From NCBI GenBank assembly GCA_965207975.1, contig OZ242315.1, positions 5,066,449 through 5,130,448 of the forward strand: a stretch of DNA of 64,000 nucleotides, read 5' to 3'. A model generated the notes under the pieces. The model was not told the origin of the DNA. It saw only the letters and a program-made list of their open reading frames with translations, and ran no database searches. Both the position numbers and the translations under genes were made by a program. This stretch comes from Candidatus Poribacteria bacterium. Lineage in GTDB: Bacteria > Poribacteria > WGA-4E > PCPOR2b. This document shows positions 1 through 64,000 of this stretch, one piece after another (within the stretch, counting starts at the first letter, position 1; every line of letters starts with the position of its first letter).

Positions 1-422
1 AAGTTAAAGGGACCCTCCCTCCTAGAGGTGAAAGCAATCCGTTTACCGTCAGGAGACCATGAAGGATCCCAGTCATCAGCGGGATTGTTAGTCAGGTTTT
101 GCTGATTGCTTCCATCGGCGTCCATCACGTAGATGTCATGAGTGGGCCGACCGTGTCTGTCAACGTGCCCATCCCTATCGGACTTGAAGGCTATCTGTTT
201 GCCGTCGGGCGACCATACGGGATCCCGATCGCCATCGGAATTATTGGTGAGTTTTCGCAGATTGCCCCCATCAGGGTCCATCACGTAGATTTCATTGTCC
301 CCATCCCTATTGGACGAGAAGGCAATCTGTGCCTGTGCATCAACGGCTACCATCATCGGTGTCAGACTTAATGCTACAACGCTAGCTAAAATCATACGGG
401 CGAGACTATGTCTTCGGTGCAT
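1..422 (-). CDS. PD40/TolB-like beta-propeller repeat protein, secreted (array paralog 1; 5' part only, C-terminus lies beyond window start)
   Basis: Reverse-complement translation from ATG at 420-422 gives [32 protein letters not shown] followed by repeating ...EIYVMD.DG...[12 protein letters not shown]... units. RBS GGAGG upstream on minus strand. Same family as the 8 genes that follow. Confidence 0.8.
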
Positions 423-489
423 CTGCTATGCCTCCTATGGTTTCAAATCGGTTGTTTATCCTTAAAGGTTGTTCTCTCAACAATGGTAG

Positions 490-1467
490 TTAGCGGTCTG
501 CCTGTTTGACCCGTCCCCATAGCGTGAGGACCTTATCGCCGGGCGCAACGGAAAAAGCAGAACCAAACCATGCAGGAGCAAGGTCATCTTCGGGATGATT
601 GGTGATGTTTCGAGGACTGCTCCCATCTGCATTCATTACAAAGATGTCAGGGTTCCCATCCGCCTCTCTATCAGATACGAAGACAATCCGCCTCCCGTCA
701 GGGGACCATGAGGGTTCCGTATCCTTAAAGGGATGATTGGTGAGATTTCGTGGATTACCCCCATCGGCATCCATCACATAGATTTCACCGTTCTTATCCC
801 TCCAGGACTCAAAGGCAATGTGCTCACCGTCAGGAGACCATGAGGGGTTCTTATCAGACTTGGCATTATTGGAGAGGTTTTTGAGTTTGCCTCCATCGGC
901 GTTCATCACGTAGATTTCCATGTTCCCAGCCCCCCAGGCATAAAAGACAATGCGCCTTCCGTCCGGGGACCAAGACGGCCCATAGTCAGGAGAGCCACTA
1001 TTGGTGATGTTTTTTGGTTTGCTCCCATCGGCGTTCATCACGTAGATTTCACTGCCCCCATCCCTACTCGACACGAAGGCAATCCGTTTGCCATCGGGTG
1101 ACCATGCGGGGTCCCAGTCATCAAAGTCATTGTCAGAAAGGTTTCGTTGATTTGCCCCGTCGGCATCCATCACGTAGATTTGTCGGTTCCAATCCTTACC
1201 ACTCCTATCAGCCGTAAAGACAATCTGTTTACCGTCGGGAGACCATGAGGGGTACTCGTCATCACCAGGGGCGTTAGTCAGGTTTCGCAGATTACCACCA
1301 TCGATATCCATCACGTAGATCTCCCACTCCCAATCGCCCCAAACCCTATCAGACGCGAAAACAATCTGTGTCTGCGCCTGTGCATCAACGCAGGCTATCA
1401 GCAGCGTCAGACCCAAGACTATCACACTAGCTAAAATGAAATGTGCGAGACTGTCCCTTCGTTGCAT
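490..1467 (-). CDS. PD40/TolB-like beta-propeller repeat protein, secreted (paralog 2, 6 blades)
   Basis: ORF track 325 aa. N-terminus MQRRDSLAHFILASVIVLGLTLLIACVDAQAQ (signal peptide, AQA cleavage motif). Six EIYVMDx[10 protein letters not shown] blades. Conserved tail PAWFGSAFSVAPGDKVLTLWGRVKQADR. GAGGAGG RBS. Confidence 0.88.
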   Translation of the reverse strand: MQRRDSLAHFILASVIVLGLTLLIACVDAQAQTQIVFASDRVWGDWEWEIYVMDIDGGNLRNLTNAPGDDEYPSWSPDGKQIVFTADRSGKDWNRQIYVMDADGANQRNLSDNDFDDWDPAWSPDGKRIAFVSSRDGGSEIYVMNADGSKPKNITNSGSPDYGPSWSPDGRRIVFYAWGAGNMEIYVMNADGGKLKNLSNNAKSDKNPSWSPDGEHIAFESWRDKNGEIYVMDADGGNPRNLTNHPFKDTEPSWSPDGRRIVFVSDREADGNPDIFVMNADGSSPRNITNHPEDDLAPAWFGSAFSVAPGDKVLTLWGRVKQADR

Positions 1468-1535
1468 CTGTTATCCCTCCTCTGTTTTCAAATCAGTTTT
1501 TTTATTCCTAAACACAGCTCTCTCAACAGTAGCAG

Positions 1536-2396
1536 TTATCGATCAATCTGTTTCAGCCTTCCCCATATTGTAAACCTTTTGCCGGCGGGAGACACCGAAA
1601 AAGGGGAGTTAAGCCATGCAGGACTAGCGTCACTACCGGTATGATCGGTGAGGTTTTGAGATTTGCCTCCATTGACATCCATCACGTAGATTTCAGGGTT
1701 CCCATCCCTACGGGAATAGAAGGCAATGCGCTTGCCATCGGGTGACCATGAGGGCCAGGCGTCAGTCTCGCGATTTTCAGTGAGTCTTTGTTGATTACGG
1801 CCATCGATGTCCATCACGTAGATTTCAAAGTTCTCCCAGTCCCCCTTCCTATCAGACGCGAAGGCAATCCGTTGGCCGTCAGGAGACCATGAGGGATCCC
1901 GGTCATTTTTGCGATTCTCAGTGAGTCTTTGTTGATTGCCCCCGTCGGCGTCCATCACGTAGATTTCAGAAGTGAGTCCAGATGCCCCCTTAAAGTGCCC
2001 ATCCCTAACGGTACTGAAGACAATGCGTTTACCGTCAGGGGACCAGGAAGGATCCCTGTCTTCAGTGAGATTGTTAGTGAGATTTTGAGGATTGCCACCA
2101 TTGGCACCCATCACGTAGATTTCAATGTTATGAGGATTATCCCAATCCCTATTAGACTGGAAAGCAATTCGTGTGCCATCCGGTGACCATGAGGGACGAC
2201 TGTCATGAAAAGGACTGTTAGTGAGATTTTGAGGATTGCCACCATTAGCACCCATCACGTAGATCTCAGCGTTCTCATCCCTCTGAGAGACGAAGGCAAT
2301 CCGTGCCTGTGCGTCAACAACCACCACCAGCAGTGTCAGCACCAAGGCTACTGCGCCAGCTAAAATCGTATATGCGAAATTGTATCTCCGGTGCAT
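1536..2396 (-). CDS. PD40/TolB-like beta-propeller repeat protein, secreted (paralog 3, 5 blades)
   Basis: 286 aa. MHRRYNFAYTILAGAVALVLTLLVVVVDAQA signal peptide, PD40 repeats, conserved C-terminal tail ...[28 protein letters not shown]. Confidence 0.88.
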   Translation of the reverse strand: MHRRYNFAYTILAGAVALVLTLLVVVVDAQARIAFVSQRDENAEIYVMGANGGNPQNLTNSPFHDSRPSWSPDGTRIAFQSNRDWDNPHNIEIYVMGANGGNPQNLTNNLTEDRDPSWSPDGKRIVFSTVRDGHFKGASGLTSEIYVMDADGGNQQRLTENRKNDRDPSWSPDGQRIAFASDRKGDWENFEIYVMDIDGRNQQRLTENRETDAWPSWSPDGKRIAFYSRRDGNPEIYVMDVNGGKSQNLTDHTGSDASPAWLNSPFSVSPAGKRFTIWGRLKQIDR

Positions 2397-2555
2397 CTGT
2401 ATTTCTCCTCTGTTCTCAAAAAAACCGTCAGGTCGTGATTCGGAGGGGACACCCCCTACCTCTACCGTATGTTTTTAGTAGGAGGGCATTCCGACTCCCG
2501 ACGATTGCGCCGGTTTCTAACGTGTGATTTATCAACGTTTTCCCGACAATGATAG

Positions 2556-3590
2556 TCACCGGTTGACCTGTTTGAGCTGTCCCCATATTGTAAACTTTTT
2601 GTCCGCGGGAGAAATCGAAAAAGGAGAATTCAACCATGCAGGAGTAACGTCACCACGCGGATGATTGGTGAGGTTTTGAGGATTGCCTCCATCGGCGTCT
2701 ATCACGTAAATTTCAGTGTTGTGCAAGTCCCCCTCCCGATTAGACCAAAAGGCAATCCGTTCGCCATCGGGGGACCATGAGGGGTCCTGGTCAAAACGGC
2801 GATTTTCAGTGAGTTTTTGCGGATTCTCCCCATCGGCGTCCATCACGTAGATCTCAGTGTTTTGAAGGTCACCCTTCCTATCAGATGAGAAGGCGATCCG
2901 TTTACCGTCCGGAGACCATGAAGGATACGAGTCATTATTGCGATTTTCGGTGAGTCTTTGCGGATTGCCCCCAGCCGCGTCCATCACGTAGATCTCAGAA
3001 GTGATTCCACCTTCGCCTCTAAAGTGTCCCTCCCTCTTAGACGAGAAGATAATGCGTTGACCGTCGGGGGACCATGAGGGATACCTGTCATAATTGGGAT
3101 TATTAGTGAGTCTTTGTTGATTCCCCCCATTGGCATCCATCACGTAGATTTCATAAGCGGCTACAAAGTCTATAAATTTCCCATCCCAAGACGCGAAGGC
3201 AATCCGTTTACCGTCCGGAGACCATGAGGGATCCCTGTCATAATTGGGATTGTTAGTCAGATTTTGAAGATTACCACCATCGGCGTCCATCACGTAGATT
3301 TCATAAGTGGACCAACCGTGTATAACGTGAACGTGACCATCCCGATTAGACATGAAGGCAATCCGTTTACCGTCGGGGGACCATGAAGGTGAAAGATCAT
3401 TTTTGGGATTATTGGTGAGTCTTTGCGGATTCCCCCCATCAGCACCCATCACGTAGATTTCAGGGTTCCCATCCCTATTAGACATGAAGGTAATCTGTGC
3501 CTGCGCGTCAATGACCATCAACAGCAGCACTAGATCCAAGGCTACAACGCTAGCTAAAAGAAAATGTGTCAAATTGTCCCTTCGTTGCAT
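2556..3590 (-). CDS. PD40/TolB-like beta-propeller repeat protein, secreted (paralog 4)
   Basis: ORF extends to 3614 (MKTEEAWQ...), but the family-conserved start MQRRDNLTHF with a GAGGAGG RBS places the start at 3590. Six PD40 blades and the conserved tail. Confidence 0.85.
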   Translation of the reverse strand: MQRRDNLTHFLLASVVALDLVLLLMVIDAQAQITFMSNRDGNPEIYVMGADGGNPQRLTNNPKNDLSPSWSPDGKRIAFMSNRDGHVHVIHGWSTYEIYVMDADGGNLQNLTNNPNYDRDPSWSPDGKRIAFASWDGKFIDFVAAYEIYVMDANGGNQQRLTNNPNYDRYPSWSPDGQRIIFSSKREGHFRGEGGITSEIYVMDAAGGNPQRLTENRNNDSYPSWSPDGKRIAFSSDRKGDLQNTEIYVMDADGENPQKLTENRRFDQDPSWSPDGERIAFWSNREGDLHNTEIYVIDADGGNPQNLTNHPRGDVTPAWLNSPFSISPADKKFTIWGQLKQVNR

Positions 3591-3739
3591 CTGCCATGCC
3601 TCCTCTGTTTTCAAATCGGTTTCTCATCCGTTGGGTTTGATAGAGGTCAACTGTCGGTTTATTATCGCATAAACTCGTCGCACCTGCCTCGGTGTTTATG
3701 ACTTAACCTCAACAAACCTCGTTTTCTCAATAATAGCAG

Positions 3740-4720
3740 TTATCGGTCGGTCTGCTTGAGCCGGCCCCATATCATGAGGGTTTTACCGGTGGGCGCAACT
3801 GAAAGAACAGAGTTATACCATGCAGGAGCAGTGTCATCCTCGGGATGATTAGTGAGGTTTTGCGGATTGCCTCCATCGGCGTCCATTATGTAGATATCCG
3901 GATTCAAATCCCTCGTCCTTTTCGATACGAAGGCAATCCGTTTGCTGTTGGGAGACCATGAGGGATTCCAATCTCTATCGGGATGGTGCGTAAGGTTGCG
4001 CTGATTATCTCCATTGACATCCATCACATAGATGTCCCGAGATCCCGGGTTCCCCTTGGAAGTATAAGCAATGCGCTTACCGTCCGGAGACCATGACGGA
4101 TCCTCGTCAGTACGGTCATTATTGGAGAGGTTTTTGAGTTTGCCACCATCGGCGTTCATCACATAGATGTCCATCTTCCCACCCCTAATGGAAGCAAAGA
4201 CAATGCGCTTGCCGTCAGGTGACCAGGAGGGATTATCGTAAAGAGTGTTATTCTTGGTAAGGTTTTCAGGTTTGCCACCATCGGCGTTCATCACGTAGAT
4301 GTCCATCTTCCCACCCCTAATGGAAACAAAGACAACGCGCTCACCGTCCGGTGACCAGGAGGGATCCCAGTCATCAAAATCATTGTTAGAAAGGTTTTGC
4401 TGATTGCCCCCATCGGCGTCCATTGCGTAGATTTGCCGGTTCCCACCCATATCATTCCTATCAGAGCTAAAGACAATCCATTTACCGTCCGGAGACCAGG
4501 AGGGGTCCTTATCATCACCAGGGCTGTTAGTGAGGTTTTGTAGATTCCCACCATCGGTATCCATCAGGTAGATCTCCCATTGCCAAGTGTCCCAATCCCT
4601 ATCAGAAGCGAAGACAATCTGTGCCTGAGCCTGAGCATCAACGACTACCATCAGCAGCGTTAGTCCCAACACGACAACGCTAGCTAAAATCAGATGTGCG
4701 AGAGTATCCCTCCGTTGCAT
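3740..4720 (-). CDS. PD40/TolB-like beta-propeller repeat protein, secreted (paralog 5)
   Basis: 326 aa. Conserved signal peptide and tail. Contains two near-identical adjacent blades (…IRGGKMDIYVMNADGGK… twice). Confidence 0.88.
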   Translation of the reverse strand: MQRRDTLAHLILASVVVLGLTLLMVVVDAQAQAQIVFASDRDWDTWQWEIYLMDTDGGNLQNLTNSPGDDKDPSWSPDGKWIVFSSDRNDMGGNRQIYAMDADGGNQQNLSNNDFDDWDPSWSPDGERVVFVSIRGGKMDIYVMNADGGKPENLTKNNTLYDNPSWSPDGKRIVFASIRGGKMDIYVMNADGGKLKNLSNNDRTDEDPSWSPDGKRIAYTSKGNPGSRDIYVMDVNGDNQRNLTHHPDRDWNPSWSPNSKRIAFVSKRTRDLNPDIYIMDADGGNPQNLTNHPEDDTAPAWYNSVLSVAPTGKTLMIWGRLKQTDR

Positions 4721-4804
4721 CTGTTATTCCTCCTCTGTTCTCAAATCGACCGTTTATTGTTTAGGAGTGATAGAGGTCCGCTGGTGTTGGCAACCCCTTT
4801 ACAA

Positions 4805-4880
4805 TTATAGTTATAATATAGACACAAATTCCTACTGGGAGTTCTCAAGTAAAGTAACAATTCGGACTATTATCATGTGA
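4805..4880. repeat. About 75-nt conserved non-coding element (tatagttataat(t)atagacacaaattccNactNggagttctcaagtaaagtaacaattcgga) upstream of paralog 5; second copy at 7162-7240 upstream of paralog 7
   Basis: Two copies at about 90% identity seen directly. Contains a TATAAT-like hexamer. Confidence 0.55.
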
Positions 4881-4964
4881 AATCTTTGCCCCTGCTTTGG
4901 CGTTTATGATATACCCCCTCACACTCATACATCTCAGCAAACCCTGTTTTCTCAGTAATCGCAG

Positions 4965-5981
4965 TTATCGGTCAACCTGTTTGAGCCGTCCCCACATTGT
5001 AAACCTTTTGCCTACGGGAGAAACCGAAAACGGAGAGTTCAACCATGCAGGACTATAGTCACCATGGGGATTATTGGTAAGGTTCTGCTGATTTCCACCA
5101 TCAGCGTCCATCACGTAAATTTCAGCGTTCTCATCCCTCCTAGACATGAAGGCAATCCGTTTGCCATCGGGGGACCATGAGGGATGCCTGTCAGAGACGC
5201 GATTTTCAGTGAGTCGCTGTGGATTCCCACCATCGGCGTCCATCACGTAGATGTCCCAGTTTACAACGTCCCCCTTCCTATCAGACTCGATGGCAATCCG
5301 TTTACCGTCAGGGGACCATGAGGAATTCCAGTCATTATTGCGATTGTCAGTGAGTCTTTGTTCATTACCCCCATCGGCGTCCATCACGTAAATTTCATAA
5401 GTAATTCCAAAGTCGTTTTTAAAGTGCCCATCCCTACGGGCACTGAAGGCAATCCGTTTGCCGTCGGGAGACCAGGAGGGATACTGGTCCTCAGTGAGAT
5501 TGTTAGTGAGTCTTTGTTGATTGCTTCCGTCGGCGTCCATCACGTAGATTTCAATGTTATGATCCCTATTATTATCCCTATCAGACGAAAATACGATGCG
5601 TTTACCGTCGGGAGACCACGAGGGGGACCCGTCATTAGAGGGATCGTTAGTGACGTTTTGTTGATTTCGTCCATCAGCATCCATCACGTAAATTTCATAA
5701 TTAGGAGAATCGCGTATGTTAACGTGCCCATCCCTATCGGACACGAAGGCAATCCGTTTACCGTCAGGAGACCAGGAGGGTGAAGCGTCAACATGGCGAT
5801 TATTGGTGAGTCTCTGTGGATTACCCCCATCGTCGTCCATCACGTAGATTTCAGTGTTCCCATCTCTATTAGACACAAAGGCAATCCGTGCCTGTGCATC
5901 AACGTTTACCATCAGCAGCGTTAGACCTAACACGATAACGCTAACTAAAATCATATATGTGAGTTTGTCCCTTCGTTGCAT
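4965..5981 (-). CDS. PD40/TolB-like beta-propeller repeat protein, secreted (paralog 6)
   Basis: 338 aa. Conserved [32 protein letters not shown]-terminus, 6 blades, tail ...PAWLNSPFSVSPVGKRFTMWGRLKQVDR. Confidence 0.88.
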   Translation of the reverse strand: MQRRDKLTYMILVSVIVLGLTLLMVNVDAQARIAFVSNRDGNTEIYVMDDDGGNPQRLTNNRHVDASPSWSPDGKRIAFVSDRDGHVNIRDSPNYEIYVMDADGRNQQNVTNDPSNDGSPSWSPDGKRIVFSSDRDNNRDHNIEIYVMDADGSNQQRLTNNLTEDQYPSWSPDGKRIAFSARRDGHFKNDFGITYEIYVMDADGGNEQRLTDNRNNDWNSSWSPDGKRIAIESDRKGDVVNWDIYVMDADGGNPQRLTENRVSDRHPSWSPDGKRIAFMSRRDENAEIYVMDADGGNQQNLTNNPHGDYSPAWLNSPFSVSPVGKRFTMWGRLKQVDR

Positions 5982-6075
5982 CTGTTATTCCTCCTCTGTA
6001 GTCAAATCGGTTTTTATTCTTTGTTGAACACTCAAAGCCTCCGCTCCGAGAGTCTTCGACTTCCCCTAATAGTAG

Positions 6076-7050
6076 TTATCGGTCAACCTGTTTGAGCCGT
6101 CCCCACATTGTAAACTTTTTGCCTGCGGGAGCAACTGAAAGAACAGCGTTAAGCCATGCAGGAACTTCGTCATCATCGGGATGATTGGTGAGATTTCGTA
6201 GATTCCCCCCATCGCCGTCCATTACGTAGATGTCCCGATTCAAATCCCCATTCCTATTCGACACGAAGGCAATGCTTTTGCCATCGGGTGACCATGAGGG
6301 GTGGAAGTCAACATCGGGATGATTGGTGAGGTTTCGCTGATTCTCCCCATTGGCATCCATCACATAGATGTCCCGGTTTCCCATATTCCTCAAGGAAGTA
6401 AAAGCAATGCGTTTACCGTCCGGTGACCATGAGGGATCCTCGTCAGTACGGTCATTATTGGAGAGGTTTTTAGGCTTGCCCCCATCGTCGTCCATCACGT
6501 AGATGTCTGGTTTCCCACCCCTAACGGAAACAAAGACAATCCGTTTGCCATCTGGAGACCACGAGGGTGAATAGTCAGGAAAGGGATTGTTAGAGAGGTT
6601 TTCAGGGTTGCCCCCATCGGCATCCATCACGTAGATTTCGCTAGCCCCCTTCCTATTAGACACGAAGGCAATCCGTTGACCGTCAGGAGACCATGCGGGG
6701 TCCCAGTCATCAAAGTCATTGTTAGAAAGATTTCGCTGACTCCCTCCATCGTTGTCCATCACGTAGATTTGCCGGTTCCCACCCATATCATTCCTATCAG
6801 ACGAGAAGGCAATTCGTTGGCCGTCCGGAGACCATGAGGGGTCCCTATCATCACCAGGGTTGTTAGTGAGGTTTCGCTGATTGCTCCCATTGTTGTCCAT
6901 CACGTAGATTTCAAACTTTAGAATATCCCAATCCCGATCAGACTCAAAGGCAATCTGCGCCTGTACCTCAACGGCTACCATCAACAGCGTCAGAACCAAA
7001 ACTATAACACTAGCTAAAATCAGATGTGCAAGACTGTATCTCCGTTGCAT
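6076..7050 (-). CDS. PD40/TolB-like beta-propeller repeat protein, secreted (paralog 7)
   Basis: ORF to 7065 (MEEGQ...). Family-conserved start MQRRYSLAHLILASVIVLVLTLLMVAVEVQAQ at 7050 with RBS. Six blades and conserved tail. Confidence 0.85.
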   Translation of the reverse strand: MQRRYSLAHLILASVIVLVLTLLMVAVEVQAQIAFESDRDWDILKFEIYVMDNNGSNQRNLTNNPGDDRDPSWSPDGQRIAFSSDRNDMGGNRQIYVMDNDGGSQRNLSNNDFDDWDPAWSPDGQRIAFVSNRKGASEIYVMDADGGNPENLSNNPFPDYSPSWSPDGKRIVFVSVRGGKPDIYVMDDDGGKPKNLSNNDRTDEDPSWSPDGKRIAFTSLRNMGNRDIYVMDANGENQRNLTNHPDVDFHPSWSPDGKSIAFVSNRNGDLNRDIYVMDGDGGNLRNLTNHPDDDEVPAWLNAVLSVAPAGKKFTMWGRLKQVDR

Positions 7051-7161
7051 CTGTCCTTCCTCCATTATAGTTCGTTCATGTTAAGATTTAGTGCAAAGAA
7101 ACCGAGTTTTTTCGGAAAAACTCGATTTCTCTTCGTATTTCGCACTTTCTTTTTACATGAG

Positions 7162-7240
7162 CCTTATAGTTATAATTATAGACACAAATTCCGACTAGGA
7201 GTTCTCAAGTAAAGTAACAATTCGGATTAAATAGTCATAA
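7162..7240. repeat. Second copy of the 75-nt conserved upstream element (see 4805-4880)
   Basis: Direct comparison with 4805-4880. Confidence 0.55.
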
Positions 7241-7322
7241 TCCCGTGTGTCAATCATCTTACTCCTAAGTTGCGATAACAAGGATACCAACTCACAACAT
7301 AAAAAATCCATTCACTTTTAGG

Positions 7323-7347
7323 AGTTTGGACTTAATATGTCCAAACT
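7323..7347. promoter_or_regulatory. Perfect 9-bp inverted repeat with 7-bp spacer (agtttggac-ttaatat-gtccaaact), candidate operator in the divergent P7/regulator intergenic region
   Basis: Seen directly in sequence. Lies about 200 bp upstream of the SgrR-like regulator and about 270 bp upstream of paralog 7. Confidence 0.3.
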
Positions 7348-7550
7348 CTTCAAAAATGCGCCGTTCGTCATGTTGGCGGAACGGTTTTTCTGGTCCATAT
7401 CCGTTAAAAACTAGTTGCAAATTGAAGGCAAGGAGGTTTATACTGTGTTCGGTGTGGAAAAAGTGTCTGAAAGTTCGATCGTAAGCATCAAATACCCCTA
7501 TCGTTGGAAATTCCGTTCCCAAAGATGGATCTGAATTGGCAGGTGCACAA

Positions 7551-9158
7551 ATGTCCAAAGTCGATACACTCCTCAAACTGATTGCCTATCAAAAGCAACA
7601 CCCCCAAGCAAGCTATGAAGAAATTGCCCAAGGGATTGGAATGTCATCACGACATGTCAGACGATGCGAAAAAGAGGTAAACCTTCTCAAACACCAGTTG
7701 GTTGAACCAGTCCTGCAACCGGGGCAGATCCAACTTCTGCTATCACTACTGAACCGACGTGACCCCGACCAGAAGGAGATTGCCCAACAACTTCAAGAGC
7801 ATATTGGGATTTCCTACACCGGAACCCTTCGCATCAAGCAGCCCGATGAGCAAGTGCCCTTGAGCTGGCTTGAAATCGGGGAGTTGAGTTCCGCCGTCGA
7901 AATGGGGTCCTCAGAGCGTCCGGACCCGATTCTGAGTTACTGGCTGCACCACTTATGCTATGATCCCCTCATGATGTCCCACCGAAACGGAGAAATCGAA
8001 GGACGGCTTGCAACCAGTTGCGAGCCTGTGCAAGGAAACTCTCAGTGGCAGCTGACCTTGAGAGAGGACCTCCGTTGGAGTGATGGAAAGCCGATTACGC
8101 ACGAAGAGATCATCGCGGCGTTTTCCGAGAGCCGCATCGCACCGATTATCGCAGAGATTAAACCGGACGGTAAGAACCAACTCCGGGTCCAACTTTCCCA
8201 AGAAGCACCGCTCTTCCCATTCCATCTGCGAGGTATCTGCCCACACCCCTCCCATTCTTCCCGACCTTACCGTGTGATCTCCGGCCCCTATCGAGTGAAG
8301 TATTTTCGCCCGGCTGCCATGACCTTTCGCTTTGAGCAGAATCCACATTACTACCGCGGAGTGGACAGCAGCATTGACGGGTTAACCTTGAGGCGTTTCG
8401 CACACCCCGCCAACGCCATTAAGGCGGTTGAGAGCGGCACACTGGATCTGCTTGCTGTCCATCTCCATGCGATGCAGTCCCTCTACCAATTCCCAACGAC
8501 GGTGCCTTGGCAGCAGTGGCCCTTTTTTGGAGATAGCTACTACGCCCTATTCCTCAACCGGCATCATGGGCCTCTATCGGATGAAAGGAACTGTAGGATG
8601 CTTAAAGAAGCGATCGATTACCGAGCTATTAACCTCTATCTGCGCATGGGCCAAGTTGCTGAGGAAGAAAACCTCTCACCACCTTCTCACTCTCCTCTTG
8701 ACATTCGGATTTACAGCTCGGGCGGCGTTTTTCGCGATTTGGTTCACCCCATTGGCAAGTCAATAGGTTCTTCTGTCGTGAATCCTATCTCTGGCAAAGG
8801 AGAGATGCGGGAAGAGGCGGACGCTTTTTTAACTCAACCCGTTTTTGGTCTGGAGTACCATAACCTATCCCGATTCTTCCATTCCGACGGAGAAGATAAC
8901 TTTTTCGGCTACTCCAATCCCCAAGTTGACGAGATGCTCTCTCAACTCAATAGCATAGGGAACTTAGGGGCAAGAAGAAGAATTGGGCGGCAGATATTGT
9001 CCCTCGTACAGGAGGATTTCGCGGTGATCCTGTTGGCACCCGACCTTCACTATTCACTCTCCCCGTTAGAAATCCAGTTTGACGATAACCTTACCCACAT
9101 TATCGATCTGATTCAAAACATGAGCCAAATCACTGTGGAGCGGCATCGGTCCGGTTAG
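7551..9158 (+). CDS. SgrR-family transcriptional regulator (N-terminal HTH fused to a solute-binding-protein family 5-like domain)
   Basis: N-terminus ...YEEIAQGIGMSSRHVRRCEKEV... is HTH-like. The central ...QWQLTLREDLRWSDGKPITHEEIIAAF... matches the SBP_bac_5 signature arrangement seen in SgrR-type regulators. The track ORF starts at a TTG (7536); ATG at 7551 (MSKVD) has an AGGTG RBS. Confidence 0.6.
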   Translation: MSKVDTLLKLIAYQKQHPQASYEEIAQGIGMSSRHVRRCEKEVNLLKHQLVEPVLQPGQIQLLLSLLNRRDPDQKEIAQQLQEHIGISYTGTLRIKQPDEQVPLSWLEIGELSSAVEMGSSERPDPILSYWLHHLCYDPLMMSHRNGEIEGRLATSCEPVQGNSQWQLTLREDLRWSDGKPITHEEIIAAFSESRIAPIIAEIKPDGKNQLRVQLSQEAPLFPFHLRGICPHPSHSSRPYRVISGPYRVKYFRPAAMTFRFEQNPHYYRGVDSSIDGLTLRRFAHPANAIKAVESGTLDLLAVHLHAMQSLYQFPTTVPWQQWPFFGDSYYALFLNRHHGPLSDERNCRMLKEAIDYRAINLYLRMGQVAEEENLSPPSHSPLDIRIYSSGGVFRDLVHPIGKSIGSSVVNPISGKGEMREEADAFLTQPVFGLEYHNLSRFFHSDGEDNFFGYSNPQVDEMLSQLNSIGNLGARRRIGRQILSLVQEDFAVILLAPDLHYSLSPLEIQFDDNLTHIIDLIQNMSQITVERHRSG

Positions 9159-9212
9159 CAATCCACACTATTGAATCGGTATCTTCACGCAACCTACCAT
9201 CGAATCATAAAA

Positions 9213-9246
9213 AAAACCGAGTTTTTTCTTCAAAACTCGGTTTCTT
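9213..9246. terminator. AT-rich 12-bp palindromic hairpin (aaaccgagtttt-ttcttc-aaaactcggttt) between convergent genes; bidirectional terminator-like; member of a repeat family
   Basis: Inverted repeat with flanking A and T runs. Sits between the regulator stop (9158) and the paralog 8 stop (9433). Near-identical copies at 7097, 24241, 28533 and 60886. Confidence 0.4.
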
Positions 9247-9432
9247 CCTCTAGTATCGTAGATTCCATACCCGTAGGTTCCGATAGAACGGCATCGGGCA
9301 TCCCCGATAAGATCGGGATTCCGCTTATGCTCAACTTGTCCGCCCCCAAACCTGCATCAACAACCGAAATTCGTAGGGAACGGGGATCTCCGTTCCGTTT
9401 ACCCTCACGTATCACGCATTACGTATTATTCC

Positions 9433-10446
9433 TCATCGGTCAGTCTGTTTAAGCCTCCCCCATATCGTGAATATCTTACCTATGGGGGCGACTGCAAAAG
9501 CAGGACCAAGCCATGCAGGATCGGTGTCAGCGTGGCGATTAAGGGTGAGGTTTCGCTGATTCTTCCCATCGGCCTCCATCACGTAGATTTCTCCCTCATT
9601 GCTATCCTCATAAGACGTGAAGGCAATGCGCGTGCCGTCAGTTGACCATGAGGGTTCCCAGTCCTCATGGAAATTTTTAGTGAGTCTTCGCAGATTCTCC
9701 CCATCGGCATCCATCACGTAGATTTCAAAGCCTTCAAGCTCCCCCTTCTCATCCGACGCGAAGGCAATGCGCTCACCGTCGGGTGACCACGAGGGCATCC
9801 AGTCATTCTGACGATTTTCGGTGAGTCTTTGTTCATTCCTTCCGTCGGCGTCCATCACGTAGATTTCATCAGTGATTCCAAACCTGCTTCTAAAGTGTCC
9901 AGCCCGCTGAGACACGAAGACAATGCGCTTACCGTCCGGAGACCATGCGGGAGCCCAGTCCACATGGGGATCATTGGTGAGGTTTCGCTGATTGCCACCA
10001 TCGACAGCCATCACGTAGATTTCATTATCCCAATCGTCCTCCTCCCTAGCAGTAACAAAAGCAATGCGCTTACCATCAGGGGACCATGCGGGATCCCAGT
10101 CTCCATTGGGATGGTTGGTAAGGTTCCGCTGATTACCACCATCGGCATCCATCACGTAGATTTCAAAGTCCCCATCCCTCTCAGACATGAACGCAATCCG
10201 TTTACCATCAGGGGACCATGAGGGATCCCTATCCTCAAGGGGATTGTTAGTGAGTCTTCGCTGATTCTTCCCATCGGTATCCATCACATAGATTTCATGG
10301 GTGGAGTGCCCGTCTATAACATGCCCATCCCTATTAGATATGAAGGCAATCTGTGCCTGTGCGTCAACACATACCATCAGCAGCGTCAGCACCAAGACAA
10401 CAACGCCAGCTAAAATCAAATGTACGAGATTGTATCTCCGCTGCAT
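9433..10446 (-). CDS. PD40/TolB-like beta-propeller repeat protein, secreted (paralog 8)
   Basis: 337 aa. MQRRYNLVHLILAGVVVLVLTLLMVCVDAQAQ, 6 blades, tail ...[28 protein letters not shown]. Confidence 0.88.
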   Translation of the reverse strand: MQRRYNLVHLILAGVVVLVLTLLMVCVDAQAQIAFISNRDGHVIDGHSTHEIYVMDTDGKNQRRLTNNPLEDRDPSWSPDGKRIAFMSERDGDFEIYVMDADGGNQRNLTNHPNGDWDPAWSPDGKRIAFVTAREEDDWDNEIYVMAVDGGNQRNLTNDPHVDWAPAWSPDGKRIVFVSQRAGHFRSRFGITDEIYVMDADGRNEQRLTENRQNDWMPSWSPDGERIAFASDEKGELEGFEIYVMDADGENLRRLTKNFHEDWEPSWSTDGTRIAFTSYEDSNEGEIYVMEADGKNQRNLTLNRHADTDPAWLGPAFAVAPIGKIFTIWGRLKQTDR

Positions 10447-10512
10447 CTGCTATGCCTCCTCCGTTCTCAAAATGGTTTCTTACCTTAAACACCGTTCTCT
10501 CAATAATACCAG

Positions 10513-11472
10513 TTATTGCCCGACCTGTTTAAGCCTCCCCCATATCGTGAGGGTCTTACCAGCGGGAGCAACCGAAAACACGGGTCCAAACCATGTAGGA
10601 TCCGTGTCATGGCTGCGATTATTGGTGAGGTTTTGCTGATTACCACCATCGGCATCCATCACGTAGATTTCATAGTCCCTGCCCCTAAAGTTCCTACCCT
10701 CGCTAGAAGCAAAGACGATGCGCTTACTGTCGGGAGACCAGGACGGATTCGTATCCTTAAAAGGATTGTCAGAGATTCTTCGCTGATTACCCCCATCGGC
10801 ATCCATCACATAGATGTCCAAGCCTCCACCCCTGACGGAATCAAAGGCGATGTGCTTACCGTCGGGAGACCATGAGGGATTTTCGTCATGAAAGCCATTA
10901 TTGGTAAGGTTTCGCTGATTACCCCCATCGGCGTCCATCACGTAGATCTCGACCCCATCCCTAACGGAAACAAAGGCAATCTGTTTGCCGTCAGGGGACC
11001 ATGAAGGATCCTTATCATTAACGGGATTGTTAGAGAGGTTGCGTGGATTACCTCCATCGGCATCCATCACGTAGATTTCACCGTTCCCGTTCCGCTTAGA
11101 GCCAAAAGCAATGTGCTTGCCATCGGGTGACCATGACGGTGAAGAGTCATCGTGGCGATTATTGGTGAGGTTTTTAGGGTGGCCCCCATTGGCGTTCATC
11201 ACGTAGATTTCCATGTTCTCAGCCCTAACGGAAACAAAGGCGATGCGTCTGCCGTCGGGCGACCATGACGGTGAAAAGTCATCATGCCGATTCTTCGTGA
11301 GTCTTCGCTGGTTATCTCCGTCGGCATCCATCACATAGATCTCACTGTTCCCGTTCCTATCAGACACGAAAGCAATCTGCGCCTGTGCATCAACGACTAC
11401 CATCAGCAGCGTTAGTCCCAACACGACAACACTGATTAAAATGAAATGTGCGAGCGTATCTCTCTGTTGCAT
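10513..11472 (-). CDS. PD40/TolB-like beta-propeller repeat protein, secreted (paralog 9)
   Basis: ORF to 11499. Family start [32 protein letters not shown] at 11472. Six blades, tail ...[28 protein letters not shown]. Confidence 0.85.
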
Positions 11473-11579
11473 CGGATATGCCTCCCAACCTACGAACAAA
11501 AAAAACCCAGAGAGATAACAGATGTGGACGAGGCTCTCTGGGGCTAGTCAATCTTGTGCGGGTTTAGGCGAGGGGTTTA

Positions 11580-12545
11580 TCAATCATACTCTAACACGAT
11601 CTTGATTGCCTCATCCTTCTTATACAAAGACAACTCAAACCCGCGCTGCACCTCCGTAAACGGCAGCCGGTGGGTGATCATCGGTGAAACATCAATCCGT
11701 CCTTGTGCAATCATATCCATCGCCAACGGAAAATTATTCTGTGCATCGGGACCCACTGATCCGATCAAGCGGATATTTTTCCTGAACAGGTCACCGAAAC
11801 GGAAAGGGTAGGTCGGGTCATCAGGCACACCGAACGCCAGAAGCGTCCCATCCCGCTTGACGAGATCCATACACTGATTGATCGTCTCCGTCTGATGGCC
11901 TACCACTTCAACGACCAGATCTGCCATCCGACCGTCTGTGATCTCCTCAACAGCAGCGACCGTATCCACCTCAGCGGCATTAATCGTATGCGTCGCTTGC
12001 ATCTGTTTTGCTGCGTCCAGACGAAAATCAACGAGATCTGTTGCAACGACCGTTTTCGCACCCAAGTTACTCAACAAGTGCGTAAACAGCAATCCCATCG
12101 GTCCCTGTCCGACCACAACAACATCCTGATTCAGCAGGTTGCCTAACTTGCTACACGCCCAGATCACCGTGCCGAGCGGTTGAGACATCAGGATACAATC
12201 CTTGCGTCCAAATTCCACCAACGGGACGGTAACGCCTTCGTGGGCAACAAAGTATTCCGAAAGGCCACCGGGCCGTCCCGGCAGCGCAAGCACCGCGTCC
12301 CCTTCCTTAAACCGATCTGACTTACTCGCAGCCACTACGCCGATACATTCATGGATGGTCATCCCCGGCGATAGTGGATAGGCATCGGCTGGATGTTCCA
12401 TAACAAACGATGGCATATCAGTGCCACAAATAGCGTTCATTTGATTCTTTATAAGTACAGCTCCCTCCGGGTCAGATGAAATATCAGGCTTATCAATATC
12501 GATCATCTCAATCTGACGGGGAGCAACAATTTGTGCAGCTTTCAC
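11580..12545 (-). CDS. Zinc-dependent medium-chain alcohol dehydrogenase family protein (threonine/sorbitol dehydrogenase-like)
   Basis: 321 aa. Catalytic-zinc region ...NAICGTDMPSF... and Rossmann motif VVVVGQGPMGLLFTHLLSNLGA are typical of the MDR superfamily. Confidence 0.7.
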   Translation of the reverse strand: MKAAQIVAPRQIEMIDIDKPDISSDPEGAVLIKNQMNAICGTDMPSFVMEHPADAYPLSPGMTIHECIGVVAASKSDRFKEGDAVLALPGRPGGLSEYFVAHEGVTVPLVEFGRKDCILMSQPLGTVIWACSKLGNLLNQDVVVVGQGPMGLLFTHLLSNLGAKTVVATDLVDFRLDAAKQMQATHTINAAEVDTVAAVEEITDGRMADLVVEVVGHQTETINQCMDLVKRDGTLLAFGVPDDPTYPFRFGDLFRKNIRLIGSVGPDAQNNFPLAMDMIAQGRIDVSPMITHRLPFTEVQRGFELSLYKKDEAIKIVLEYD

Positions 12546-12655
12546 ATATCCCTCCTAAACCAAAGTAATAGGCACGTTGCTTTTAATCCCGATCATCGGG
12601 GCTCCGCGTGCCGTTCACCAATTTCACGTTTCACGCTTCTGTTCTGACATGAACC

Positions 12656-14251
12656 TCAAACCTTATAGGCGAACAACTTCGCCTGAAACATCTCCACACG
12701 AATGGCAAGCATCTCACCGACATCGGTGATATCACTGCTGCCCTGCCAAGTGACAACCTGATCCTCCTGATCGCCTGTCAAGGGATCGCACATCTCAAAA
12801 GTGAAGCCTTCAAGGGGGTTAGCATCCGGGCACTGCATAGTCGGTATCCTTGCCATCAACTCAACACGGATCCATCCACCCGGCGCACAACGGTAATTCA
12901 GGCGCAGTTCATTTCCCTGTCGAAACACCGTGGGAATCGTGAATCGCCCTTCGGTTGCTGCCTCAACCCCACACAGCCGATGCGGACGCCAACGTGCCCA
13001 CCTATTCTGGGATGGCTGCATCTCCGGAAAGAATGCCTTCTGATACTGCTCCTTGACAGTGTGTAGCGTCGAGCGCGCATGGTAAGGCACCGCCCAATTA
13101 CCATCAGGCAGCTCCACTAGACCGTTCCGCCAAACATGGATTTGGCCCTCTTCCCCGCTCCCTGTGGGCCCCAACTCAGCAACCGCGCGACGTTCCGGGC
13201 GTGTCCAGATCAGTCCGTCGCGACTGAACGCAAGCTGCAAGTCCACATGATCGGTGGCGTTATGGAATACTGGAATGACCATAGCGTGTAGCTCATCCCG
13301 ACCCGGATAGGGGAAGTAGCACGCCCCATAGAACGATATATCCAAAGGATCCTGTGCATCAGGATAAATCAACAACTTTGCCGCGGGCCACTTGCGGAAA
13401 TCCTTTGTCCGCGTCAGTCCGATTGCACGGCGAAACACCTCGGTCTCAGGCATACTAGCACCCAAGGCTTGCGGTTCTTCCGGGGCAACCCCTTGGGGCT
13501 GTATGTACGCATAATAGACACCGTTGTGTACATCGTAACCCGGGCAAATGCCACCGTTCACCGAGTAGTTGGCAAGCGGCTCAGGCAGATGCGTCCAAGT
13601 CAGACGATCCGGCGAGGTCAAGCCGAGCAGCTGTCCCTTCAGAACCACCTTGCGCCCGGAATAGGATCGACCCTCGTAGTGCTCCGCACGCCAACATCTG
13701 TCCGCTTCATCGCCATCGACCTCCTCACCGGTCTCTCGGTCAAGCCAAAACCCCTTTGCTTCCAACGCTTTGTACCGCTCTTCGGGCGGTGCAGACGGAT
13801 CTTCAAAGACACTCGCCAGCAACGATGTCTTGAGGATATTGTTGTCCGTCGAACCGTTAAACTCAGTCTGCCCTAACACCGGTCGTTCCCAGTTGTAACC
13901 ATCATCACTGAGGGCGAGACAGGTCTTTTCCCCAACATTGTACAGCATGTGGAGCCGTCCGTCTTCATGCCAGACACAGCCGGGGTAGGCAACCTCCTCA
14001 GTTTCCCACTCCTTTTCAGGAATTAAAAACGGTTCAGATTTGTCCGCCGCTTCCACCCGCAAACTCACACCAATGGGCGCATCGAACATCTCGTAGTTTC
14101 CCTGACGGGTTATGCTACGGTGACCTGTGAAAATCTCTGCCAGATCCACCATCGCCATCCATGTACCGGGATTGTACCGTGGACGCACCCAGTCGCCGGG
14201 AAAATAACTGCCGCGTGCCAGAATCTGCTCCCGTTGTTCAGCCATTTCCAC
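12656..14251 (-). CDS. Hypothetical protein (531 aa), possibly a beta-propeller/glycoside-hydrolase-like fold
   Basis: Long intact ORF with no motif I can assign confidently. Recurrent DG.Y/W.P motifs hint at a propeller-type hydrolase. Confidence 0.45.
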   Translation of the reverse strand: MEMAEQREQILARGSYFPGDWVRPRYNPGTWMAMVDLAEIFTGHRSITRQGNYEMFDAPIGVSLRVEAADKSEPFLIPEKEWETEEVAYPGCVWHEDGRLHMLYNVGEKTCLALSDDGYNWERPVLGQTEFNGSTDNNILKTSLLASVFEDPSAPPEERYKALEAKGFWLDRETGEEVDGDEADRCWRAEHYEGRSYSGRKVVLKGQLLGLTSPDRLTWTHLPEPLANYSVNGGICPGYDVHNGVYYAYIQPQGVAPEEPQALGASMPETEVFRRAIGLTRTKDFRKWPAAKLLIYPDAQDPLDISFYGACYFPYPGRDELHAMVIPVFHNATDHVDLQLAFSRDGLIWTRPERRAVAELGPTGSGEEGQIHVWRNGLVELPDGNWAVPYHARSTLHTVKEQYQKAFFPEMQPSQNRWARWRPHRLCGVEAATEGRFTIPTVFRQGNELRLNYRCAPGGWIRVELMARIPTMQCPDANPLEGFTFEMCDPLTGDQEDQVVTWQGSSDITDVGEMLAIRVEMFQAKLFAYKV

Positions 14252-14648
14252 CTCTTTCTCAAGCCTTCAGACTAGTTTGTTCATTGGTACATTGGTTCAT
14301 TAATAAGCGAGTGAACTCAATCGGTTTCGGTTATACTATAGCAGATTTCAGAATTAACTAGACACTGTACCGCAAACTGTTAGTTTGCGGCTTGGGATCA
14401 CAATCTAACAGTTTGTGGTACAAAAGGAGATTGTAGGTCGAGATTCATATCTCGACAAAACACCCGGCGTGTTGTGCCAACGAATACACGGAATATTATG
14501 TAATGTTATAGGTATTGTCGATTTTGGAAAATCGACCTACAGAATGAAGATTAATCTTTTAATTCGGTAATTTCCCAGCGATGCCCGGTGCGGTTAAAAA
14601 CCGCACCCACCGGGCCTGGGGAAAACGCGGAACGCGCCGCCTCCCACT

Positions 14649-16301
14649 CTAATAACCCGCCGAGTCTTGGTAGCGAGAAACCGTCTCCTCTCCACAGGTC
14701 ATCGTCTGTAGCAGGGCAGGACACCCCTCCTTCGTCGCAGCAACAGCGCGGGCAATCGCACCGGGCAGTTGGTCCGGTGTCACAACCGTCTCAGCAAAGG
14801 CACCCAAACTCTCGGCAACCTTGGCATAATCCCCGGACAACTTGTCGCTATCCCAGTGTTCTGAGGCATACGGCATATTCTGATTGTAGTGAGTCATTAT
14901 ACCGTTGTTCAAAACGACAGTCAATATCGGAATCTCAGACCGTACCGCTGTCTCAATGTCCAAGCCAGCCATACCGAAGGCAGCATCGCCCATCACATTG
15001 ACGACGAGTTTCTCAGGTGCAGCCATCTTCGCACCGAGTGCCAACCCCAAACCGTAACCCAACTGCGTCGACTTGCCCCAACCGATATAGGTATTTGGAG
15101 CGTCGGTCGTCCAGAATGGACACATCCGATCCCGCGGATAACCCGCATCGTGCGTAGCAATGGTGTTCGACACATCCACCGCTTTGTGAAGTTCGTTGAG
15201 GACACGATACTCGTTCATCGGGACTTCATCCGATTCGAGCCGCGGCCGCCATTCTGCCATCCACTCCGCTTTCACCTTCCGAATCTCGTTTGCTACACCG
15301 TTGACATCGGCTCTCCCCGCTTCACCGATCTGCCGCTTCACCTCTTCAATCATCTGTTGCAACACCAACTTCGCATCGCCAACAGCACCGTGCGCCAACC
15401 GATGATGCACATTCAGATCGTCGGTCGAATTAGTAATCTGAGCCACGGTAACACCAGCCGGTATCTGCGGGCTGTAACCGCTGCTCAGCGTCGTCGCAAT
15501 ACCAAGCACAAAGTCCGTCTGCCTCAGAAAGTGACCCACCATCTGAGTGCCACTACTTCCTGCCACGCCCAACGCCAGAGGATGGTCCTCGGGGAAGCCA
15601 CTCTTACCTTGTAAGGTAGTCAGCACAGGAATGTTCGTCAACTCTGCCAGCGTGACCAACTCATCCGTCGCTTCGGCGTACAGTATACCTCTGCCCGCGC
15701 TGATAACAGGGTTTGACGCGTTGAGCAAAGCAGTAACCATATCGCGGACATCATCGGGATCCCCCGCCGATTTGCGCACCTGCACCGGTTCATAGTTGAA
15801 AGCACTATCCGGAATTTCCTGACTCGCAGCATCTGAAGAAATCTCCAAAAGTACCGGTCCCGGTCTCCCATGTTTCATCCGAGTGAACGCCATCCGCATC
15901 AGTTGGGGGATGCGATCCGCCTGATTAATATACTCCGTCCACTTGGTAACTCCACCGTAGTTCCGGTACGAAACGAAGCCCGGATGCATACCCACACCCG
16001 AAAGAGGTGGTCCTCCGGGCAGGAGCAGTATCGGCACCGAATCAGCATAAGCTTGCGCGACACCACCAAAGGCGTTCTCAGCCCCCGGGCCAGATTGCAT
16101 CATGAACACACCGATGCGGTTACCGCACATAATGCGACTATACCCGTCAGCCATGTTCACACCCGCTCGCTCTTGGCGCGAGAGAATTGGCCTCATCCCC
16201 TCTTTCGCAGCCGCGTCTATGAGTGTATGGTGCGGGAAGCACGCGAACCAGTCAAGTCCCTCAGCTTTAAGAATCTTAGCAATCGCTTGATTACCTGTCA
16301 T
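14649..16301 (-). CDS. Thiamine-pyrophosphate-dependent enzyme (acetolactate synthase large-subunit family)
   Basis: 550 aa. N-terminal TPP-enzyme Pyr domain (GNQAIAKILKAEGLDWFACFPHHTL...) and C-terminal TPP-binding motif ...NVMGDAAFGMAGLDIETAV...LNNG. Confidence 0.75.
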   Translation of the reverse strand: MTGNQAIAKILKAEGLDWFACFPHHTLIDAAAKEGMRPILSRQERAGVNMADGYSRIMCGNRIGVFMMQSGPGAENAFGGVAQAYADSVPILLLPGGPPLSGVGMHPGFVSYRNYGGVTKWTEYINQADRIPQLMRMAFTRMKHGRPGPVLLEISSDAASQEIPDSAFNYEPVQVRKSAGDPDDVRDMVTALLNASNPVISAGRGILYAEATDELVTLAELTNIPVLTTLQGKSGFPEDHPLALGVAGSSGTQMVGHFLRQTDFVLGIATTLSSGYSPQIPAGVTVAQITNSTDDLNVHHRLAHGAVGDAKLVLQQMIEEVKRQIGEAGRADVNGVANEIRKVKAEWMAEWRPRLESDEVPMNEYRVLNELHKAVDVSNTIATHDAGYPRDRMCPFWTTDAPNTYIGWGKSTQLGYGLGLALGAKMAAPEKLVVNVMGDAAFGMAGLDIETAVRSEIPILTVVLNNGIMTHYNQNMPYASEHWDSDKLSGDYAKVAESLGAFAETVVTPDQLPGAIARAVAATKEGCPALLQTMTCGEETVSRYQDSAGY

Positions 16302-16336
16302 ATATTTCTATCCTTTCTAATGAACCTACAATACAC

Positions 16337-16362
16337 CCGTAGGTCGGGCATCTTGCCCGACC
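16337..16362. repeat. GTAGG-headed REP-like palindrome (ccgtaggtcgggca-tct-tgcccgacc)
   Basis: 9-bp stem, 3-nt loop, preceded by CCGTAGG. More than 15 related copies in the window (e.g. 14432, 17050, 18025, 22310, 24293, 29107, 32137, 37672, 37862, 51264, 55021, 55333). Confidence 0.6.
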
Positions 16363-16394
16363 CCAAACCTACATCAAAGAAAATAATTCATAGC

Positions 16395-16500
16395 AAACGC
16401 AGATCTGCGTTCCGTTTCTTCTCACGCATCACGTTTCACGCATCACGTCTTCTATCCTGTAAATCCTTAAATCCTGCAAATCCTGATTCAGGCAATGGCC
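16395..16500. repeat. Composite intergenic repeat: cgcagatctgcg palindrome + tandem heptamers (tcacgca/tcacgtt) + 'ctgtaaatccttaaatcctgNNaatcctgattcag' block; near-copy at 28120-28200, partial copies at 9375-9435, 17043-17100, 51340-51425
   Basis: Direct comparison of the listed stretches (about 85% identity over about 60-100 nt). Confidence 0.5.
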
Positions 16501-17108
16501 CAGCGGGCAATAGACACCAATCTGCGCTACTATACCACCCTTGCCAAAAGAGGTCAAGCCAATATTCACTGAGGCAGCCACCAACGGAAGAACCGGCACC
16601 AGTTAGCGTGGAAGATGTTGTCAATATCCGCACCACCCCGTTCAAGCGCGTCCGTCATGTGAGCCTCACGGGCATTTATCTGGACAACAGTTTCCGTCTG
16701 ATCCCGGTTATGGCAGAGCGCGAACAACGCCAAATCCAGATGCCCATCAAAAATCAACCGCATTCCAGCCACCCTACAACCAATATCGTCTCCGTAGGGG
16801 CAGGTCTTGTGCCTGCCCATAGGTTAGGTCTTAAAGTAGTAGGCACACTCCGTGTGCCGTAACCTCCGTATGCCGTAATCGTCAACCCACAGGTTGGGTC
16901 GAACAGCAATGAAACCCAACACCATCAATACAATCTATTTCGCTCCAGAGGAGCGATATGTTTATAGGAGGGCGACATCTAAAATCCCTGCGCTCCAGAG
17001 AAGCGCCATGTGTATAGTAATACCGACTTCGCGCCACAGAAGCATAATTCGTAGGGCACGCAGATCTGCGTGCCGCTTTTTCTTACGAATTACGCATTAC
17101 GTTTTATT

Positions 17109-17951
17109 CTACAACTCACCCGCCAGCCGCTTCAGATAGTTCTGACGCGGCTCCGACGCCCGCCGCAGCGCAGTTTCCGGCACATGAATCCGCGACAAGA
17201 CTTCCGGGTTAGCTCGGACAAACCCCTCCGCATATCCCGTCCTCGCGTACCAACCCGCATGACCCGTATGAAGCTCTATCCGCTTACGGGCGAAGGTTTC
17301 GGTATGCCCTTGACTGCTGAACAGGATCTCCGCCTCAACCCGCTTCTCCTTCCAATCCGAGATATCCACATAGAAGTCAATCTCGTCCTGCATATAATAG
17401 ACACCCGGATAATAGGTCGCTGCAATTGTGTGCGGTCTCTGCCGGCTGCCATAATTCGGCGTACCCGCCAACCCCTGTGCCTCCATGATGGCAAACGCCG
17501 TCTCGTCGTGATCGTTGTGCGCACCAGAAGCCATGGCGTTCCGTCCGCTCAGATGCGGTCGCTGTGTGATCAACACATGCGGTCGCACATCATAGATGAT
17601 CTGCCGGAGCACCTCTACCGCCTCCGGCGTGTTATGGAACGGCTTATCTGGAAAATCAAGGATCCGGACATCCGTAACCCCGAAAAGTGCACAGACCTTA
17701 CGAAACTCCTCCTCCTTGAGCCTCGCATAATCATCAGCACTCTGGTTGATAATCTCAGGATCCTGCTCCGCCTCCGGCTTGAGCAGCTCATCATAAAGTC
17801 GCTCATTGTGCGTACCGACCCCGTTAGTCATACTGACAACTGTGATGGAATCACCCTGCGAAGCATGAATGCCACAAGTTCCAGCACAGTGAGTAAAATC
17901 GTGTGGATGCGCTTTAACCACAAGAAACCGTAACGATTGATCTTGCATCAC
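17109..17951 (-). CDS. PIG-L/LmbE-family N-acetylglucosaminyl deacetylase
   Basis: 280 aa. ...FLVVKAHPHDFTHCAGT... corresponds to the AHPDDE-type metal-binding motif of LmbE/MshB/BshB-like deacetylases. Confidence 0.65.
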   Translation of the reverse strand: MMQDQSLRFLVVKAHPHDFTHCAGTCGIHASQGDSITVVSMTNGVGTHNERLYDELLKPEAEQDPEIINQSADDYARLKEEEFRKVCALFGVTDVRILDFPDKPFHNTPEAVEVLRQIIYDVRPHVLITQRPHLSGRNAMASGAHNDHDETAFAIMEAQGLAGTPNYGSRQRPHTIAATYYPGVYYMQDEIDFYVDISDWKEKRVEAEILFSSQGHTETFARKRIELHTGHAGWYARTGYAEGFVRANPEVLSRIHVPETALRRASEPRQNYLKRLAGEL

Positions 17952-18144
17952 AAACCTCCTCTATGTCCCCTTGTTAAACGGAGCATCTATCCAAGTCAAA
18001 TGTAGAACACAACCTGTTTGTCTTCGTAGGGAACGCAGATCTGTGTTCCCTATACAACTGATGCCCGATAAATCGGGCAACTACAATCTGAAGTGCGTAA
18101 CTCCTATGAAGATTAAAATATTAATCCGGTAATTTCCGAGCGAT

Positions 18145-18176
18145 GCCCGGTGCGGTTGGAAACCGCACCTACCGGG
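18145..18176. repeat. Hairpin repeat cccggtgcggtt-ggaa-aaccgcacc(ta)ccggg, part of an about 80-nt composite element also present at 14545-14614; further copies at 30885-30913 (inverted) and 32983-33014
   Basis: Inverted repeats and the copy-to-copy comparison seen directly. Confidence 0.55.
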
Positions 18177-18287
18177 GTCATAGCTCTAATGGTAGGCGCT
18201 GTTTCCAACTGCGCCGTTTCAACCCACGCACCTACCGGGGTCATAGCTTTATTGGATTGAATCCTAAATTTACCTCAGTGCAATGAA

Positions 18288-20189
18288 CTAACTAGCCGGT
18301 TGCTCCTGTGGATGCAGCGGTGGAAGTTCCGGATAATTCCCACGCGCTGTCCGCAAGGTAATTAACCCCTCAACAATCATCCACACCTGCACCGCCTCAA
18401 CAGCAACACCAAACGCAAAGAGCAGATACTTACCGGTGAACAACCACCCCGTATCAGGGTTAAACATCTGCCACAACATCGCCCACGCCGGCATAATCAA
18501 CATCACTACCATCGGGATCACTGCGAACCAAACCGGCAAATTCCGTCGCAGCAGATAGAAGACCGTCACCATAAAGGCGAGCCCCGCCAACAGTTGGTTC
18601 ACCGCACCGAACAGGGGCCACAGAATCAACCCACCACTGCCTGGACCATTGGGGCCCGGCATCAACGCGACAACACCGCCCAAAAACAGAGCGAGAGCGG
18701 TTGCGGCGTATCGATTGGTGAGCGGTTTAACCCCCACCGTCTGCGCGAGCTCTTGGATGACATACCGTTGCAATCGCGTCGCAGTGTCTAACGTCGTCGC
18801 GGCAAAACTCGCCACCAACACCGCCATGATCGCAATCGCCATTTTTAGAGGGATGCCGACGCTTGCGAGGAAATTCCCACCGCCCTCGACGAAAGCACCC
18901 ACCTTTTTCGCGAGACTGTGGCTCGCCCAACCACCAACCGTCCGCGTCGTGCCGTCGGGATTCGTCACCGTCTCGGTAGTCGCATATCGTGTCCGCCACG
19001 CCTCTTGATGCCGAATCTGCTGCCCCGTTGCAGAATTGATCACGGGCTGAAAGGCGTAGCTTGATCCCGTTCCGCTTCGCTCAAAAAGCCCCATACCAAT
19101 CCCGGCGCAACATGCGAGGATAACAATCACCGCGAGTCCACCTTCAAGCAGCATCGCACCGTAGCCGACATACTGTGCATCCTTCTCCGAAGCGACCTGC
19201 TTACTCGAAGTCCCAGAACTTACCATGCAGTGGAATCCGCTGATCGCGCCGCAGGCAATCGTGATAAAAAGGAAGGGCCAAATCGGCGGTGCATCGGGCG
19301 GAATGTCAGGCGCGACCGCCGGCGCAGAGGCGAAGAGGTCTGCCCTCCCCGTCAAACCCGCAACAGCAAGTCCCGCAATCAGCAAGACCAACGCCACAAT
19401 CAACTCATGGCTATTGATAAAATCACGCGGCTGCAAGAGCGTCCAGACCGGCAGCACCGATGCAATAAAGCAGTACACAAACAGGATCAATGTCCAAATA
19501 ACCACCGCATTTGCAAACGTTGGTCCCAATAGCGGGATGCCAAACCATTCCGAAATGTTAATTGGGAGAAGGTACGCGCCTACCCCCATTCCAATGTACA
19601 TAATCCCCAGCGCGATGATCGAAGGGATCAGGATATTTCCACCCCGCCGATAGATCCAAAGTCCGATGCCGACCGCCAACGGAATCTCGATCCAAACCGA
19701 AAGCACCGATTCTGGGTAGAGCGCGAAGATAATCGCAATGACCAGACCAAATATAGCCAAAACAACTGTCAACGCCATGAACAAGATGACCAAAAACAGC
19801 AGCTTCGCTCGCGGCGTGATCATCCGTCCCGCGATGTCTCCAATCGTCTGCCCACGGTTGCGGAGCGAGACCACCAACGCGCCGAAGTCATGCACCGCAC
19901 CGATAAAAATTGAGCCGAGAACAACCCACAGCAACGCAGGCAGCCACCCCCAAAAAACCGCAATCGCAGGTCCAACGATGGGACCCGTGCCTGCAATGCT
20001 TGTGAAATGATGTCCGAAAATAACCTCCTTCTTCGTCGGAACATAGTCCACATCATCCCGCAACTCTTGGCTCGGCACCTCCGCCTCCGGGTTAAGCCCA
20101 AAGATTTTCCTAGCTAACCACCGCCCATAGGTATGATAGGCGACGATAAAGCCAAAAAAACTCAAGACCGCAATAATCAATGTACTCAT
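18288..20189 (-). CDS. cstA: Carbon starvation protein CstA (peptide/pyruvate transporter family)
   Basis: Polytopic membrane protein. N-terminus MSTLIIAVLSFFGFIVAYHTYGRWLARKIFGL matches the CstA N-terminal signature. ORF track starts at 20201; ATG 20189 has a GGAGGT RBS. Confidence 0.8.
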   Translation of the reverse strand: MSTLIIAVLSFFGFIVAYHTYGRWLARKIFGLNPEAEVPSQELRDDVDYVPTKKEVIFGHHFTSIAGTGPIVGPAIAVFWGWLPALLWVVLGSIFIGAVHDFGALVVSLRNRGQTIGDIAGRMITPRAKLLFLVILFMALTVVLAIFGLVIAIIFALYPESVLSVWIEIPLAVGIGLWIYRRGGNILIPSIIALGIMYIGMGVGAYLLPINISEWFGIPLLGPTFANAVVIWTLILFVYCFIASVLPVWTLLQPRDFINSHELIVALVLLIAGLAVAGLTGRADLFASAPAVAPDIPPDAPPIWPFLFITIACGAISGFHCMVSSGTSSKQVASEKDAQYVGYGAMLLEGGLAVIVILACCAGIGMGLFERSGTGSSYAFQPVINSATGQQIRHQEAWRTRYATTETVTNPDGTTRTVGGWASHSLAKKVGAFVEGGGNFLASVGIPLKMAIAIMAVLVASFAATTLDTATRLQRYVIQELAQTVGVKPLTNRYAATALALFLGGVVALMPGPNGPGSGGLILWPLFGAVNQLLAGLAFMVTVFYLLRRNLPVWFAVIPMVVMLIMPAWAMLWQMFNPDTGWLFTGKYLLFAFGVAVEAVQVWMIVEGLITLRTARGNYPELPPLHPQEQPAS

Positions 20190-20262
20190 ACTTACCTCCA
20201 TTTACAACTTTCTTGACAATAAAACCAGTCCATAGTAGACTTTGCAATGCAAAGGAGGGCTT

Positions 20263-20481
20263 ATTGTGGACTGGATTCAAACACTCACGATTATTGGAAC
20301 ATTATCAGCCCTAATTATTGGATTGCATATATCCACTGGTAAACGTTTTGATGATGTACATAAAAGAATTGATGATGTACATAACCGAATCAATGACCTT
20401 GCCGATGATATTAAGGCTATTCGTGAGGATATTCGGCTCATTGTGAATAAACTCATTCCAAATAACAAAAAGAAAAAGTAA
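20263..20481 (+). CDS. Small hypothetical membrane/coiled-coil protein (about 72 aa), AT-rich
   Basis: GTG start 6 nt after AAAGGAGGG. One TM helix, then duplicated RFDDVHKRIDDVHNRIND motif and a poly-Lys tail. Composition far more AT-rich than its neighbours. Confidence 0.4.
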   Translation: MVDWIQTLTIIGTLSALIIGLHISTGKRFDDVHKRIDDVHNRINDLADDIKAIREDIRLIVNKLIPNNKKKK

Positions 20482-20517
20482 CCGAGACAAGCGGTGAAAT
20501 ACTTAGGGCGTATTTTT

Positions 20518-22146
20518 TCAGATTCCAATTGAATAACCATCACGCCGCGGATCCGCACCGCCCATGAGCGAGCCTTCCGCTTGGTCAACGGCGATCCCCT
20601 GACCGCCACCGACACCAGCCGTCCAGTCCGGCATCACGTTAGGTTCATGTCCACGCGCCTCAAGTTGCGCTATGACATCGGCGGGGATGCGTCCCTCCAT
20701 ACTGACAGCGGCTCCCGGACTCTCAACCCGCACACGCGGTGCCTCGATCGCCGCTTGGATATTCATGCCGTGCTCTATCAGGTTCAACACCATCTGCGCC
20801 GTCGTCTGTAGGATCCCGTGGCTCCCCGGCGTGCCAATCACCGCGAACAGCTTCCCGTCCTTCCAAACCTGACACGGCGACATACACATCTCGATCTGCT
20901 TGTGCGGTCCAATAGCGTTTGGACTCTCCGGCAGGAGATCAAACCAGTTCATAAAGTTATTCAGGAACATCCCAGTCTCACCGAGCGCGACACCAGAACC
21001 GAAACCGGAGCCAAGACTCTGTGTCACCGCAACCGCGTTCCCCTCGCCGTCAACCACATCGAAATGGGTCGTGCACTCGTTAATCCATTCCGCAGCGTTC
21101 CCCGGCAGGATCTCGCCCGGCAGCTTATCCTTCGTGTAACGCTCACCGCCACCGACTCCCGCACGGTGTCCGATCCGCTTCCGTTGCTCGGCGGCGTAGC
21201 CTTTAGAGAGCAATCCGGTAATCGGCGGATTCTCCGCACAGGTGTATTCCGCACGGTCTGCGCTGGCAAGTTTTATCGCCTCAATCAGCAGATGCAGATA
21301 TTCCGCAGAGTTATGCCCCAGATCACCGAGCGGATCGTTCTCCAAGATGTTGAACGTCTCCAGATACTGAAACCCAGAACACGGCGGCGGCGGACAGAAA
21401 ATCTTAAAATTCTTGAACGTCGTCGAGATCGGCTCATGCCAATCCACCTGAAAATCTGCGAGATCCTTCTCCGTGATCAATCCGTCATTCTCTCGGAAGA
21501 ACTGAGCGATATGCTGTGCAATCTCACCCCGATAAAAGACCTCTGCGCCGCCCTCAACCACCTTGCGGAACGTCTGAGCAAGCTCCTTCTGCACCAGTAC
21601 CTCGCCCGGACACGGTGTCCGTCCACGAGACATGATTATCTTCGCGCCCGTTGACGAAAATCGGGGGCCTGCGCCTGCCATGAACTCAGCGTTCTTTGCC
21701 GTGACCGCATAGCCGTTCTCCGCATATCCAATCGCCGGTGCAAAGATATCCGCACGATCCATACTGCCGTACCGATCGAGGAGTGCCAACCACCCGCCGC
21801 ACGCGGCAGGAATCATGCCCGCCCGGATACCCACCTCATTTGATCCCGGCTCCGAATACGCGTCCAGCGTCGCCTGATACGGACTCGTCCCCATATAATC
21901 GAGGACCTGGATTGTGTCCTCCTTCGCGTGATAAACCATCATATAACCGCACCCAGCGATACCCGACATATACGGTTCTGTCACATTGAGCGTGGATGCA
22001 ACCGCAACCACCGCATCAAAAGCATTGCCGCCCTGAAGTAATATCTGTGCACCCGCCAGACTTGCGAGTGGATGCGCGCTCGAAACCATACCCCGCGTCC
22101 CCGTCACCGTCGGACGGTGTGTAACACCGTGTGATGGAAATGCCAT
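20518..22146 (-). CDS. ggt: Gamma-glutamyltranspeptidase
   Basis: GGT-family similarity along the full length, including the autoprocessing/nucleophile region ...CTTHFDVVDGEGNAVAVTQSLGSGFGSG... ATG at 22146 follows an AAGGAGG RBS; the track ORF starts at an upstream TTG. Confidence 0.85.
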   Translation of the reverse strand: MAFPSHGVTHRPTVTGTRGMVSSAHPLASLAGAQILLQGGNAFDAVVAVASTLNVTEPYMSGIAGCGYMMVYHAKEDTIQVLDYMGTSPYQATLDAYSEPGSNEVGIRAGMIPAACGGWLALLDRYGSMDRADIFAPAIGYAENGYAVTAKNAEFMAGAGPRFSSTGAKIIMSRGRTPCPGEVLVQKELAQTFRKVVEGGAEVFYRGEIAQHIAQFFRENDGLITEKDLADFQVDWHEPISTTFKNFKIFCPPPPCSGFQYLETFNILENDPLGDLGHNSAEYLHLLIEAIKLASADRAEYTCAENPPITGLLSKGYAAEQRKRIGHRAGVGGGERYTKDKLPGEILPGNAAEWINECTTHFDVVDGEGNAVAVTQSLGSGFGSGVALGETGMFLNNFMNWFDLLPESPNAIGPHKQIEMCMSPCQVWKDGKLFAVIGTPGSHGILQTTAQMVLNLIEHGMNIQAAIEAPRVRVESPGAAVSMEGRIPADVIAQLEARGHEPNVMPDWTAGVGGGQGIAVDQAEGSLMGGADPRRDGYSIGI

Positions 22147-22517
22147 ATTCAATTCCTCCTTAAAAATCAATTTTTTAACAAAGCCCCAGTGAAACGTAAT
22201 ACGTGATACGTGAAACGTGATGCGTGAGAAAAAAATTGTCTGAATCGCGGGTTTAGAGGATTACACAGATTGCACGGATTCAAAACCACCGAAACCTCAC
22301 AACCAGAACCCGTAGGGGTTGGGTCACCCAACCCATCAGGCGAGGAAACCTCGCCCCTACGAATGGCAACAAACCGTAGGTTGGGCAAAGTACAACCCAA
22401 ACGAACCAATATAGCCCCGGCGGGGCGGCATGTTTATAGCAATATCCGATCCCCACAACCCCAAGCCCCAGAGGGGCGACATGTGAATTGCGTTATACAG
22501 AATCTGTAATGATAAAA

Positions 22518-23450
22518 TTACGCTGGCAACCTGTCAATATGAGGTCTGAATGCCTTCTCTAACCGAATCATTCCATCGATCATGGCATCTTGTATTTCTG
22601 GCCATCTCTCCTCATCATCGCGGTAACCGCCCAGAGAAAATCGCTTACTAATTCGACAGGCACGTTTGCCTTCAAGTCGCTGCCATTTGAGCGGTTCACC
22701 GAAGGCTTCCTCAATCCGATCCTTAGCTTCTTGGAGCGTATTGAAGATCTCCTCGTTTTCGTTGTCTGCCTCCCTACCCCGGTCAATGTACAGATCTATA
22801 TCAGAAGTATGTTGCTGGATAACATATAGAAAGGATAACCCCGTTTTTCCAGCGCCTGTCATCACATAATTTTGCTGGTTAGGCGAAGTGCTCGCATGTA
22901 GTGGCGTACTTTCTTTAGCCCGTTCCAACAACTGTGTCCAGAATCGACGACGAAGAATATGCCGTTCTTTGAGTTCTTTCTTTGTCTCTCCAAATTCTTG
23001 ACTCTCCTCACTTGACCCAACAATCAGTGTCAGCACCGGCGCGGGTGGTGAATCTTCAATCCGAACTGCCTCAAGCTTGAGCAAATAGAAAGACCCCGAA
23101 GACGATTCATTCAGCCACGAAACTGCGCTGATATGTTCCGGTCTAGCTTCCTTGACAATCCAGATAGCGGCCTTCGCATCAATCGCGGTCAAATAGGTAA
23201 TCAACTTGCCGAGGTGGTCATGGTTACTCCGCTCAAGCTGATTTTCAATGATAACAGGATTACCTGACTCATCCTCTGCGACGAGGTCTATGCTGAAATC
23301 ACCCGCCGCCCGTTCACGTTCTACGATTGAAAGCGACAGGTCAATTGCATCATTCAAAACATCAATGTTCTCCGCAAGCCACGGCGTGAAATCGTGTGCT
23401 TCGTGGGACCACACCTCACGCAAAGAAACCCTTCGTAGGCGTCCAATCAT
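22518..23450 (-). CDS. PD-(D/E)xK nuclease-superfamily protein (DUF4268-like)
   Basis: 310 aa. ...DFSIDLVAEDESGNPVIIENQLERSNHDHLGKLITYLTAIDAKAAIWIV... resembles the restriction-endonuclease-like core of this family. Strong RBS GGGAGGTGAGGAG. Confidence 0.5.
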   Translation of the reverse strand: MIGRLRRVSLREVWSHEAHDFTPWLAENIDVLNDAIDLSLSIVERERAAGDFSIDLVAEDESGNPVIIENQLERSNHDHLGKLITYLTAIDAKAAIWIVKEARPEHISAVSWLNESSSGSFYLLKLEAVRIEDSPPAPVLTLIVGSSEESQEFGETKKELKERHILRRRFWTQLLERAKESTPLHASTSPNQQNYVMTGAGKTGLSFLYVIQQHTSDIDLYIDRGREADNENEEIFNTLQEAKDRIEEAFGEPLKWQRLEGKRACRISKRFSLGGYRDDEERWPEIQDAMIDGMIRLEKAFRPHIDRLPA

Positions 23451-23511
23451 CTCCTCACCTCCCTAATATATTCATGTTGCATCGGGTTCACTGATTCAAT
23501 GAACCAATGAA

Positions 23512-24210
23512 CTAGTGAACCAATCCATCTGCCAATTCCGTAAAATCCGCAACCGTCACATCCGGCAAATACGGCGAATCCTCATACGGCAACTCGTAGC
23601 GATTGATAAACGCAGCCCTGTAACCGCACACCTTCGCACCCATCACATCAAACGAATTTGCCGAAACCATCAGGCACTCCTCCACCCTAAGCCGAAGCCG
23701 ACTGATCGCCGCATAACGATAGACCGCGGGATGCGGTTTGAACGCACCGACATCCGTCACCGAGATAATGTCATCAAAATCCCACCGCACCCGATTCTTC
23801 GCAAGATGATCGAGAAAGCGCGGATCGCCATTCGACAAAATCACCAACTGGTAATGCGATTTGAGCCGTTCCAACGCCGGAAGCACCTCTGGAAACGGAG
23901 AGAGCTGATCCCACGCCTTCATGAAATCCTTCACCTCATCGCTCGATGTCTGAATCCCGTTCAAGTTCAGCACATAAACGAACGCACGACGCACCGTCTC
24001 CAGATACCCGCTATGACCCAGCATCACAAGCGTGTCCTGATACTGCTCAATCCGTTGCCGCGCCCGCCACTGATCCCAAAACCGATCCGCCGACACATCC
24101 GCCCCCTTTGCTCTCAGAAACTCCGCGATATAAGGTGTCAGACTCCCTCCAAGATCCAGAATCGTACCAAACAAATCAAACGTCAACGCTTTAATATCTG
24201 ATCTTTCCAT
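23512..24210 (-). CDS. HAD-superfamily hydrolase (haloacid dehalogenase type II-like)
   Basis: 232 aa. Motif I ...LTFDLFGTILDL... at the N-terminus and HAD motifs II-IV downstream. Confidence 0.7.
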   Translation of the reverse strand: MERSDIKALTFDLFGTILDLGGSLTPYIAEFLRAKGADVSADRFWDQWRARQRIEQYQDTLVMLGHSGYLETVRRAFVYVLNLNGIQTSSDEVKDFMKAWDQLSPFPEVLPALERLKSHYQLVILSNGDPRFLDHLAKNRVRWDFDDIISVTDVGAFKPHPAVYRYAAISRLRLRVEECLMVSANSFDVMGAKVCGYRAAFINRYELPYEDSPYLPDVTVADFTELADGLVH

Positions 24211-24240
24211 AAATCCCCTTCCACAAGCAGCTTTGCCTTG

Positions 24241-24274
24241 AGACCGAGTTTTTTCTTCAAAACTCGGTTTCTTC
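24241..24274. terminator. Palindromic hairpin agaccgagtttt-ttcttc-aaaactcggttt, terminator-like, downstream of hicB-like gene
   Basis: Same hairpin family as 9213-9246. Confidence 0.35.
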
Positions 24275-24339
24275 TTGCCACACTTTCATAGCATCGTAGG
24301 TTGGGTTGAACGGAACCGTAAAACCCAACTATTAGGGCA

Positions 24340-24545
24340 ATTAACTCCGCTCCAGCGGAGCGATATGTCTATAGAATGCGATATGTCCAATCTCCGCGCT
24401 CCAGTTTTGAATCCCGATTTATCGGGGAGGAGCGCAATGTGTATAGAACTCATCAACCAACGAACCAACATAGCCTCAGAGGGGCGACATGTTTATAGAA
24501 ACGCCGAATCCCCACACACCTAAGCCCCAGCGGGGCGACATGTGC
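24340..24545. repeat. Cluster of four copies of a stem-loop + 'gayatgtNtatagaa' repeat (e.g. gctcc-agc-ggagcgatatgtctatagaat; gcccc-agc-ggggcgacatgtgcatgg)
   Basis: Family members also at 16935-17015, 22414-22492, 29180-29210, 37690-37760 and 55085-55195, and in reverse orientation at 24850-24880 and 28085-28110. Confidence 0.55.
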
Positions 24546-24729
24546 ATGGCATTTTCAAAATGGATTCTTCCGCAAGCATACGATTTGCCTCAAGCGTCAT
24601 CTCGATCGCTTCTTGGAGATTGGCTCTGGTTTCTTCAAGCGTTCTGCCTTGCGTGTTTGCCCCGGGCAATTCTTGGACAAATCCGATGTACCCCTCTGGG
24701 ACTTTTTTGTAAACTGCGGTGAATTTCAT
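24520..24729 (-). CDS. hicB: HicB-family type II antitoxin (UPF0150), apparently orphan
   Basis: 69 aa. MKFTAVYKKVPEGYIGFVQELPGANTQGRTLEETRANLQEAIEMTLE matches the HicB N-terminal RNase-H-like domain consensus. No adjacent HicA ORF seen. Confidence 0.6.
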   Translation of the reverse strand: MKFTAVYKKVPEGYIGFVQELPGANTQGRTLEETRANLQEAIEMTLEANRMLAEESILKMPCTCRPAGA

Positions 24730-24945
24730 ATCGAAAACTTCCTCGATTAAAGATTGGATTCGTTAGATTGTGGCATAAGCGAGCCATTTGCAACGATAAA
24801 TGAACCGATGAACCAATTACGTTTTACGCTTCACGTTTCGCTTCCATCACACATGTCGCCCCGCCCCGATAAACCGGGATTCAAAGCAACTGGGGCTAAA
24901 TGAACCAATGAACCGATGAACTAATGAACTTCTTACGTTTCACGT

Positions 24946-27900
24946 TTAATCCGCAATCTCCAACTCCGGCAACCCCTCCACAATCTCAACCGTCTCCAAA
25001 CTAACCGTAATGACCTTCCCAACCAACCTGACAATATACTCCTCATCATCCGGGCGGTTCGGGTCGTTGACGATGCCGCTCCGCTTGTCCGTCTTGACCT
25101 GATACTGATCTATCACCCACTCCAACGCCGATCGATTCCCAAGCCGATAGTCAAATGCCTTCGCCGGTATCCCGTCGAGTGTCAGGAAATCGTTGTATTT
25201 TATTTGTGTCTTGTCTCTGGACAACCGCATCCTCTCCACACGCCAATCGAGCGGTATATCCGGCGTCTCGACGAAACAGAGCGGATATGCGTCTACCTCC
25301 TCATAACCGACGTGAATCTCTCCCAACCGCTGCCCCGCCTTGGCAAACTCCCAGAAATCTGGTGTGTATGGCAAGCGCGGCAGATCCCGCTTGAGATTCG
25401 CCTGATATCGCTCCCGATATGTCGGGTGATGGAGCAGACCGTAGACATAATGAAAGATGTCCCACTTGCCGATAGTATCGTCCCCATAATGCGCTCGGAA
25501 TTGCCCTAACGCCCAATCGGTGATATTCTCACGTCGGTTCCTCCCGTCCTCGTCGTAGGTGTAGAATGGAAAGGATTGTTGCGGATCAGCATAGAAATTC
25601 AAATCAGGAATAAATGTGCTCATCAAAACAGCAAATTCTTTTCGACCATAGCCTCCAACGCAAATCACTCGATTCTCGCTTTCAGTTTCCGGTGTGGGGA
25701 AAATAGAGGGAAAAACGTGAACTCTATGGTTCATCACGCGATCGAAGAATAGGTTTGATTTTGTAAAGGGACGGTAGAGTGATTGTCGGATTTTTGTGTC
25801 TGCAAATTTTGCAATCTGCCCACTTCTCAGTTTCTGCTTTAAGGCAGAACTCCACTTGATTTTCGCCTCATCAGACAGTACAAAATCATCAATGTTTGCG
25901 TCTCGATCTCCCCGGTGTTCCCACCGATTGACTTCTGCATTGTAAGTTTCAATCGTCTGACTCATTTTCTGTGTGAGTCTACTCGGGTTGAAGTTGTACG
26001 CCCATGCATCACGGCTTGTGCCGACACCATTGCTGAATCTGTGAAAGATTACCTCCATCACCTCGTCTTTTTCTGCCTTTGCTTCCTTAGTTCCTATCGG
26101 GATAAAAGTTTCAAATTCGGCGTGGAGCCCTTCTGTCAGCCATGTGCACCGCCGGTCAGGTATTATCGATTGCCATTCGATGTTTCGGTAATGTTCCTTT
26201 GAATCGAGATAGCGATATTTGTCCTCTTTCCGCCAAAACTCATCAAGGCGGGCATAGAAAATTTCAGACTGGACATTTGCACCGTCGCGCCTCTTGATGA
26301 AAAAATTGATACTCACACCGACCTGAATCCCAAAGACATTGTGCGTTGTGCCAGAGAGTTTTGGGTTCTTGCGGACATTTCCACTCAGATCCAAAATGTA
26401 AATTGCGTCGAAATCGTCTGCGAGGTGTTTTCGCATTCCATCAAATGCCATATCAGTGAGAAAACTGTCGTTCGTTACCAACGCAACAATCCCTTCCTCC
26501 TCTATTCTGTCCGATGCCCACCGAATCGCCTTCACATACGGATCCGCCAATGCGTTTTTATTCGTCGCTGTGGAGTCTTTTGCATAGGTCTCCTTAACCC
26601 GTGAATCCATCGTTGGGTATCCCCGATTCTTGTTGTTGTCGTTTTCGTTGACCTGACCGACGTTATACGGTGGATTGCCGATAACGACAAACATCGGGGT
26701 ATTGTTTTGTTCCTCAACGCGGCGTGTGTTCTCCTCTGTAAACAATGAGGATTCATAGTAGTGGGTGTCCTCTGCCAATTCAAACGTATCCACAAGACAG
26801 ATTCCCTCAAAGGGTTGATACCTACCCGTCGCCTCATAAAACTCATGTTCAATGTTCATTGACGCGATGTAATACGGCAGCAGCATCACCTCGTTGCAGT
26901 ACAACTCTGTCGTATATTTTCCCGCTAACGCCGTCTTGCGAATCTCGCGCATCGTCCGCACGATAAAATTGCCCGTCCCCACAAACGGGTCAATGATGTG
27001 AACGCCGGAATCGGAGAGCGATCGGTTGAATTCGGTCTTTAGGATCTCCTCAACGCTCCTCACCATAAAATCGACAATCGGCTGCGGTGTGTAAACAATC
27101 CCGTGGGTGTCCGCAACCTTCACCGAAAAGCCTTGAAAAAACTGCTCGTAGACCGTGTTGAGAAACCCCTGTTTCTGCGAGAAGTCTTCAATGGTCGCAG
27201 CAGTGCGCTCGATTGCTGTATAGAACGGGTTAAGGTGCCCCAGAAAATCGTGACGACTGAACGACTGGCTTGTGAGCGCGTCTATCACCTTCTCAATCTC
27301 ATTGGCGATGACATTTCGGCGGGTGAAGTCTTGGTTATAGAAAACCGTATGAAAGATCTGTTCGGTCAACAGGTGTTGGATCAGCATCTCCTCAACGGCA
27401 GCTTCCGAGAGGTTCGGGTTAATCGACTGACGACACTTCTCATAGAAGTCGGCAAAGGCGGAGATAAACGCTTGGTTCGTCTCCCGTTCACCATGGATCC
27501 GTTCCGCCAAACCCTGTCCAAGTGCGGGCACCCTCTCCCTGAACTGCGACACCGCCTCCTCCCATTCCGTGTACTCCGGCGGACGGTGCGAAAAGAAGGT
27601 TTCGAGCGTCCCTATCAGTTCCGTCGGATCGGTTAGATCCGCATCAAGCGTCTGCCGTTCATTCTGCCAAAGGATAGCACGGTGGGGTTCTTGGAAAAGG
27701 ATGTTGTCGCGGGGATAGCCTCTCTCAAACTTGCGAACCACTTCGGCTGGCAGGTCGTCGTCCGCATCTTTCGCCTCCCAATAACCGTGCGTCAACCGGA
27801 AGTTGTCCATCAACGCACCGTCAACGACGATCCGCCCGTTTTGAATCCCGGTCATTGAATGTTCGGGCACCAAGGTCCAATCAAATTGTCCAGCGCATTT

Positions 27901-28053
27901 TTGGAGCAGGGATTGGAACGCTGATCGCACCGCCCCTTCATGCCTAGCACCGAGCCGATCAAACTGATCTAGCTCGCTGTAGTAGTCTCTAACAATTTTG
28001 TGTGTTGGTCTAAGATTGAGGCTTGCCACAAAACACCTTAAAGTAATAGGCAC
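24946..28053 (-). CDS. MmeI-like (Type IIL/IIG) single-polypeptide restriction-modification enzyme; N6-adenine DNA methyltransferase fused to endonuclease
   Basis: 1035 aa. N-terminal candidate PD-ExK ...DNFRLTHGYWEAKD.... Central SAM-binding region ...IIDPFVGTGNF.... Catalytic motif IV ...VVIGNPPYNVGQ.... C-terminal region consistent with a target-recognition domain. Confidence 0.6.
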   Translation of the reverse strand: MPITLRCFVASLNLRPTHKIVRDYYSELDQFDRLGARHEGAVRSAFQSLLQKCAGQFDWTLVPEHSMTGIQNGRIVVDGALMDNFRLTHGYWEAKDADDDLPAEVVRKFERGYPRDNILFQEPHRAILWQNERQTLDADLTDPTELIGTLETFFSHRPPEYTEWEEAVSQFRERVPALGQGLAERIHGERETNQAFISAFADFYEKCRQSINPNLSEAAVEEMLIQHLLTEQIFHTVFYNQDFTRRNVIANEIEKVIDALTSQSFSRHDFLGHLNPFYTAIERTAATIEDFSQKQGFLNTVYEQFFQGFSVKVADTHGIVYTPQPIVDFMVRSVEEILKTEFNRSLSDSGVHIIDPFVGTGNFIVRTMREIRKTALAGKYTTELYCNEVMLLPYYIASMNIEHEFYEATGRYQPFEGICLVDTFELAEDTHYYESSLFTEENTRRVEEQNNTPMFVVIGNPPYNVGQVNENDNNKNRGYPTMDSRVKETYAKDSTATNKNALADPYVKAIRWASDRIEEEGIVALVTNDSFLTDMAFDGMRKHLADDFDAIYILDLSGNVRKNPKLSGTTHNVFGIQVGVSINFFIKRRDGANVQSEIFYARLDEFWRKEDKYRYLDSKEHYRNIEWQSIIPDRRCTWLTEGLHAEFETFIPIGTKEAKAEKDEVMEVIFHRFSNGVGTSRDAWAYNFNPSRLTQKMSQTIETYNAEVNRWEHRGDRDANIDDFVLSDEAKIKWSSALKQKLRSGQIAKFADTKIRQSLYRPFTKSNLFFDRVMNHRVHVFPSIFPTPETESENRVICVGGYGRKEFAVLMSTFIPDLNFYADPQQSFPFYTYDEDGRNRRENITDWALGQFRAHYGDDTIGKWDIFHYVYGLLHHPTYRERYQANLKRDLPRLPYTPDFWEFAKAGQRLGEIHVGYEEVDAYPLCFVETPDIPLDWRVERMRLSRDKTQIKYNDFLTLDGIPAKAFDYRLGNRSALEWVIDQYQVKTDKRSGIVNDPNRPDDEEYIVRLVGKVITVSLETVEIVEGLPELEIAD

Positions 28054-28620
28054 ATTCCGTGTGCCGTAGGTTGGGCCTTAAATTCTATAAACATATCGCC
28101 CCGCTGGGGCTAAATGAACCAATTACGTTTCACGAATCACGAATCACGCCTTCTATCCTGTAAATCCTTGAATCCTGAGAATCCTGATTCAGACAAGTTT
28201 CCTCTCACGTTTCATTCCGCCCGCATTTTAGCACACAACCCCACAATGAACAAGCGAAAAGAAATTGTTTCATTGACTGACTCACCGGACTATGCTATAC
28301 TGCATTGCTAGCATTACATCTAACCTATTTGGCTTATGTAAAAAGAAATGGGACTTACGCAGTTGAACACTCAGCTACCTGTAGTTCGGCGATTTATCGC
28401 CGTAGGACACAACTTCCAACGCCCGATGAATCGGGCAACTACAGTAGGGGCACCATTGAGGAGCCCGTAGTGAACAACGATCGTTGTTCACTACTGAAGT
28501 GCGTAACCCCTAAAGAAAGTGTAAAGCACAAAGAGAAACCGAGTTTTGCCGAAAAAACTCGGTTTCTATTGCACCATTTCTTAGCATGAGCAACCTATTT
28601 CCTAGGAGGAAACATCCGTT

Positions 28621-29079
28621 ATGTCAGCAGAGAAACGACTGGAAGAGCTCGGCATTGAACTGCCGGCAGCAGCAACACCGATAGGGAATTATGTAACAAC
28701 CGTCCAGACAGGAAACCTGATATTCACATCAGGTCACGGACCCGGCAGGGGCGAAGGTCCCCTCTACAAGGGTCAGGTGGGAACAGATCTAACAATTGAG
28801 GAAGGGTATGCCTCCGCACGGCAGGTCGGCTTATGCCTCCTCGCCACGCTCCAAAACGCACTCGGCTCTCTCGATCGGGTCAAGCGCGTCGTGAAACTCG
28901 TCGGCTTCGTCAATTCCGCCCCAAGCTTCACCGAGCAACCGGCGGTGGTCAACGGCGTATCAGATCTGTTGGTAGAGGTGTTCGGCGATAACGGCAGGCA
29001 CGCCCGATCCGCGGTCGGGATGGTACAACTCCCCGGCAGCATCCCCGTCGAAGTCGAATTGGTTATCGAAATCGAATAA
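28621..29079 (+). CDS. RidA/YjgF/L-PSP-family protein
   Basis: 152 aa. Chorismate-mutase-like fold signature ...IGNYVTTVQTGNLIFTSGHGP... and C-terminal ...AVGMVQLPGSIPVEVELVIE. Confidence 0.7.
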   Translation: MSAEKRLEELGIELPAAATPIGNYVTTVQTGNLIFTSGHGPGRGEGPLYKGQVGTDLTIEEGYASARQVGLCLLATLQNALGSLDRVKRVVKLVGFVNSAPSFTEQPAVVNGVSDLLVEVFGDNGRHARSAVGMVQLPGSIPVEVELVIEIE

Positions 29080-29106
29080 TAATCAGGAGGGAAAAGCCAG
29101 AGAACT

Positions 29107-29135
29107 CGTAGGGGCGGGGTTGCCCCGCCCTTTTT
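29107..29135 (+). terminator. Intrinsic terminator: GC-rich hairpin (ggggcgggg-ttg-ccccgcccc) followed by TTTTT. The hairpin is also a GTAGG-headed REP-like element
   Basis: 28 nt after the RidA stop codon. Perfect 9-bp GC stem plus T-run. Confidence 0.6.
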
Positions 29136-29310
29136 GGCAAAACCTAACAAAATCTAACACTTTTTGCGATTTTAGTACGCCAGAGGAATGATATGTCTAT
29201 AGAATCTCTTTAATGATTTTCGCTTTGCTCGGCGTTCTCTGTGTCTCTGCGGTAGAAGGGAGGCGGAAACTGGAGTAATGAACTAATAAACCAATAAAGG
29301 AAGAAAACCC

Positions 29311-30507
29311 ATGTCAGTTGAAGTTATTAAACCTCGGATCCGAGGCTTTATCTGCACAAACGCCCACCCAGCTGGGTGCCATCAAAATATCCAAAACCAA
29401 GTAAATTACATCAAATCAAACACCGGGACCAAACAAACAGATCTCAACGTCCTTGTGGTCGGTGCATCAACCGGATACGGACTCGCATCCCGCATCGCAC
29501 TCACCTGGACCTACGGCGCAAAATCGTTGGGGATTTTCTATGAACGTCCGGCAGCCGGAAAACGCACCGCCACCGCGGGCTACTATAACTCCGTTGCCTT
29601 CCACCAGCTCGCGGCACAGGACGGCTTCTCCGCCGAAAGCATCAACGGCGATGCCTTCTCCGATGATATCAAGGGTGAGACAATCGATCGAATCAAAGGG
29701 GGCATGGGTAAGATTGACATGGTCGTTTACAGCATCGCAGCACCCCGGCGGATCCACCCACGTACCGGCGCAGAACATAACTCCGTGTTGAAGCCGATCG
29801 GTCAGCCCTACACCAGCCAAACAATCGACCTGAACCGAGAGGTGGTCACCGATGTGACCCTTGAAGCGGCAAGCGAACAGGAGATCACTGACACCGTTGC
29901 CGTAATGGGGGGCGAAGATCTGGAATTCTGGACGGACGCGCTGTTAGCCGAAGACCTACTCGCACAGGGGGCGACGGTGGTAACATATACCTACATCGGA
30001 CCCGAACTCACATGGGCAATCTATCGCGACGGCACCATCGGCAAAGCGAAAGAGGATCTCGAAACCCGCGTCAACAATCTGGACAATAAGCTCTCCGAGA
30101 AACTTGGTGGAAACGTTTACCTCTCCGTCAACAAAGCAATCGTTTCACAAGCATCAATGGCGATTCCAGTCGTTCCCCTCTACATGAGCATCCTCAATCA
30201 AATCATGGACGCAAAAGGGACCAACGAGGATCCGATCGCGCAGATGGGACGGCTTTTCACCGAACACCTCGGTCCCGACCTCTCCCCAACGCTCGACGCT
30301 GAACGCCGCATCCGACTCGACGACCGCGAACTCCGCGCCGATGTCACCGCCGAAATCATAGAACGGTGGGGTCAGATTAACACCGACAACTTCCGCGAGA
30401 TCTCCGACTACGACGGTCTGCAGCACAGTTTCCGCAACCTATTCGGCTTCGATGTCAATGGCGTCGATTACGACGAAGCGGTTGAAGTAGAACTCAATCT
30501 ACCGTAA
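29311..30507 (+). CDS. fabV: trans-2-enoyl-CoA/ACP reductase FabV
   Basis: 398 aa. N-terminus MSVEVIKPRIRGFICTNAHPAGC...NVLVVGASTGYGLASRIA and the rest (…VMGGEDLEFW…YIGPELTWAIY…) align closely with FabV family proteins. Confidence 0.88.
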   Translation: MSVEVIKPRIRGFICTNAHPAGCHQNIQNQVNYIKSNTGTKQTDLNVLVVGASTGYGLASRIALTWTYGAKSLGIFYERPAAGKRTATAGYYNSVAFHQLAAQDGFSAESINGDAFSDDIKGETIDRIKGGMGKIDMVVYSIAAPRRIHPRTGAEHNSVLKPIGQPYTSQTIDLNREVVTDVTLEAASEQEITDTVAVMGGEDLEFWTDALLAEDLLAQGATVVTYTYIGPELTWAIYRDGTIGKAKEDLETRVNNLDNKLSEKLGGNVYLSVNKAIVSQASMAIPVVPLYMSILNQIMDAKGTNEDPIAQMGRLFTEHLGPDLSPTLDAERRIRLDDRELRADVTAEIIERWGQINTDNFREISDYDGLQHSFRNLFGFDVNGVDYDEAVEVELNLP

Positions 30508-30512
30508 TTGGT

Positions 30513-30854
30513 TCACAGTTTGGGATTTTCCTGATGTCGCTGCCGGTCGCGCTGCGTCTTTTTCTCGATAGACTTCCGAAAAGCGTCCTCTAGGTCCACC
30601 CCGGTCTGATTCGCCAAACAGATCAGCACAAACAACACGTCCGCCATCTCCTCCGCGAGATCCACCTCTCTATCCGATGCCTTGAAACTCTGGTCCCCGT
30701 ACCGGCGCGCCATGATACGCGCCATCTCCCCGACCTCCTCCATCAGGATAGCGGTGTTCGTCAGCTCGGAAAAGTAGCGGACCCCAACCGTTTTAATCCA
30801 TTCATCGACCAATTTCTGACAGTTTTCAAGTGTATATTCCATACTTCGCTCCAT
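30513..30854 (-). CDS. MazG-like nucleotide pyrophosphohydrolase domain protein (short form)
   Basis: 113 aa. ...AILMEEVGEMARIM...LAEEMADVLFVLICLAN... are EExxE/D-type MazG motifs. Confidence 0.65.
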   Translation of the reverse strand: MERSMEYTLENCQKLVDEWIKTVGVRYFSELTNTAILMEEVGEMARIMARRYGDQSFKASDREVDLAEEMADVLFVLICLANQTGVDLEDAFRKSIEKKTQRDRQRHQENPKL

Positions 30855-31316
30855 CTACTAGCCACGTTTTATACTCTTCCCAGGCCCGGTAGGTGCGGTT
30901 TCCAACCGCACCGAATTCAGTCCACCCCGGTAGATGCGGTATCCTAACCTCACATAGGCGCAGTTGGAAACAGCGCCTACCAAACATGGGGGGCGAAAGT
31001 GTTTATTTATGTTTAGAATTCACCATAATAACCCATAACGAACTTTTTACGCATTATTGCTCACGTTTTACCTTTCACGTTTCACGCATCATCATAACAC
31101 GCAGACCCTGACAGGTCAATATCTTTTCCAACTTGACTAGGGCTATTTAGTTTTCGGCTTTTTAACCATTTTGTTTGAAAAGTCGCAACCGGAAGATCGC
31201 ACCTACAGCGAAGTGTCGGGATTCGGAGATCCCTCCTACAGAAGAATTAAATGACCCTACAACTTGACAAGAGCCACAATCATACACTATACTCAACCCC
31301 TCGGAGGCTACTACCT

Positions 31317-32099
31317 ATGCACAAAGAATTATTCGATCAACTCGTTCAAGTTGTTGCGGCACTACGCGGCGAAAACGGCTGCCCCTGGGACAAAGCACAA
31401 ACCCACGAAACCCTAAAAGGGGATCTCATCGAAGAAACCTACGAAGTGATCGAGGCAATCGACGCAAAATCGCCCGACAAGCTACAGGAAGAGCTCGGCG
31501 ACCTCCTCCTACTAGTTATGCTCAACGCACAGATCGCAAAAGATCAAGGTGATTTCACCATCAACGAAGTCGTGCGTTCAATAACGGATAAACTCATCCG
31601 TCGTCACCCGCACGTCTTTGGCGATGTCGATGCAAAGGACACGGAGACGGTGCTTCAGAATTGGGAGGCGATCAAGCGAAGTGAGGCAGGCTATGAAGAT
31701 CGGAAATCCGTCCTCGATGGCGTGCCAGACTCCCTACCGAGCCTGTTAAGGGCGCAGAAGATCCAGAACAAAGCCGCCCGCGTCGGATTCGATTGGGACA
31801 CCGTCGCCGATGTCCTTCCGAAACTGGAGGAAGAAATCGAGGAGGTCAAAGCGAGCGTGCAGAAAGGGGATACGGGGGAGATCGAGATGGAGATTGGCGA
31901 TCTCCTGTTTTCCGTGGTGAACCTATGCCGTTTCTTGGATGTGCAGGCAGAGGAAGCGTTGCGCCAAGCGGTTCGCAAGTTTACCAACCGCTTCCAAAAA
32001 ATGGAGGAGACTCTTGAACGACGTGGTAAAACTTTCAAGGACTACGATCTGGCAGGATTAGATCTAATCTGGGAAGAAGCAAAAGAAAAGGAAAAATAA
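31317..32099 (+). CDS. mazG: Nucleoside triphosphate pyrophosphohydrolase MazG (tandem-domain form)
   Basis: ...LVQVVAALRGENGCPWDKAQTHETLKGDLIEETYEVIEAIDA... with a second MazG domain downstream. ATG 31317 follows a GGAGG RBS; the track ORF starts at 31251. Confidence 0.75.
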   Translation: MHKELFDQLVQVVAALRGENGCPWDKAQTHETLKGDLIEETYEVIEAIDAKSPDKLQEELGDLLLLVMLNAQIAKDQGDFTINEVVRSITDKLIRRHPHVFGDVDAKDTETVLQNWEAIKRSEAGYEDRKSVLDGVPDSLPSLLRAQKIQNKAARVGFDWDTVADVLPKLEEEIEEVKASVQKGDTGEIEMEIGDLLFSVVNLCRFLDVQAEEALRQAVRKFTNRFQKMEETLERRGKTFKDYDLAGLDLIWEEAKEKEK

Positions 32100-32200
32100 C
32101 AATATGGCACGTAAACGAGCTTTAACAAGATAACCCCCGTAGGTCGGGTTTCCTAGCCCGACTGCACCCATAAACACATCAACAAGGAGAAACAACCCAC

Positions 32201-32908
32201 ATGGCACGTAAACGAGTTTTAATTACCGGTGCAGCAGGATTCATCGGCAGCTATATTCGGCAAAATTACGGAGATCGGTACATCATGCGATTGGCAGACA
32301 TCGCCGAAATCGACAATCCGAATGGGCATGAGGTTATGAAAGCAGACATCGCCGACCTCGACCAGATGCAGCGCGCCTGCGAGGGGATGGATACGGTTGT
32401 CCACCTCGCCGCAGATCGGAGTCCGGCGGCGGACTTCTACGAAACCCTGTTGTCGCTGAACATCATCGGCACATACAACGTTTTCCAAGCGGCAAAGGAT
32501 CAAGGCTGTGAGCGCGTCGTCTTTGCTAGTAGCATCAACGCAATGTTAGCCTATCCACCCGACCTCTCTGTCACTTGGGATATGCCCGTCAACCCACCAA
32601 ACGTCTACGGCGTGACCAAATGTTTTGGCGAGGCGTTGGGACAATGTTTCGCACACGACGGACTGTCGTCAATAGCGATCCGAATCGGCGGCATTAAACG
32701 AGAGGGTGAACCACCCCGAAATCAAGGCGATATGGGACAGGGCTGGATCAGCCAACGCGATCTCGCACAACTGATTGGGTGCTGCATTGACGTCGAAGGG
32801 GTTGACTTCGCAATCGTGCACGGGCAAAGCCGCCACAAAACCCCACGACTCGACATCTCACATACCTGTGAAATTCTCGGCTATGAGCCACAAGATGGGA
32901 CGATATAA
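32201..32908 (+). CDS. NAD-dependent epimerase/dehydratase (SDR family)
   Basis: 235 aa. N-terminal Rossmann motif LITGAAGFIGSY and catalytic YGVTK (YxxxK). Confidence 0.7.
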   Translation: MARKRVLITGAAGFIGSYIRQNYGDRYIMRLADIAEIDNPNGHEVMKADIADLDQMQRACEGMDTVVHLAADRSPAADFYETLLSLNIIGTYNVFQAAKDQGCERVVFASSINAMLAYPPDLSVTWDMPVNPPNVYGVTKCFGEALGQCFAHDGLSSIAIRIGGIKREGEPPRNQGDMGQGWISQRDLAQLIGCCIDVEGVDFAIVHGQSRHKTPRLDISHTCEILGYEPQDGTI

Positions 32909-33065
32909 AATGAGCGTGAAACGTGAAAACCATTTGTTCATCGGATTATATAGTGGATTTTAGAATTAATAAGACACTCCAAACCGGTGCGGTTGGAAAC
33001 CGCACCTACCGGGGGGCGAAAGTGTCTATTTATTGTTTGAATTTACTATAATAAACTTGAACTTC

Positions 33066-34235
33066 TTACTTTTTGTGCAGACGGATGCTACCACCAAAGG
33101 TACGCAGTTTAAGCTGCGGTCCGCCGCCGTTAATTGCACCCTGTAACCGGTTTCCGCGTACCTTGCCCTGCACGACAGTTGTGATGGGAATATCGCTAGA
33201 CACGCGACCGCCGGTGGTCTTAGCATCCACATTAACAGCGATATCCTCAACAACATAAGCAGTCACGTTTCCACCTGTAGTCTCCAGCGAGCAATCCCCT
33301 TCAGGTTGCCCAGAAATATACGCTTTGATAGAGCCGCCGGTTGTCTTCGCGTTGATATTCCCCATCACTTCTTCAACCGTAATGCTACCTCCGGAGGTTT
33401 TGGCGTTGACGCTACCTGCCCTATCAATGCGAATCGATCCGCCGGAGATTATGGCTTCGACCGCTCCCTCTACACTCCCAATCGTAATCCCGCCGCCGGA
33501 GGTCTTTGCGTTGATGCTCCCCATCACTTCTTCAGCCGTAATGCTGCCTCCGGAGGTTTTGGCGTTGACACTACCCGTCACCCCATCAATGCGAATCGAT
33601 CCGCCGGAAGTTGTAGACTCTACTGCTCCCTCCACACTTCCAATCGTAATCCCGCCGCCGGAGGTCGTGACATCCGCATCGCCTTGCGTTCCCTCTAATT
33701 TAATGCTGCCGCCCGAAGTTCGCCCCCAAACTGGCCCTTTAATATTTCCGAAGCGGAGACTCCCGCCCGATGTTTGGCTCCGAACCTCACCTTCCAGATC
33801 CTCAACGGAAACGCCTCCACCTGAAGTTTTCAGATCAACGTTGTACCGTTGCGGCACAGTAATCAAGAATTTAACCCTCAATCGATTTCTTTCCCGACTC
33901 CATCGCCGAAGATCCACCCGATTATGCTTCGCCCTGATCGTAACCCCACCGTCACTATGGTCAAAGGTAATTGCGAAATCCTCAAGGACCTCTTCAACGC
34001 TCCATTTGCCGCCTCTTTTGACTTTTCTTTCAATCTTTACATCCACATGATCGTGGTCTGCTGTGCGGACCTCAATTGGGCCTCTGTCTGAATCAACCGT
34101 CAAACGTCCACCGGAAGCGACTTGAAACGATCTCTCGATGTTATTCTCAACAGCAGCGTCGGCAATAGCCAACCCTGCAAACAGCACCCCTTGTAAAATC
34201 AGCATGATTTGAAACTTGCCAGATCTTGTGTGCAT
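33066..34235 (-). CDS. Secreted toast-rack (DUF4097/DUF2807-like) beta-helix repeat protein, putative adhesin/stress-module component
   Basis: 389 aa. Signal peptide, then many tandem ...KTSGGSI(T/R)..V.G.V.A... repeats. Confidence 0.65.
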   Translation of the reverse strand: MHTRSGKFQIMLILQGVLFAGLAIADAAVENNIERSFQVASGGRLTVDSDRGPIEVRTADHDHVDVKIERKVKRGGKWSVEEVLEDFAITFDHSDGGVTIRAKHNRVDLRRWSRERNRLRVKFLITVPQRYNVDLKTSGGGVSVEDLEGEVRSQTSGGSLRFGNIKGPVWGRTSGGSIKLEGTQGDADVTTSGGGITIGSVEGAVESTTSGGSIRIDGVTGSVNAKTSGGSITAEEVMGSINAKTSGGGITIGSVEGAVEAIISGGSIRIDRAGSVNAKTSGGSITVEEVMGNINAKTTGGSIKAYISGQPEGDCSLETTGGNVTAYVVEDIAVNVDAKTTGGRVSSDIPITTVVQGKVRGNRLQGAINGGGPQLKLRTFGGSIRLHKK

Positions 34236-34337
34236 GATAACCTCCTAAAATTGGTAGTAGTAGGGACAGGTTTCCTAACCTGTACGTATCATAGGTATCC
34301 GAACCTGCAATCAACCCCGTCTTCTCGTGTTCATGCT

Positions 34338-35444
34338 TCAAGGTTCCTGCCGTTTCAAACGAATTGATCCATTCGTGCTCCGCAGTTTGACAACTGCATC
34401 GCCACCTTCACCAATTTCGCCCTTGAGTTGACTCTTGATCTTCCCAACAACCGGAACCGGGAAATCGGTATGCACACGTCCTCTCTGCGATTCGGCATCA
34501 AGCTGCCCCGCAAAATCAGCCGGAAGCGTTAAATTGATGGAGCCGTTTGTCGTTGACGCAGCCATAGAACCAACACAACGGTGCACCTCCACCGCTATCG
34601 AGCCGTTGGTTGTGGAGAACTCAGCCTCCTCGTTCAGCAGACCGATTTTGGCTTTAATCGAGCTGTTGGCAGCACGGGCACGAATCGGTCCCGTTTCACC
34701 CTCCAATTCTATGGCACCATTAACAGTCGTCGCATCAATCGCCCCACTGATTCCACTTACTTCTATTTTACTGTTGACCGTACGAAGATTTACATCAACC
34801 TCCCGCGGTGTCTCAATTGCATAGCGCACCGAGAGGTTGACACCTTGGGGAGGAGGGGGGTGATCCGTGAAAATCCGAAGCTCATCCCCAATCTGCTCCG
34901 CGTAGATCTCGACCTGTTCGGCAAATTCCGCTGCGACACCCCTTCTCCGACGAATCTCCTTCCACGCACGGACAGTAACTTCATCTCGATCTGAACCTTC
35001 GAGCGTGATTCGCCCATTAGCGGTTTGTGCATCAACTTTGGTGATGCCGGTGCCTTCAAACACGTCCAGTTGCCGCTTGACTCTCCGTTTTTCGTCCACT
35101 TCTTCGTCCGAGATGTCAACAATATCAGAGACAGAATCAACCGCTTCAGAAACAGATGACTTCACCTGATCGACCACTTCGTCAACAATCTTTCCGATAT
35201 CCGCCTGTTGCACCGACTTAATGGCATTACCCACCTCAACTTCAATCTCTCGCCCAACCTCCTGAAACATCTCCGTCATCTCTTGCACGAAGTCCTTCTC
35301 CTGCTTGGGCTTTCCATCTTCAGTATCAGTGCCTTCATTTGGTGCATCAGCCTCATCAAGGGCACGTAACAGCATCTCTGCCTCCTCCGCGGTGATTTTC
35401 CCCTCAGCAAGCATTTTAAGCACTTCAAGCCTATCTTGTCTCAT
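34338..35444 (-). CDS. Toast-rack (DUF4097) protein with N-terminal KITAEEAE helix, YvlB/LiaG-like
   Basis: 368 aa. N-terminus LEVLKMLAEGKITAEEAEMLLRALDEA, acidic linker, then a C-terminal beta-helix toast-rack repeat domain. Confidence 0.65.
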   Translation of the reverse strand: MRQDRLEVLKMLAEGKITAEEAEMLLRALDEADAPNEGTDTEDGKPKQEKDFVQEMTEMFQEVGREIEVEVGNAIKSVQQADIGKIVDEVVDQVKSSVSEAVDSVSDIVDISDEEVDEKRRVKRQLDVFEGTGITKVDAQTANGRITLEGSDRDEVTVRAWKEIRRRRGVAAEFAEQVEIYAEQIGDELRIFTDHPPPPQGVNLSVRYAIETPREVDVNLRTVNSKIEVSGISGAIDATTVNGAIELEGETGPIRARAANSSIKAKIGLLNEEAEFSTTNGSIAVEVHRCVGSMAASTTNGSINLTLPADFAGQLDAESQRGRVHTDFPVPVVGKIKSQLKGEIGEGGDAVVKLRSTNGSIRLKRQEP

Positions 35445-35619
35445 CGTTACGTTCTCCTTTCGCTATATTCTGTTGACATTTTGATGTTGCTAATTCGGCA
35501 AACGTTGTAATCATCGGGCAATCTGACAAATGTAGCGCAAACGATATGAAGTTTAAGTATTTAAAACTGTTAAATGTCAACAGAACCTAATGAACTGCTT
35601 ACGCATCACGTTTTACGTT

Positions 35620-36912
35620 TCACGCCCTGCAACGGAAGTCAATCCCTCCATGATGGTTAGTAACTTGCAGGTTCGCCCCATCTGCGTTAGGAGTCGCCAT
35701 AAACTGTGCGCCGCGCTTCCCCTTGGTTAGATCTCCCTCAAACTCTGAGGAGATACTCCCTCGATGGGTTGATGCCTGAATTGACGCAAAGGCATCTGCC
35801 GGCGCGATCAGTTCCACCTTTCCATGATGCCCCTTGATGACGCAATTTCCGCTTAAAGGTGCCACCACATCAAGATGGGGGTCTGCGTGATGCGCGTTAA
35901 TTTGGAATGTATCGCGTACCCCGCCGAGTTCAATTTTCCCGTAGTGCTTATCCACCAAGATAACGCCACCCACCGAGTGGACAACAGCATCTCCATGCCG
36001 ATGTTTCAGTGTAAGATCCCCGCCAACCTCATCGAGTGCAAGGTCTCCGTGCCTATAGTCACCTTCAAGGTTACCACCGACTTTACCAAGCTCGGCATTC
36101 CCGTGACCACAGTTAAAGTGTACATTCCCTTGAATCGAATCCGCTTCGACGTTTCCATGGTGCGCATCTAAGCTCAGATCTCCACCAATTGCATGGAGGG
36201 AGACACTACCGTGCCGATTGCCGATCGTAGTTATTCCACCCAAATCGCCTACGGACACATCACCGTGCCGATTGTGGAGTTCAAAATTTGTCTGCTGCGG
36301 GACGATTAACCAATAATCAACGCGTGCACGTGCCCCCCTGTCCCTCCATAACCCCCACTCTTCCGGATAGTTCGTTGTAATTGTAGCCCGCGCTGCCCGG
36401 TCTGAGACATCTTTTTCAGGCTCAATGCGGATTTCAATCTCTGAAGCGATCTCTTTCGCGGTTTCCTCATCCTTTGCCCACACACTGATCTGATAGTCGA
36501 TCTGGAGACTGTTTTTCGCCCATGACCTCACCTCAATATCGCTGTGTCGGCTGTCGATTTGCAAGTCAAACGCGTCACCTGTTTCAAGCTGCACCTGGGC
36601 TCTCGGTTCTTCATAATGAACGCTGTGTCTCCGGCCTCGATGACGACGCGCTTCGCGCTTTATATCCCTAGCCGAATTTTTCAATACCCGCCTAAATTCA
36701 AGCGAAAGCCGACCCTGATCCTGCACCGATTCGGCACCAGTTTTTGATAGCTCAACAAAGCGCTCCTGCTCGCCTTCGGACGGTAACTGTTCCTCAGAAA
36801 CTTGCTGGGACTCATCAGGTGCGTCAAGGGTTCGCAGGAGCGATTCCGCCTCCTCTGCCGTAATTTTGCCTTCAGCCACCATTTTGAGAATGCTCATTCT
36901 TTCCTCGTTCAT
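35620..36912 (-). CDS. Toast-rack (DUF4097) protein with N-terminal KITAEEAE helix, YvlB/LiaG-like
   Basis: 430 aa. N-terminus MSILKMVAEGKITAEEAESLLRTLDA. C-terminal HHG/HRHG-rich toast-rack repeats. Start is 2 nt after the upstream gene's stop. Confidence 0.65.
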   Translation of the reverse strand: MNEERMSILKMVAEGKITAEEAESLLRTLDAPDESQQVSEEQLPSEGEQERFVELSKTGAESVQDQGRLSLEFRRVLKNSARDIKREARRHRGRRHSVHYEEPRAQVQLETGDAFDLQIDSRHSDIEVRSWAKNSLQIDYQISVWAKDEETAKEIASEIEIRIEPEKDVSDRAARATITTNYPEEWGLWRDRGARARVDYWLIVPQQTNFELHNRHGDVSVGDLGGITTIGNRHGSVSLHAIGGDLSLDAHHGNVEADSIQGNVHFNCGHGNAELGKVGGNLEGDYRHGDLALDEVGGDLTLKHRHGDAVVHSVGGVILVDKHYGKIELGGVRDTFQINAHHADPHLDVVAPLSGNCVIKGHHGKVELIAPADAFASIQASTHRGSISSEFEGDLTKGKRGAQFMATPNADGANLQVTNHHGGIDFRCRA

Positions 36913-36914
36913 CG

Positions 36915-37304
36915 TTATTTCCCCCTTAATTGATTGATCAATTCAGTCGCCTCCGCTGCGGAGATCTCTCCTTCATTGAGTTGCTTGAGGATAGTGCGAC
37001 GTTCGGCCGCCATCTCATCGGAAACAGCCGATTCCGCCTCAACCTCATAACCCAGCTCCTTGATCACGTCGTTCAACCGGCTGCGAACCGTCGGGTAGGA
37101 GATCTCAAGCTCACGCTCCATCTCTCTGATGTTGCCCCGATTCTTGACAAAGATCTCAATGAAATCAAGGTCCTCTTGGGACAAACGACAGAAGCGGCAG
37201 GTCGAGTACTCACTTTCAATCCGAGTGTGACACGAGCGGCAGTGCAAACCCGTTATTGTCAGTTCACCACCACACGTTGGACACTGTTCTAATACCTTTC
37301 GCAA
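36915..37304 (-). CDS. DUF2089-family Zn-ribbon/HTH putative regulator
   Basis: 129 aa. CPTCGGELTITGLHCRSCHTRIESEYSTCRFC zinc ribbon. HTH ...NIREMERELEISYPTVRSRLNDV.... C-terminal ...ILKQLNEGEISAAEATELINQL repeats the helix motif of the downstream toast-rack genes. Confidence 0.7.
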   Translation of the reverse strand: MRKVLEQCPTCGGELTITGLHCRSCHTRIESEYSTCRFCRLSQEDLDFIEIFVKNRGNIREMERELEISYPTVRSRLNDVIKELGYEVEAESAVSDEMAAERRTILKQLNEGEISAAEATELINQLRGK

Positions 37305-38025
37305 AATTATCTCACTCCTTCACAGTTTGATTTATCACTCTGATAACAATATAACATATTATTATTAAATTATCAATATATTTTTCCAAAATATCACTAA
37401 AATTGTCAATTTAACTTCATAAATAGAAACAAACACCTAAAATACTTAATACCAACTAAGGAGATTTTTGAGTGGATACCCATTTTCCCCATCCCTTTTT
37501 TCGCGGGAAAAATGGGAAAATTCATGTGTAATTTGTGTAATTTTACCCAAGCTACCACCTACTGTAGGTCCATCAACACCGTAGGTTGGGTTGAACGGAA
37601 TCCGTGAAACTCAACACAAATGAACTACCGCAACCCCAAGGAGTCTGTTACAGCAAACGGGTTGTAGGGAACAACGATCGTTGTTCCCTACGCTGCGTGG
37701 ATAGATGTCTCTTTGATCCGGTTTTGAATTCCGATTTATCGGGGAGGAGTGCCATGTGCAGGGTTTATTAATCCAATGAACTAGTGAACTAATGAACCAA
37801 GGTATAATGAAATGGGCACAGGGATAGGGAAAAAATTGAAGGAAGAGGAAGTACCAAATTCCCGTAGGTCGAGATTCACATCTCGACATTAGTTTATCAA
37901 CTTTAGTATGTCGATTTGGGAACGTCAATCAACTAGAAGGGAAGCGATTTTGCTTGCTTTTTTATTCTCTGCGTTCTCTGTGTCCCTGCGGTCAATTTAG
38001 GGAAGGAGGGACAGTTGAAACTCGA

Positions 38026-39954
38026 TTAAATCCAGCTATATACCGCTGAACGTAGCACAAGGCTCATGATGGGCCAAAAACACCCTATCAACGCCTCACC
38101 GAGTACCAACCCAACAAAGAAGGGCATCCCACGGCGATACGCCTTGATACCGCCATGCTTGAGTAGCACCCATTTCGCAGCCATCCCGATTAACAGAGGG
38201 AACCAGACGAGGTTCATTGTACCGGGGGCGACACCGACAATATAGCCGGCAGGGTGAAGCGGACACCAAACAAATCGGGCGCGCAGAAACATAATGCCCA
38301 AATTCATCATAAAGCCTATGCCAAGTACTGCCATCGCCAACCAATCCGTCGGCTTCGGATTAATCAACCAAGAAGACAGGAAATTGTACGCCTCTGCACC
38401 GCCAGAATGAATCTGCTCCGAACCCGCCGCAACCCCCTCCTTGTAAATCGTATAAGGATAAAGGATGAGACTCGATTCAATCCCAACGATGCTAGCGATG
38501 ATCAACACAATGAGCATCGTCCGGTTTCTGATGCCGGTACGTTCAGCGAGTTTGAACGCTTCCATCTGATCGGGCATCGGGTGTGTCCGAAACGATGCGT
38601 AACTCGCGCCGCTCAACCAATTCAGCATAGAAAGCATTGTCAGATTCCCCGCCCGGAGCCGCCGCGTGCCAAACATCGAAATCGTCAGGTACTGAGGCGT
38701 AACATAGCCGACCGCCTGAATCGGAGGTCCTAACTCTGCTCGCATACGTGTCAATCCAACAATAATCAGCAGATAGATAGAGATGAAAATTATACACCCC
38801 CAGACAGACATACCGCATTTTATGCAGAAGCCCATCAACACCAAAAGGCAAAGCGCCAATATAATGACCGTTGCACGATAAGAGATTGGTTCTTCCGCTT
38901 CATCCTCGCGGTCCGGGCGAAACACACGAGAGAAGACTTGCGCGAAATGCCTTCTGCCACTCCAGCACGTGATAAGCAGCAGCGCAAACAGTGCGCCAGT
39001 GCCCTGCTCACCGAAGAAAGGGTAACCCGGCAGGTGCATGATACCCATCATGCTTCCGTATAACAGTTGCATCTTGCCGAAAAGATAGAAAAATGCACAG
39101 GAAAAGGAGAGATCCAAAGGCAGGATAAAACCGAGACCAATCATATAGGGGTGCAGTCGCAACGGCATACTCCCCAACGCGCTCCACGGCTTCTGCGTAA
39201 AGTAGATATTGAGATCGTATTGCTTGACCGGAATTGAGGGCAATGCAGGGAAGAAATATTGGAGCCCGTTGAGCATATTAATCCCCGCAGCAATTCCAAA
39301 CCCCATCCAGAGCAGACGGTTTTTGAAGATCGCTCCGTTGTCCGCCGTGATTTCAAGCGGGATTTGAATCACGGGATACGCCAATTTCTCATGCACCACC
39401 CACTGCCGCCTAATCAGAGAAGTCAAACACAGGAAAATTAGCATCAATGAGAAGATAACAATCGACCACGATAGGATGGGCGTAATCCAATATCGAAAGT
39501 AACCATCTCTGAAGAAATCGACCTCTCCCTCAAAGAAATCGGTGACCGCTCTCAGGTCTGAGACAACCAACCACGGTGGCAGGTGACGGAATAGCAGTGC
39601 TTCCCAATCGTTTTCAGGGGTGGCAAAACGGAAGGCATACGGGATGAGTCCCATCAGGCGAGGCATACAGTCATGTCCAGAAAATGCACTCCCCACAGCC
39701 AGCATCCCGTAGATAACTAACAGATCTTGGCGGCTGAGTGCAGCACTCGGAGCAATCTGACGAACAATGATGTTCAACCCCGTAATCACGAGGAGCGCGA
39801 ACATAACGTTGACTGACAACGTAACGATCGTCAGGTGCGCGGTATGCCACAACATCTCGATGTAAGCAATCCAATAGCTGTTGGCAATAATCAGGATCAC
39901 ACCAATCAGCACCGCACGTTTGCTTATTCTGGTAGAAGATTCTTGTCTAAGCAT
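38026..39954 (-). CDS. Polytopic integral membrane protein of unknown function (642 aa)
   Basis: Long ORF with more than 12 predicted hydrophobic helices. No assignable motif. Confidence 0.55.
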   Translation of the reverse strand: MLRQESSTRISKRAVLIGVILIIANSYWIAYIEMLWHTAHLTIVTLSVNVMFALLVITGLNIIVRQIAPSAALSRQDLLVIYGMLAVGSAFSGHDCMPRLMGLIPYAFRFATPENDWEALLFRHLPPWLVVSDLRAVTDFFEGEVDFFRDGYFRYWITPILSWSIVIFSLMLIFLCLTSLIRRQWVVHEKLAYPVIQIPLEITADNGAIFKNRLLWMGFGIAAGINMLNGLQYFFPALPSIPVKQYDLNIYFTQKPWSALGSMPLRLHPYMIGLGFILPLDLSFSCAFFYLFGKMQLLYGSMMGIMHLPGYPFFGEQGTGALFALLLITCWSGRRHFAQVFSRVFRPDREDEAEEPISYRATVIILALCLLVLMGFCIKCGMSVWGCIIFISIYLLIIVGLTRMRAELGPPIQAVGYVTPQYLTISMFGTRRLRAGNLTMLSMLNWLSGASYASFRTHPMPDQMEAFKLAERTGIRNRTMLIVLIIASIVGIESSLILYPYTIYKEGVAAGSEQIHSGGAEAYNFLSSWLINPKPTDWLAMAVLGIGFMMNLGIMFLRARFVWCPLHPAGYIVGVAPGTMNLVWFPLLIGMAAKWVLLKHGGIKAYRRGMPFFVGLVLGEALIGCFWPIMSLVLRSAVYSWI

Positions 39955-40178
39955 CTTGAACCTAGGAGATCAATTTTCCAAAATCAACATTTAATGAACC
40001 AATGAATTAATGAACCAATATACCTTTACATAAAAAAGGGAGCATGGGCATAAGATCCTGTCCAATAGCCCGATGCTCCCACTGTTTTTAATTCACTAGC
40101 TCATTTATTAATTCACCAGTTCATTAATGAGCCAATGAACAAATTGTTTTCACGCATCACGTTTCACGCATCACGTAC

Positions 40179-42329
40179 CTACTTCAAAATCAGCATCTTC
40201 CGTGTCGCTGAAAAATCAGAGGTCTGCAAACTGTAGAAGTAAACTCCAGAGGCGACCTGCTCACCCATATTGTTACGACCGTCCCAGTACGCCGCTGTCG
40301 AGCGTGTCATATAGAACCCTTGCGCCTTGAAACCGAGATCGATAGTCCGGACGGCACGACCGGACACGTCGTAAATCTGGAGAACCACGTCCGCTGATTT
40401 TTCAAGCTGGTACGGAATCCACGTTTCTGGGTTGAACGGATTCGGGAAGTTCTGTCCCAAAAGCGTATCTGACGGACGCATATCGCCAACAGTCAACGAT
40501 AAACTCAGGTAAGCTTTCCGAAGGTCTTCAACACCAACCTTATGCGTAAAGGGACCCGAAACGATATTGTCCCACTCATCTATTAGGGTAATCTCTAGCG
40601 TATCGCCAGCTTCAATGACGCTCTGCCGTGACAGGTCTGCCCAGACTGTGTTGAATTCCTTGTGCTCGCTGGAAATCTGCCGTGTTGTGACCTCACCGGT
40701 GCGACGGTTTTTCGCAACGACTGTGTAGGATACACCTGCCTCAGTCTCCAGCAGATCGCCACTGACAACAAACGCCCAGGTCGTGCTCGGAAGTTGGATA
40801 CCCGGTGCAGCTGCTGCATCATCCTCCGTGTTATCCCACGCCGTTCCCTCAAACGTGACCATGCCGCCCCCGGGAACGTTGACGATGTAACCCTGACCAC
40901 CTTCAATCGCAAAGCCATCACCTTCCTGATCTGCGGTGAACCCGACAAATTCCTGCATCGCTGTGTCAAGCCGAATTACGACAGTTGCCCCAACCGCCGC
41001 AGCAAACGAACTCGCCGTATAAGGTTCTGCTGGCATCAGTGGCAAGGAGATCATGTTTAACCCAGGCGCCAACGCCATCTCAAACATACCCTTAGGCTCT
41101 GTGGGTATCTCAGGTTCGACAGGCACCTCAGGCACTTCAGGCACCTCAGGCTCTTCAGGCTCTTCGGGCGGCATCACCGCTTCAACAGCCACAGTTGCAG
41201 TCGGCTCTGTCCAAGCAAACGCAAGCCCCACATCAGCAGTACCGGCAATGCCGGGGTGCGGCGAAGAAAGCACGCCGCCTTCAGTTGGGGCGCGTTCATG
41301 GCCATCAAATGGGACCGGAACATGTGTTGCCAATTCGTTGTTCTCCTCCGTACCCGCGTCATAGGATATTAGATCCATTGTAAACGATCGCGGATGACCA
41401 TCTTCGTCAAAGAGGGGTAAACTATTCGCTAAAATGATGCCGTCGTTGGTTGTCACAAGCATCGCCGCCAATGAAAGATAGCCCATATCAGAGCTAGCAC
41501 TGACCATCGTTGAAACGGACCGACCAGGAGCCACTACCCCTCCAGGGGGAGCGGGAAATGCAACGACGCTGCCTACTGCGTCTGACCCCATAGCCAATGC
41601 TGCGAGCGGCGCATGGTTGCCAGTTTCCGCCAATGCGGTGAGTTCCGCGCTGGCTGCCTCACCCGATGCACCGATTGAAAATCCATGACCGTGTGTCACA
41701 AAAATCGGCGGCGAAAAAATCTGACCACCTTGAGTCGGAACACCCATAGTTAGGTTTGTTAGTGTTACCTTAAACTCAACAGCCTCGGGCATTTCAGGTT
41801 CCTTGGGAGGTTCAGGTTCTGTGGGCGGTTCGGGTTCTGCAGGCGCAGGCCCGGTAACCATGCCGCCCTCGACTGTCACAGCTATTGGATTTGCCTCTAA
41901 GTCAGAAATTAAGACCCCAGACAGCTCAATTGTCGAGTTCTTGGCTTCAACAACTGTGAAGGTTACTGTGGCAAGCGTGCCATCTCCATCTGCTGTAGCG
42001 TTAATGAGCGCAGAGGTTGCACCGAATATGGCACTTGTATCGGTGGTGGACCCGGGCACGACAAACGCACCGGCAGGCAGATAGTCCGCATTTGCAACGC
42101 TGACATCCGCGAGAGCACTTGAGTCAAAGATTACAGTAAACTGATAACCAGCGACACCCACTCCGCCTGTGATGTTGATATTAAGGGTCAACTGCTCTCC
42201 GGCGGCTGGAGACTCTATCGTAGACGGATCTACTGAAACCGTTTGACCATAAACACCTTGAACTGTAAGCAGCATAAATACAGCCAAAATGACAAAACAC
42301 TTACTTGGATTGGTAATCTGACGTTTCAT
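40179..42329 (-). CDS. Secreted spondin_N-domain protein with Pro/Glu-rich linker and T9SS-type C-terminal sorting domain
   Basis: 716 aa. Signal peptide. ...FKVTLTNLTMGVPTQGGQIFSPPIFVTHGHGFSIGASGEAASAELTALAETGNHAPL... is spondin_N-like. PEEPEEPEVPEVPEVPVEPEIPTEP linker. C-terminus ...FPNPFNPETWIPYQLEKSADVVLQIYDVSGRAVRTIDLG...SGVYFYSLQTSDFSATRKMLILK is Por_Secre_tail-like. Confidence 0.7.
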   Translation of the reverse strand: MKRQITNPSKCFVILAVFMLLTVQGVYGQTVSVDPSTIESPAAGEQLTLNINITGGVGVAGYQFTVIFDSSALADVSVANADYLPAGAFVVPGSTTDTSAIFGATSALINATADGDGTLATVTFTVVEAKNSTIELSGVLISDLEANPIAVTVEGGMVTGPAPAEPEPPTEPEPPKEPEMPEAVEFKVTLTNLTMGVPTQGGQIFSPPIFVTHGHGFSIGASGEAASAELTALAETGNHAPLAALAMGSDAVGSVVAFPAPPGGVVAPGRSVSTMVSASSDMGYLSLAAMLVTTNDGIILANSLPLFDEDGHPRSFTMDLISYDAGTEENNELATHVPVPFDGHERAPTEGGVLSSPHPGIAGTADVGLAFAWTEPTATVAVEAVMPPEEPEEPEVPEVPEVPVEPEIPTEPKGMFEMALAPGLNMISLPLMPAEPYTASSFAAAVGATVVIRLDTAMQEFVGFTADQEGDGFAIEGGQGYIVNVPGGGMVTFEGTAWDNTEDDAAAAPGIQLPSTTWAFVVSGDLLETEAGVSYTVVAKNRRTGEVTTRQISSEHKEFNTVWADLSRQSVIEAGDTLEITLIDEWDNIVSGPFTHKVGVEDLRKAYLSLSLTVGDMRPSDTLLGQNFPNPFNPETWIPYQLEKSADVVLQIYDVSGRAVRTIDLGFKAQGFYMTRSTAAYWDGRNNMGEQVASGVYFYSLQTSDFSATRKMLILK

Positions 42330-42625
42330 CAGACGACTCCTTTCATCCCTAGGAAGGTTAATTTCTTGGTTGTTTCTCTATTGTGTTATACATTGCCAGT
42401 ACGGCAAAACCATTCTCTATTATGATTCATATTAAGAGAACGGGGGTTATTATAAGCAATTTTCTAGATTTAGGCAAGGTTTTTTTCCGAAAAACAGGGC
42501 TATCAAACGGCAATCGCAAAAAAAATGGTACTGCCTTGCGCTCTAGGCGCAGACTAAAACCAATTTTCTATATCTCCAAGACACCCGTACCTATTGGGAT
42601 ATCTGACCGCTCAACCTATCACACT

Positions 42626-43579
42626 TTATGTTTCACGCTTTACGTCTTCCTTCATCCGCCCAATCAACACCCGATTCATCCTATCCCGAATTTCCTCAAT
42701 CCTTTCAGGTGTCCACTCGTAGAACCCCTCCTCCGACTTGACACCGAGTTTGTCACCCTCAACCATTTCACGGAGCAAAGGATTAATCTCCGATGAACTG
42801 TTGAGATCTTTGTATAACTCTTCAAACGCAGCGAGGACGAGATCCCACCCCGCCAGCTCAAACACCTGAAACGGTCCCGCAACGCTCAAACGTCGTCCAA
42901 AACTGTTACGGACCACCAGATCGACATCCTCCGCAGTGGCGATGCCACGCTCAACGATTGAGAACGCCTCACGGATAACCGCAGCTTGTAAACGGGGCCC
43001 CACAAAGCCGGGAACCTCCTTCTGGATAACCGCCGGTGTCTTCCCGATCTTCACCATCAGATCATACGCCACCTGCAATGTTTCAGCCGATGTTTTTGGG
43101 CTGCGAATCAGCTCAACAAGCGGGATGAGATAGGGCGGATTGAAATAGTGGGTGTTCAGAATTTTATCTTGACGCTGAGTGAATACACCAATCTGCGAAG
43201 GCATCTGTGCCGTCGTATTGCTAGCAAGAATCGTGCGGGGTGGGCAGATCTGATCGAGTTGGCGAAAAACCTCCTGCTTCAGGGGCAGATTCTCAATCAC
43301 CGCTTCAATGACAAAATCCGCATCTCTCCCAACAGTTTCAAGCTGGTCTGCCCCATGAATCCGATTGAGTGTCTCATCGATCTGATCCGGTTTGGCAAGG
43401 TCATTTTCCACAAACAGCTGAAGGTTTTCTCGTATCCGATTTATTCCAGCATCAACCTGCGCTTGGCTCACATCGTGCAAGTGAACCTGATAGCCGGCAA
43501 ACGCAAATTCTTGGGCGATCCCATGCCCCATCAAACCCGCCCCAATCACAGCGATCTGTTGAATATCATCAAGTGTCAT
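42626..43579 (-). CDS. 3-hydroxyacyl-CoA (3-hydroxybutyryl-CoA) dehydrogenase
   Basis: N-terminal NAD-binding IQQIAVIGAGLMGHGIAQEFAFAGYQVHLHD plus the HCDH fold. ATG 43579 follows an AAAGGAG RBS. Confidence 0.8.
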   Translation of the reverse strand: MTLDDIQQIAVIGAGLMGHGIAQEFAFAGYQVHLHDVSQAQVDAGINRIRENLQLFVENDLAKPDQIDETLNRIHGADQLETVGRDADFVIEAVIENLPLKQEVFRQLDQICPPRTILASNTTAQMPSQIGVFTQRQDKILNTHYFNPPYLIPLVELIRSPKTSAETLQVAYDLMVKIGKTPAVIQKEVPGFVGPRLQAAVIREAFSIVERGIATAEDVDLVVRNSFGRRLSVAGPFQVFELAGWDLVLAAFEELYKDLNSSSEINPLLREMVEGDKLGVKSEEGFYEWTPERIEEIRDRMNRVLIGRMKEDVKRET

Positions 43580-44031
43580 ACAACTCCTTTCTAATTCCAT
43601 CTCAATAAACTAATGAACCAATGAACCAACACACCTACTTTGCACATTTGAGTTTAAAGATAGAAGATAGTTTGCACGGTGTCGGGCAATCTCTGACTCA
43701 TCTGCAATAAACTTCCCTCCATTTCAGGCCGTTTTCAAGCATACGCGCAAGGGCACTCCACATCATTTAGACTTCATTCCTGATTGTTAGTAGACGTTTG
43801 GCACAAAAATTGATGGGCCTCTACATGGAATCGTTTCGGATCAGTTCGCGCACAGTAGATAATAGCTTGGATTAGTTTGTACCCGAAAAGCCCCAAAGCA
43901 ACAGAACTTCTTCGGATATATAAAAGTGTTTGGTGTTACAGTATATCACCTATTCTACCATACGACACCCTACAAAGTCGAGTAGGTGTTCTAGTCATTA
44001 GTTGTAACCTTATACCAAGGAGGGGTATCCC

Positions 44032-46542
44032 ATGAAAAAGAGATTTTTTTTCAAACTTAGCCTTCTATTCGTCTCTACCCTATTTCTACAGAACGGCTTT
44101 GCCCAAGACTACACCCGATGGAGTTTGCCCGAAGGTGCCAAAGCGCGCCTCGGTAAAGGTTGGATTCTCGATTCCGCGTATTCCCCAGATGGCACTCGTA
44201 TCGCGGTAGGGACTAGCATCGGCATTTGGCTTTATGATGCACACACCGGTGCCGAACTTTCCCTACTGACGGGGCATACCGATTGGGTCTGGTCGGTCAC
44301 GTTCTCCCCTGATGGAGAGACACTCGCTAGTGGAAGTTTGGACGACACCATTCGATTGTGGGATGCTCACACAGGCGAATACCAACACACCCTTGAAGGA
44401 CATAGGGATTCAATTTGGTCGGTCGCGTTCTCACCCGATGGAGAGACACTTGCCAGTGGAAGTTCAGACGATGCCGTTCGATTGTGGGATGCCAACACCG
44501 GAGAACACAAACATACCCTTGAAGGACATACAAAGGGAGTTTGGTCGGTCGCGTTCTCCCCTGATGGTGAGACACTTGCTAGTGGCAGTGGAGATAAGAC
44601 CCTTCGGTTGTGGGATGCCCGCACTGGGAAACATCAACAGACACTTGGGGGACATACCCGCAGGATTGAATCGGTTACCTTCTCTCCGGATGGAAGTACA
44701 CTTGCCAGTGGCAGCGGAGATAAGACCATTCGGTTGTGGGATGCCCGCACCGGCGAACTCCAACAGATCCTTGATGGACAGAGGGCCGTCTCCTCTCTCG
44801 CCTTCTCTCCGAATGGGAATACGCTTGCCAGCGGAGGCAGTTGGGACAAGACAATTCAGCTGTGGAATGCCAACACCGGCGAACTCCAGCAGTCCCTCAG
44901 GGGGCATGTGAGCGATATCAATTCTGTTGCTTTCTCCCCGGATGGGAGCACACTCGCTAGTGGAGATGGCCAAGAGATTCGACTCTGGGATGTCCGCACT
45001 TGGGAATACCAGCAGTCCCTTGAAGGACATACGTCTGGAATCTGGTCCCTCGCCCTCTCTCCCGATGGTATTACCCTTGCCACTGGAAGTGTGGATTTTA
45101 GGGATCCCAGCAGCACGCTTCGGTTGTGGAATGCCAACACCGGGGGACTCCAGCAGACCTTTGAAGGACATACGGATTTGGTTTTCTCTCTTGCCTTCTC
45201 TCCCGATGGAAGTACGCTTGCCAGCGGAAGTTGGGGAGAAATTCGGTTGTGGGATACCCACACCGGAGAACACCGGCAAACCTTGGATGGACATAAAGAT
45301 TGGATTGAGTCCCTCGTCTTCTCCCCTGACGGGTCTACTATTGCGAGTGGGAGTGAGGATAAGACGGTTCAATTGTGGGATGCACACACCGGAGAATATC
45401 AGCAAACCCTTGAGGGACATACAGGGCAGGTTTTTTCTGTGGCGTTCTCTCCGGATGGAAATACACTCGCCAGTGGAAGTGTGGACAAGACCATCCGATT
45501 GTGGAACGCACACACCGGGAAATACCAACAAACCCTTGGAGGACATAAAAATTCTGTTTCCTCCCTCGCCTTTTCCCCCGATGGCAGTACGCTTGCCAGT
45601 GGCAGTATAGACGATACGATTCGACTATGGGATGCCCGTACCGGGGAATACCGACAGACCTTGGAAGGTCACACAGATTGGGTAATTTCCGTGGCGTTTT
45701 CTCCCGATGGTAGTACGCTTGCCAGCGGAAGTATGGATAAAACAGCTCGACTGTGGGATGCCATCACCGGCGAGCATAAGCAAACCCTTAACGGGCATAT
45801 ACGAGAGGTCAGATCGATCGCGTTTTCCACGGATGGGGTCACCCTAGCGAGCGGAAGTTTGGACGCCTCTGTTCTGTTGTGGAAACTCACGCCCTCCACC
45901 GGCACGGTTAATCTGTTTGCAGAGGATGTAAATCAGGATGGAGTTGTAAACGCCCTAGATTTGGCTGTGGTTGCGTCACAGTTCGGGCAGTTCAGTCAAG
46001 GCTTAACAGATGTCAACGGAGATGGAATTGTCAATATCCTAGATTTGGTGCTAGTAGCAGGCGCGTTCGGCGAAACGGCAGCTGCGCCTGTAGCACATCA
46101 ACAAATCCTTAAGACACTCACGCCAACAGACGTGCAACAGTGGTTGACCGACACCAAGTCACTTGAAATCAACAATGCTAAGGTTAGAAAAGGGATTACA
46201 GTGCTTGAACAACTCTTAGCAGCACTGACAGAGGCACCAACAATTTCAAAAGAGACAATCCTATTGCCAAACTATCCGAACCCGTTTAACCCGGAGACAT
46301 GGATTCCGTATCGGTTAGCGGAAGACGCAAATGTCACCTTGACTATCTATGATTCAAACGGACATTTGGTTCGGAGTTTTGATGTTGGATATAGGACCGC
46401 AGGTATCTATGAGCGTAGAAACAAAGCCATCTATTGGGATGGGAGAAACGAGATAGGTGAGAAGGTGACAAGCGGCGTGTACTTCTATCATCTGACAACA
46501 GAACAGTATTCAGCGACGAAACGGATGGTCATTCTCAAGTAA
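44032..46542 (+). CDS. Secreted WD40-repeat protein (about 14 repeats) with dockerin-like repeat pair, helical linker and T9SS-type CTD
   Basis: 836 aa. Signal peptide. Repeated GHTDWVWSVTFSPDG.TLASGS.D.TIRLWD units. DVNQDGVVNALDLAVVASQFGQ / DVNGDGIVNILDLVLVAGAFGE dockerin pair. C-terminal ...LPNYPNPFNPETWIPYRLAEDANVTLTIYD...SGVYFYHLTTEQYSATKRMVILK. Confidence 0.85.
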   Translation: MKKRFFFKLSLLFVSTLFLQNGFAQDYTRWSLPEGAKARLGKGWILDSAYSPDGTRIAVGTSIGIWLYDAHTGAELSLLTGHTDWVWSVTFSPDGETLASGSLDDTIRLWDAHTGEYQHTLEGHRDSIWSVAFSPDGETLASGSSDDAVRLWDANTGEHKHTLEGHTKGVWSVAFSPDGETLASGSGDKTLRLWDARTGKHQQTLGGHTRRIESVTFSPDGSTLASGSGDKTIRLWDARTGELQQILDGQRAVSSLAFSPNGNTLASGGSWDKTIQLWNANTGELQQSLRGHVSDINSVAFSPDGSTLASGDGQEIRLWDVRTWEYQQSLEGHTSGIWSLALSPDGITLATGSVDFRDPSSTLRLWNANTGGLQQTFEGHTDLVFSLAFSPDGSTLASGSWGEIRLWDTHTGEHRQTLDGHKDWIESLVFSPDGSTIASGSEDKTVQLWDAHTGEYQQTLEGHTGQVFSVAFSPDGNTLASGSVDKTIRLWNAHTGKYQQTLGGHKNSVSSLAFSPDGSTLASGSIDDTIRLWDARTGEYRQTLEGHTDWVISVAFSPDGSTLASGSMDKTARLWDAITGEHKQTLNGHIREVRSIAFSTDGVTLASGSLDASVLLWKLTPSTGTVNLFAEDVNQDGVVNALDLAVVASQFGQFSQGLTDVNGDGIVNILDLVLVAGAFGETAAAPVAHQQILKTLTPTDVQQWLTDTKSLEINNAKVRKGITVLEQLLAALTEAPTISKETILLPNYPNPFNPETWIPYRLAEDANVTLTIYDSNGHLVRSFDVGYRTAGIYERRNKAIYWDGRNEIGEKVTSGVYFYHLTTEQYSATKRMVILK

Positions 46543-46559
46543 GAAAGGAGAATTGTCTC

Positions 46560-48587
46560 ATGAAAAAGGGACTGTTCTTTAAGTTTAACCTTCTATTTAT
46601 CACTGTCTTTTTTCTGCAAAATGGCTTCGCCCAAGACTACACCCAATGGAACTTGCCCGATGGTGCCAAAGCACGCCTCAGTAAAGGTAGGCTAAATGAC
46701 GTTGTGTATTCGCCAGATGGCACTCGACTCGCGGTCGGAAGTAATATCGGTATTTGGCTCTATGATGCACACACCCGCACCGAAATCGCCCTGTTGACGG
46801 GACATACAGGGATTGTTATGTCAGTTGCGTATTCCCCGGACGGCGGTACACTTGCCGGTGGAGGTGGATGGAGAGATGGTACGATTCGGTTGTGGGACGC
46901 TGCCACCGGTAGACACAAACACACCCTTCAAGGACATACGGAGGGCGTTACTTCTGTAGCGTTCTCACCCGATGGAGAGACACTTGCTAGTGGGAATTAT
47001 AAAGAGATTTGGTTGTGGGATGTCACCACCGGAGAACATAAGCAAACTCTAGAAGGACACACGGATTGGGTGTTTTCCGTGGCGTATTCCCCGGATGGAA
47101 GTACGATCGCTAGTGGAGGTTGGGACGACACAATTCGGTTATGGGATGCCGCCACAGGCAAACACAGACAAACCCTTGAGGGGCACACAGATGGGGTGCG
47201 TTCCGTGGCGTTTTCCCCAGATGGAAGTACGCTTGCCAGTGGAGCTGAGTGGGGAGACAAGACGATTCGGTTGTGGGATACCGCCACAGGCAAACACAAG
47301 CAGACCCTTGAGGGACATAGACGCTGGATCCACGAGGTCAAGTATTCGCCGGATGGGGGTACGCTCGCCAGTGGAAGTGGGGATGGCACAATTCGGTTGT
47401 GGGACGCTACCACCGGAGAACACAAGCAAACCCTTAAAGGGCATACAAATGAGGCATATGCGATCGAGTTTTCACCGGATGGGCGCACCCTCATCAGTGG
47501 GAGTTTTAGAGAAGTATATCTGTGGGATATCACCACCGGCAGCTATGAGCAGATTCTCAAGGGGCATACGGGTGGTATCACCTCCCTAGCGTATTCCCCA
47601 AACGCCAGCACCCTTGCCAGCACGAGTGCGGATGGCACGATCCGGTTGTGGGATACCACCACTCGACAAAATAGGCAGACCCTTTTGGGGCACAAAAGTT
47701 GGGTTTATTCGGTCTTGTATTCCCCAGATGGCGGCACACTCGTGAGTAAGGGGGCTGGAGACGTTCGGCTATGGGATGCTACCACCGGAGAACAGAAGCA
47801 AACCGTGGAGTATAGAGCTAGTGTATCTGCAATTGCGTATTCGCCGGATGGGACCACACTTGCTATCGGGGATGCTGACGGCAGAATTTGGTTGCGGGAT
47901 ATGACCACCGGTGCACATAAGCAAATCCTTCGGCATAGGGGCGTATCTGTAATCGCCTATACCCCGGATGGAAACACGCTTGCCAGTGGGGGTCGGGATA
48001 GCACGATTCAGTTATGGGAGGCGCACACCGGAGAAAATAAGCAAACCCTTGCAGGACATGCCGACGGAGTCGAATCCCTAGCGTTCTCCCCAGATGGAAG
48101 CATACTTGCCAGTGGCAGTAATGATTTCACAATTCGCTTGTGGACTGTTACCACTGGAGAGCAGAAGCACACCCTTGAGGGACACACAGATTGGGTGCTT
48201 TCCGTAGCGTTCTCCCCAGATGGTGGTACACTTGCCAGTGGAGGTGGATGGCGGGATAACACGATTCGGCTGTGGAATGTCCGAACCGGAGAACATAAGC
48301 AGACCCTTGAGGACCATGCAGGTCCTGTCAATTCCCTAGTATACTCCCCGGCTGATGGCACACTTGCCAGTGGGAGTATGGACGGAACAGTTCTGCTGTG
48401 GGCACTCTCACCCGCCATAAGCGCAATGGATATCAATCAAGATGGAGTTATCAACACCCAAGATCTGGAGTTGGTTGCCTCACAATTTGGGCAGTCAGGA
48501 CAAAACAGTGCAGATGTCAACCGAGACGGAATCGTTAATATCTTCGATTTGGTGTCGGTAGCAGGTGCATTCGGGGCAGGACATTGA
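46560..48587 (+). CDS. Secreted WD40-repeat protein, tandem paralog of the previous gene, ending right after the dockerin pair (no CTD)
   Basis: 675 aa. N-terminus nearly identical to the 44032 gene (MKKGLFFKFNLLFITVFFLQNGFAQDYTQWNLPDGAKARL). WD40 repeats and dockerin pair. Stops at ...VSVAGAFGAGH. Confidence 0.8.
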   Translation: MKKGLFFKFNLLFITVFFLQNGFAQDYTQWNLPDGAKARLSKGRLNDVVYSPDGTRLAVGSNIGIWLYDAHTRTEIALLTGHTGIVMSVAYSPDGGTLAGGGGWRDGTIRLWDAATGRHKHTLQGHTEGVTSVAFSPDGETLASGNYKEIWLWDVTTGEHKQTLEGHTDWVFSVAYSPDGSTIASGGWDDTIRLWDAATGKHRQTLEGHTDGVRSVAFSPDGSTLASGAEWGDKTIRLWDTATGKHKQTLEGHRRWIHEVKYSPDGGTLASGSGDGTIRLWDATTGEHKQTLKGHTNEAYAIEFSPDGRTLISGSFREVYLWDITTGSYEQILKGHTGGITSLAYSPNASTLASTSADGTIRLWDTTTRQNRQTLLGHKSWVYSVLYSPDGGTLVSKGAGDVRLWDATTGEQKQTVEYRASVSAIAYSPDGTTLAIGDADGRIWLRDMTTGAHKQILRHRGVSVIAYTPDGNTLASGGRDSTIQLWEAHTGENKQTLAGHADGVESLAFSPDGSILASGSNDFTIRLWTVTTGEQKHTLEGHTDWVLSVAFSPDGGTLASGGGWRDNTIRLWNVRTGEHKQTLEDHAGPVNSLVYSPADGTLASGSMDGTVLLWALSPAISAMDINQDGVINTQDLELVASQFGQSGQNSADVNRDGIVNIFDLVSVAGAFGAGH

Positions 48588-48684
48588 CAGGAAACAATCA
48601 ACCTATCAAAAAATTGCTTTCACATTTCACAGCCTGTCCCGCCTGTCCCGATGTATCGGGGATGTATCGGGGCATCACGTTTCA

Positions 48685-49572
48685 TTAAACTCCCCACCGC
48701 TTCCGCATCTCCTCCATCGGCACCGTTTCGCCCTTCGTCCACGCATAATGCGCGATTGGATCATCTCCAATCCAACGTTCATCCACAGGTTCGTCGGCAC
48801 GTTGATAGCGCGTGTCGGTGCTAAGACGAAATCGGTGGGTTGTGTTGTCCAACGACCCGTGCATGGTGAACATACTGAAGATAAGCACATCTCCCATCTC
48901 AAACGTACTCGTACCCCACCGCCCACCGTAGCGATCCGCCAATTCGATTGGATCATACGAGAACGAACCGGTCACATGGTCCCGATCAACGTCCATCTTG
49001 CCGTAAGTCTCCTTGAGTACCTCAAAACGGTGGGAGCCAACCAGAATCACCAACGGGCCCATGTCGAGCGGTACATCGCCGAGCGGCGTCCAACAGGTAA
49101 CGAGTTGTTGCGTACCACGTCCCATGTAGACGATATCATAGTGTGCGCCGGTAAAGCCGCCCGGCCCGACCACACGCAACCATTTATAATCGTAGGTGAT
49201 GACCGGCGCATCGTAGAAGCTTTCACAAAAGTCCATGATCTCCGGCGATTCGACCAGATTCAGAAATGGGGGCTCATGGGTCACAGCTTTGTTCCCACCC
49301 ATAAACATGCCGCGCTTTCCTTCTGCCGAAATCCCTTCTAAAAGCGGATACGAGCGATCGAGTTGCTCATTTTCGTCCAATTTTTCGAGGAGGAATCGAC
49401 GGGTTGCTTTGACCTTGTCCGGATCGTGCAAGCCGCGAATCAGCAAATAACCGTCCTCCTTAAGCCGGTCTTGAAGTGCCTCGCGGTCGCCGAGTAGATC
49501 GTTCGCTTCACGCAGCCAACCGAGGTACTTTCCACCTAATTCCATCTCTATTTGATTCATCGTTAGAATCAT
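48685..49572 (-). CDS. Phytanoyl-CoA dioxygenase (PhyH)-family Fe(II)/2-oxoglutarate oxygenase
   Basis: ...HYDIVYMGRG...FTMHGSLDNTTHRFRLSTDTRY... is the PhyH-type HxD...H facial triad region. ATG 49572 has a GGAGG RBS located inside the upstream sulfatase's 3' end. The track ORF (to 49656) would overlap the sulfatase. Confidence 0.7.
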   Translation of the reverse strand: MILTMNQIEMELGGKYLGWLREANDLLGDREALQDRLKEDGYLLIRGLHDPDKVKATRRFLLEKLDENEQLDRSYPLLEGISAEGKRGMFMGGNKAVTHEPPFLNLVESPEIMDFCESFYDAPVITYDYKWLRVVGPGGFTGAHYDIVYMGRGTQQLVTCWTPLGDVPLDMGPLVILVGSHRFEVLKETYGKMDVDRDHVTGSFSYDPIELADRYGGRWGTSTFEMGDVLIFSMFTMHGSLDNTTHRFRLSTDTRYQRADEPVDERWIGDDPIAHYAWTKGETVPMEEMRKRWGV

Positions 49573-49573
49573 C

Positions 49574-51181
49574 TTAAGCCTCCGTTTTTCTCCCTTCCAA
49601 AATCTCGCTCCAAGGTTCAACAAAGCAGCGATCTGCCCACGCCTGATACAACTCACTCAGCTCCTCAACCTGTTCTGGAAACTGCGCCGACAGATCGTTG
49701 CACTCGGTGCGATCTATTTCGATGTCGTAAAGTTCCCAATCCCCTGGATACTTGCAAACCAGTTTCCATTTCCCTTTCCGCACCGCTGCATTGCCCTCAT
49801 GCTCCCAAATGAGCACTTCCTTGTCATTCTCTTCTCCGTCAAAGATGGGCGTGAGGCTAGTCCCCTCTAAGGGATAGATTGGGGTCCCGTTGTGTTCGTC
49901 GGGGTAGGTCGCCCCAGAGATTTCAAGGCAGGTCGCCATGATGTCGGGGAGTTGCCCCGGTTGATGGCGCAGCGCACCCGCTGTCTGAATCTGCTGGGGC
50001 CAATGTGCGATGAGCGGTGTCGCAATACCCCCCTCATGTACCCAATGCTTGTACTCGCGGAACGGAGTGTTGGACAGGTTCGCCCACGGAACACCGTAAC
50101 TCTGATATGTGGTTTCCGGTCCCGGCATCATGCTCGGATCGTTGCCCCGATACACAGGTTGCCCATCGTGCGTCGTTTCGGTCTCGATTAAGCCGTCCTT
50201 CCCCACGCGATTCGCAGGGCCCTGAAGCTCTTCCGCGCACCCACCGTTATCGGCTAAGAAAAGGATCAGCGTGTTATCCAATTGACCCGTCTCCTCCAAC
50301 GCCGTCACGATCTGACCAATCCCCTGATCCATCCGATCAATCTGAGCGGCGTAGACCTCCATGCGCCGTTGATTCCACGCTTTGTGCCCCGTTTCCTCCC
50401 ACGGCGGCTGCGTCGGGTCCCGATCTGTCAACGCCCAGCCCTCATCAAGGATACCCATCTCCCGCAGCCGCTGTAGTCGTTCTTCACGGAGTCGATCCCA
50501 CCCCGCCGTAAAACGTCCCTCATAACGTGCGATGTCTGCGTCGTGAGCGTGGAGAGGCCAATGGGGCGAGGTGTAGGCAACATAGGTGAAGAACGGCTGA
50601 TCAGAAGTCCCCTCCGCATGGTCTCGGATAAACGCAGACGCTTCATCACTGATCGCGTCGGTCAAGAAAAAGCCTTCGGGCAATTCGTCGTGTGGGATAT
50701 GCTCGTTATCGCGGGTCAGTGTGTTCGGCTTCCAGTAGTTCGCCGCTCCTGTGATAATGCCGAAATAGCGATCAAAACCGCGCTGCAGGGGCCAACTGTG
50801 TTTCGGTCCGTCCGGATCGGTATGTCGAGAGATATGCCACTTGCCACTCATGTAGGTCCGATACCCCGCAGGTCTGAGGGCTTCAGCGATAGTGACACAG
50901 CGGTCATTCAAATCCCCACGATACCCCTCCAAACCATCGTCTGACATCATGTGGCCAACCCCAGTCTGATGCGGGTGGAGCCCCGTCAGCATCGAAGCCC
51001 GCGAAGGACAGCAACGGGCGGTGTTATAGAACTGCGTGAATCGCAATCCACCGCTAGCCAGCCGATCCAGATTCGGACTGTGGATCTCCCCGCCGTAACA
51101 ACCGAGATCCGAATAGCCCATGTCATCGTTCAAAATTAGAAGTATATTCGGTTTTTTGTTTTCGCTCATATCTTTCCCCAT
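49574..51181 (-). CDS. Arylsulfatase (formylglycine-dependent sulfatase family)
   Basis: 535 aa. Sulfatase signature ...TARCCPSRASMLTGLHPHQTGV... (C-x-P-x-R) and N-terminal metal-binding LNDDMGYSD. Confidence 0.85.
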   Translation of the reverse strand: MGKDMSENKKPNILLILNDDMGYSDLGCYGGEIHSPNLDRLASGGLRFTQFYNTARCCPSRASMLTGLHPHQTGVGHMMSDDGLEGYRGDLNDRCVTIAEALRPAGYRTYMSGKWHISRHTDPDGPKHSWPLQRGFDRYFGIITGAANYWKPNTLTRDNEHIPHDELPEGFFLTDAISDEASAFIRDHAEGTSDQPFFTYVAYTSPHWPLHAHDADIARYEGRFTAGWDRLREERLQRLREMGILDEGWALTDRDPTQPPWEETGHKAWNQRRMEVYAAQIDRMDQGIGQIVTALEETGQLDNTLILFLADNGGCAEELQGPANRVGKDGLIETETTHDGQPVYRGNDPSMMPGPETTYQSYGVPWANLSNTPFREYKHWVHEGGIATPLIAHWPQQIQTAGALRHQPGQLPDIMATCLEISGATYPDEHNGTPIYPLEGTSLTPIFDGEENDKEVLIWEHEGNAAVRKGKWKLVCKYPGDWELYDIEIDRTECNDLSAQFPEQVEELSELYQAWADRCFVEPWSEILEGRKTEA

Positions 51182-51649
51182 TAGTATGCCTAAAAGCCTT
51201 GAAGCATATCATAAATTATATTTTTAACCTGAACCATCACCCATTAAAAATTCATCAATCTTCCCGTAGGGGCGGGGTCTCTCCGCCCGCCAAGCCCTCT
51301 ACCCTCACCCGCTCCCCATCTCTGCGGCAAATTAACTCTGGTTTTCCCGTCTTCTCGTTTTCCCGTTTTCACCCAACTTAATCCGCGTAATCCTTTAATC
51401 CTCTTAATCCGCGATTCAGACAAAATATTTCACGCTTAGTGTATCAAAGATTCACACGCGGATCAAGCGAATTATTAGAAGTGAGGTGTCGGGATTCGGA
51501 GATCCCTCCTACAGGAGAATTGAACGCCCCTAATCAAGGCGCAATGGTCTTGACGCAAACCTGACCTTATGGTAAACTCGGTATCTGAATCGCAGCAGCA
51601 TCACCAACCTAAGTAAAAAAACAATATCCTATAACGCCCAAAAAAACCG

Positions 51650-52885
51650 ATGCTTACACTCGACCTGCTCCGCTATCGAATTCAAGAAGACGAGGTTTGC
51701 CCCCGCTATGTGAACCCGCAAAGCAGAAAGTACCGTGCAATCGCAAAGGATCTGATCGAGATTTACACCGCACATCTCAACAAGACCAAAGGGGCACTCG
51801 CTTCAGCACTAGCAGATTATGAAGCGGCTGACACCAACTACCAGATTATGCGGGGACTTGCCAAACTGCTCGAAGATCGCTCGGAATTTACGGTTCAATC
51901 CCCAATTGAGCCGGAGGTGCTTCGAGAACAAATCTTCGCCTACGCGAGTAAACACCATCCAGTTGTAACCAAAGGAGATAGACGGCACCGGCATACATCT
52001 CCAAAAGCACTCACGAAAATCGCCGATGAACTTAACATCTCGGCAGACACAGTGATGGACGGTATGTATGCGGACCTAGAGGAGAACCGCCTGCTGACAG
52101 GGTTCGATTCGCCGACCGCCGAGTGGTTACTAGACCGGTATAACGTCGCACTCGCCCAAGCGATGCTCTACCGCGCCAGCGAAATGACAATCCGCATCTA
52201 TCGCAATATCCCAACAAAATACAAGTTAGTATTCCAGTTCATCAAGTTTTTTAAGCTGATGCACGTCGTCTCTGGGAACAATGCCGATGGCTATCAAATC
52301 GTTCTCGACGGTCCCGCCTCCATGTTCCGCCTGTCGCAGAAGTACGGTATCCAGATGGCACTGTTTCTACCCGCGCTGTTACACTGCGATCGATGGTGGC
52401 TGGACGCAACAATTGTCATGAACAAAAACGAGCATCTCCGATTTAACCTCACCGACGAATTTGGATTACAATCCCACTATCGCGACCCCGGCGAGTTTGA
52501 CAGCGAACTGGAGCGACATTTCGCAACACAATTTGAGGCAATCGATACAGAGTGGCACCTTGAGCGCGAGACGGACATCATCAATCTCAAAGACACCGTG
52601 ATGATTCCAGACTTCGCCTTCTCACACCCCGACGGACGACGAGCGTTGATGGAAATCGTCGGTTTCTGGACACCGGATTACCTCCAGAAAAAACTGTGGA
52701 AACTCAAACGCGCTGCTATGCCGAACATGATCAGTGCTGTGTCAGATCAGCTAAACTGTTCGACCGAAGATTTCCGAGACATCCCCGGCGAAGTGCTCTT
52801 TTTCAAAACGCGGATTAAACCCAAAGACGTGCTGGAAAAGGTCGAAGCCTGTGCGATTCCTGAGAAGAATCCAGTACACCCGTAG
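51650..52885 (+). CDS. DUF790-family (Bax1-like) nuclease, apparently without adjacent XPB-type helicase
   Basis: 411 aa. N-terminus MLTLDLLRYRIQEDEVCPRYVNPQS fits the DUF790/Bax1 N-terminal pattern (LL..R..GD.I.PRY). Family assignment is from memory of that pattern. Confidence 0.45.
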   Translation: MLTLDLLRYRIQEDEVCPRYVNPQSRKYRAIAKDLIEIYTAHLNKTKGALASALADYEAADTNYQIMRGLAKLLEDRSEFTVQSPIEPEVLREQIFAYASKHHPVVTKGDRRHRHTSPKALTKIADELNISADTVMDGMYADLEENRLLTGFDSPTAEWLLDRYNVALAQAMLYRASEMTIRIYRNIPTKYKLVFQFIKFFKLMHVVSGNNADGYQIVLDGPASMFRLSQKYGIQMALFLPALLHCDRWWLDATIVMNKNEHLRFNLTDEFGLQSHYRDPGEFDSELERHFATQFEAIDTEWHLERETDIINLKDTVMIPDFAFSHPDGRRALMEIVGFWTPDYLQKKLWKLKRAAMPNMISAVSDQLNCSTEDFRDIPGEVLFFKTRIKPKDVLEKVEACAIPEKNPVHP

Positions 52886-53152
52886 GTTGAATACCCCCGC
52901 TCACACGATTCTCTCGCATTTACCCCACCCATAGCCCCATCTGCTTTGAATCTCGCGATAAATCTCAATAAAATTGGAATCGAAATGGAACTAATCTTTT
53001 CGGGGTGGGGTGATATGTATCGAATATCAGAAATCTAACGCCAAATAAAAGGCTCTCAGTTTCTGATGGAGGGAGTACTGCCTTGCCTCTTCTAACCCAC
53101 CGAAGCACCTCTGTTTCTCACACATATTTCCAACCCCAGAGAGGATCGATTC

Positions 53153-55003
53153 GTGACAAAACGACCTTTTCGTTTCATCTTATTTTCTTTGATTTGTCTT
53201 TCAATGCCGTTGACAGCAACCGCGCAAGTCGTATTCATCCCTGACTCCAACCTCCGCGCTGCCATTGAGGATCATCTCGGCAAAGCACCCGGTGCCACCA
53301 TCACTGTGGCGGACATGGCACGGTTGACCAGTCTTGTCGCCCCTACTCGGAACATCACCTATTTGACAGGGCTTGAAGCTGCAACCAACCTGATATCATT
53401 GCGGCTTGGGAATAATTATATATCCGACATCTCACCCCTAGCAGGATTAACTAACTTGACACGACTGGAGCTTAACAACAACCTCATATCGGACCTCTGG
53501 CCCCTCGTCGCAAATAGGGGATTGGGAGGCGGCGACACAGTTGATGTGAAGGGAAATCCGCTCAGCGTCCTATCCTTCAACAACTACATTCCCACCCTCC
53601 AAAGCAGAGGAATTGTCATTGAGTTTGACGAAATCGCACCACCACCGCAAACGGTGAACATACCCGACCCCAATCTCCGCAACGCCATCACGCAGGTGCT
53701 CGGCAAAGCATTCAGTGCCCCTATTACTGTGGAGAACATGCAAAGTTTGGAGGTGCTTTACGCCGGTAATGCGAACATCCGCAATTTAACAGGGCTTGAA
53801 ACCGCTGCTAACCTAAGGGAACTGGGGCTTGAAGCTAACTCCATATCCGACCTATCACCCATATCCGGATTAACCAATCTGACATTCTTACATCTTCGGA
53901 ACAACGCCATATCCAACATCTCACACCTTGCGAAATTAACCCAACTTACATTCCTACATATTGGACTGAACCGTATATCCAACATCTCACACCTGGCCGG
54001 ATTAACTCAACTGACAGGACTAGGGGCCGGAGATAATGAGATAACAGACATTTCACCCCTAGCGAGATTACCGAACCTAGCAAGGATTGGACTCCACTAT
54101 AACGCCATATCCAACATCTCACACCTGGCCGGATTAACTCAACTGAGGGAACTACATCTTCACAACAACACCATATCCGACATCACACCGCTATCAGGAT
54201 TAACTCAACTGACAGTACTATATCTTCAGGAAAACTCAATATCTGATCTCTCACCCCTTGTCATAAATACAGGACTGGGGAATGGGGACTACGTGGATGT
54301 GAGGGAAAATCCCCTCAACGCCCTATCCACCAACACTCACATTCCTGCCCTCCAAAGTAGAGGGGTTAACGTTGAGTTTGACGACATCGTCGTGCGGTCG
54401 GTGGATGTCAACCGCGATGGTGTCGTAAATATTTTTGATTTGGTCTCAGTTGCGTCCCAGTTTGGAAAGCAAGGGCAAAATCTGGCGGCAGATACGAACG
54501 GAGATGGTGTTGTCAATATTTTCGATTTGGTTGTGATTACAAGCGCGTTTGGAGATGCAGCAGCTGCACCTTCAGCACAGCCACAAGGGACACTCACGAC
54601 GGCAGAGGTTCGGGGTTGGCTGACCGATGCAAGGACGCTTACGGTTAAGGATCCCATCATGGAACGAGGGATTATGACCCTTGAACAACTCTTGAGATCC
54701 CTGACACCAACAGAGACTAAGTTGTTGCCGAATTATCCGAATCCGTTTAACCCCGAAACGTGGATTCCGTATCGACTGGCGGAGGCCGCTTTCGTCACCC
54801 TGACCATCTATGACGGAGTAGGTCAGATTGTCCGCACCTTCGACGTGGGGTATCAGACTGCAGCAGCCTACGAAAGTCGGTCAAACGCAATCTACTGGGA
54901 TGGCAGAAACAAAATCGGTGAGCCGGTTGCAAGCGGTGTGTACCTTTACACCCTGACAGCAGGCGATTTTTCCGCCACACGAAAAATGGTGATTGTCAAA
55001 TAG
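53153..55003 (+). CDS. Secreted leucine-rich-repeat (internalin-like LRR) protein with dockerin-like pair, helical linker and T9SS-type CTD
   Basis: 616 aa. Signal peptide. Two blocks of 22-aa LRRs (…LTNLTRLELNNNLISDLWPL…). VDVNRDGVVNIFDLVSVASQFG / DTNGDGVVNIFDLVVITSAFG. C-terminal ...LPNYPNPFNPETWIPYRLAEAAFVTLTIYD...ATRKMVIVK. Confidence 0.85.
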   Translation: MTKRPFRFILFSLICLSMPLTATAQVVFIPDSNLRAAIEDHLGKAPGATITVADMARLTSLVAPTRNITYLTGLEAATNLISLRLGNNYISDISPLAGLTNLTRLELNNNLISDLWPLVANRGLGGGDTVDVKGNPLSVLSFNNYIPTLQSRGIVIEFDEIAPPPQTVNIPDPNLRNAITQVLGKAFSAPITVENMQSLEVLYAGNANIRNLTGLETAANLRELGLEANSISDLSPISGLTNLTFLHLRNNAISNISHLAKLTQLTFLHIGLNRISNISHLAGLTQLTGLGAGDNEITDISPLARLPNLARIGLHYNAISNISHLAGLTQLRELHLHNNTISDITPLSGLTQLTVLYLQENSISDLSPLVINTGLGNGDYVDVRENPLNALSTNTHIPALQSRGVNVEFDDIVVRSVDVNRDGVVNIFDLVSVASQFGKQGQNLAADTNGDGVVNIFDLVVITSAFGDAAAAPSAQPQGTLTTAEVRGWLTDARTLTVKDPIMERGIMTLEQLLRSLTPTETKLLPNYPNPFNPETWIPYRLAEAAFVTLTIYDGVGQIVRTFDVGYQTAAAYESRSNAIYWDGRNKIGEPVASGVYLYTLTAGDFSATRKMVIVK

Positions 55004-55020
55004 CGGTACGTCCACTCCAC

Positions 55021-55049
55021 CCGTAGGCGGGGCATCTTGCCCCGCCTAT
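55021..55049. repeat. GTAGG-headed REP-like palindrome (ccgtaggcggggcatcttgccccgcctat) 18 nt after LRR gene stop
   Basis: Inverted repeat seen directly. Family member. Confidence 0.6.
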
Positions 55050-55698
55050 ATTTCTAGAGGGGCAATCTGTACGTCTTTCGCTCCAGAAGAGCGTAATGTC
55101 TATAGAATCACGATACCCACAATCTCCGCGCTCCAGTTGCTTTGAATCCCGCTTGTCCCGATTCATCGGGGAGGAGCGCAATGTGGATAGCACTGGACTA
55201 GTGAACTAGCACAGTTCCGCCGGTGGGACAGATAACAGCTTCAACCATCATACCAATCTCGCCATAAATTTTCCTCCACCAATCAAACTTCTATTTCACA
55301 GCACTTCAAAATTTATAGGAGTTACGCACTTCAGTAGGGAACGCAGATCTGCGTTCCCTACGAACTCCTTGAGGGCGTCTCTGCTGGAGTTGCCCAATTT
55401 GTCGGGTATTGGCAACGGTGTCCTGTAACGATAAATCGCCGAACTGCAAGTCGAAGACTCCCGGAACGGAGGCGTTGAGCGTTCAACTGCATAAGCCCTA
55501 ATTTATCAAACTCAACCGGAAAAAGCGAAAAAAGTGTTGACTGCTATTGAAGTTTCTAGTATTTTGATTGTCACTGGATTTCGTATCGGTTGGCAGATCA
55601 GGCTTTCGTCACCCTGACCATCTATTAGGACTTACACAGCTGAATGCCCCAACGCCTCTCACACCTCTGACCGCCAAGGAGATAAATCCATACAAAGT

Positions 55699-58600
55699 AT
55701 GAAAAAACTCCGATTTTGGGCTTTTACGCTCCTGCTGATTTTCCTGCTATTCCTACCCATGAGAGTAACGACCGCCCAACTCATAGCAACCCTTGAAGGG
55801 CATACGGATAATGTCTGGAGCGTAGCATTCAGTCCGGATGGCAAAACCCTTGCCAGTGGGAGTCGGGACCAAACCGTCCGCCTGTGGGATGTAGAGACAG
55901 AACAACTCTTGCACATCCTCACCGGACATACAAATGAGGTACTGAACGTTGCGTTTAGTCTTGATGGCAAAACCCTTGTTAGCAGCGACTGGGATGGAAC
56001 CATTCGATTATGGAATCCAAGCACAGGAAAACTTAAAAAAACGCTTACTGACCATAGGGGCGGAGTTGGATCGGTCGTGTTCAGTCCTGATGGGAAGATG
56101 CTTGCCAGTGGGAGTGCGGACCAGACGGTTCGGTTATGGAATACGACCACATGGCAGGTCGAAAGAACGCTTATGGGTCATACGCTAGTCGTTGATGTCG
56201 TCGCGTTTTCCCCGGATGGCGCAATGCTTGCCAGTGGCAGTCGGGACCAAACCATTCGCCTATGGAATCCAAATACCGGAAAACATATAAGAACCCTCAC
56301 CGGACACACGAGTGATGTCCTGCGTATGACGTTCAGTCCCGATGGTGGAACACTTGCGAGTGGTAGTCTGGACAGCACTATCCGCTTATGGAATCCAAAC
56401 ACCGGAAAACTCAACAGAACACTCACCAATCAGGGAGGTTGGGTGAATCCGGTGGCGTTCAGTCTTGATGGGGGGACGCTTGCCATTGGCGGTCAAGGGA
56501 TTAGGTTGTGGGATACAGCCACAGAGAAATACAAAAGACCTCTCATTGATGATATAGGAAATGCCGTATCTATTGTATTCAGTCCTGACGGGCAAACCGT
56601 TGCCAGTGGCAGTGCAGACAATTTAGTTCGTCTGTTGAAATCCACGCCCCCTGAAGTGCCTTTTGCCACCATTCCGTTTGATATTACTAACATTCCCGAA
56701 CCCGTGCCACCCCCAAAAGAAGTCCGTGACTTTTTTGATCTAGATCCATTTTATCAGCAGTGGATAAATGTCGAAGGCTTTCCTGTCTTAGCATCGGAGA
56801 AGGTGAGTCCCTACGCCCTAAAGGAAGCTGCGTGGCAAATCTATCATATAAGCAGGCATCGCCCGGAGCTGCTGCAAATCATGACGCAAAGACGGATTCG
56901 TTTTTCCATAATCGCCTATAATGAAGTGCCAAGCGACATTCCCGAGATCGGTGCACGGCCTGCTCCCCATTTTTTTGTTAATGTCCGTAATCGCGCTGGG
57001 AATTATACCCTCGCTCGCACAGTGCTTGACAATGAGGTATCCCTGCTTTCCCGTCCCATATCCTCTGGTCTGATTCACGAAATGACTCACGCATTCCACG
57101 AAGTGTTGAATACGATTGACACTGAATTTAACAACCGACTCAAGGCGACGTATGACGCGGCACTAGAAAAAGGATTGTGGCGCGATTACTATGCTGCGAC
57201 ACATTGGGGTGAGTGTTTTGCTGAAGGGGCAATGTCTTGGTTTAACGCAACTCAATTCAACGCTGTCAACACGCGGGAAGAGTTGAAAATGTATGACCCA
57301 GGGCTCGCTATATTGCTCACCGAAGTTTTTGGTGATAGTGATTGGCGATACACTCTGCCCGAAACGCGGACACATCTGCCCCACCTTCAGGGATTTAATC
57401 CGCAGTTGGCACCACAGCAGACTGAATTCCCGCCGGGGCTGCTGGAGGCTTATAACGAATTGCTTGACCCGGCGATCGTTGAAACTAGTGAGTGGGTCAA
57501 TTTACCGCCGTATCATCCTTCTCTGATCCCGATGTTAAACGAATCAACAACTGGCGATAGCTCCTATATTCTTTTCGTAAACCTCAGTGGTGCTGCGGTT
57601 TTAGTATATTGGGTGCGTCCTGATGGCACAGAGATTTATACTTATCGTTCTTCTGCCGATCCCAATCAGATGTTTGAATTCAACATTGGGGTTGGTCGTC
57701 TCTTGCTAGTCAAAGACCTTGATGGCAGAAACCTCGCTGTGTTTCAAGCCGTGGAAAAAGTAGGCAGAGCTCGTGTTGCCCCGACACTTCATTTGATAAC
57801 ACCCGGACTTTCAAAAATTTCAGGCGATAATCAGAGTAGTGTGCCCGGTGCGGTTCTAGCGAACCCATTTGTTATTGAAGTACGGGATGAGAATGGTTCA
57901 GTGCTTGAAGGGATTTCGGTCACGTTTACCGTTACCACAGGCAATGGAACGCTCAGTGTCCTCCACACCACAACCGATGAAAATGGTCGAGCAAAGAGTA
58001 CACTCACAATAGGAACAAATCTAGGAACAAACACTGTTTCTGTGTCCGCCACTGGAATTGGGGAAACGGTTGCCTTTAATGTCGTAGCGGATGCTGCGGT
58101 AGACATCCCCGACGCCAACCTCCGCGCTACGATTGAGACCGCACGCGGCAAAGCACCGGGGGAGTCCATCACCGGGGCGGATATGGCAATGTTGCCGAAG
58201 TTGGATGCGCGCAATACAGGCATCAGCGATTTGACCGGGCTGGAACACGCAACCAACCTGACAGAGTTATTAATTGGTGCTGAGGTTGTAGATAACAGTT
58301 GGATTAACAGCAATTGGGTTTCAGACCTCTCACCCCTTGTAGACTTAACTAACCTAACACGACTGGGGCTTAGAGAAAACACCATATCGGATATTTCGGC
58401 TCTTGGAGGCTTAACCAACCTGACATGGCTGGATCTTTGGGAAAACAACATTAAGGACATCTCAGCGTTGCAGGGTTTGACCAATCTAACAGAGCTGCGG
58501 CTTGGAGGGAACAAGATTACGGACATCTCCCCGGTGGCAGGTTTTATCAACCTAGAAACGCTGCTTCTTAGGGACAATAACATATCGGATATCTCGGCTA

Positions 58601-59781
58601 TTTCAGGCTTAACCAACCTAACACGGTTGGGGCTTGCACACAACAACATCTCGGACCTCTCACCTCTAGCAAGATTAACCAACTTGGCAACATTGGGACT
58701 TCACGGCAACCGTATATCAGACCTCTCGCCTTTGGCTGGATTAACCAACTTGGCAAAGGTGGTGCTGCGGAGAAACCCCTTGAGCTACCAATCTATCCAC
58801 ACCCACATCCCCGACCTCCAAAGCAGAGGGGTTACGGTATACTTTGACAATCAAGCACATCCAGCACTTCTGAAAATCTCAGGCGATAACCAGAAAGGGA
58901 TAGCTTTCGCACCACTGTCTCAGCCATTTGTCGTTGAAGCACAAGACGCGAACGGCTCTGTGCTCGCAGGGATTTCGGTTACATTTGCCGTCACTGCGGG
59001 TGGTGGCATGCTCAACACCACAATCACAAGAACCGATGCCAACGGCAGAGCAGAGAGTACGCTCACACTGGGACCCAACCTAGGAACAAACACCGTCGAA
59101 GTGTCTGCCGCTGGAATTCGGGGGAAAGCCATCTTTAACGCTATCTCCGATACGGAAGCACCACCAATTACAGCGGATGTCAACAACGACGGAAACGTGA
59201 ATGTCTTGGATTTGGTCGTGATTGCATCTGAACTTGGAAATGCAGGGACCAATCTGGCAGTAGATGTTAACCGAGATGGGGCTGTCAATGTTCTGGATCT
59301 AATAATGGTTGCAGGTATGTTTGATAGCGCAGCAGCTGCACCTTCAGCACACCCACAAGTCTCTGAAACACTCATAACGGTAGAGGTTCACGGTTGGCTA
59401 ATCGACGCTAGGGCACTTGAGGTGAGAGATCCCATCATGAAACGGGGATTTCTGGTGCTTAAGCAGCTCTTGGTCTCCCTAACCCCAAAAGAGACAGAAC
59501 TGTTAGCAAACTATCCCAATCCTTTTAATCCTGAGACATGGATACCGTATCGGCTAGCAGAGGACGCTTTTGTCACCTTGACCATCTATGACGAAGCGGG
59601 GCGGGTTGTCCGTACACTTGAGGTTGGACATCGGATTGCAGCTGCCTACGAGAGTCGATCGCAGGCAATCTATTGGGACGGCAGAAACCAAGTCGGTGAG
59701 CAAGTGGCAAGCGGTGTCTACTTCTACCACCTGTCCGCGGGCGATTATTCCGCCACACGAAAAATGTTGATTCTCAAATAG
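55699..59781 (+). CDS. Giant secreted multidomain protein: WD40 propeller, HExxH metallopeptidase-like domain, Ig-like (Big-type) domain, LRR block, second Ig-like domain, dockerin-like pair, helical linker, T9SS-type CTD
   Basis: 1360 aa. Signal peptide. 7 WD40 units. ...SGLIHEMTHAFHEVLN... HExxH. ...GISVTFTVTTGNGTLSVLHTTTDENGRAKSTLTIGTNLGTNTVSVSATG... Ig-like domain, repeated later. LRRs (…LTNLTRLGLRENTISDISAL…). ADVNNDGNVNVLDLVVIASELG / DVNRDGAVNVLDLIMVAGMF. C-terminal CTD. Confidence 0.85.
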   Translation: MKKLRFWAFTLLLIFLLFLPMRVTTAQLIATLEGHTDNVWSVAFSPDGKTLASGSRDQTVRLWDVETEQLLHILTGHTNEVLNVAFSLDGKTLVSSDWDGTIRLWNPSTGKLKKTLTDHRGGVGSVVFSPDGKMLASGSADQTVRLWNTTTWQVERTLMGHTLVVDVVAFSPDGAMLASGSRDQTIRLWNPNTGKHIRTLTGHTSDVLRMTFSPDGGTLASGSLDSTIRLWNPNTGKLNRTLTNQGGWVNPVAFSLDGGTLAIGGQGIRLWDTATEKYKRPLIDDIGNAVSIVFSPDGQTVASGSADNLVRLLKSTPPEVPFATIPFDITNIPEPVPPPKEVRDFFDLDPFYQQWINVEGFPVLASEKVSPYALKEAAWQIYHISRHRPELLQIMTQRRIRFSIIAYNEVPSDIPEIGARPAPHFFVNVRNRAGNYTLARTVLDNEVSLLSRPISSGLIHEMTHAFHEVLNTIDTEFNNRLKATYDAALEKGLWRDYYAATHWGECFAEGAMSWFNATQFNAVNTREELKMYDPGLAILLTEVFGDSDWRYTLPETRTHLPHLQGFNPQLAPQQTEFPPGLLEAYNELLDPAIVETSEWVNLPPYHPSLIPMLNESTTGDSSYILFVNLSGAAVLVYWVRPDGTEIYTYRSSADPNQMFEFNIGVGRLLLVKDLDGRNLAVFQAVEKVGRARVAPTLHLITPGLSKISGDNQSSVPGAVLANPFVIEVRDENGSVLEGISVTFTVTTGNGTLSVLHTTTDENGRAKSTLTIGTNLGTNTVSVSATGIGETVAFNVVADAAVDIPDANLRATIETARGKAPGESITGADMAMLPKLDARNTGISDLTGLEHATNLTELLIGAEVVDNSWINSNWVSDLSPLVDLTNLTRLGLRENTISDISALGGLTNLTWLDLWENNIKDISALQGLTNLTELRLGGNKITDISPVAGFINLETLLLRDNNISDISAISGLTNLTRLGLAHNNISDLSPLARLTNLATLGLHGNRISDLSPLAGLTNLAKVVLRRNPLSYQSIHTHIPDLQSRGVTVYFDNQAHPALLKISGDNQKGIAFAPLSQPFVVEAQDANGSVLAGISVTFAVTAGGGMLNTTITRTDANGRAESTLTLGPNLGTNTVEVSAAGIRGKAIFNAISDTEAPPITADVNNDGNVNVLDLVVIASELGNAGTNLAVDVNRDGAVNVLDLIMVAGMFDSAAAAPSAHPQVSETLITVEVHGWLIDARALEVRDPIMKRGFLVLKQLLVSLTPKETELLANYPNPFNPETWIPYRLAEDAFVTLTIYDEAGRVVRTLEVGHRIAAAYESRSQAIYWDGRNQVGEQVASGVYFYHLSAGDYSATRKMLILK

Positions 59782-59790
59782 TCCGCCGCG

Positions 59791-60732
59791 TGTTATAATA
59801 ACGCAAGTTGCTAGTTGAATATCCATGGAATTTCCGTTAGAGTATTTGTGTCTCAAACAAAACTCTTAAAACAGGAGAATCCCATGGACTTAGTAATCGT
59901 AGCATTTTATACACTTTGTGACGATCTGTTAATTGAACACGGATATCAAGACGACCCACGAGCCAAAATGTCTGCCGCAGAAGTAATGACCACTGCCTTA
60001 GTCGCAGCAGAACTGTTCGGTGGCAATCAACAGATGGCACGGTGTCTACTCAAGGAGCAGGGATATATTCCCCATATGCTCAGTAAGGCACGATTCAATC
60101 GAAGACTCCATCAAATTGCACCGATGTTTCAGACACTTTTTGAATCACTTGCCACAGACTGTAAAGCACAAAACTCAGACCAACTCTATATCATCGACTC
60201 GTATCCCGTGCCAGTGTGTGATGTGATTCGCATCTCTAGTGCAAAACTTTATCAAGGGGAAGTCTGGCGCGGTAAGATAACCAGCAAACGGAGATACTTC
60301 TATGGACTCAAACTGCATCTGATGGTCACCGAAAGTGGCATACCGGTTGAGTTCTTCTTAACACCGGGCAGTTTTAGTGATGTTCGGGGGTTGCGGTGTT
60401 ATCCGTTTGATTTACCTCAAGGGGCAACCATTTATGCAGATAAAGCCTACTGCAATTATGGGATTGAAGATGCCTTAGCTGAAGCCGGTATCATGCTCAA
60501 ACCGTTGCGAAAAAAGAACAGCAAACGGCAATATCAAGCCCACGAAGTTTACATACACCATCACCACAGGAAGCGGATAGAGGTGACAAACAGTTTAATC
60601 ACCCAACGGCTACCCCGCTCTATTCATGCCGTCACTGCCGATGGGTTTGAGATTAAGATTATTTTGTTTCTCATTGCTACTATGATTACACTTATCATTA
60701 AATAAACACTAGCAACTTGCGTTATAATAACC
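59791..60732 (+). mobile_element. IS982-family insertion sequence with 24-bp terminal inverted repeats (one mismatch)
   Basis: IR-L tgttataataacgcaagttgctagt (59791-59815). IR-R reverse complement ggttattataacgcaagttgctagt (60709-60732). Encloses one DDE transposase ORF. Confidence 0.75.
59884..60705 (+). CDS. IS982-family DDE transposase
   Basis: ...LYIIDSYPVPVC...GLKLHLMVTESGIPVEF...IYADKAYCNYGIEDALAEAGIML...RKRIEVTNSL... is consistent with the DDE triad spacing of IS982 transposases. ATG 59884 has an AGGAGA RBS. Confidence 0.7.
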   Translation: MDLVIVAFYTLCDDLLIEHGYQDDPRAKMSAAEVMTTALVAAELFGGNQQMARCLLKEQGYIPHMLSKARFNRRLHQIAPMFQTLFESLATDCKAQNSDQLYIIDSYPVPVCDVIRISSAKLYQGEVWRGKITSKRRYFYGLKLHLMVTESGIPVEFFLTPGSFSDVRGLRCYPFDLPQGATIYADKAYCNYGIEDALAEAGIMLKPLRKKNSKRQYQAHEVYIHHHHRKRIEVTNSLITQRLPRSIHAVTADGFEIKIILFLIATMITLIIK

Positions 60733-60885
60733 TAAGTTGCTAGTTGTTGTTCTGGTGTTTGTCTAAATCGTGAAACGAAGCGTAATACGTAATGTGGGGG
60801 ATCGCAGATTCGGCAATCTGCGCCACGATTGACTACACGACTACTGGGATTCTATAACATAACCCAGGTGGTTAGAATCAGACAG

Positions 60886-60915
60886 AAACCGAGTTTTGAA
60901 GAAAAAACTCGGTTT
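60886..60915. repeat. Palindromic hairpin aaaccgagtttt-gaaga-aaaaactcggttt (same family as 9213, 24241, 28533, 7097)
   Basis: Inverted repeat seen directly. Confidence 0.5.
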
Positions 60916-61106
60916 ATAGTGCTTGGTTTATCAACTAGCAACTTGCGTTAAAATGAGCGTCAAGGAGAAACCTGAAAAATGGCTTTCACTGTAGAAGATT
61001 ACCGTGATTTGGTTCAGCTGCTGTCCGAACGTCCAGAATGACAATCGGAGTTACGGCAGCTGCTGCTTTTTGATGAACTGCTGATTTTACCGGAGACTTT
61101 AGAGCA

Positions 61107-61580
61107 TTGAGCGAGAACCAACTACAGAATAATATTGCATGGCTAGACGATTACCGTCTAGAGTTGTCCTATCGCAACAAGATTAATGGGTACTTTGGGT
61201 ATCTTATACGCCGGCTGAAGGTTGTCGATCTGTCCACGATTGATGAAGCGTTAGAGGTGCCCCTTGACCTTGGTGAATTTCGCGACGTTATTCTTTTAGA
61301 CTTGGTGGCTACCGGGCAATTGCGAGCATCTCCCGACCGTCCCGAAGTCTGGTTGGCAATAGAAATTTCGTCGGTGGTAGATAGCAATGATGTGGATCGT
61401 GCTTGGCGACGGGCGGAACTGATTCGGCGGGTGACACCGCTTGTTTTGCCCGTTGCTGCCGGAGAACGGGTGACATCTGGCGCCGAAACCGCTGTGCACG
61501 ATCAGAGTGTAGTCCTGATGACAGATGGACAGGCACAATTTTGGGATGCAGCTGTAGAAGCATGGATTCACCCTTCATAG
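61107..61580 (+). CDS. Hypothetical protein (TTG start), possible PD-(D/E)xK-like remnant
   Basis: 157-aa ORF with ...DLV...EVWLAIEIS..VD... Preceded in another frame by a short ORF (60961-61020) interrupted by two in-frame TGA codons. May be a decayed gene. Confidence 0.25.
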   Translation: MSENQLQNNIAWLDDYRLELSYRNKINGYFGYLIRRLKVVDLSTIDEALEVPLDLGEFRDVILLDLVATGQLRASPDRPEVWLAIEISSVVDSNDVDRAWRRAELIRRVTPLVLPVAAGERVTSGAETAVHDQSVVLMTDGQAQFWDAAVEAWIHPS

Positions 61581-61600
61581 AAATAGAAAGGAAAAACAGA

Positions 61601-64000
61601 ATGAACCCACCCGTCCCCGAACAGACCGGAACAATAACGCTCGACGGAGAGGAGGTCGCTTTCGCCGAGGGGGAGACCGTCTACGAGATCGCAGAGCGGC
61701 ATCGGAAGCAGGTCCCGACCCTCTGCTACGACCCCCGCCTCGAAGCGTTCGGTGGCTGTCGCCTCTGCGTCGTCGAACTGGAAGGTGCCCGAAACCCAGT
61801 AGCGTCCTGCACGACGAAGGCAACGCCCGGCATGGTTGTCCGAACAGCGACTGAAGATATTGAGAAATACCGAAAGACCCTGCTAGAGATGGTGGCCTCC
61901 GAAAACCGTGAACTCGATGTTGATTCCTTGCGCGGCTACGCGTCGCAGGAACTGACAACCCTCGTCAACCGCTACGAGGCACACACCGGACGATTCATCG
62001 GGGCTCAGTCAGGCACGAGCAATACGGACGATAAGAATCCCTTTATCCTACGCGATTATGATCTCTGCATCTCCTGTTACCGGTGCGTCCGCGTCTGTGC
62101 CGAGCAGGAGGGGGATTATGCCATAAGTGTCATGAATCGCGGTTTCCATACACAGATCACCACCGAGTTTAATGGCGAGCTGAGAGATTCCGCGTGCACT
62201 TTCTGCGGTCAATGCGTGCAGACCTGCCCGACCGGTGCCCTCGCCGACAAGAAGGCGATGCGTGCAGTTGATCGACCGGGCGAAATCGAGAAAACCCGCA
62301 CCATCTGCCCCTACTGCGGTGTCGGCTGCTCAATTGATCTCCTGACCAAAGAAGATCGGATCGTCGGCATCCACCCAGCGATGGACGGTCCGGCAAACGA
62401 GGGCGCCCTCTGCGTCAAGGGTCAGTTCGCGTTCGACTTCGTGCATCACCCCGACCGGCTGACAACCCCACTCGTTCGCGGCGAGGACGGTGAGCTCCAC
62501 GAAGCAAGCTGGAACGAAGCACTCAATCGCGCAGCCGAAGGCTTCCGTCAGGTGAGCGAGAAACATGGTAGACACAGCATCTACGGTGTCGCCTCCGGTC
62601 GCGCACCGAGCGAAGCAGCATATCTCATGCAGAAATTTATCCGCGTCGGCTTCGGCACAAACTACATCGACAACTGTAGCCGTGCCTGACACGCCCCAAC
62701 GGTTGCCGGTCTGGCAGCCACAATCGGACGCGGTGCGATGTCGAACCCACTGGTCGATATGGAAAAGCCCGATGTGATCTTCTGCATCGGAACAAACATG
62801 ACCGAATGCCACCCCGTCGCAGCGACACGTCTCAAAAAGGCGATCGCAGGGGGAGCAAAACTAATTGTCGCCGATCCGCGACGCATCGGTCTCGCAGAGA
62901 TGTCGGATCTCTATCTACCGCTTCGGGTCGGTTCGGATGTAGCGTTACTTCTCGGAATGGCGCACGTCATCGCCCGTGAAGGACTCATCGATCGAGATTT
63001 CATCGAGAATCGGACGACAGAGAGCGATGCCTTCCTCGAACACCTCGTCGAATTTACGCCGACATGGGCGGAAGAAATTTCAGGAGTGCCCGCGAAGGAT
63101 ATCGAGACCGCTGCAATGTGGTACGGCGAATCGAAAAAAGCCGCAATCTACTATACACTCGGCATCACCGAGCATATCTGCGGTGTCGATAATGTGCAGA
63201 GCCTCTGCAACCTCGCCCTCATGACCGGCAACATTGGGCGCGAAGGCACCGGCATCAACCCGATGCGCGGTCAGAATAATATTCAGGGCGCAGGGGATAG
63301 CGGCGCACTCCCGAACAACTATCCCGGCTTCCAACCCGTCATAGACCCCGTGAACCAAGCCAAGTTCAAGGAGCTCTACGGCAGAGAGGTTGACATTGAT
63401 AAGGGGATTACCAAAGTCACCGCGCTTGACCTCTGTGGGAACGAAATCCGAGCCATGCTGATCGATGGCGAAAACACGCTACTCTCCGATCCAGATCGTG
63501 TACATTGCGAACACGCCTTGCGGAGTCTCGATCACCTCGTCGTCATCGACATCTTTCTGACCGACACCGCCGAACTTGCCGATGTCGTGCTGCCCGCAAC
63601 CGCCTTCGGCGAAACGGACGGTGTCTGCACAAACACCGAGCGGCGCGTCCAACGTCTGCGTGCAGCCGTACCCCCGCCGGGGCAAGCCAAACCCGATTGG
63701 TGGATCATCTGCCAACTCGCCCAACGTCTCGGCTTGATGGGATTCGACTTCGGGGAACCGAAAGCGGTCTTCGACGAACTGTGCAGCGTCTCGCCGATCT
63801 ACGCGGGTCTCGATTGGGATCGCATCGAAAAGAGCGAGTATCAATGGCCCGTGCCGGACAAAGATCATCCCGGCACCCCTCGACTGCACGAAGAGGAGTT
63901 TGTGAACGGGCGCGGAATCTTTTCAATTGTGCGTTACCGAGATCCAGCAGAGACCATCAGCGACGATTTTCCCGTCTGGTTGACTACCGGGCGCAGGCTC
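61601..64000 (+). CDS. fdhA: Formate dehydrogenase alpha subunit (NuoG-like Fe-S N-terminus fused to a molybdopterin oxidoreductase), selenocysteine-containing; 3' end beyond window
   Basis: MNPPVPEQTGTITLDGEEVAFAEGETV... is a 2Fe-2S ferredoxin-like start. Cys clusters CISCYRCVRVC, CTFCGQCVQTCPTG, CPYCGVGCS follow. Reading continues in frame through TGA at 62687-62689 (…NYIDNCSRA-U-HAPTVAGLAATIGRGAMS…), the canonical Sec position of FdhF/FdhA. Downstream ...GITEHICGVDNV...NPMRGQNNIQGAGD... are molybdopterin-enzyme motifs. RBS AAGGA before ATG 61601. Confidence 0.8.
62687..62689 (+). other. In-frame UGA, inferred selenocysteine codon of the formate dehydrogenase
   Basis: Position is homologous to the CxRVU-HGPSV active-site Sec of FdhF-type enzymes. 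The ORF is otherwise continuous for about 800 codons. Confidence 0.7.
62701..62719 (+). other. Candidate bacterial SECIS upper stem-loop (ggttgcc-ggtct-ggcagcc), 11 nt downstream of the UGA
   Basis: 7-bp stem (one G-U pair) with a 5-nt loop at the canonical distance from UGA. Seen directly; not folded computationally. Confidence 0.45.

What the first reader, a model, noticed from the sequence alone, without database searches (positions are those of the whole stretch)
1..11499. Tandem array of nine paralogous secreted PD40 beta-propeller genes, interrupted by an SgrR-type regulator
Nine head-to-tail minus-strand genes span 11.5 kb. Each encodes a 286-352-aa protein with a near-identical signal peptide ([32 protein letters not shown]), 5-6 TolB-like PD40 blades with divergent loop sequences, and a near-identical 28-aa C-terminal tail ([28 protein letters not shown]). 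Every gene has its own GAGGAGG RBS. This architecture, with constant export signal and velcro-closing strand and a variable ligand-facing interior, is what is expected of a diversified binding-protein family (receptors, decoys, immunity or adhesion modules). I know of no characterised system with this form. The array runs off the left edge of the window, so it may be longer.
Basis: partly seen in the sequence, partly recalled or inferred. Interest (0 to 1): 0.78.

Follow-up and report, generated by a model that had tools for sequence, protein, structure and literature searches.

The report
Tandem secreted PD40 propeller genes, Poribacteria
This is one of many tandem arrays, in a sponge-symbiont (Poribacteria) genome, of exported TolB-like six-bladed beta-propeller proteins that keep a constant scaffold, leader and C-terminal tag while varying the loops on one face; it is real and coherent, but it is an expanded repeat-protein family rather than a new kind of system.

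Summary
There are eight complete minus-strand PD40 genes plus one cut by the left edge (54-73% aa identity), and a divergently oriented HTH+SBP_bac_5 (SgrR-like) regulator sits inside the array. The organism is Candidatus Poribacteria.

The array is not unique. In 66 related loci from about 14 genomes I found 344 family ORFs, always co-oriented in tandem. One genome has about 24 consecutive copies.

AlphaFold gives a confident six-bladed TolB-like propeller (g3 has five blades). The last ~20-25 residues of the conserved "tail" are disordered, so they are not a velcro strand; only the xxPAW strand can belong to the propeller.

The tail core (V-x-P-x-x-K-x-x-T-x-W-G-x-[IL]-K plus exactly four residues) also ends neighbouring exported DUF1080 proteins. 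I read it as a portable C-terminal tag.

Variation sits at about six positions per blade and in indel-rich loops on one face. dN/dS is 0.13 in strands and 0.4-0.6 in loops, and never exceeds 1. The family is diversified, but positive selection is not shown.

Best reading: a repertoire of exported binding modules under a local regulator, with unknown ligand. Domain-level PD40 enrichment in sponge microbiomes is already published. Interest is moderate.

The parts
1..422 (-). g1p: 5' part (140 aa) of a ninth paralog, cut by the window edge
   Evidence: Translation and tblastn. Its 94% ortholog in L006 (6820-7833) is full length.
490..1467 (-). g2: 325-aa PD40 propeller paralog
   Evidence: PD40 E 1e-61. 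87% ortholog in L006.
1536..2396 (-). g3: 286-aa five-blade variant
   Evidence: The AF2 model has five blades, pLDDT 79, and the closure is poorly modelled. Five-blade members make up 37 of 238 complete members.
2556..3590 (-). g4: 344-aa paralog (ATG at the conserved MQRR; the ORF extends to a TTG at 3614)
3740..4720 (-). g5: 326-aa paralog
4817..4869 (-). 53-nt conserved upstream element, ~100 nt before the g5 start (a second copy lies before g7)
   Evidence: Direct repeat D12, 94% identical. It recurs 12 times in related loci, always in the same orientation and upstream of a PD40 gene. A promoter/operator role is inferred only.
4965..5981 (-). g6: 338-aa paralog, the one modelled. Leader helix 2-29, six 4-stranded blades at 31-313, tail 314-338.
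   Evidence: AF2, Foldseek against TolB, Pfam/NCBIfam.
6076..7050 (-). g7: 324-aa paralog, first gene of the sub-array that diverges from the regulator
   Evidence: 90% ortholog in L006.
7095..7130 (.). 34-36-nt perfect palindrome (AGAAACCGAGTTTTT-TCGG-AAAAACTCGATTTCT) in the g7 leader
   Evidence: hairpin -20.5 kcal/mol. It is a repeated element with ~35 sites in related loci, often just after PD40 stop codons.
7177..7229 (-). Second copy of the 53-nt upstream element, in the g7/regulator divergent intergenic region
7536..9158 (+). HTH + SBP_bac_5 (SgrR-like) cytoplasmic regulator. The conserved start is probably the ATG at 7551 (MSKVDTLL).
   Evidence: Pfam SBP_bac_5 E 6e-23 and a weak HTH. 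SgrR_N is sub-threshold. Collinear 23% match to E. coli SgrR. Paralogs sit next to PD40 arrays in 20 of 66 loci, always on the opposite strand.
9210..9245 (.). Second copy of the palindrome, between the convergent regulator and g8. Probably a bidirectional terminator.
   Evidence: D13, 86% identity. The terminator role is inferred from its position and its A-tract/stem/T-tract form.
9433..10446 (-). g8: 337-aa paralog
10513..11472 (-). g9: 319-aa paralog (ATG at MQQR)
   Evidence: 96% ortholog in L006.
11497..11542 (-). Terminator-like hairpin plus T8 after the ADH gene, marking the upstream boundary of the array's transcription
   Evidence: RNA fold of 11473-11579. The terminator function is inferred.

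Best explanation
The region is one of many tandem arrays of a Poribacteria-specific, greatly expanded family of exported single-domain TolB-like PD40 beta-propellers.

Architecture of each gene product:
- A Sec-type N-terminal leader: a positive MQRR n-region, a long hydrophobic helix and an A-x-A site. It may be cleaved or may act as a signal anchor.
- A six-bladed (sometimes five-bladed) propeller whose scaffold is under strong purifying selection.
- About six hypervariable positions per blade plus indel-rich loops. By beta-meander topology these all lie on one face.
- A conserved ~25-residue C-terminal linear motif outside the fold (S-V-x-P-x-G-K-x-x-T-x-W-G-x-L-K plus four residues).

Inferred mechanism:
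- The propellers form a repertoire of periplasmic or surface binding modules with different specificities on the variable face.
- The C-terminal motif is a shared tag for sorting, anchoring or partner docking. The co-located exported DUF1080 (lectin/hydrolase-fold) proteins use the same tag.
- The embedded SgrR-like HTH-SBP5 protein senses a small ligand and controls transcription of the neighbouring genes.
- The arrays grew by old tandem duplication and are reshuffled between related genomes.

Shown: the fold, the leader features, the pattern of variation, the portability and fixed C-terminal register of the tail, and the recurrence of arrays with the regulator. Inferred: export, binding function, ligand, role of the tail, and regulation.
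For: - Fold: PD40 repeats. AF2 gives a six-blade propeller with pLDDT 86.9 and pTM 0.84. Top PDB matches are TolB propellers at E 1e-21, rmsd 2.2-2.6 A.
- Leader in 225 family members: RR in 193, A-x-A in 210, lipobox in 3, Tat core in 2. The mature part is cysteine-free in 211.
- Variation: column entropy is low in strands and tight turns and high in the s2-s3 and s4-s1 loops and flanking positions. dN/dS is 0.13 in strands, 0.17 in tight turns, 0.60 and 0.38 in the two loop classes, and 0.33 in the tail. Window paralogs are 72% identical in the scaffold and 35% in loops. Hypervariable positions are enriched ~2x in H, Y, W, S and F.
- Tail: pLDDT <50 in two models, yet as conserved as the strands. 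It ends exactly 4 residues after WGxLK in 212 of 225 members. The same core and register occur on PF06439/DUF1080 proteins with a different leader.
- Family scale: 344 co-oriented copies in 66 loci from ~14 Poribacteria genomes.
- Turnover: only 5 of 9 window copies have an ortholog of >=87% in the closest available genome, and the order differs.
- Regulator: paralogs 67-91% identical sit next to arrays in 20 loci, always on the opposite strand.
Against: - There is no direct evidence of export, binding or any ligand.
- dN/dS never exceeds 1 (maximum 0.81 at single blade positions). The loop variation could therefore reflect relaxed constraint rather than selection for new specificities.
- The hydrophobic leader core is long (median 15 residues, up to 24), so it could be an uncleaved membrane anchor.
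- In 1.39 Mb of Poribacteria sequence the tail occurs only on three protein families, so it is not shown to be a general sorting signal. No Pfam or NCBIfam model recognises it.
- The placement of variable loops on one face rests on strand topology, not on model coordinates, which were not available.
- The regulator link is positional only. A reciprocal search found just two distant homologues, on short contigs without PD40 genes.
Confidence: 0.55

Rival explanations
1. The family has a nutrient-capture role. The propellers bind peptides or glycans released from the sponge matrix. They would work with degradative and uptake proteins (DUF1080 hydrolase-fold proteins, M19 dipeptidase, gamma-glutamyltranspeptidase, CstA), and the SBP5-domain regulator would sense the imported product.
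For: PD40 propellers gate substrate access in S9 peptidases, which are the next-best fold matches. DUF1080/3-keto-disaccharide-hydrolase genes with the same tail lie directly upstream of family members in at least 8 loci. An M19 dipeptidase flanks the orthologous arrays. CstA and GGT lie 7-10 kb away in the window. The regulator's sensor domain belongs to the oligopeptide/nickel-binding fold.
Against: None of the propeller genes carries a catalytic domain. The neighbouring metabolic genes are common genes with no shown co-regulation. This reading does not explain why dozens of variants are needed.
Confidence: 0.15
2. The proteins are host-interaction effectors of the 'eukaryotic-like protein' class. 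Secreted or surface propellers would bind sponge proteins to avoid phagocytosis or immune recognition.
For: PD40 and TolB-like domains are among the repeat classes enriched in sponge microbiomes (PMC9531527, PMC5735121). Kamke et al. 2014 found that many poribacterial repeat proteins carry export signals (PMC3909097). The family has a variable surface and is lineage-specific.
Against: PD40 is mainly a bacterial domain (my own knowledge). No secretion system or host target is linked to these proteins. No experimental precedent for PD40 proteins in this role turned up in the literature searches. There is no signal of positive selection.
Confidence: 0.15
3. The proteins form a variable cell-surface coat, serving as phage-receptor decoys or for antigenic variety, with one or a few copies expressed at a time.
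For: There are many diverged copies with a constant leader and tail. Array content turns over between related genomes. Some copies have their own conserved upstream element.
Against: No PADLOC hits. No invertible or recombination elements and no DGR-type near-identical repeats. The duplications are old and under purifying selection.
Confidence: 0.08
4. The genes are redundant TolB paralogs working in the Tol-Pal envelope system.
For: The closest solved structures are TolB. TIGR02800 is the best NCBIfam hit.
Against: The TIGR02800 score of 250-260 is below the cut-off of 343. The N-terminal TolA-binding domain is absent, since the propeller starts at residue 32. There is no tol-pal gene context. 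There are dozens of copies per genome.
Confidence: 0.03
5. The array is an assembly artefact or a set of decaying pseudogenes.
For: The sequence is highly repetitive (42 blade-level DNA repeats).
Against: Repeats are at most 85% identical. All eight ORFs are intact and have ribosome-binding sites. dN/dS is 0.10-0.28 against orthologs. The same arrays occur in several closed 6-7 Mb genomes.
Confidence: 0.01

Closest known systems
TolB (Tol-Pal system periplasmic protein; TIGR02800; PDB 1C5K, 2HQS)
   Same: Both have a Sec-type leader and a six-bladed PD40 beta-propeller. The superposition is at rmsd 2.2-2.6 A over ~291 columns with 24-26% identity.
   Different: The family has no N-terminal alpha/beta (TolA-binding) domain and scores below the equivalog cut-off. 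It is not in a tol-pal operon. It has dozens of tandem paralogs, hypervariable loops and an extra conserved C-terminal motif.
Propeller-only 'putative TolB' proteins (e.g. Agrobacterium tumefaciens, PDB 2OJH, 277 aa)
   Same: Both are single-domain PD40 propellers of similar size (rank 20).
   Different: 2OJH has no assigned function. I know of no expansion, shared leader or shared tail for that protein.
Eukaryotic-like / repeat proteins (ANK, TPR, LRR, WD40, NHL, PD40) enriched in sponge symbionts
   Same: Both are repeat-domain families expanded in sponge-associated bacteria, often with export signals. PD40 and TolB-like propellers are explicitly listed as enriched (PMC9531527, PMC5735121, PMC3909097).
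   Different: The published work is at the level of domain counts. The tandem arrays, the conserved leader and tail, the one-face variability and the regulator association were not found in the searched literature.
SgrR (E. coli sugar-phosphate stress regulator)
   Same: Both have an N-terminal DNA-binding domain fused to a cytoplasmic SBP_bac_5 domain. The two proteins align collinearly across the domain junction.
   Different: Identity is only 23%. SgrR_N scores below the Pfam cut-off. Rfam finds no divergent SgrS-like sRNA. The neighbours are PD40 genes, not sugar transport genes.
C-terminal sorting tags of cargo families (T9SS CTD, PEP-CTERM/exosortase and similar)
   Same: Both involve a conserved C-terminal element shared by otherwise unrelated exported proteins at a fixed register from the C-terminus.
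   Different: The tail is only ~25 residues, has no transmembrane segment and matches no known model. No processing or sorting enzyme has been identified. Only three cargo families were seen.

Membership tests
PD40 / TolB-like beta-propeller fold (PF07676) | Multiple PD40 repeats above the Pfam gathering score | tested here: met
   203-204 bits against a cut-off of 20.9, with 4-5 repeat hits per protein.
PD40 / TolB-like beta-propeller fold (PF07676) | Closed six-bladed propeller structure | tested here: met
   AF2 gives six 4-stranded blades at pLDDT 86.9 and Foldseek matches TolB at E 1e-21. g3 has five blades with uncertain closure.
TolB of the Tol-Pal system (TIGR02800) | Whole-protein score at or above the equivalog cut-off | tested here: not met
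   259.9 and 249.1 bits against a cut-off of 343.15.
TolB of the Tol-Pal system (TIGR02800) | N-terminal alpha/beta domain preceding the propeller | tested here: not met
   The first propeller strand starts at residue 32, directly after the leader. No N-terminal domain hit.
TolB of the Tol-Pal system (TIGR02800) | tolQRA-tolB-pal operon context | tested here: not met
   The neighbours are paralogs, a regulator, an ADH and a TPP enzyme.
T9SS C-terminal sorting domain (TIGR04183 / Por_Secre_tail) | HMM match of a ~70-100-aa C-terminal domain | tested here: not met
   No hit even at E<=10 on tails or whole proteins. The tail is ~25 aa and is predicted to be disordered.
T9SS C-terminal sorting domain (TIGR04183 / Por_Secre_tail) | T9SS machinery genes in the genome | not tested
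   Only 64 kb of the genome was available. Kamke et al. 2014 reported no Por secretion genes in Poribacteria (PMC3909097).
SgrR-type regulator | Cytoplasmic SBP_bac_5 domain fused to an N-terminal DNA-binding domain | tested here: met
   SBP_bac_5 E 6e-23, HTH at residues 8-47 (weak hits), and no hydrophobic leader in the sequence.
SgrR-type regulator | SgrR_N domain (PF12793) above the cut-off | tested here: inconclusive
   14.6 bits against a cut-off of 24. BLASTP to E. coli SgrR is collinear over residues 51-231, E 5e-4, 23% identity.
SgrR-type regulator | Divergent SgrS-like sRNA target | tested here: not met
   No Rfam family matched at E<=0.1 in 1-12600.
Bacterial lipoprotein | Lipobox with an invariant Cys at the end of the leader | tested here: not met
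   A lipobox pattern occurs in 3 of 225 members, and the Cys at position ~26 is not conserved.
Tat substrate | Twin-arginine core R-R-x-[FGAVML]-[LITMVF] | tested here: not met
   RR is present in 193 of 225 members, but the core pattern in only 2 of 225.
DGR-diversified variable protein | Near-identical template/variable repeat pair | tested here: not met
   No DNA repeat above 85% identity in 1-12000 apart from two short intergenic elements.
DGR-diversified variable protein | Nearby reverse transcriptase | not tested
   The window was not scanned specifically for a reverse transcriptase. Only selected ORFs were run against Pfam.
Sponge-symbiont 'eukaryotic-like' repeat proteins | Repeat-domain family expanded in sponge-associated bacteria | tested here: met
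   All 66 loci recovered are Candidatus Poribacteria, with 12-49 copies per genome in the sampled loci alone (6 in CBDCUX, represented by only two loci). PD40 is listed as enriched in PMC9531527.
Known anti-phage defence systems (PADLOC) | Match to a defence protein model | tested here: not met
   No hits for g6, g3 or the regulator.

The most novel reading that the evidence does not exclude
The 25-residue tail (V-x-P-x-x-K-x-x-T-x-W-G-x-[IL]-K plus four residues) could be an undescribed C-terminal tag. It would mark a cargo set (the PD40 propellers plus the adjacent DUF1080 proteins) for a dedicated pathway of sorting, anchoring, glycosylation or tail-into-propeller assembly. At many other loci the arrays sit in a repeated module with a PMT_2-type GT-C glycosyltransferase, a TylF-like methyltransferase, DUF4198 and the same regulator family. 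The system may therefore build a variable, possibly glycosylated, propeller coat on the symbiont surface.
Probability: 0.15. Interest if true: 0.75.

Novelty: new variant of a known kind. Interest (0 to 1): 0.45.

Why it matters
Poribacteria are dominant, uncultivated sponge symbionts, and how they persist in the host is an open question. This family accounts for at least 17-49 genes per genome in the sampled loci alone for most genomes. It has the anatomy of a binding-protein repertoire: a constant scaffold, one variable face, a common leader and a common C-terminal tag. If the tag proves to be a sorting or assembly signal, it would define a new cargo-recognition route in a phylum with no genetic system. 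It would also give concrete candidates (propeller, tail peptide, regulator, upstream elements) for biochemical tests of symbiont-host or symbiont-matrix interaction. If not, the array is one more expanded repeat-protein family, useful mainly for annotation.

Tried and rejected
1. Extending the contig leftwards. Exact-protein look-ups for g6 and g2 found nothing on record, so only the syntenic locus L006 could be used.
2. Tail as a T9SS CTD or any other known domain. No Pfam or NCBIfam hit at E<=10.
3. Searching the large protein database with tail-only queries. I judged longer queries uninformative because the top-120 list would be filled by the same families.
4. Positive selection. Pooled Nei-Gojobori estimates by structural class and by blade position over 48 independent close pairs never gave a ratio above 1. 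This method is conservative.
5. Gene conversion keeping the leaders and tails alike. Rejected, because synonymous divergence is as high there as elsewhere.
6. Lipoprotein or Tat export. Rejected by motif counts.
7. Defence system. No PADLOC hit.
8. Riboswitch or known sRNA in the intergenic regions. No Rfam hit.
9. Sigma-70 promoter and terminator scans. Not above the shuffled background.
10. Reciprocal test of the regulator-array link in JGI metagenomes. The first scan found nothing. The second found two 45%-identical homologues on contigs of 5.5-6.7 kb without PD40 genes, which is uninformative.
11. A recurrent '272-aa ORF' next to PMT_2. It appears to be an out-of-frame ORF inside the PMT_2 gene: it has an abnormal R/C/S/H-rich composition, and in L047 the only matching ORF overlaps PMT_2.
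12. Source names for the proteins. None were on record.

Full report
OBSERVATION

The ORF list and translations show eight complete minus-strand genes: 490-1467, 1536-2396, 2556-3590, 3740-4720, 4965-5981, 6076-7050, 9433-10446 and 10513-11472. A ninth gene starts at 422 and runs off the left edge.

Pairwise protein identity is 54-73%. No DNA repeat in 1-12000 exceeds 85% identity. Synonymous differences between paralogs are 0.42-0.53 in every region. The copies are therefore old duplicates, not an assembly artefact and not homogenised by gene conversion.

Pfam finds 4-5 PD40 repeats per protein (E 1e-53 to 1e-61).

Each gene is preceded by a Shine-Dalgarno sequence: exact GAGGAGG in 5 of 9, close variants in the rest. 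This lies within a shared ~30-nt leader.

The plus-strand gene at 7536-9158 carries an HTH and an SBP_bac_5 domain.

Among the window paralogs the leader is 68% identical, the tail 64%, the propeller scaffold 72% and the loops 35%.

ORGANISM AND SCALE

A pattern scan of one genome per species recovered 453 related stretches. All 66 loci kept are Candidatus Poribacteria, the sponge symbionts.

A profile of the window paralogs finds 344 family ORFs in these 1.33 Mb. They are always co-oriented and nearly always tandem, with 1-15 per 21-kb locus. Most genomes have 12-49 copies in the sampled loci alone; CBDCUX, represented by only two loci, has 6.

In OZ244825.1 two overlapping loci (L003 and L018) show about 24 consecutive copies after the regulator.

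The protein database holds at least 7,900 relatives at E<=1e-20, and the listed ones are 56-95% identical. The window array is thus one instance of a very large lineage-specific family.

STRUCTURE

AlphaFold2 with an 80-sequence alignment gives a confident model of g6 (pLDDT 86.9, pTM 0.84). It has an N-terminal helix at 2-29 and six four-stranded blades from residue 31 to 313. The best solved matches are TolB propellers (E 1e-21, rmsd 2.2-2.6 A, 24-26% identity), followed by the propellers of S9 peptidases.

The chain enters the propeller directly after the leader (strand 32-37) and leaves it at strand 308-313 (xxPAW). Residues 319-338 have pLDDT below 50.

The 286-aa g3 is modelled with five blades (pLDDT 79). 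Its closure is uncertain and its tail is again disordered. Five-blade members are 37 of 238 complete members, against 182 six-blade members.

THE TAIL IS PORTABLE

Across 225 complete members the tail is as conserved as the beta-strands: mean column entropy 1.07 bits against 1.02. Its dN/dS is 0.33. In 212 of 225 members it ends exactly four residues after W-G-x-L-K.

The same core, V-x-P-x-x-K-x-x-T-x-W-G-x-I-K followed by four residues, terminates 15 neighbouring proteins of a different fold. These are PF06439 3-keto-disaccharide hydrolase/DUF1080 proteins (E 7e-11). They have a different, shorter signal peptide. A looser version ends a divergent propeller.

No Pfam or NCBIfam model matches the tail, and that includes the T9SS sorting domain Kamke et al. 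2014 suggested for some poribacterial repeat proteins.

A conserved, unstructured motif at a fixed register from the C-terminus, shared by different exported proteins, is best read as a C-terminal tag for sorting, anchoring or partner docking. That role is inferred, not shown.

LEADER

Of 225 members, 193 have RR near the start and 210 have an A-x-A-type site. Only 2 fit the Tat core and only 3 have a lipobox. The mature part is cysteine-free in 211.

This pattern fits Sec export. The long hydrophobic core leaves open whether the leader is cleaved or stays as a signal anchor.

PATTERN OF VARIATION

Each blade reads [D-x-x-P-S-W-S-P]-DGK-[R-I-A-F-x-S-x-R]-variable loop-[E-I-Y-V-M-D]-ADGGN-[x-Q-R-L-T]-N-N-x-x-x.

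High entropy is confined to three places:
- the variable-length loop between strands 2 and 3;
- the loop before strand 1 together with the two residues preceding its Pro;
- two alternating positions at the end of strand 2.

In a beta-meander these all lie on one face, and the two invariant tight turns (DGK, ADGGN) lie on the other.

The 36 hypervariable positions each use 6-12 effective residues. They are enriched about twofold in H, Y, W, S and F.

Over 48 independent pairs of close relatives (80-97% identical), dN/dS by structural class is as follows:

| Class | dN/dS |
|---|---|
| Strands | 0.13 |
| Tight turns | 0.17 |
| Strand 2 | 0.36 |
| Loop class 1 | 0.60 |
| Loop class 2 | 0.38 |
| Overall | 0.27 |

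No blade position exceeds 0.81. Orthologs against the closest genome give 0.10-0.28, compared with 0.08 for the flanking ADH and 0.19 for the regulator.

The family is therefore diversified on one face, but positive selection is not demonstrated. The pooled pairwise method is conservative.

ARRAY DYNAMICS

In the closest available genome (L006, OZ220744.1) the flanking ADH is 95% identical and the regulator 90%.

The gene order there is ADH, g9', X, regulator, g2', g1', Y, g7', g6', then seven more copies. In the window it is ADH, g9, g8, regulator, g7, g6, g5, g4, g3, g2, g1.

Only g9, g7, g6, g2 and g1 have orthologs of at least 87% in L006. Array content and order therefore turn over between close relatives.

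L006 has 12 copies after the regulator, and L003 plus L018 have about 24. The window array probably continues beyond the left edge.

REGULATOR AND EXPRESSION SIGNALS

The regulator has an SBP_bac_5 domain (E 6e-23), a weak N-terminal HTH and no leader. SgrR_N is sub-threshold at 14.6 bits against a cut-off of 24. BLASTP to E. coli SgrR is collinear across the domain junction (23% identity, E 5e-4). 'SgrR-type' is right for the architecture and unproven for family membership.

Paralogs of this regulator, 67-91% identical to one another, lie within 8 kb of PD40 arrays in 20 of the 66 loci. They occur at several distinct places per genome and are always on the opposite strand. This supports a functional link, which remains positional.

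Signals in and around the array:
- A terminator-like hairpin with a T8 tract follows the ADH gene upstream of g9.
- The short 66-68-nt spacers have no stable hairpin, so neighbouring genes are probably co-transcribed.
- A 53-nt element lies ~100 nt upstream of both g5 and g7. It occurs upstream of PD40 genes at ten further sites in related loci, in the same orientation, which suggests internal promoters or operators.
- A 34-nt perfect palindrome sits in the g7 leader (7095-7130) and between the convergent regulator and g8 (9210-9245). It recurs at ~35 sites in related loci, often just after PD40 stop codons. It is probably a bidirectional terminator or a REP-like element.
- The consensus promoter/terminator scan was not above background, and Rfam found nothing.

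COMPARISON WITH WHAT IS KNOWN

The fold and leader match TolB, but the defining features of TolB are absent: the equivalog score, the N-terminal domain and the operon context.

PD40 and TolB-like propeller domains are reported as enriched 'eukaryotic-like protein' classes in sponge microbiomes (PMC9531527, PMC5735121). Kamke et al. 2014 noted abundant repeat proteins with export signals in Poribacteria. Those reports are domain counts.

My literature searches found no description of the tandem arrays, the shared leader and tail, the one-face variability or the regulator association. No defence-system model matches.

VERDICT

The 'diversified binding-protein family' reading is reasonable for the propeller. 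It is wrong about the tail, unproven about selection and mistaken about uniqueness.

I file it as a new variant of a known kind: an expanded exported repeat-protein family of a sponge symbiont, built on a TolB-like propeller. Interest is moderate.

The most novel reading that remains open is that the tail is an undescribed C-terminal tag. It might be tied to the PMT_2/TylF modules that accompany arrays at other loci.

Noticed in passing
Related loci L005, L008, L015, L016, L017, L026, L027, L039, L044, L045, L047, L048, L049, L052, L053, L055 (e.g. L047 6346-18228): A second, repeated locus type: DUF4198(-), 2-5 PD40 genes(+), a TylF-like O-methyltransferase(-), a PMT_2 GT-C glycosyltransferase(-) and the same HTH-SBP5 regulator family(-). 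It occurs several times per genome and sometimes twice in tandem. It suggests the propellers may be linked to a periplasmic glycosylation step. The module is absent from the window.
   Followed up: partly
L001 13772-14242, L004 336-1247, L012 382-1206, L023 19385-20266, L026 18859-19797, L032 13169-14017, L033 13216-14118, L060 13516-14448: A DUF1080/3-keto-disaccharide-hydrolase gene carrying the same WGxIK+4 tail lies directly upstream of a PD40 family member, on the same strand with almost no gap. This is a recurrent gene pair.
   Followed up: partly
window 7095-7130 and 9210-9245; ~35 sites in loci L004-L047: A 34-nt perfect palindrome, AGAAACCGAGTTTTT-TCGG-AAAAACTCGATTTCT, is a dispersed repeated element in Poribacteria. 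It often lies just after PD40 stop codons. It could be a terminator or a REP-like element.
   Followed up: partly
window 4817-4869 and 7177-7229; ten more sites (e.g. L006 5638-5683, L013 6550-6595): A 53-nt conserved element lies ~100 nt upstream of a subset of PD40 genes, always in the same orientation. It is a candidate promoter or operator.
   Followed up: partly
window 44032-46542 and 46560-48587 (+): Two adjacent large WD40-repeat proteins (836 and 675 aa, with 13 and 11 WD40 hits). This is another tandem pair of repeat proteins in the same window.
   Followed up: no
window 24946-28053 (-): A type ISP restriction-modification enzyme (Type_ISP_C, coupler and N6_Mtase domains).
   Followed up: no
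window 12656-14251 (-): A 531-aa protein with no Pfam hit that is ~95% identical across several Poribacteria genomes and lies next to arrays there. Its function is unknown.
   Followed up: no
window 99-371, 1929-2186, 5358-5783, 9829-10221, 10516-10875 (+): Long plus-strand ORFs antisense to the PD40 genes (repeating 'IGVHHVDF...' peptides). They are by-products of the repeated codon pattern and not likely to be genes.
   Followed up: no
L068 3395-4978, L069 4444-6027 (JGI metagenome contigs): Distant (45% identical) homologues of the HTH-SBP5 regulator on short contigs with no PD40 gene visible. One has an IS605 TnpB-like ORF nearby.
   Followed up: partly
L047 15321-16623: A ~1.3-kb stretch between PMT_2 and the regulator with no ORF longer than 100 aa. 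It was not examined further.
   Followed up: no

Follow-up and report, generated by a model that had tools for sequence, protein, structure and literature searches.

A divergent control region with a single palindrome beside an HTH and solute-binding-fold protein at a PD40 array of Poribacteria

A stretch of 64,000 nucleotides from a Candidatus Poribacteria genome (here called the window) carries, among tandem PD40 genes, a gene whose product we consider, at about even odds of being right, a one-component transcription factor of the cytoplasm, in which an N-terminal HTH is joined to a ligand-sensing C-terminal fold of solute-binding protein (SBP) family 5 (OppA/NikA type). The explanation put forward here, control of two promoters from a single operator by this HTH-SBP5 factor, is held with the same even confidence, and the observations that carry it concern domains, conservation, geometry and covariation. 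In the proposed mechanism, a dimer of the regulator would bind a palindrome via the recognition helix S-S-R-H-V-R-R-C, and the ligand state of the protein would control both divergent promoters, namely that of its own operon and that of a leftward PD40 transcript. The promoter at 7281-7310 (- strand) would feed the PD40 array and the one at 7415-7444 would drive the regulator. The elements concerned are as follows.

7551-9158, + strand: regulator gene, 535 aa, with HTH, helical linker and SBP family 5 fold
7415-7444, + strand: predicted sigma70-type regulator promoter from a promoter scan, with -35 TTGCAA (7415-7420), an 18-nt spacer and -10 TATACT (7439-7444)
7322-7348, no strand assigned: palindrome and candidate operator, a perfect 10-7-10 of the form GAGTTTGGAC-TTAATAT-GTCCAAACTC
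7281-7310, - strand: predicted divergent promoter toward the PD40 array, with -35 TGGATT (reverse complement of 7305-7310), an 18-nt spacer and -10 TATCCT (reverse complement of 7281-7286)

The conserved start codon of the regulator reading frame (7536/7551-9158, + strand) is the ATG at 7551. The HTH covers residues ~3-50 and is followed by a helical linker and by the SBP family 5 fold, which extends from residue ~130 to the C-terminus. The preliminary description had proposed such an HTH plus solute-binding architecture, and it is confirmed: the HTH is N-terminal, the N-terminus (MSKVDTLLKLIAYQKQHPQAS) is polar and helical, and a signal peptide is absent. The family 5 assignment of the C-terminal domain is borne out by the Pfam SBP_bac_5 model, against which a search had been proposed (E 6e-23; 81.9 bits, cut-off 32.4), and by structure. 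An AF2 model (pLDDT 78, pTM 0.69), which replaced one from a shallow alignment that was set aside (pLDDT 42), has the two-lobed SBP5 fold, and Foldseek returned 167 PDB matches at E<=1e-3 with NikZ, OppA and MppA on top (E about 1e-22). Residues ~130-535 share the fold of periplasmic cluster-C binding proteins (OppA, MppA, NikA/NikZ, the chitin-oligosaccharide SBP; Foldseek E 1e-19 to 1e-22), which were also matched in a PDB sequence search; in contrast to these proteins, the regulator has no signal peptide or lipobox, is fused to an HTH and lacks adjacent ABC transporter genes, and identity to them is 13-18%.

The HTH itself gives weak matches to HTH_PafC and HTH_24, below every Pfam threshold. 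Homologs 68-92% identical to the regulator occur in many Poribacteria genomes, and the first 50 residues are almost unchanged among them. When the first 135 aa were searched with phmmer in a set of 1.84 billion representatives, 31 clusters were obtained, of which each full-length one checked belongs to the same regulator family, and all named members are from Poribacteria; a metagenome locus scan with the shallow regulator alignment gave 2 loci only. Judged from its sequences, the family is narrow and seen only in Poribacteria among the sequences searched, and no description of it was found in the literature.

The intergenic region shared by the regulator and the leftward array is 485 bp long (7066-7550), in agreement with the preliminary description. 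The perfect 9-7-9 palindrome described there (AGTTTGGAC-N7-GTCCAAACT, 7323-7347) is real and can be extended to 10-7-10. It occurs as a single copy in the 64 kb window at <=3 mismatches (0.02 expected). Further copies, for which a search had been suggested, were not found at other array promoters of the window, either as palindrome or as half-site; the bare half-site GTTTGGAC has 4 extra copies in the window, near chance (2.4 expected in total), and none of the four lies at an array promoter. Perfect palindromes with arms >=10 bp number 9 in the window versus 0.3 in shuffles; most of these belong to dispersed repeat families, and the one at 7322-7348 is unique. Across related loci (denoted by L numbers), the palindrome is kept in 20 or more, always midway between back-to-back sigma70-like promoters, an arrangement referred to below as the module. 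In the proximal copies of L004 and L005 it has degenerated, and in that of L001 it is missing; the distal copies of these three loci are intact.

Both predicted flanking promoters are conserved. In 9 orthologs, the hexamers of the regulator promoter and the block GGTTTATACTGT do not change, and the spacer differs in sequence but not in length; across orthologs and paralogs, TTGCAA-N18-TATACT is conserved and has the pattern expected of a sigma70-type promoter, whose hexamers lie 16-18 nt apart and are kept while the spacer varies. On the other side, the leftward promoter sits in a conserved block of ~50 nt to the left of the palindrome, 11 nt off the palindrome arm. This block is present in all modules with the elements TAT(T/A)CT and cTGgAt/cTGaCa, and its sequence leads us to infer that 7281-7310 (- strand) works as a promoter. 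The gaps between palindrome and -35 are 11 and 12 nt in L016, L021, L029, L030, L031, L011 and L009b, and the palindrome centre canonically falls at about -61 to -62 from either predicted start site. The starts predicted for the window fall near 7451 (+ strand) and 7274 (- strand). In the window, the left spacing is unaltered, and the palindrome lies at about -116 of the regulator promoter because a 54-nt insertion has shifted it. An inverted repeat centred ~61-62 bp upstream of the start sites predicted for two back-to-back promoters resembles class I activator sites, such as that of CRP at -61.5, as well as operators that divergent promoters have in common, whereas the half-sites of 8-10 bp with a 7-bp spacer set the module apart.

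The short upstream open reading frames that had been noted in this region are present on the + strand (ATG 7337, 25 codons; GTG 7445, 29 codons), but their starts, frames and peptides are not conserved. The GTG at 7445 directly abuts the -10 of the regulator promoter, and the AAGGAGG taken for its strong ribosome-binding site is likewise not conserved and lies inside the 18-nt spacer of TTGCAA-N18-TATACT.

The palindrome varies among related loci in at least six forms while dyad symmetry is held (GTTTGGAC, GTCTGGAC, GTATGGAC, GTTTGAGC, GTTATGAC and GTACTGAC). Paired cells amount to 88.8%, double changes are found in 4/10 pairs, and the covariation score was reached by 0/500 shuffles. The half-site variants also go along with substitutions in the recognition helix: RHVRRC is found with GTTTGGAC or GTATGGAC, RHVSRC with GTCTGGAC, GHV[RKG]R with GTTTGAGC or GTTTGGGC, and RHV[LI]RC with GTTATGAC, a correlation drawn from about four paralog classes, in which common descent is a confounder. 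L002 breaks the rule, with an RHVRRC helix and a GTCTGGAC site. Because its variants follow the recognition-helix substitutions, the palindrome at 7322-7348 is probably the operator of the regulator; the earlier designation as an operator candidate is thus strengthened by conservation across loci, covariation and helix tracking.

Compensatory double changes in the stem would also be expected if the palindrome had been selected as a nucleic-acid hairpin (RNA or DNA cruciform) and not as a protein operator, an alternative that we regard as rather unlikely. Among the asymmetric intermediates, which are compatible with an RNA or single-stranded DNA hairpin, G.T on the + strand predominates (T.G in L004, L005, L017 and L022-24; G.T in L011, L009 and L031); the loop keeps nTAAyry among the loci compared, and RNAalifold folds the entire module as one long hairpin. 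In its small-RNA version, a + strand RNA of ~120 nt would start from a GATAA(T/C) box at 7275-7280 and comprise a conserved 45-nt block, the palindrome as hairpin 1, and as terminator a second hairpin with a U-run (7361-7389); this second hairpin covaries by way of U.G intermediates, and T5 comes after it. On the other hand, a third, weak promoter without a -35 would have to be assumed, since the palindrome is located upstream of each of the two well-conserved promoters; the canonical modules L016, L021 and L029-31 lack hairpin 2; the + strand of L021 carries an A.C mismatch; and no Rfam family matches the intergenic region or its relatives. Moreover, an RNA would leave the fixed 11/12-nt distances to the -35 elements and the recognition-helix correlation unexplained.

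The palindrome could instead serve as the autoregulatory operator of a basic orphan protein of 97-103 aa, the product of a small divergent gene, with the HTH-SBP5 protein binding elsewhere or nowhere, which appears unlikely. The gene of this protein adjoins the module in L001, L004, L005, L010, L017, L022-24, L029 and L030, and the protein forms a conserved family of 76 clusters, often on the same contigs as the regulator. Its core (KRQTYHIHVDLIAKLRGYAYWEQ..ISEVVN.AL) may be read by eye as a strand-helix-helix pattern; since Pfam, NCBIfam and PDB sequence searches gave no match, a ribbon-helix-helix label would be a guess. Yet this core is invariant across loci with differing palindromes, and the half-site variants are therefore not tracked by the small protein. 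In addition, the palindrome stays perfect where the small gene is absent (the window, L003, L006, L007, L016 and L021).

In relatives of the window, the regulator gene comes at the end of an operon that begins with a CC-motif precursor peptide (~56 aa), followed by a glycosyltransferase (GT2) and a radical SAM (rSAM)/SPASM maturase, with the small orphan gene divergent. The full operon is found in L009, L029, L030 and L031. The rSAM protein is TIGR04280-like (232 bits, cut-off 400), with a SPASM domain at 40 bits (cut-off 27), and the precursor matches no NCBIfam family. A 36-aa ORF at the start of L027 was considered as a precursor and rejected, being a gene end cut by the contig edge. In this distant locus, the regulator start overlaps the rSAM stop, which suggests translational coupling. 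A search started from the small gene instead of the regulator leads to the same cluster. It is predicted from the sequence that the 7415-7444 promoter ancestrally served such a precursor-GT2-rSAM-regulator operon, and the ancestral leftward unit would have opened with the small orphan gene, later lost in the window.

This operon also bears on the idea that the HTH-SBP5 protein is a peptide-binding accessory of rSAM/SPASM maturation, which holds or delivers the precursor and whose helical N-terminus recognises a protein or peptide. The position of the gene at the end of four such operons, the overlap in L027 and the SBP5 fold, which is that of oligopeptide binders, would agree with this role. 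We nevertheless judge it improbable, as the gene is retained and strongly conserved in at least 11 loci without precursor, GT2 and rSAM, and its N-terminus shows a DNA-binding HTH pattern with a basic recognition helix, the variable positions of which follow the palindrome variants.

The preliminary description had placed the protein in the SgrR family, of which the SgrR-like domain order stands and the family assignment is not supported. SgrR/DsvR proteins of gammaproteobacteria (SgrR_N PF12793 plus SBP_bac_5 PF00496) resemble the regulator in being cytoplasmic HTH proteins with a C-terminal family 5 domain (Pfam SBP_bac_5 also matches E. coli SgrR), in having SBP_bac_5 without a signal peptide, and in adjoining a divergent control region; in both families, a transporter-type binding protein has been reused as a sensor, but the DNA-binding head differs. 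SgrR_N, the other model proposed for a search, reaches 16.9 bits in the regulator against a cut-off of 24 (residues 39-88 only, model positions 65-111), versus 147.8 bits in E. coli SgrR itself, and it matches none of six divergent members of the regulator family. The N-terminal domain is ~30 residues shorter than that of SgrR, and hhalign of the two proteins aligned the SBP part alone. SgrR is reported to regulate its own gene and to activate sgrS, which is divergent from it (Vanderpool & Gottesman 2007, cited in PMC13060122). For SgrS/SgrT, no Rfam match at E<=1 was obtained on 6500-9600 except a chance snoRNA, and none in relatives. That the regulator is an SgrR orthologue which, like its enterobacterial counterpart, uses a divergent small RNA to control a response to sugar-phosphate stress is therefore highly improbable in spite of the identical order of the two domains, a BLASTP match to E. 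coli SgrR (E 5e-4, residues 46-226) and a conserved divergent control region, given the SgrR_N score below threshold, an N-terminal search without SgrR-like proteins among its 31 clusters, the lack of an SgrS match, and a neighbourhood of peptide maturation and PD40 genes instead of sugar transport.

The locus in the window has been remodelled with respect to its relatives, and the following features bear on this.

7445-7550, + strand: degenerate 5′ leader that has remained since the operon genes upstream were lost, with the non-conserved GTG 7445 reading frame in it
7349-7402, + strand: 54-nt insertion from the palindrome to the right-hand -35, with a hairpin CCGTTC..GAACGG (7361-7384) and then T5
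7250-7268, - strand: deletion scar of the small divergent gene, a Shine-Dalgarno sequence TTAGGAG joined to the last codons AAGATGATTGA
7073-7163, no strand assigned: MITE-like insertion that separates the PD40 start from the 75-nt element, with imperfect TIRs CGTTCATGT...ACATGAGCC
9211-9246, no strand assigned: bidirectional terminator-type hairpin AAAAACCGAGTTTT..AAAACTCGGTTTCTT, common to the regulator and the convergent PD40 gene

From the sequence comparison, the window has lost the precursor, GT2, rSAM and small divergent genes and has gained the MITE and the 54-nt insertion. Precursor and maturase are absent beside the regulator in the window, where leader remnants alone are left: ortholog leaders are ~250 nt long and include the first ~8 rSAM codons (MKNL..), a fragment of rSAM is still present in L010, and the window has undergone more deletions. 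The scar is recognised from L001, L004, L017 and L022-24, which retain the small gene. The 54-nt insertion is found only in the window, L010, L017 and the distal copies of L001, L004, L005 and L022-24, canonical loci having 12 nt at this place; by eye, it looks, when read on the opposite strand, like the 5′ end of the coding sequence of the small divergent gene. Its hairpin occurs as CCGTTC/GAACGG, TTGTTC/GAACAA and TTGTTC/GAACGG and is terminator-like by scan. A function of this hairpin as a regulator attenuator was rejected, since it is missing in most orthologs and elsewhere lies 400-700 nt from the gene.

The element at 7073-7163 has the marks of a MITE, being noncoding and having TIRs, a target duplication and copies at unrelated sites. 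In the window, the duplication is 8 bp (TTATAGTT at 7065-7072 and 7164-7171) and the element contains a dispersed hairpin (7097-7130); in L003, it occurs at another position with a 9-bp duplication (AATAGTCAT), and copies are also present in L010 and L002/L014. The 9211-9246 hairpin belongs to a dispersed family with further members at 7097, 24243, 28536 and 60886. The array may be under weakened control in the window, because the operator lies 54 nt further from the regulator promoter and the MITE places a terminator-like hairpin between the leftward promoter and the PD40 gene that comes first.

With regard to the array, the regulator is indeed the sole non-paralog gene among the PD40 paralogs (- strand; 1-7065 and 9433-11499). 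Three features at its upstream end are relevant.

6076-7050, - strand: PD40/TolB-like beta-propeller paralog 7 (Pfam PD40 E 2e-67)
7166-7245, - strand: copy of a 75-nt promoter-like element before paralog 7, with core ACTTGAGAACTCCTAGTCGGAATTTGTGTCTATAAT and GAACTC (7199-7204)-N16-TCTAT (7178-7182)
4807-4880, - strand: second copy in the window, preceding the PD40 paralog at 3740-4720

The true start of paralog 7 is probably the ATG at 7050 (MQRR...), as all PD40 paralogs begin with MQRR and the MITE target duplication overlaps the other ATG, which is upstream at 7065. The sharing of the 75-nt element with another paralog, as first described, holds: the copies at 7166-7245 and 4807-4866 are 95% identical over 61 nt, more than the adjacent coding sequence (79%). 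Eleven copies are known from 9 loci, at ~87 nt upstream of the PD40 ATG where visible, a distance that excepts the MITE-disrupted window copy and leaves out those of L006 and L022. The motif GAGAACTC-N16-(G)TCTAT is invariant in all eleven, and the palindrome half-site is absent from the element. It was reported that ECF promoters have AAC in the -35 and spacers of 14-17 bp (PMC5758882), with which the motif agrees. The element looks like an independent promoter heading PD40 sub-operons, which may be of ECF type and would be used in addition to the leftward promoter; a sigma70 promoter was rejected for the 22-nt spacing of TTGAGA..TATAAT. The association of regulator and array that had been pointed out recurs in most of ~30 related loci, and module copies also head PD40 arrays several kb away from the regulator in L002 and L009. 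No description of PD40 arrays in Poribacteria was found in the literature.

RRNPP/Rgg proteins are cytoplasmic peptide-sensing regulators of RiPP and quorum-peptide loci, and Rgg controls the operon of the rSAM-made streptide. The Poribacteria family is similar in that an HTH regulator is encoded together with a short precursor and a radical SAM maturase, whereas its sensor is an SBP5 fold and not TPR, and evidence for export and re-import is lacking; by analogy, the peptide product might plausibly act back on the operon that makes it. More speculatively, and with considerable doubt, the regulator might be a cytoplasmic receptor for the modified ~56-aa precursor, which would couple a RiPP-like signal to secreted PD40 arrays via the single shared operator, with paralogous circuits insulated by co-evolved pairs of helix and half-site.

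To our knowledge, gene regulation in the uncultured Poribacteria is essentially undescribed. The locus provides a candidate regulator-operator pair with a clear geometry, and it reveals a lineage-specific factor family linked both to a radical SAM peptide operon and to secreted TolB-like propellers encoded in large tandem arrays. On the speculative receptor reading, an OppA-like fold joined to an HTH would constitute a new class of peptide-sensing one-component regulator. Should the modified peptide be the ligand, bacteria would have a further, new means of sensing RiPPs of their own making, and the locus would be a natural case of paralogous operator/helix pairs diverging inside one genome.

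In the window, which comes from a Candidatus Poribacteria genome, at least nine paralogs of a ~330-aa PD40/TolB-like beta-propeller protein (Pfam PD40, E 2e-67) lie in tandem on the minus strand of 1-11499, each with a signal/anchor N-terminus (MQRR...) and a conserved C-terminal tail, FTMWGRLKQVDR. Across 1-7065 and 9433-11499, the shared start reads MQRRxxLAHLIL... and the tail consensus is (F/L)T(M/I)WG(R/W)LKQVDR, with Trp and Lys spaced four residues; this tail may close the propeller, serve as a sorting signal or be a target of modification. As the preliminary description stated, the regulator is the only other gene in this interval. The region between it and paralog 7 is indeed 485 bp; features in and beside it are:

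7066-7550, divergent intergenic region
7281-7286 (-), TATCCT, left predicted promoter element
7305-7310 (-), TGGATT, left predicted promoter element
7322-7348, palindrome GAGTTTGGAC-TTAATAT-GTCCAAACTC
7349-7402, 54-nt insertion
7415-7444, predicted regulator promoter, TTGCAA-N18-TATACT
7551-9158 (+), regulator

We give about an even chance to the reading that a ligand-dependent dimeric regulator acts on the palindrome and controls both divergent predicted promoters. A regulator dimer would bind the palindrome, a ligand in the family-5 solute-binding (SBP5) domain would set its control of both promoters, and these would drive the regulator's own transcript and a leftward transcript into the PD40 genes.

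The palindrome is real and longer (10-7-10) than the 9-7-9 first described, and it is found again in more than 20 related loci (L numbers designate loci); the window holds no further copy, even at three mismatches. The expected recurrence of its half-site near the array promoters was not borne out, as the isolated half-site occurs at chance frequency and is absent from other array promoters. On the left, the palindrome is flanked by a conserved ~50-nt block containing the left promoter elements (minus strand, cTGGAt/cTGACa, 18-19 nt, TAT(T/A)CT), and on the right by the predicted regulator promoter. In the canonical module (L016, L021, L029, L030, L031, L011 and L009b), the gaps from arm to -35 are 11 and 12 nt, so that each predicted start site is about 61-62 bp away from the palindrome centre. 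In the window, the 54-nt insertion separates palindrome and regulator promoter, so that the centre now lies at about -116; it bears a hairpin followed by T5, the hairpin covaries between loci, and by eye the insertion resembles the 5' coding part of a small orphan gene on the opposite strand.

Among nine orthologous upstream regions, the regulator promoter is the most conserved block and was also found by promoter scan; its hexamers and GGTTTATACTGT are invariant, and its spacer is fixed in length and variable in sequence, distant paralogous loci included. The two uORFs with strong ribosome-binding sites described earlier exist as open frames, but the AAGGAGG lies within the promoter spacer (AAGGCGG, AGAGAGG or AAGACGG in orthologs), GTG 7445 directly adjoins the -10 and is GTA in other loci, and the ATG in the palindrome loop varies in position, frame and encoded peptide. 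Neither uORF is therefore supported.

Half-sites with dyad symmetry occur as GTTTGGAC, GTCTGGAC, GTATGGAC, GTTTGAGC, GTTATGAC and GTACTGAC, and some copies are asymmetric intermediates. In 16 sequences, 88.8% of cells pair, 4 of 10 pairs change on both sides, and the covariation score was matched by none of 500 shuffles; slid controls fell to 16-45% paired. A rival reading takes the palindrome as a hairpin of RNA or DNA, perhaps belonging to a small RNA. RNAalifold folds the module as a single long hairpin, which its quasi-symmetric layout also explains. The few variable positions of the regulator's recognition helix, for their part, track half-site class:

RHVRRC: GTTTGGAC or GTATGGAC
RHVSRC: GTCTGGAC (L009, L010)
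GHV[RKG]R: GTTTGAGC or GTTTGGGC (L030, L031, L011)
RHV[LI]RC: GTTATGAC (L013, L032)

L002 is an exception, and the correlation draws on some four paralog classes, with shared descent as a confounder. The pattern is what would be expected if a dimeric regulator recognised its own operator.

Gene order in 11 syntenic loci is PD40 array (-), small orphan gene (-), module, regulator (+), alcohol dehydrogenase (ADH), unknown protein of 530 aa, TPP enzyme. The trio following the window array (11580-16301: zinc-type ADH, a 531-aa protein without family match, TPP-dependent enzyme) is kept in all syntenic loci. Some orthologous loci carry a tandem duplication of the regulator (L004 6001-9282, L022 6001-9279, L023 3335-6613). 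The product of the small orphan gene has 97-103 aa and the core KRQTYHIHVDLIAKLRGYAYWEQ..ISEVVN.ALEQFF; it is encoded divergently from the regulator operon (L001 8545-8838, L022 4671-4982, L010 3990-4271, all on the minus strand), forms a family of 76 clusters and has no match in Pfam or PDB. As another rival reading, the palindrome could be an operator for this protein. A search begun from its gene reaches the same gene cluster as one from the regulator, so the linkage is no artefact of locus collection. The gene is deleted in the window (scar at 7250-7268) and in L003.

In the regulator itself, the proposed family-5 solute-binding C-terminal domain was confirmed by a clear SBP_bac_5 match (Pfam, E 6e-23, 81.9 bits, cut-off 32.4). 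With a diverse alignment as input, a usable AlphaFold2 model was obtained (pLDDT 78, pTM 0.69), which in the PDB most resembles NikZ, OppA, MppA and chitin-oligosaccharide binding proteins (E 1e-19 to 1e-22). A less likely reading makes the regulator a peptide binder in a non-regulatory role. Its N-terminal 50 residues, near-invariant across the family, form three helices, the third basic (SSRHVRRCEKEV); Pfam HTH matches are all sub-threshold (HTH_PafC, 20-22 bits; HTH_24; Sigma70_r4). These domains and the lack of a signal peptide indicate a cytoplasmic HTH-SBP5 protein, the overall design of SgrR. True SgrR orthology is disfavoured, and the "SgrR-family" label was not supported: BLASTP to SgrR reaches E 5e-4 (23% identity), the hhalign alignment is confined to the SBP part, and SgrR_N scores 147.8 bits in E. 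coli SgrR and 16.9 bits over a fragment (cut-off 24) in the regulator. Divergent full-length members (28-50% identity) have SBP_bac_5 and lack SgrR_N. With the N-terminal 135 residues, phmmer found only 31 clusters among 1.84 billion representatives; every organism-named member is from Poribacteria, and the related loci all lie on Poribacteria MAG chromosomes of 6-7 Mb. A protein encoded on a 6.8-Mb contig matches the regulator at 100% identity. The regulator is of SgrR-like design outside demonstrated SgrR membership.

The 75-nt element was confirmed in two window copies (7166-7245 and 4807-4866), more conserved than flanking coding sequence. Its core, ACTTGAGAACTyCyAGTnGGAATTTGTGTCTATA, is invariant in 11 copies from nine loci, and nearly every copy with a visible ATG lies ~87 nt 5' of a PD40 start codon. 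A sigma70 reading was rejected on spacing, and the element carries no palindrome half-site. ECF promoters in general carry AAC in their -35 and have spacers 14-17 bp long (PMC5758882), with which GAACTC-N16-TCTAT agrees; the most plausible reading of the element is an independent putative promoter of PD40 sub-operons that has been duplicated, rather than a second binding site for the regulator. The 7166-7245 copy is displaced by a 91-bp MITE (7073-7163, target duplication TTATAGTT) between it and the PD40 start; the same MITE occupies a different site in L003 and is present elsewhere. It carries one copy of a dispersed terminator-like hairpin, which could lower read-through into paralog 7. Dispersed repeats are as follows:

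7097-7130, 9211-9246, 24243-24274, 28534-28567, 60884-60915: hairpin AAACCGAGTTTT-loop-AAAACTCGGTTT with flanking A and T runs; a REP-like element or bidirectional terminator
28467-28494, 37664-37691, 55334-55361: second, perfect ~28-bp palindrome family, GTAG(G/T)GAAC..GATC..GTTC(C/A)CTAC
18147-18247, 30885-31028, 32949-33051, and L002 7700-7860: short tandem-like repeat GGTAGGCGCTGTTTCCAACTGCGCCG..., seen in several intergenic regions here and in related genomes

In paralogous and distant loci, the regulator is the last gene of a four-gene operon, after a precursor-like ORF, a glycosyltransferase (GT2) and a radical SAM/SPASM (rSAM) maturase. The precursor-like ORF (..NFPVNLFTPEEDT..CC(S/D)Y..IWETDxDE; 56-57 aa and CCSY..IWETDVDE in operon loci, 56-70 aa overall; no NCBIfam match) lies at:

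L009 2825-2995
L029 5485-5655 (-)
L030 3607-3780 (-)
L031 412-585
L013 5283-5495
L032 7640-7813

The maturase resembles TIGR04280 at 232 bits, short of the 400-bit cut-off, and has a SPASM domain. The module lies immediately 5' of the precursor-like ORF in L009, L029, L030 and L031; in L002 and L009, copies lying several kb away from the regulator also head PD40 arrays. In L027, from a thermophilic Poribacteria MAG, the stop of the rSAM gene and the start of the regulator overlap, and L013 and L032 keep only precursor and regulator. In window orthologs, the first rSAM codons persist in the leader, and L010 keeps an rSAM fragment; the window leader (7445-7550) is a remnant with further deletions. 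Between the rSAM gene and regulator of L031, a 68-aa ORF of tandem repeats (3492-3698, AVSNRAMTPVG x5) probably represents a repeat element and not a gene. In L021, an IS200/IS605-type element with Y1 transposase and OrfB (7837-9134) is inserted just 3' of the regulator, and DDE transposases adjoin it in L002 and L029.

That the regulator's ligand is the linked operon's own modified peptide product is a tentative and rather unlikely proposal. The comparative support for the regulator and its palindrome is unusually clean, and the tie to a RiPP-type operon is unexpected.

Follow-up and report, generated by a model that had tools for sequence, protein, structure and literature searches.

Poribacteria are a mostly sponge-associated phylum. 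Abundant WD40 and LRR genes were described in them by Kamke et al. (2014; PMC3909097), and many of these genes, especially the WD40 ones, carry a Por-secretion C-terminal sorting domain, with PhyH and sulfatase genes nearby. That study thus published the pairing of WD40 with TIGR04183 in Poribacteria; it detected no Por/T9SS structural genes in poribacterial single-cell genomes and does not mention dockerin or cohesin. In the T9SS type A cargo of Bacteroidota (P. gingivalis gingipains; TIGR04183/PF18962), a signal peptide is combined with a ~90-residue C-terminal beta-sandwich, which has a YPNP-type first motif and a basic/hydrophobic last motif. The cellulosomal type I dockerins of Clostridia (PF00404, with PF00963 cohesins) are built from a 22-residue F-hand that occurs twice and has canonical Ca ligands. 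To our knowledge, a cohesin partner has never been demonstrated for many non-cellulosomal dockerin-like modules.

The locus examined here lies within a 64,000-nucleotide stretch of DNA from a Candidatus Poribacteria bacterium (the window). It shares the WD40/LRR genes, the sorting-type domain and the PhyH and sulfatase neighbours with the proteins of Kamke et al. (2014; PMC3909097), but a helical domain, a fixed three-part order, a dockerin-only class and cohesin partners were not described there. The dockerin/helix/cohesin layer of poribacterial repeat proteins appears to be undescribed. All T9SS type A features named above are present, including an HMM score above the NCBIfam cutoff. The host, however, is placed outside Bacteroidota and the FCB group, T9SS machinery is unreported there (PMC3909097), and the extended invariant NYPNPFNPETWIPY motif and an obligatory upstream dockerin and helix are foreign to classical cargo. 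With cellulosomal pairs the locus shares the duplicated F-hand with its Ca ligands, sequence matches and, tentatively, a local structure match to solved dockerins, and a cohesin-bearing protein encoded nearby. In contrast to the clostridial cellulosome, the host is Gram-negative and from a candidate phylum, WD40, LRR and Big_1 make up the cargo instead of carbohydrate-active enzymes, and the dockerin is internal, with a helical domain and then a C-terminal domain (CTD) after it; its binding to cohesin is predicted from sequence.

Gene content of the locus

Five genes are considered:

44032..46542, + strand: WD_A, 836 aa; signal peptide, ~13 WD40 repeats, full cassette (ORF and translation)
46560..48587, + strand: WD_B, 675 aa; signal peptide, WD40 repeats, terminal dockerin only
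53153..55003, + strand: LRR, 616 aa; signal peptide, two LRR blocks, cassette
55699..59781, + strand: MULTI, 1360 aa; signal peptide, WD40 propeller, HExxHxxH domain, Big_1, LRR, Big_1, cassette
40179..42329, - strand: COH; signal peptide, cohesin, spondin domain, CTD as in the cassette genes

Family searches assigned WD40 to WD_A (525.8 bits) and LRR_4 to the LRR protein (133 bits). The HExxHxxH domain of MULTI (residues 316-710) was found again in 16 of 149 cassette proteins, and the motif is kept in those aligned. By inspection, WD_A, WD_B, LRR and MULTI possess Sec-type signal peptides, N-termini such as MKKRFFFKLSLLFVSTLFLQNGFA/QD being read as such, which agrees with their earlier description as secreted proteins. 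The sequence-only reading had also called the four genes a cluster. All four ORFs were recovered, but the group is split up by PhyH, sulfatase and DUF790 genes, all three of them unrelated. The scanned neighbours of cassette genes are metabolic genes; an IS-type transposase gene comes after MULTI.

The C-terminal cassette and its distribution

The cassette is defined as dockerin, AAAP/helical linker and CTD, together ~200 residues. Its parts map as follows:

45919..46077, + strand: WD_A dockerin, two F-hand repeats DVNQDGVVNALDL and DVNGDGIVNILDL (motif scan; Dockerin_1 at cassette residues 11-56)
46078..46260, + strand: WD_A helical spacer domain, AAAP...WL...GI..LEQLL..L..KET
46261..46542, + strand: WD_A C-terminal sorting-type domain, LLPNYPNPFNPETWIPY ... 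KRMVILK* (TIGR04183 at residues 748-834)
48429-48467 and 48513-48551, + strand: WD_B dockerin repeats (motif scan)
54398-54559, + strand: LRR protein dockerin (Dockerin_1, motif positions)
54560-54721, + strand: LRR protein helical domain (motif positions)
54722-55003, + strand: LRR protein CTD (TIGR04183, FlgD_ig, motif positions)
59170-59331, + strand: MULTI dockerin (Dockerin_1)
59332-59499, + strand: MULTI helical domain
59500-59781, + strand: MULTI CTD (TIGR04183)

In WD_A, LRR and MULTI, the dockerin is followed by AAAP, a conserved helical stretch and a LLPNYPNPFNPETWIPY...YWDGRN...SGVYFY...RKMxIxK tail. One and the same dockerin, helical and CTD tail is indeed attached to differing scaffolds (WD40, LRR and Big_1), as previously suggested. 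The claim that all four genes end with it holds for these three and fails for WD_B, which lacks the helical domain and the CTD and ends '...GAFGAGH*' 3 residues past the dockerin. No CTD remnant was detected in any frame 3' of WD_B, where the next gene is 97 nt away. The WD_B ortholog in the syntenic contig L080 likewise stops just past the dockerin, and eight poribacterial ORFs, including WD_B, form a dockerin-terminal class that stops 0-3 residues past this module.

The helical spacer has no relative in Pfam, NCBIfam or PDB. Its AF2 model in WD_A consists of three helices (pLDDT 75-93), and dockerin and helices modelled together reached pLDDT 81.8 and pTM 0.77; the invariant columns are A, P, W, L, G, L, L and L. 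This family comprises 1024 representative protein clusters. Among the best 149 of these, 131 display the order dockerin, linker, CTD, and the linker ends 93-94 residues before the C-terminus in 113. The full cassette was found in Candidatus Poribacteria MAGs only, with LRR_4 (27) and WD40 (24) as cargo in a census of 51 full-length members. The tail is a conserved, lineage-typical element, standard in sponge-associated Poribacteria, old and widespread. A similar layout occurs in the Gemmatimonadota locus L050 (CP070758.1), where four genes in tandem encode a dockerin-like loop-helix (DCNxDGxVDxLD), a ~45-residue helical spacer and a QNYPNPFNPET... CTD. Unlike in Poribacteria, the dockerin contains Cys and mostly has one repeat, and the spacer bears no sequence relationship to the linker HMM of Poribacteria. 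The view that the combination is unusual is weakened because of the ~1000 clusters, this look-alike and the 2014 report of WD40 with TIGR04183.

Dockerin and cohesin modules

All four genes exceed the Pfam gathering threshold of Dockerin_1 (PF00404; 22.9 bits), with 48.7 bits for WD_A, 35.9 for WD_B, 30.6 for LRR and 34.7 for MULTI. The two DxNxDGxVNxxDL repeats per gene noted earlier are present throughout: in a motif scan, D-x-[ND]-x-[DN]-G-x-[VI]-N-x-x-D describes every one of the eight repeats, each with intact Ca ligands at D1/N3/D5/D12. Weak EF-hand matches were obtained alongside Dockerin_1. A profile search matched dockerins among solved structures (2y3n_B best, E 9e-10). The AF2 model of the WD_A dockerin (pLDDT ~90) has two helices after the loops, and local Foldseek tentatively matched it to the C. 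cellulolyticum dockerin 2vn5_B over 49 columns (rmsd 2.4 A, TMt 0.62, E 2.3).

COH, overlooked by the sequence-only reading, is a fifth gene of the set and has the CTD of the cassette genes. It encodes no dockerin of its own and contains:

41883-42227, - strand: cohesin, PF00963, 32.4 bits (cutoff 24.1 bits), residues 35-149
41187-41777, - strand: spondin domain, Spond_N 30.1 bits, NF038123 107.7 bits
40179-40448, - strand: CTD, FlgD_ig 37.0 bits, TIGR04183 30.1 bits

The gene lies 1.7 kb from WD_A, a position kept in the L080 relative at 79-89% nucleotide identity, and PF00963 is carried by all 120 homologs listed for its cohesin (167 hits). Proteins with an N-terminal cohesin and a CTD occur in the window, L080 and L027, and nine poribacterial ORFs have a cohesin directly before dockerin-(linker)-CTD. 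COH is a candidate docking partner of the window dockerins. No CAZyme family is present among the 25 families shown for 51 cassette proteins (dockerin, FlgD_ig, LRR and WD40-type only), and every cohesin-bearing ORF found has one cohesin, none being a multi-cohesin scaffoldin. On these grounds, a cellulosome proper was rejected.

The C-terminal domain

TIGR04183 (NCBIfam cutoff 23 bits) was passed by all four CTDs: WD_A 35.7, LRR 31.5, MULTI 31.0 and COH 30.1 bits. At the level of sequence models, this bears out the proposed T9SS-type CTD. Por_Secre_tail (PF18962; cutoff 27 bits), which was also to be searched, is exceeded by WD_A (31.0 bits), while the other two cassettes score below it (22.8 and 23.9). 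The same four CTDs reach 34.2-37.0 bits with FlgD_ig (PF13860; WD_A 36.6, LRR 34.3, COH 37.0), for which the Pfam cutoff is 27 bits. In the profile search against PDB, the best match of the CTD was FlgD 7eh9 (E 9e-5), with FlgD 7bhq at ~1e-4 and the PorU CTD at E 0.18. The refuting outcome named in the earlier reading (CTD searches returning FlgD-Ig or other non-secretion domains) is half realised, because the CTD also lies above the FlgD_ig threshold, with FlgD as its best solved relative; still, WD40/LRR cargo is found in place of any FlgD context.

The domain is always extreme C-terminal, and the TIGR04183 match stops 2 residues short of the stop codon. Across 44 sequences, the NYPNPFNPETWIPY block does not vary (100% conserved); AF2 confidence for the CTD is 50-72. 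The cassette CTD motif is shared across FCB-type phyla: NYPNPFNP/ETWIPY heads C-terminal domains of large Bacteroidota, Ignavibacteria, Calditrichota and Cloacimonadota proteins, among others. NCBI taxonomy does not place Poribacteria in the FCB group, and none of PorK/L/M/N, Sov/SprA, PorV, PorU and PorZ was detected among the window genes scanned. No other FlgD families were listed for cassette proteins or COH by the family search. The cargo is WD40, LRR, Big_1 or cohesin and the neighbours are metabolic; there is no FlgD protein context, and the cassette proteins are therefore not FlgD.

A putative surface-display system

We somewhat favour a Ca2+-dependent cohesin-dockerin surface-display system, in which exported repeat proteins, being old paralogs, share a lineage-typical three-part tail. 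This tail would comprise a type-I-like dockerin with two Ca2+-binding F-hand repeats, a ~55-residue three-helix domain outside known families that packs compactly with the dockerin into a single unit in the model, and an invariant NYPNPFNPETWIPY segment, after which comes a beta-sandwich CTD of the TIGR04183/FlgD-Ig-like class. The signal peptide is predicted to direct passage of the inner membrane via Sec. The CTD may then direct the protein to the outer membrane or through it and mediate surface attachment. This step is proposed on the pattern of T9SS type A cargo; no such machinery has been identified in Poribacteria, where Kamke et al. (2014) encountered no structural genes of Por/T9SS, so that export would proceed without a known machine. 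The dockerin would bind cohesin modules of partner proteins, the candidates being COH and, elsewhere in Poribacteria, proteins with a cohesin directly before the cassette. The predicted outcome is a surface assembly that resembles a cellulosome but is non-catalytic and presents binding scaffolds of the WD40 and LRR types, with WD_B (dockerin, no CTD) presumably held solely via cohesin binding. Several further points speak against this model: the CTD reaches equal or higher scores with FlgD_ig and has FlgD as its best solved relative, its AF2 confidence is low (50-72), many dockerin-like modules outside cellulosomes have no demonstrated partner, the crossing of the outer membrane by WD_B without a CTD is left unaccounted for, and docking lacks an evident purpose if the dockerin proteins and COH are anchored separately.

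The CTD could instead be a retained FlgD-Ig-like beta-sandwich with a structural or adhesive role, export, if any, proceeding by e.g. T2SS and the T9SS-like HMM hits reflecting only shared fold and ancestry. The FlgD_ig scores of all CTDs, the single Por_Secre_tail pass among three cassettes, the FlgD structures as best PDB matches, the taxonomic position of Poribacteria and the unreported T9SS structural genes (PMC3909097) are consistent with this reading. We nevertheless regard it as rather unlikely, given that TIGR04183 is exceeded in four of four CTDs and the domain always forms the last ~90 residues and ends in the hydrophobic, K/R-rich tail that CTD signals typically have. It is also always paired with an N-terminal signal peptide in the window, has the identical NYPNPFNP/ETWIPY motif in the other groups named, and is joined to WD40/LRR cargo only. 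Similarly, the dockerin-like pair might be a Ca2+-stabilised structural spacer that binds no cohesin, next to a coincidental cohesin gene; moderate dockerin scores (30-49 bits) with weak EF-hand matches, the non-CAZyme cargo and the missing multi-cohesin scaffoldin would fit. This appears improbable, since same-subfamily cohesins recur in Poribacteria, fused directly upstream of the dockerin cassette in the nine ORFs, as do the N-terminal cohesin and CTD proteins, and the eight ORFs ending at the dockerin are hard to square with a mere spacer before a CTD.

A bolder form of the display model is possible but doubtful: on the cell surface, the Ca2+-dependent cohesin-dockerin network would show eukaryote-like WD40/LRR proteins to the sponge host, with TIGR04183-type export and with helix and NYPNPFNPETWIPY as a recognition or processing element. 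If true, the network would in effect be a 'cellulosome' that is non-catalytic and serves host interaction, and it would imply either a CTD-dependent export machine that has yet to be discovered or, outside the FCB group, a divergent form of T9SS.

Age of the cassettes

The cassettes had been taken for recently exchanged modules with high DNA identity. Between WD_A, LRR and MULTI they share 60-68% amino acid identity over ~200 residues (46-69% in the linker alone), and the DNA identity was overstated: it is 65-75% for whole cassettes in window pairs and 77-81% in the stretch cited earlier, which encodes 22-23 identical residues of 23. Synonymous sites are largely saturated (dS 0.76 for LRR-MULTI, >1.5 for pairs with WD_A). 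Each cassette has closer relatives in other genomes (78-87% amino acid identity) than in the window (59-67% for the paralogs), and the paralogs rank 91st-178th among ~250 relatives of each cassette. Recent recombination or gene conversion of a mobile cassette among the cluster genes is largely refuted by these values and highly improbable. Shuffling must have occurred at some time, because the same three-part cassette is found on unrelated N-terminal scaffolds; also in favour of recent exchange are the longest exact DNA match between any two cassettes (23 nt, LRR versus MULTI, at the AAAP junction) and the transposase gene after MULTI. The WD_A cassette, however, tracks its ortholog in the syntenic contig (85% identity) and not its paralogs (59-61%). 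Purifying selection acts on the cassettes, which are old paralogs, with ortholog dN/dS values of 0.11 for the dockerin, 0.29 for the linker and 0.10 for the CTD.

Organization of the cluster and extent of the cassette

A cassette composed of a dockerin, a helical spacer and a C-terminal domain (CTD), or part of it, is carried by the following genes of the window.

Genes with the cassette or its parts
44032–46542, + strand: WD_A, WD40-repeat ORF, 836 aa
46560–48587, + strand: WD_B, WD40-repeat ORF, 675 aa
53153–55003, + strand: LRR, leucine-rich-repeat ORF, 616 aa
55699–59781, + strand: MULTI, ORF with WD40, HExxH, Big_1 and LRR regions, 1360 aa
40179–42329, − strand: COH, cohesin and spondin domains followed by a CTD

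The N-termini of the four + strand proteins, judged by inspection, pass from basic to hydrophobic to small residues and are of the Sec signal peptide type (WD_A: MKKRFFFKLSLLFVSTLFLQNGFA/QD). A six-frame motif scan revealed eight DxNxDGxVNxxDL repeats, two in each of these proteins. The AAAP junction in its cassette context, together with the NPFNPET / YWDGRN / RKMxIxK-stop tail, was identified in only three + strand genes; one further copy of the tail is encoded by COH. The sequence-only reading, which described a cluster of four proteins sharing one C-terminal module, thus holds for WD_A, LRR and MULTI, homologous in all three parts and in the same order, but not for WD_B, which has the dockerin only. 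It also overlooked COH as a fifth gene and the fact that genes for PhyH, a sulfatase and DUF790 separate the WD_A/WD_B and LRR/MULTI pairs.

WD_B ends with GAFGAGH, three residues past the second dockerin repeat, and the next gene begins after 97 nt, leaving no room for a hidden cassette remnant. A truncated pseudogene was ruled out, as the ortholog and seven other poribacterial ORFs stop at the same point. With eight ORFs, including WD_B, ending 0–3 residues past the dockerin, dockerin-only proteins represent a real second class. An exact search of the assembly collection returned no record of the LRR protein.

Dockerin and helical spacer

All four + strand proteins scored above the Dockerin_1 gathering cutoff of 22.9 bits, as the earlier assignment predicted: 48.7 (WD_A); 35.9 (WD_B); 30.6 (LRR); and 34.7 (MULTI). 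The cassette profile also matched solved dockerins in PDB (best 2y3n_B, E 9e-10). The conserved spacer of ~60 residues between dockerin and CTD displays invariant A-P, W-L, G, L, L and L columns; profile searches of Pfam, NCBIfam and PDB found no relative of it. In divergent Poribacteria it is retained with a length of 57–75 residues and AAAP at its start.

In the AlphaFold2 model, the spacer forms three helices (pLDDT 75–93). When modelled jointly, dockerin and spacer reached a pLDDT of 81.8 and a pTM of 0.77, which suggests that they form one compact unit. Foldseek comparison of this unit with PDB gave a local dockerin match alone (2vn5_B, rmsd 2.4 Å). The whole-cassette model had no significant Foldseek match in PDB because it is a flexible multi-domain chain.

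C-terminal domain

The last ~90 residues of all four CTD-bearing proteins pass the NCBIfam model TIGR04183 (T9SS type A sorting domain; 30–36 bits, cutoff 23), but pass Pfam FlgD_ig equally well (34–37 bits, cutoff 27). Por_Secre_tail recognizes WD_A only, the other cassettes being below its cutoff. In PDB, FlgD Ig-like domains come closest in sequence (E about 1e-4), far ahead of the PorU CTD (E 0.18). Identity with FlgD proteins was rejected since nothing else flagellar occurs in these proteins or their neighbourhood. The domain is a member of the FlgD-Ig/CTD beta-sandwich class. The 14-residue block NYPNPFNPETWIPY is 100% identical across 44 sequences but disordered in the AlphaFold2 model, and this combination fits a putative linear recognition or processing element.

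Distribution of the cassette

With the WD_A cassette as query, the database search produced >6200 matches. The best 120 of these share ~95% coverage and 56–85% identity; those with a taxon name are exclusively from Candidatus Poribacteria, and the NCBI name is 'T9SS type A sorting domain-containing protein'. In a scan of one genome per GTDB species, the full cassette was restricted to MAGs of Ca. Poribacteria and a few unclassified ones (loci L001–L021 and L030). The CTD without the rest of the cassette, with the same NYPNPFNP/ETWIPY motifs, occurs at the C-termini of large proteins in other groups: Bacteroidota, Ignavibacteria, Calditrichota, Cloacimonadota, Marinimicrobia, Latescibacterota, KSB1, Zixibacteria, Fibrobacteres, Gemmatimonadota and Chlorobiaceae.

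The helical-spacer profile alone retrieved 1024 clusters at 50% identity, 726 of them at E <= 1e-10. Among the best 149 of the 1024, the order dockerin-linker-CTD was found in 131, and the linker ends 93–94 residues from the C-terminus in 113. The 51 full-length family members include Dockerin_1 in 47, FlgD_ig in 47, LRR_4 in 27 and WD40 in 24, so that the link to WD40 and LRR observed in the window is the normal case in the family. In one Gemmatimonadota locus (L050, 4600–17122; CP070758.1), four genes in tandem display an analogous arrangement: a dockerin-like repeat that contains Cys, then a helical spacer of ~45 residues, and finally a QNYPNPFNPET... CTD. The three-part layout as such is therefore found outside Poribacteria as well.

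Age of the cassettes

Alignment of the cassettes at the DNA and protein levels verified conservation of the linker, but not the high DNA identity previously taken as a sign of recent module exchange. Codon-aligned cassettes share 65–75% DNA identity, and exact matches between two of them reach 23 nt at most. Even the stretch cited in favour of exchange displays 77–81% DNA identity with 22–23 of 23 residues identical, so its differences are essentially synonymous. The dS value is 0.76 for LRR–MULTI and ranges from 1.5 to saturation for pairs with WD_A. For each window cassette, other assemblies contain relatives with 78–87% amino acid identity, in comparison to 59–67% for the paralogs within the window, which rank 91st–178th of about 250 relatives. 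Recent exchange is thus essentially refuted and, in our opinion, highly improbable.

A syntenic metagenome contig (L080), 79–89% identical to the window at the nucleotide level, has the same gene order: cohesin-spondin-CTD / 3HCDH / WD_A / WD_B / PhyH / sulfatase / DUF790. The WD_A cassettes of the two are 85% identical, with dN/dS values of 0.11 (dockerin), 0.29 (linker) and 0.10 (CTD), and the WD_B ortholog likewise ends directly past the dockerin. Taken together, the divergence, the outside relatives, the synteny and the dN/dS values identify the cassettes as old paralogous lineages under purifying selection. They were indeed shuffled onto different scaffolds, but in the distant past.

Candidate cohesin partners and possible function

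Cohesin and dockerin modules outside cellulosomes are known from scattered bacteria and archaea, mostly with no assigned role. In the window, COH unites a cohesin (32.4 bits, cutoff 24.1) with a spondin domain (NF038123, 107.7 bits) and the CTD known from the cassette. It is divergent to WD_A and 1.7 kb away, a position kept in L080. Another locus (L027) encodes a COH-like protein with an N-terminal cohesin and a CTD, followed by a dockerin-only gene. In addition, a cohesin directly precedes the dockerin-(linker)-CTD unit in nine poribacterial ORFs.

Poribacterial ORFs with the order cohesin-dockerin-(linker)-CTD
L002: 3658–7845 and 7967–10603
L003: 5720–10603
L004: 1811–4699
L017: 8165–10654
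Further ORFs: in L010, L013, L014 and L030

Such fusion proteins could, in principle, chain head-to-tail. In the mechanism considered most likely, the proteins with these tails would be exported across the inner membrane by Sec, and then, on the model of T9SS type A cargo, pass the outer membrane and become anchored in a CTD-dependent manner. The dockerins would bind, in the presence of Ca2+, to cohesins of COH-type and cohesin-dockerin-CTD proteins and so yield a surface assembly presenting WD40 and LRR binding scaffolds. The equal FlgD_ig scores would also suit a CTD that stays on the protein as a structural domain while export takes a different route; given the TIGR04183 matches in all CTD-bearing genes, we regard this as rather unlikely. 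That the dockerin is merely a Ca2+-stabilised spacer seems less probable still than a structural role of the CTD.

Eukaryote-like repeat proteins are the main proposed genomic hallmark of the dealings of sponge symbionts with their host. The module described here is a real, conserved poribacterial tail on WD40/LRR proteins predicted to be exported. Its fixed order of dockerin, new helical domain and sorting-type domain, with candidate cohesin partners alongside, makes the vague picture of secreted eukaryote-like proteins testable: Ca2+-dependent cohesin-dockerin pairing, surface localisation and CTD processing are predicted. It also sharpens the question posed in 2014, namely what machinery deals with TIGR04183-type domains in a phylum in which T9SS genes have not been recognised. 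Kamke et al. (2014; PMC3909097) reported that a TIGR04183 domain is frequently encoded in poribacterial genes for eukaryote-like proteins, above all those with WD40 repeats. This part was thus already known, while the dockerin, helical-domain and cohesin layer appears undescribed; literature searches combining Poribacteria with dockerin, cohesin or T9SS components retrieved nothing relevant except that paper, found via WD40. Its emphasis on PhyH genes also fits the window, where one is present.

Metallopeptidase-like domain of MULTI and other genes

Residues 316–710 of MULTI (56644–57828) form a domain of ~390 aa with an HExxH motif and no match in Pfam, NCBIfam or PDB. It recurs in 16 of 149 cassette-bearing representatives (40–62% identity) and in the syntenic contig L080 (17222–18389; about 43–51% identity). 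HExxHxxH and a downstream EYWAEG-like motif are kept in the aligned homologs, and the domain may be an undescribed zincin-like metallopeptidase cargo.

Long ORFs of 150–360 aa occur in other frames or antisense within the WD40 and LRR genes (44464–45546, −; 44312–44911, +; 46997–47536, −; 57831–58682, −). In all likelihood, they result from the repetitive coding sequence and are not genes. The PhyH ORF (48685–49656, −; 323 aa from a GTG start) and the sulfatase gene (49574–51181, −) overlap by 83 nt. Since the PhyH ortholog in L080 has 295 aa, translation probably begins further downstream. At 34 nt past the MULTI stop codon, a gene for a DDE transposase (DDE_Tnp_1_3 / DDE_Tnp_1; 59815–60705, +) starts. 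Elsewhere, the window encodes a Type ISP restriction-modification enzyme of 1035 aa (Type_ISP_C, ISP_coupler, N6_Mtase; 24946–28053, −) and an adjacent pair of paralogous genes (34338–36912, −). In both of these, a SHOCT-like domain at the N-terminus is combined with a DUF4097 'toastrack' domain; a gene for a DUF6785/DUF6784 membrane protein (38026–39954) follows the pair.
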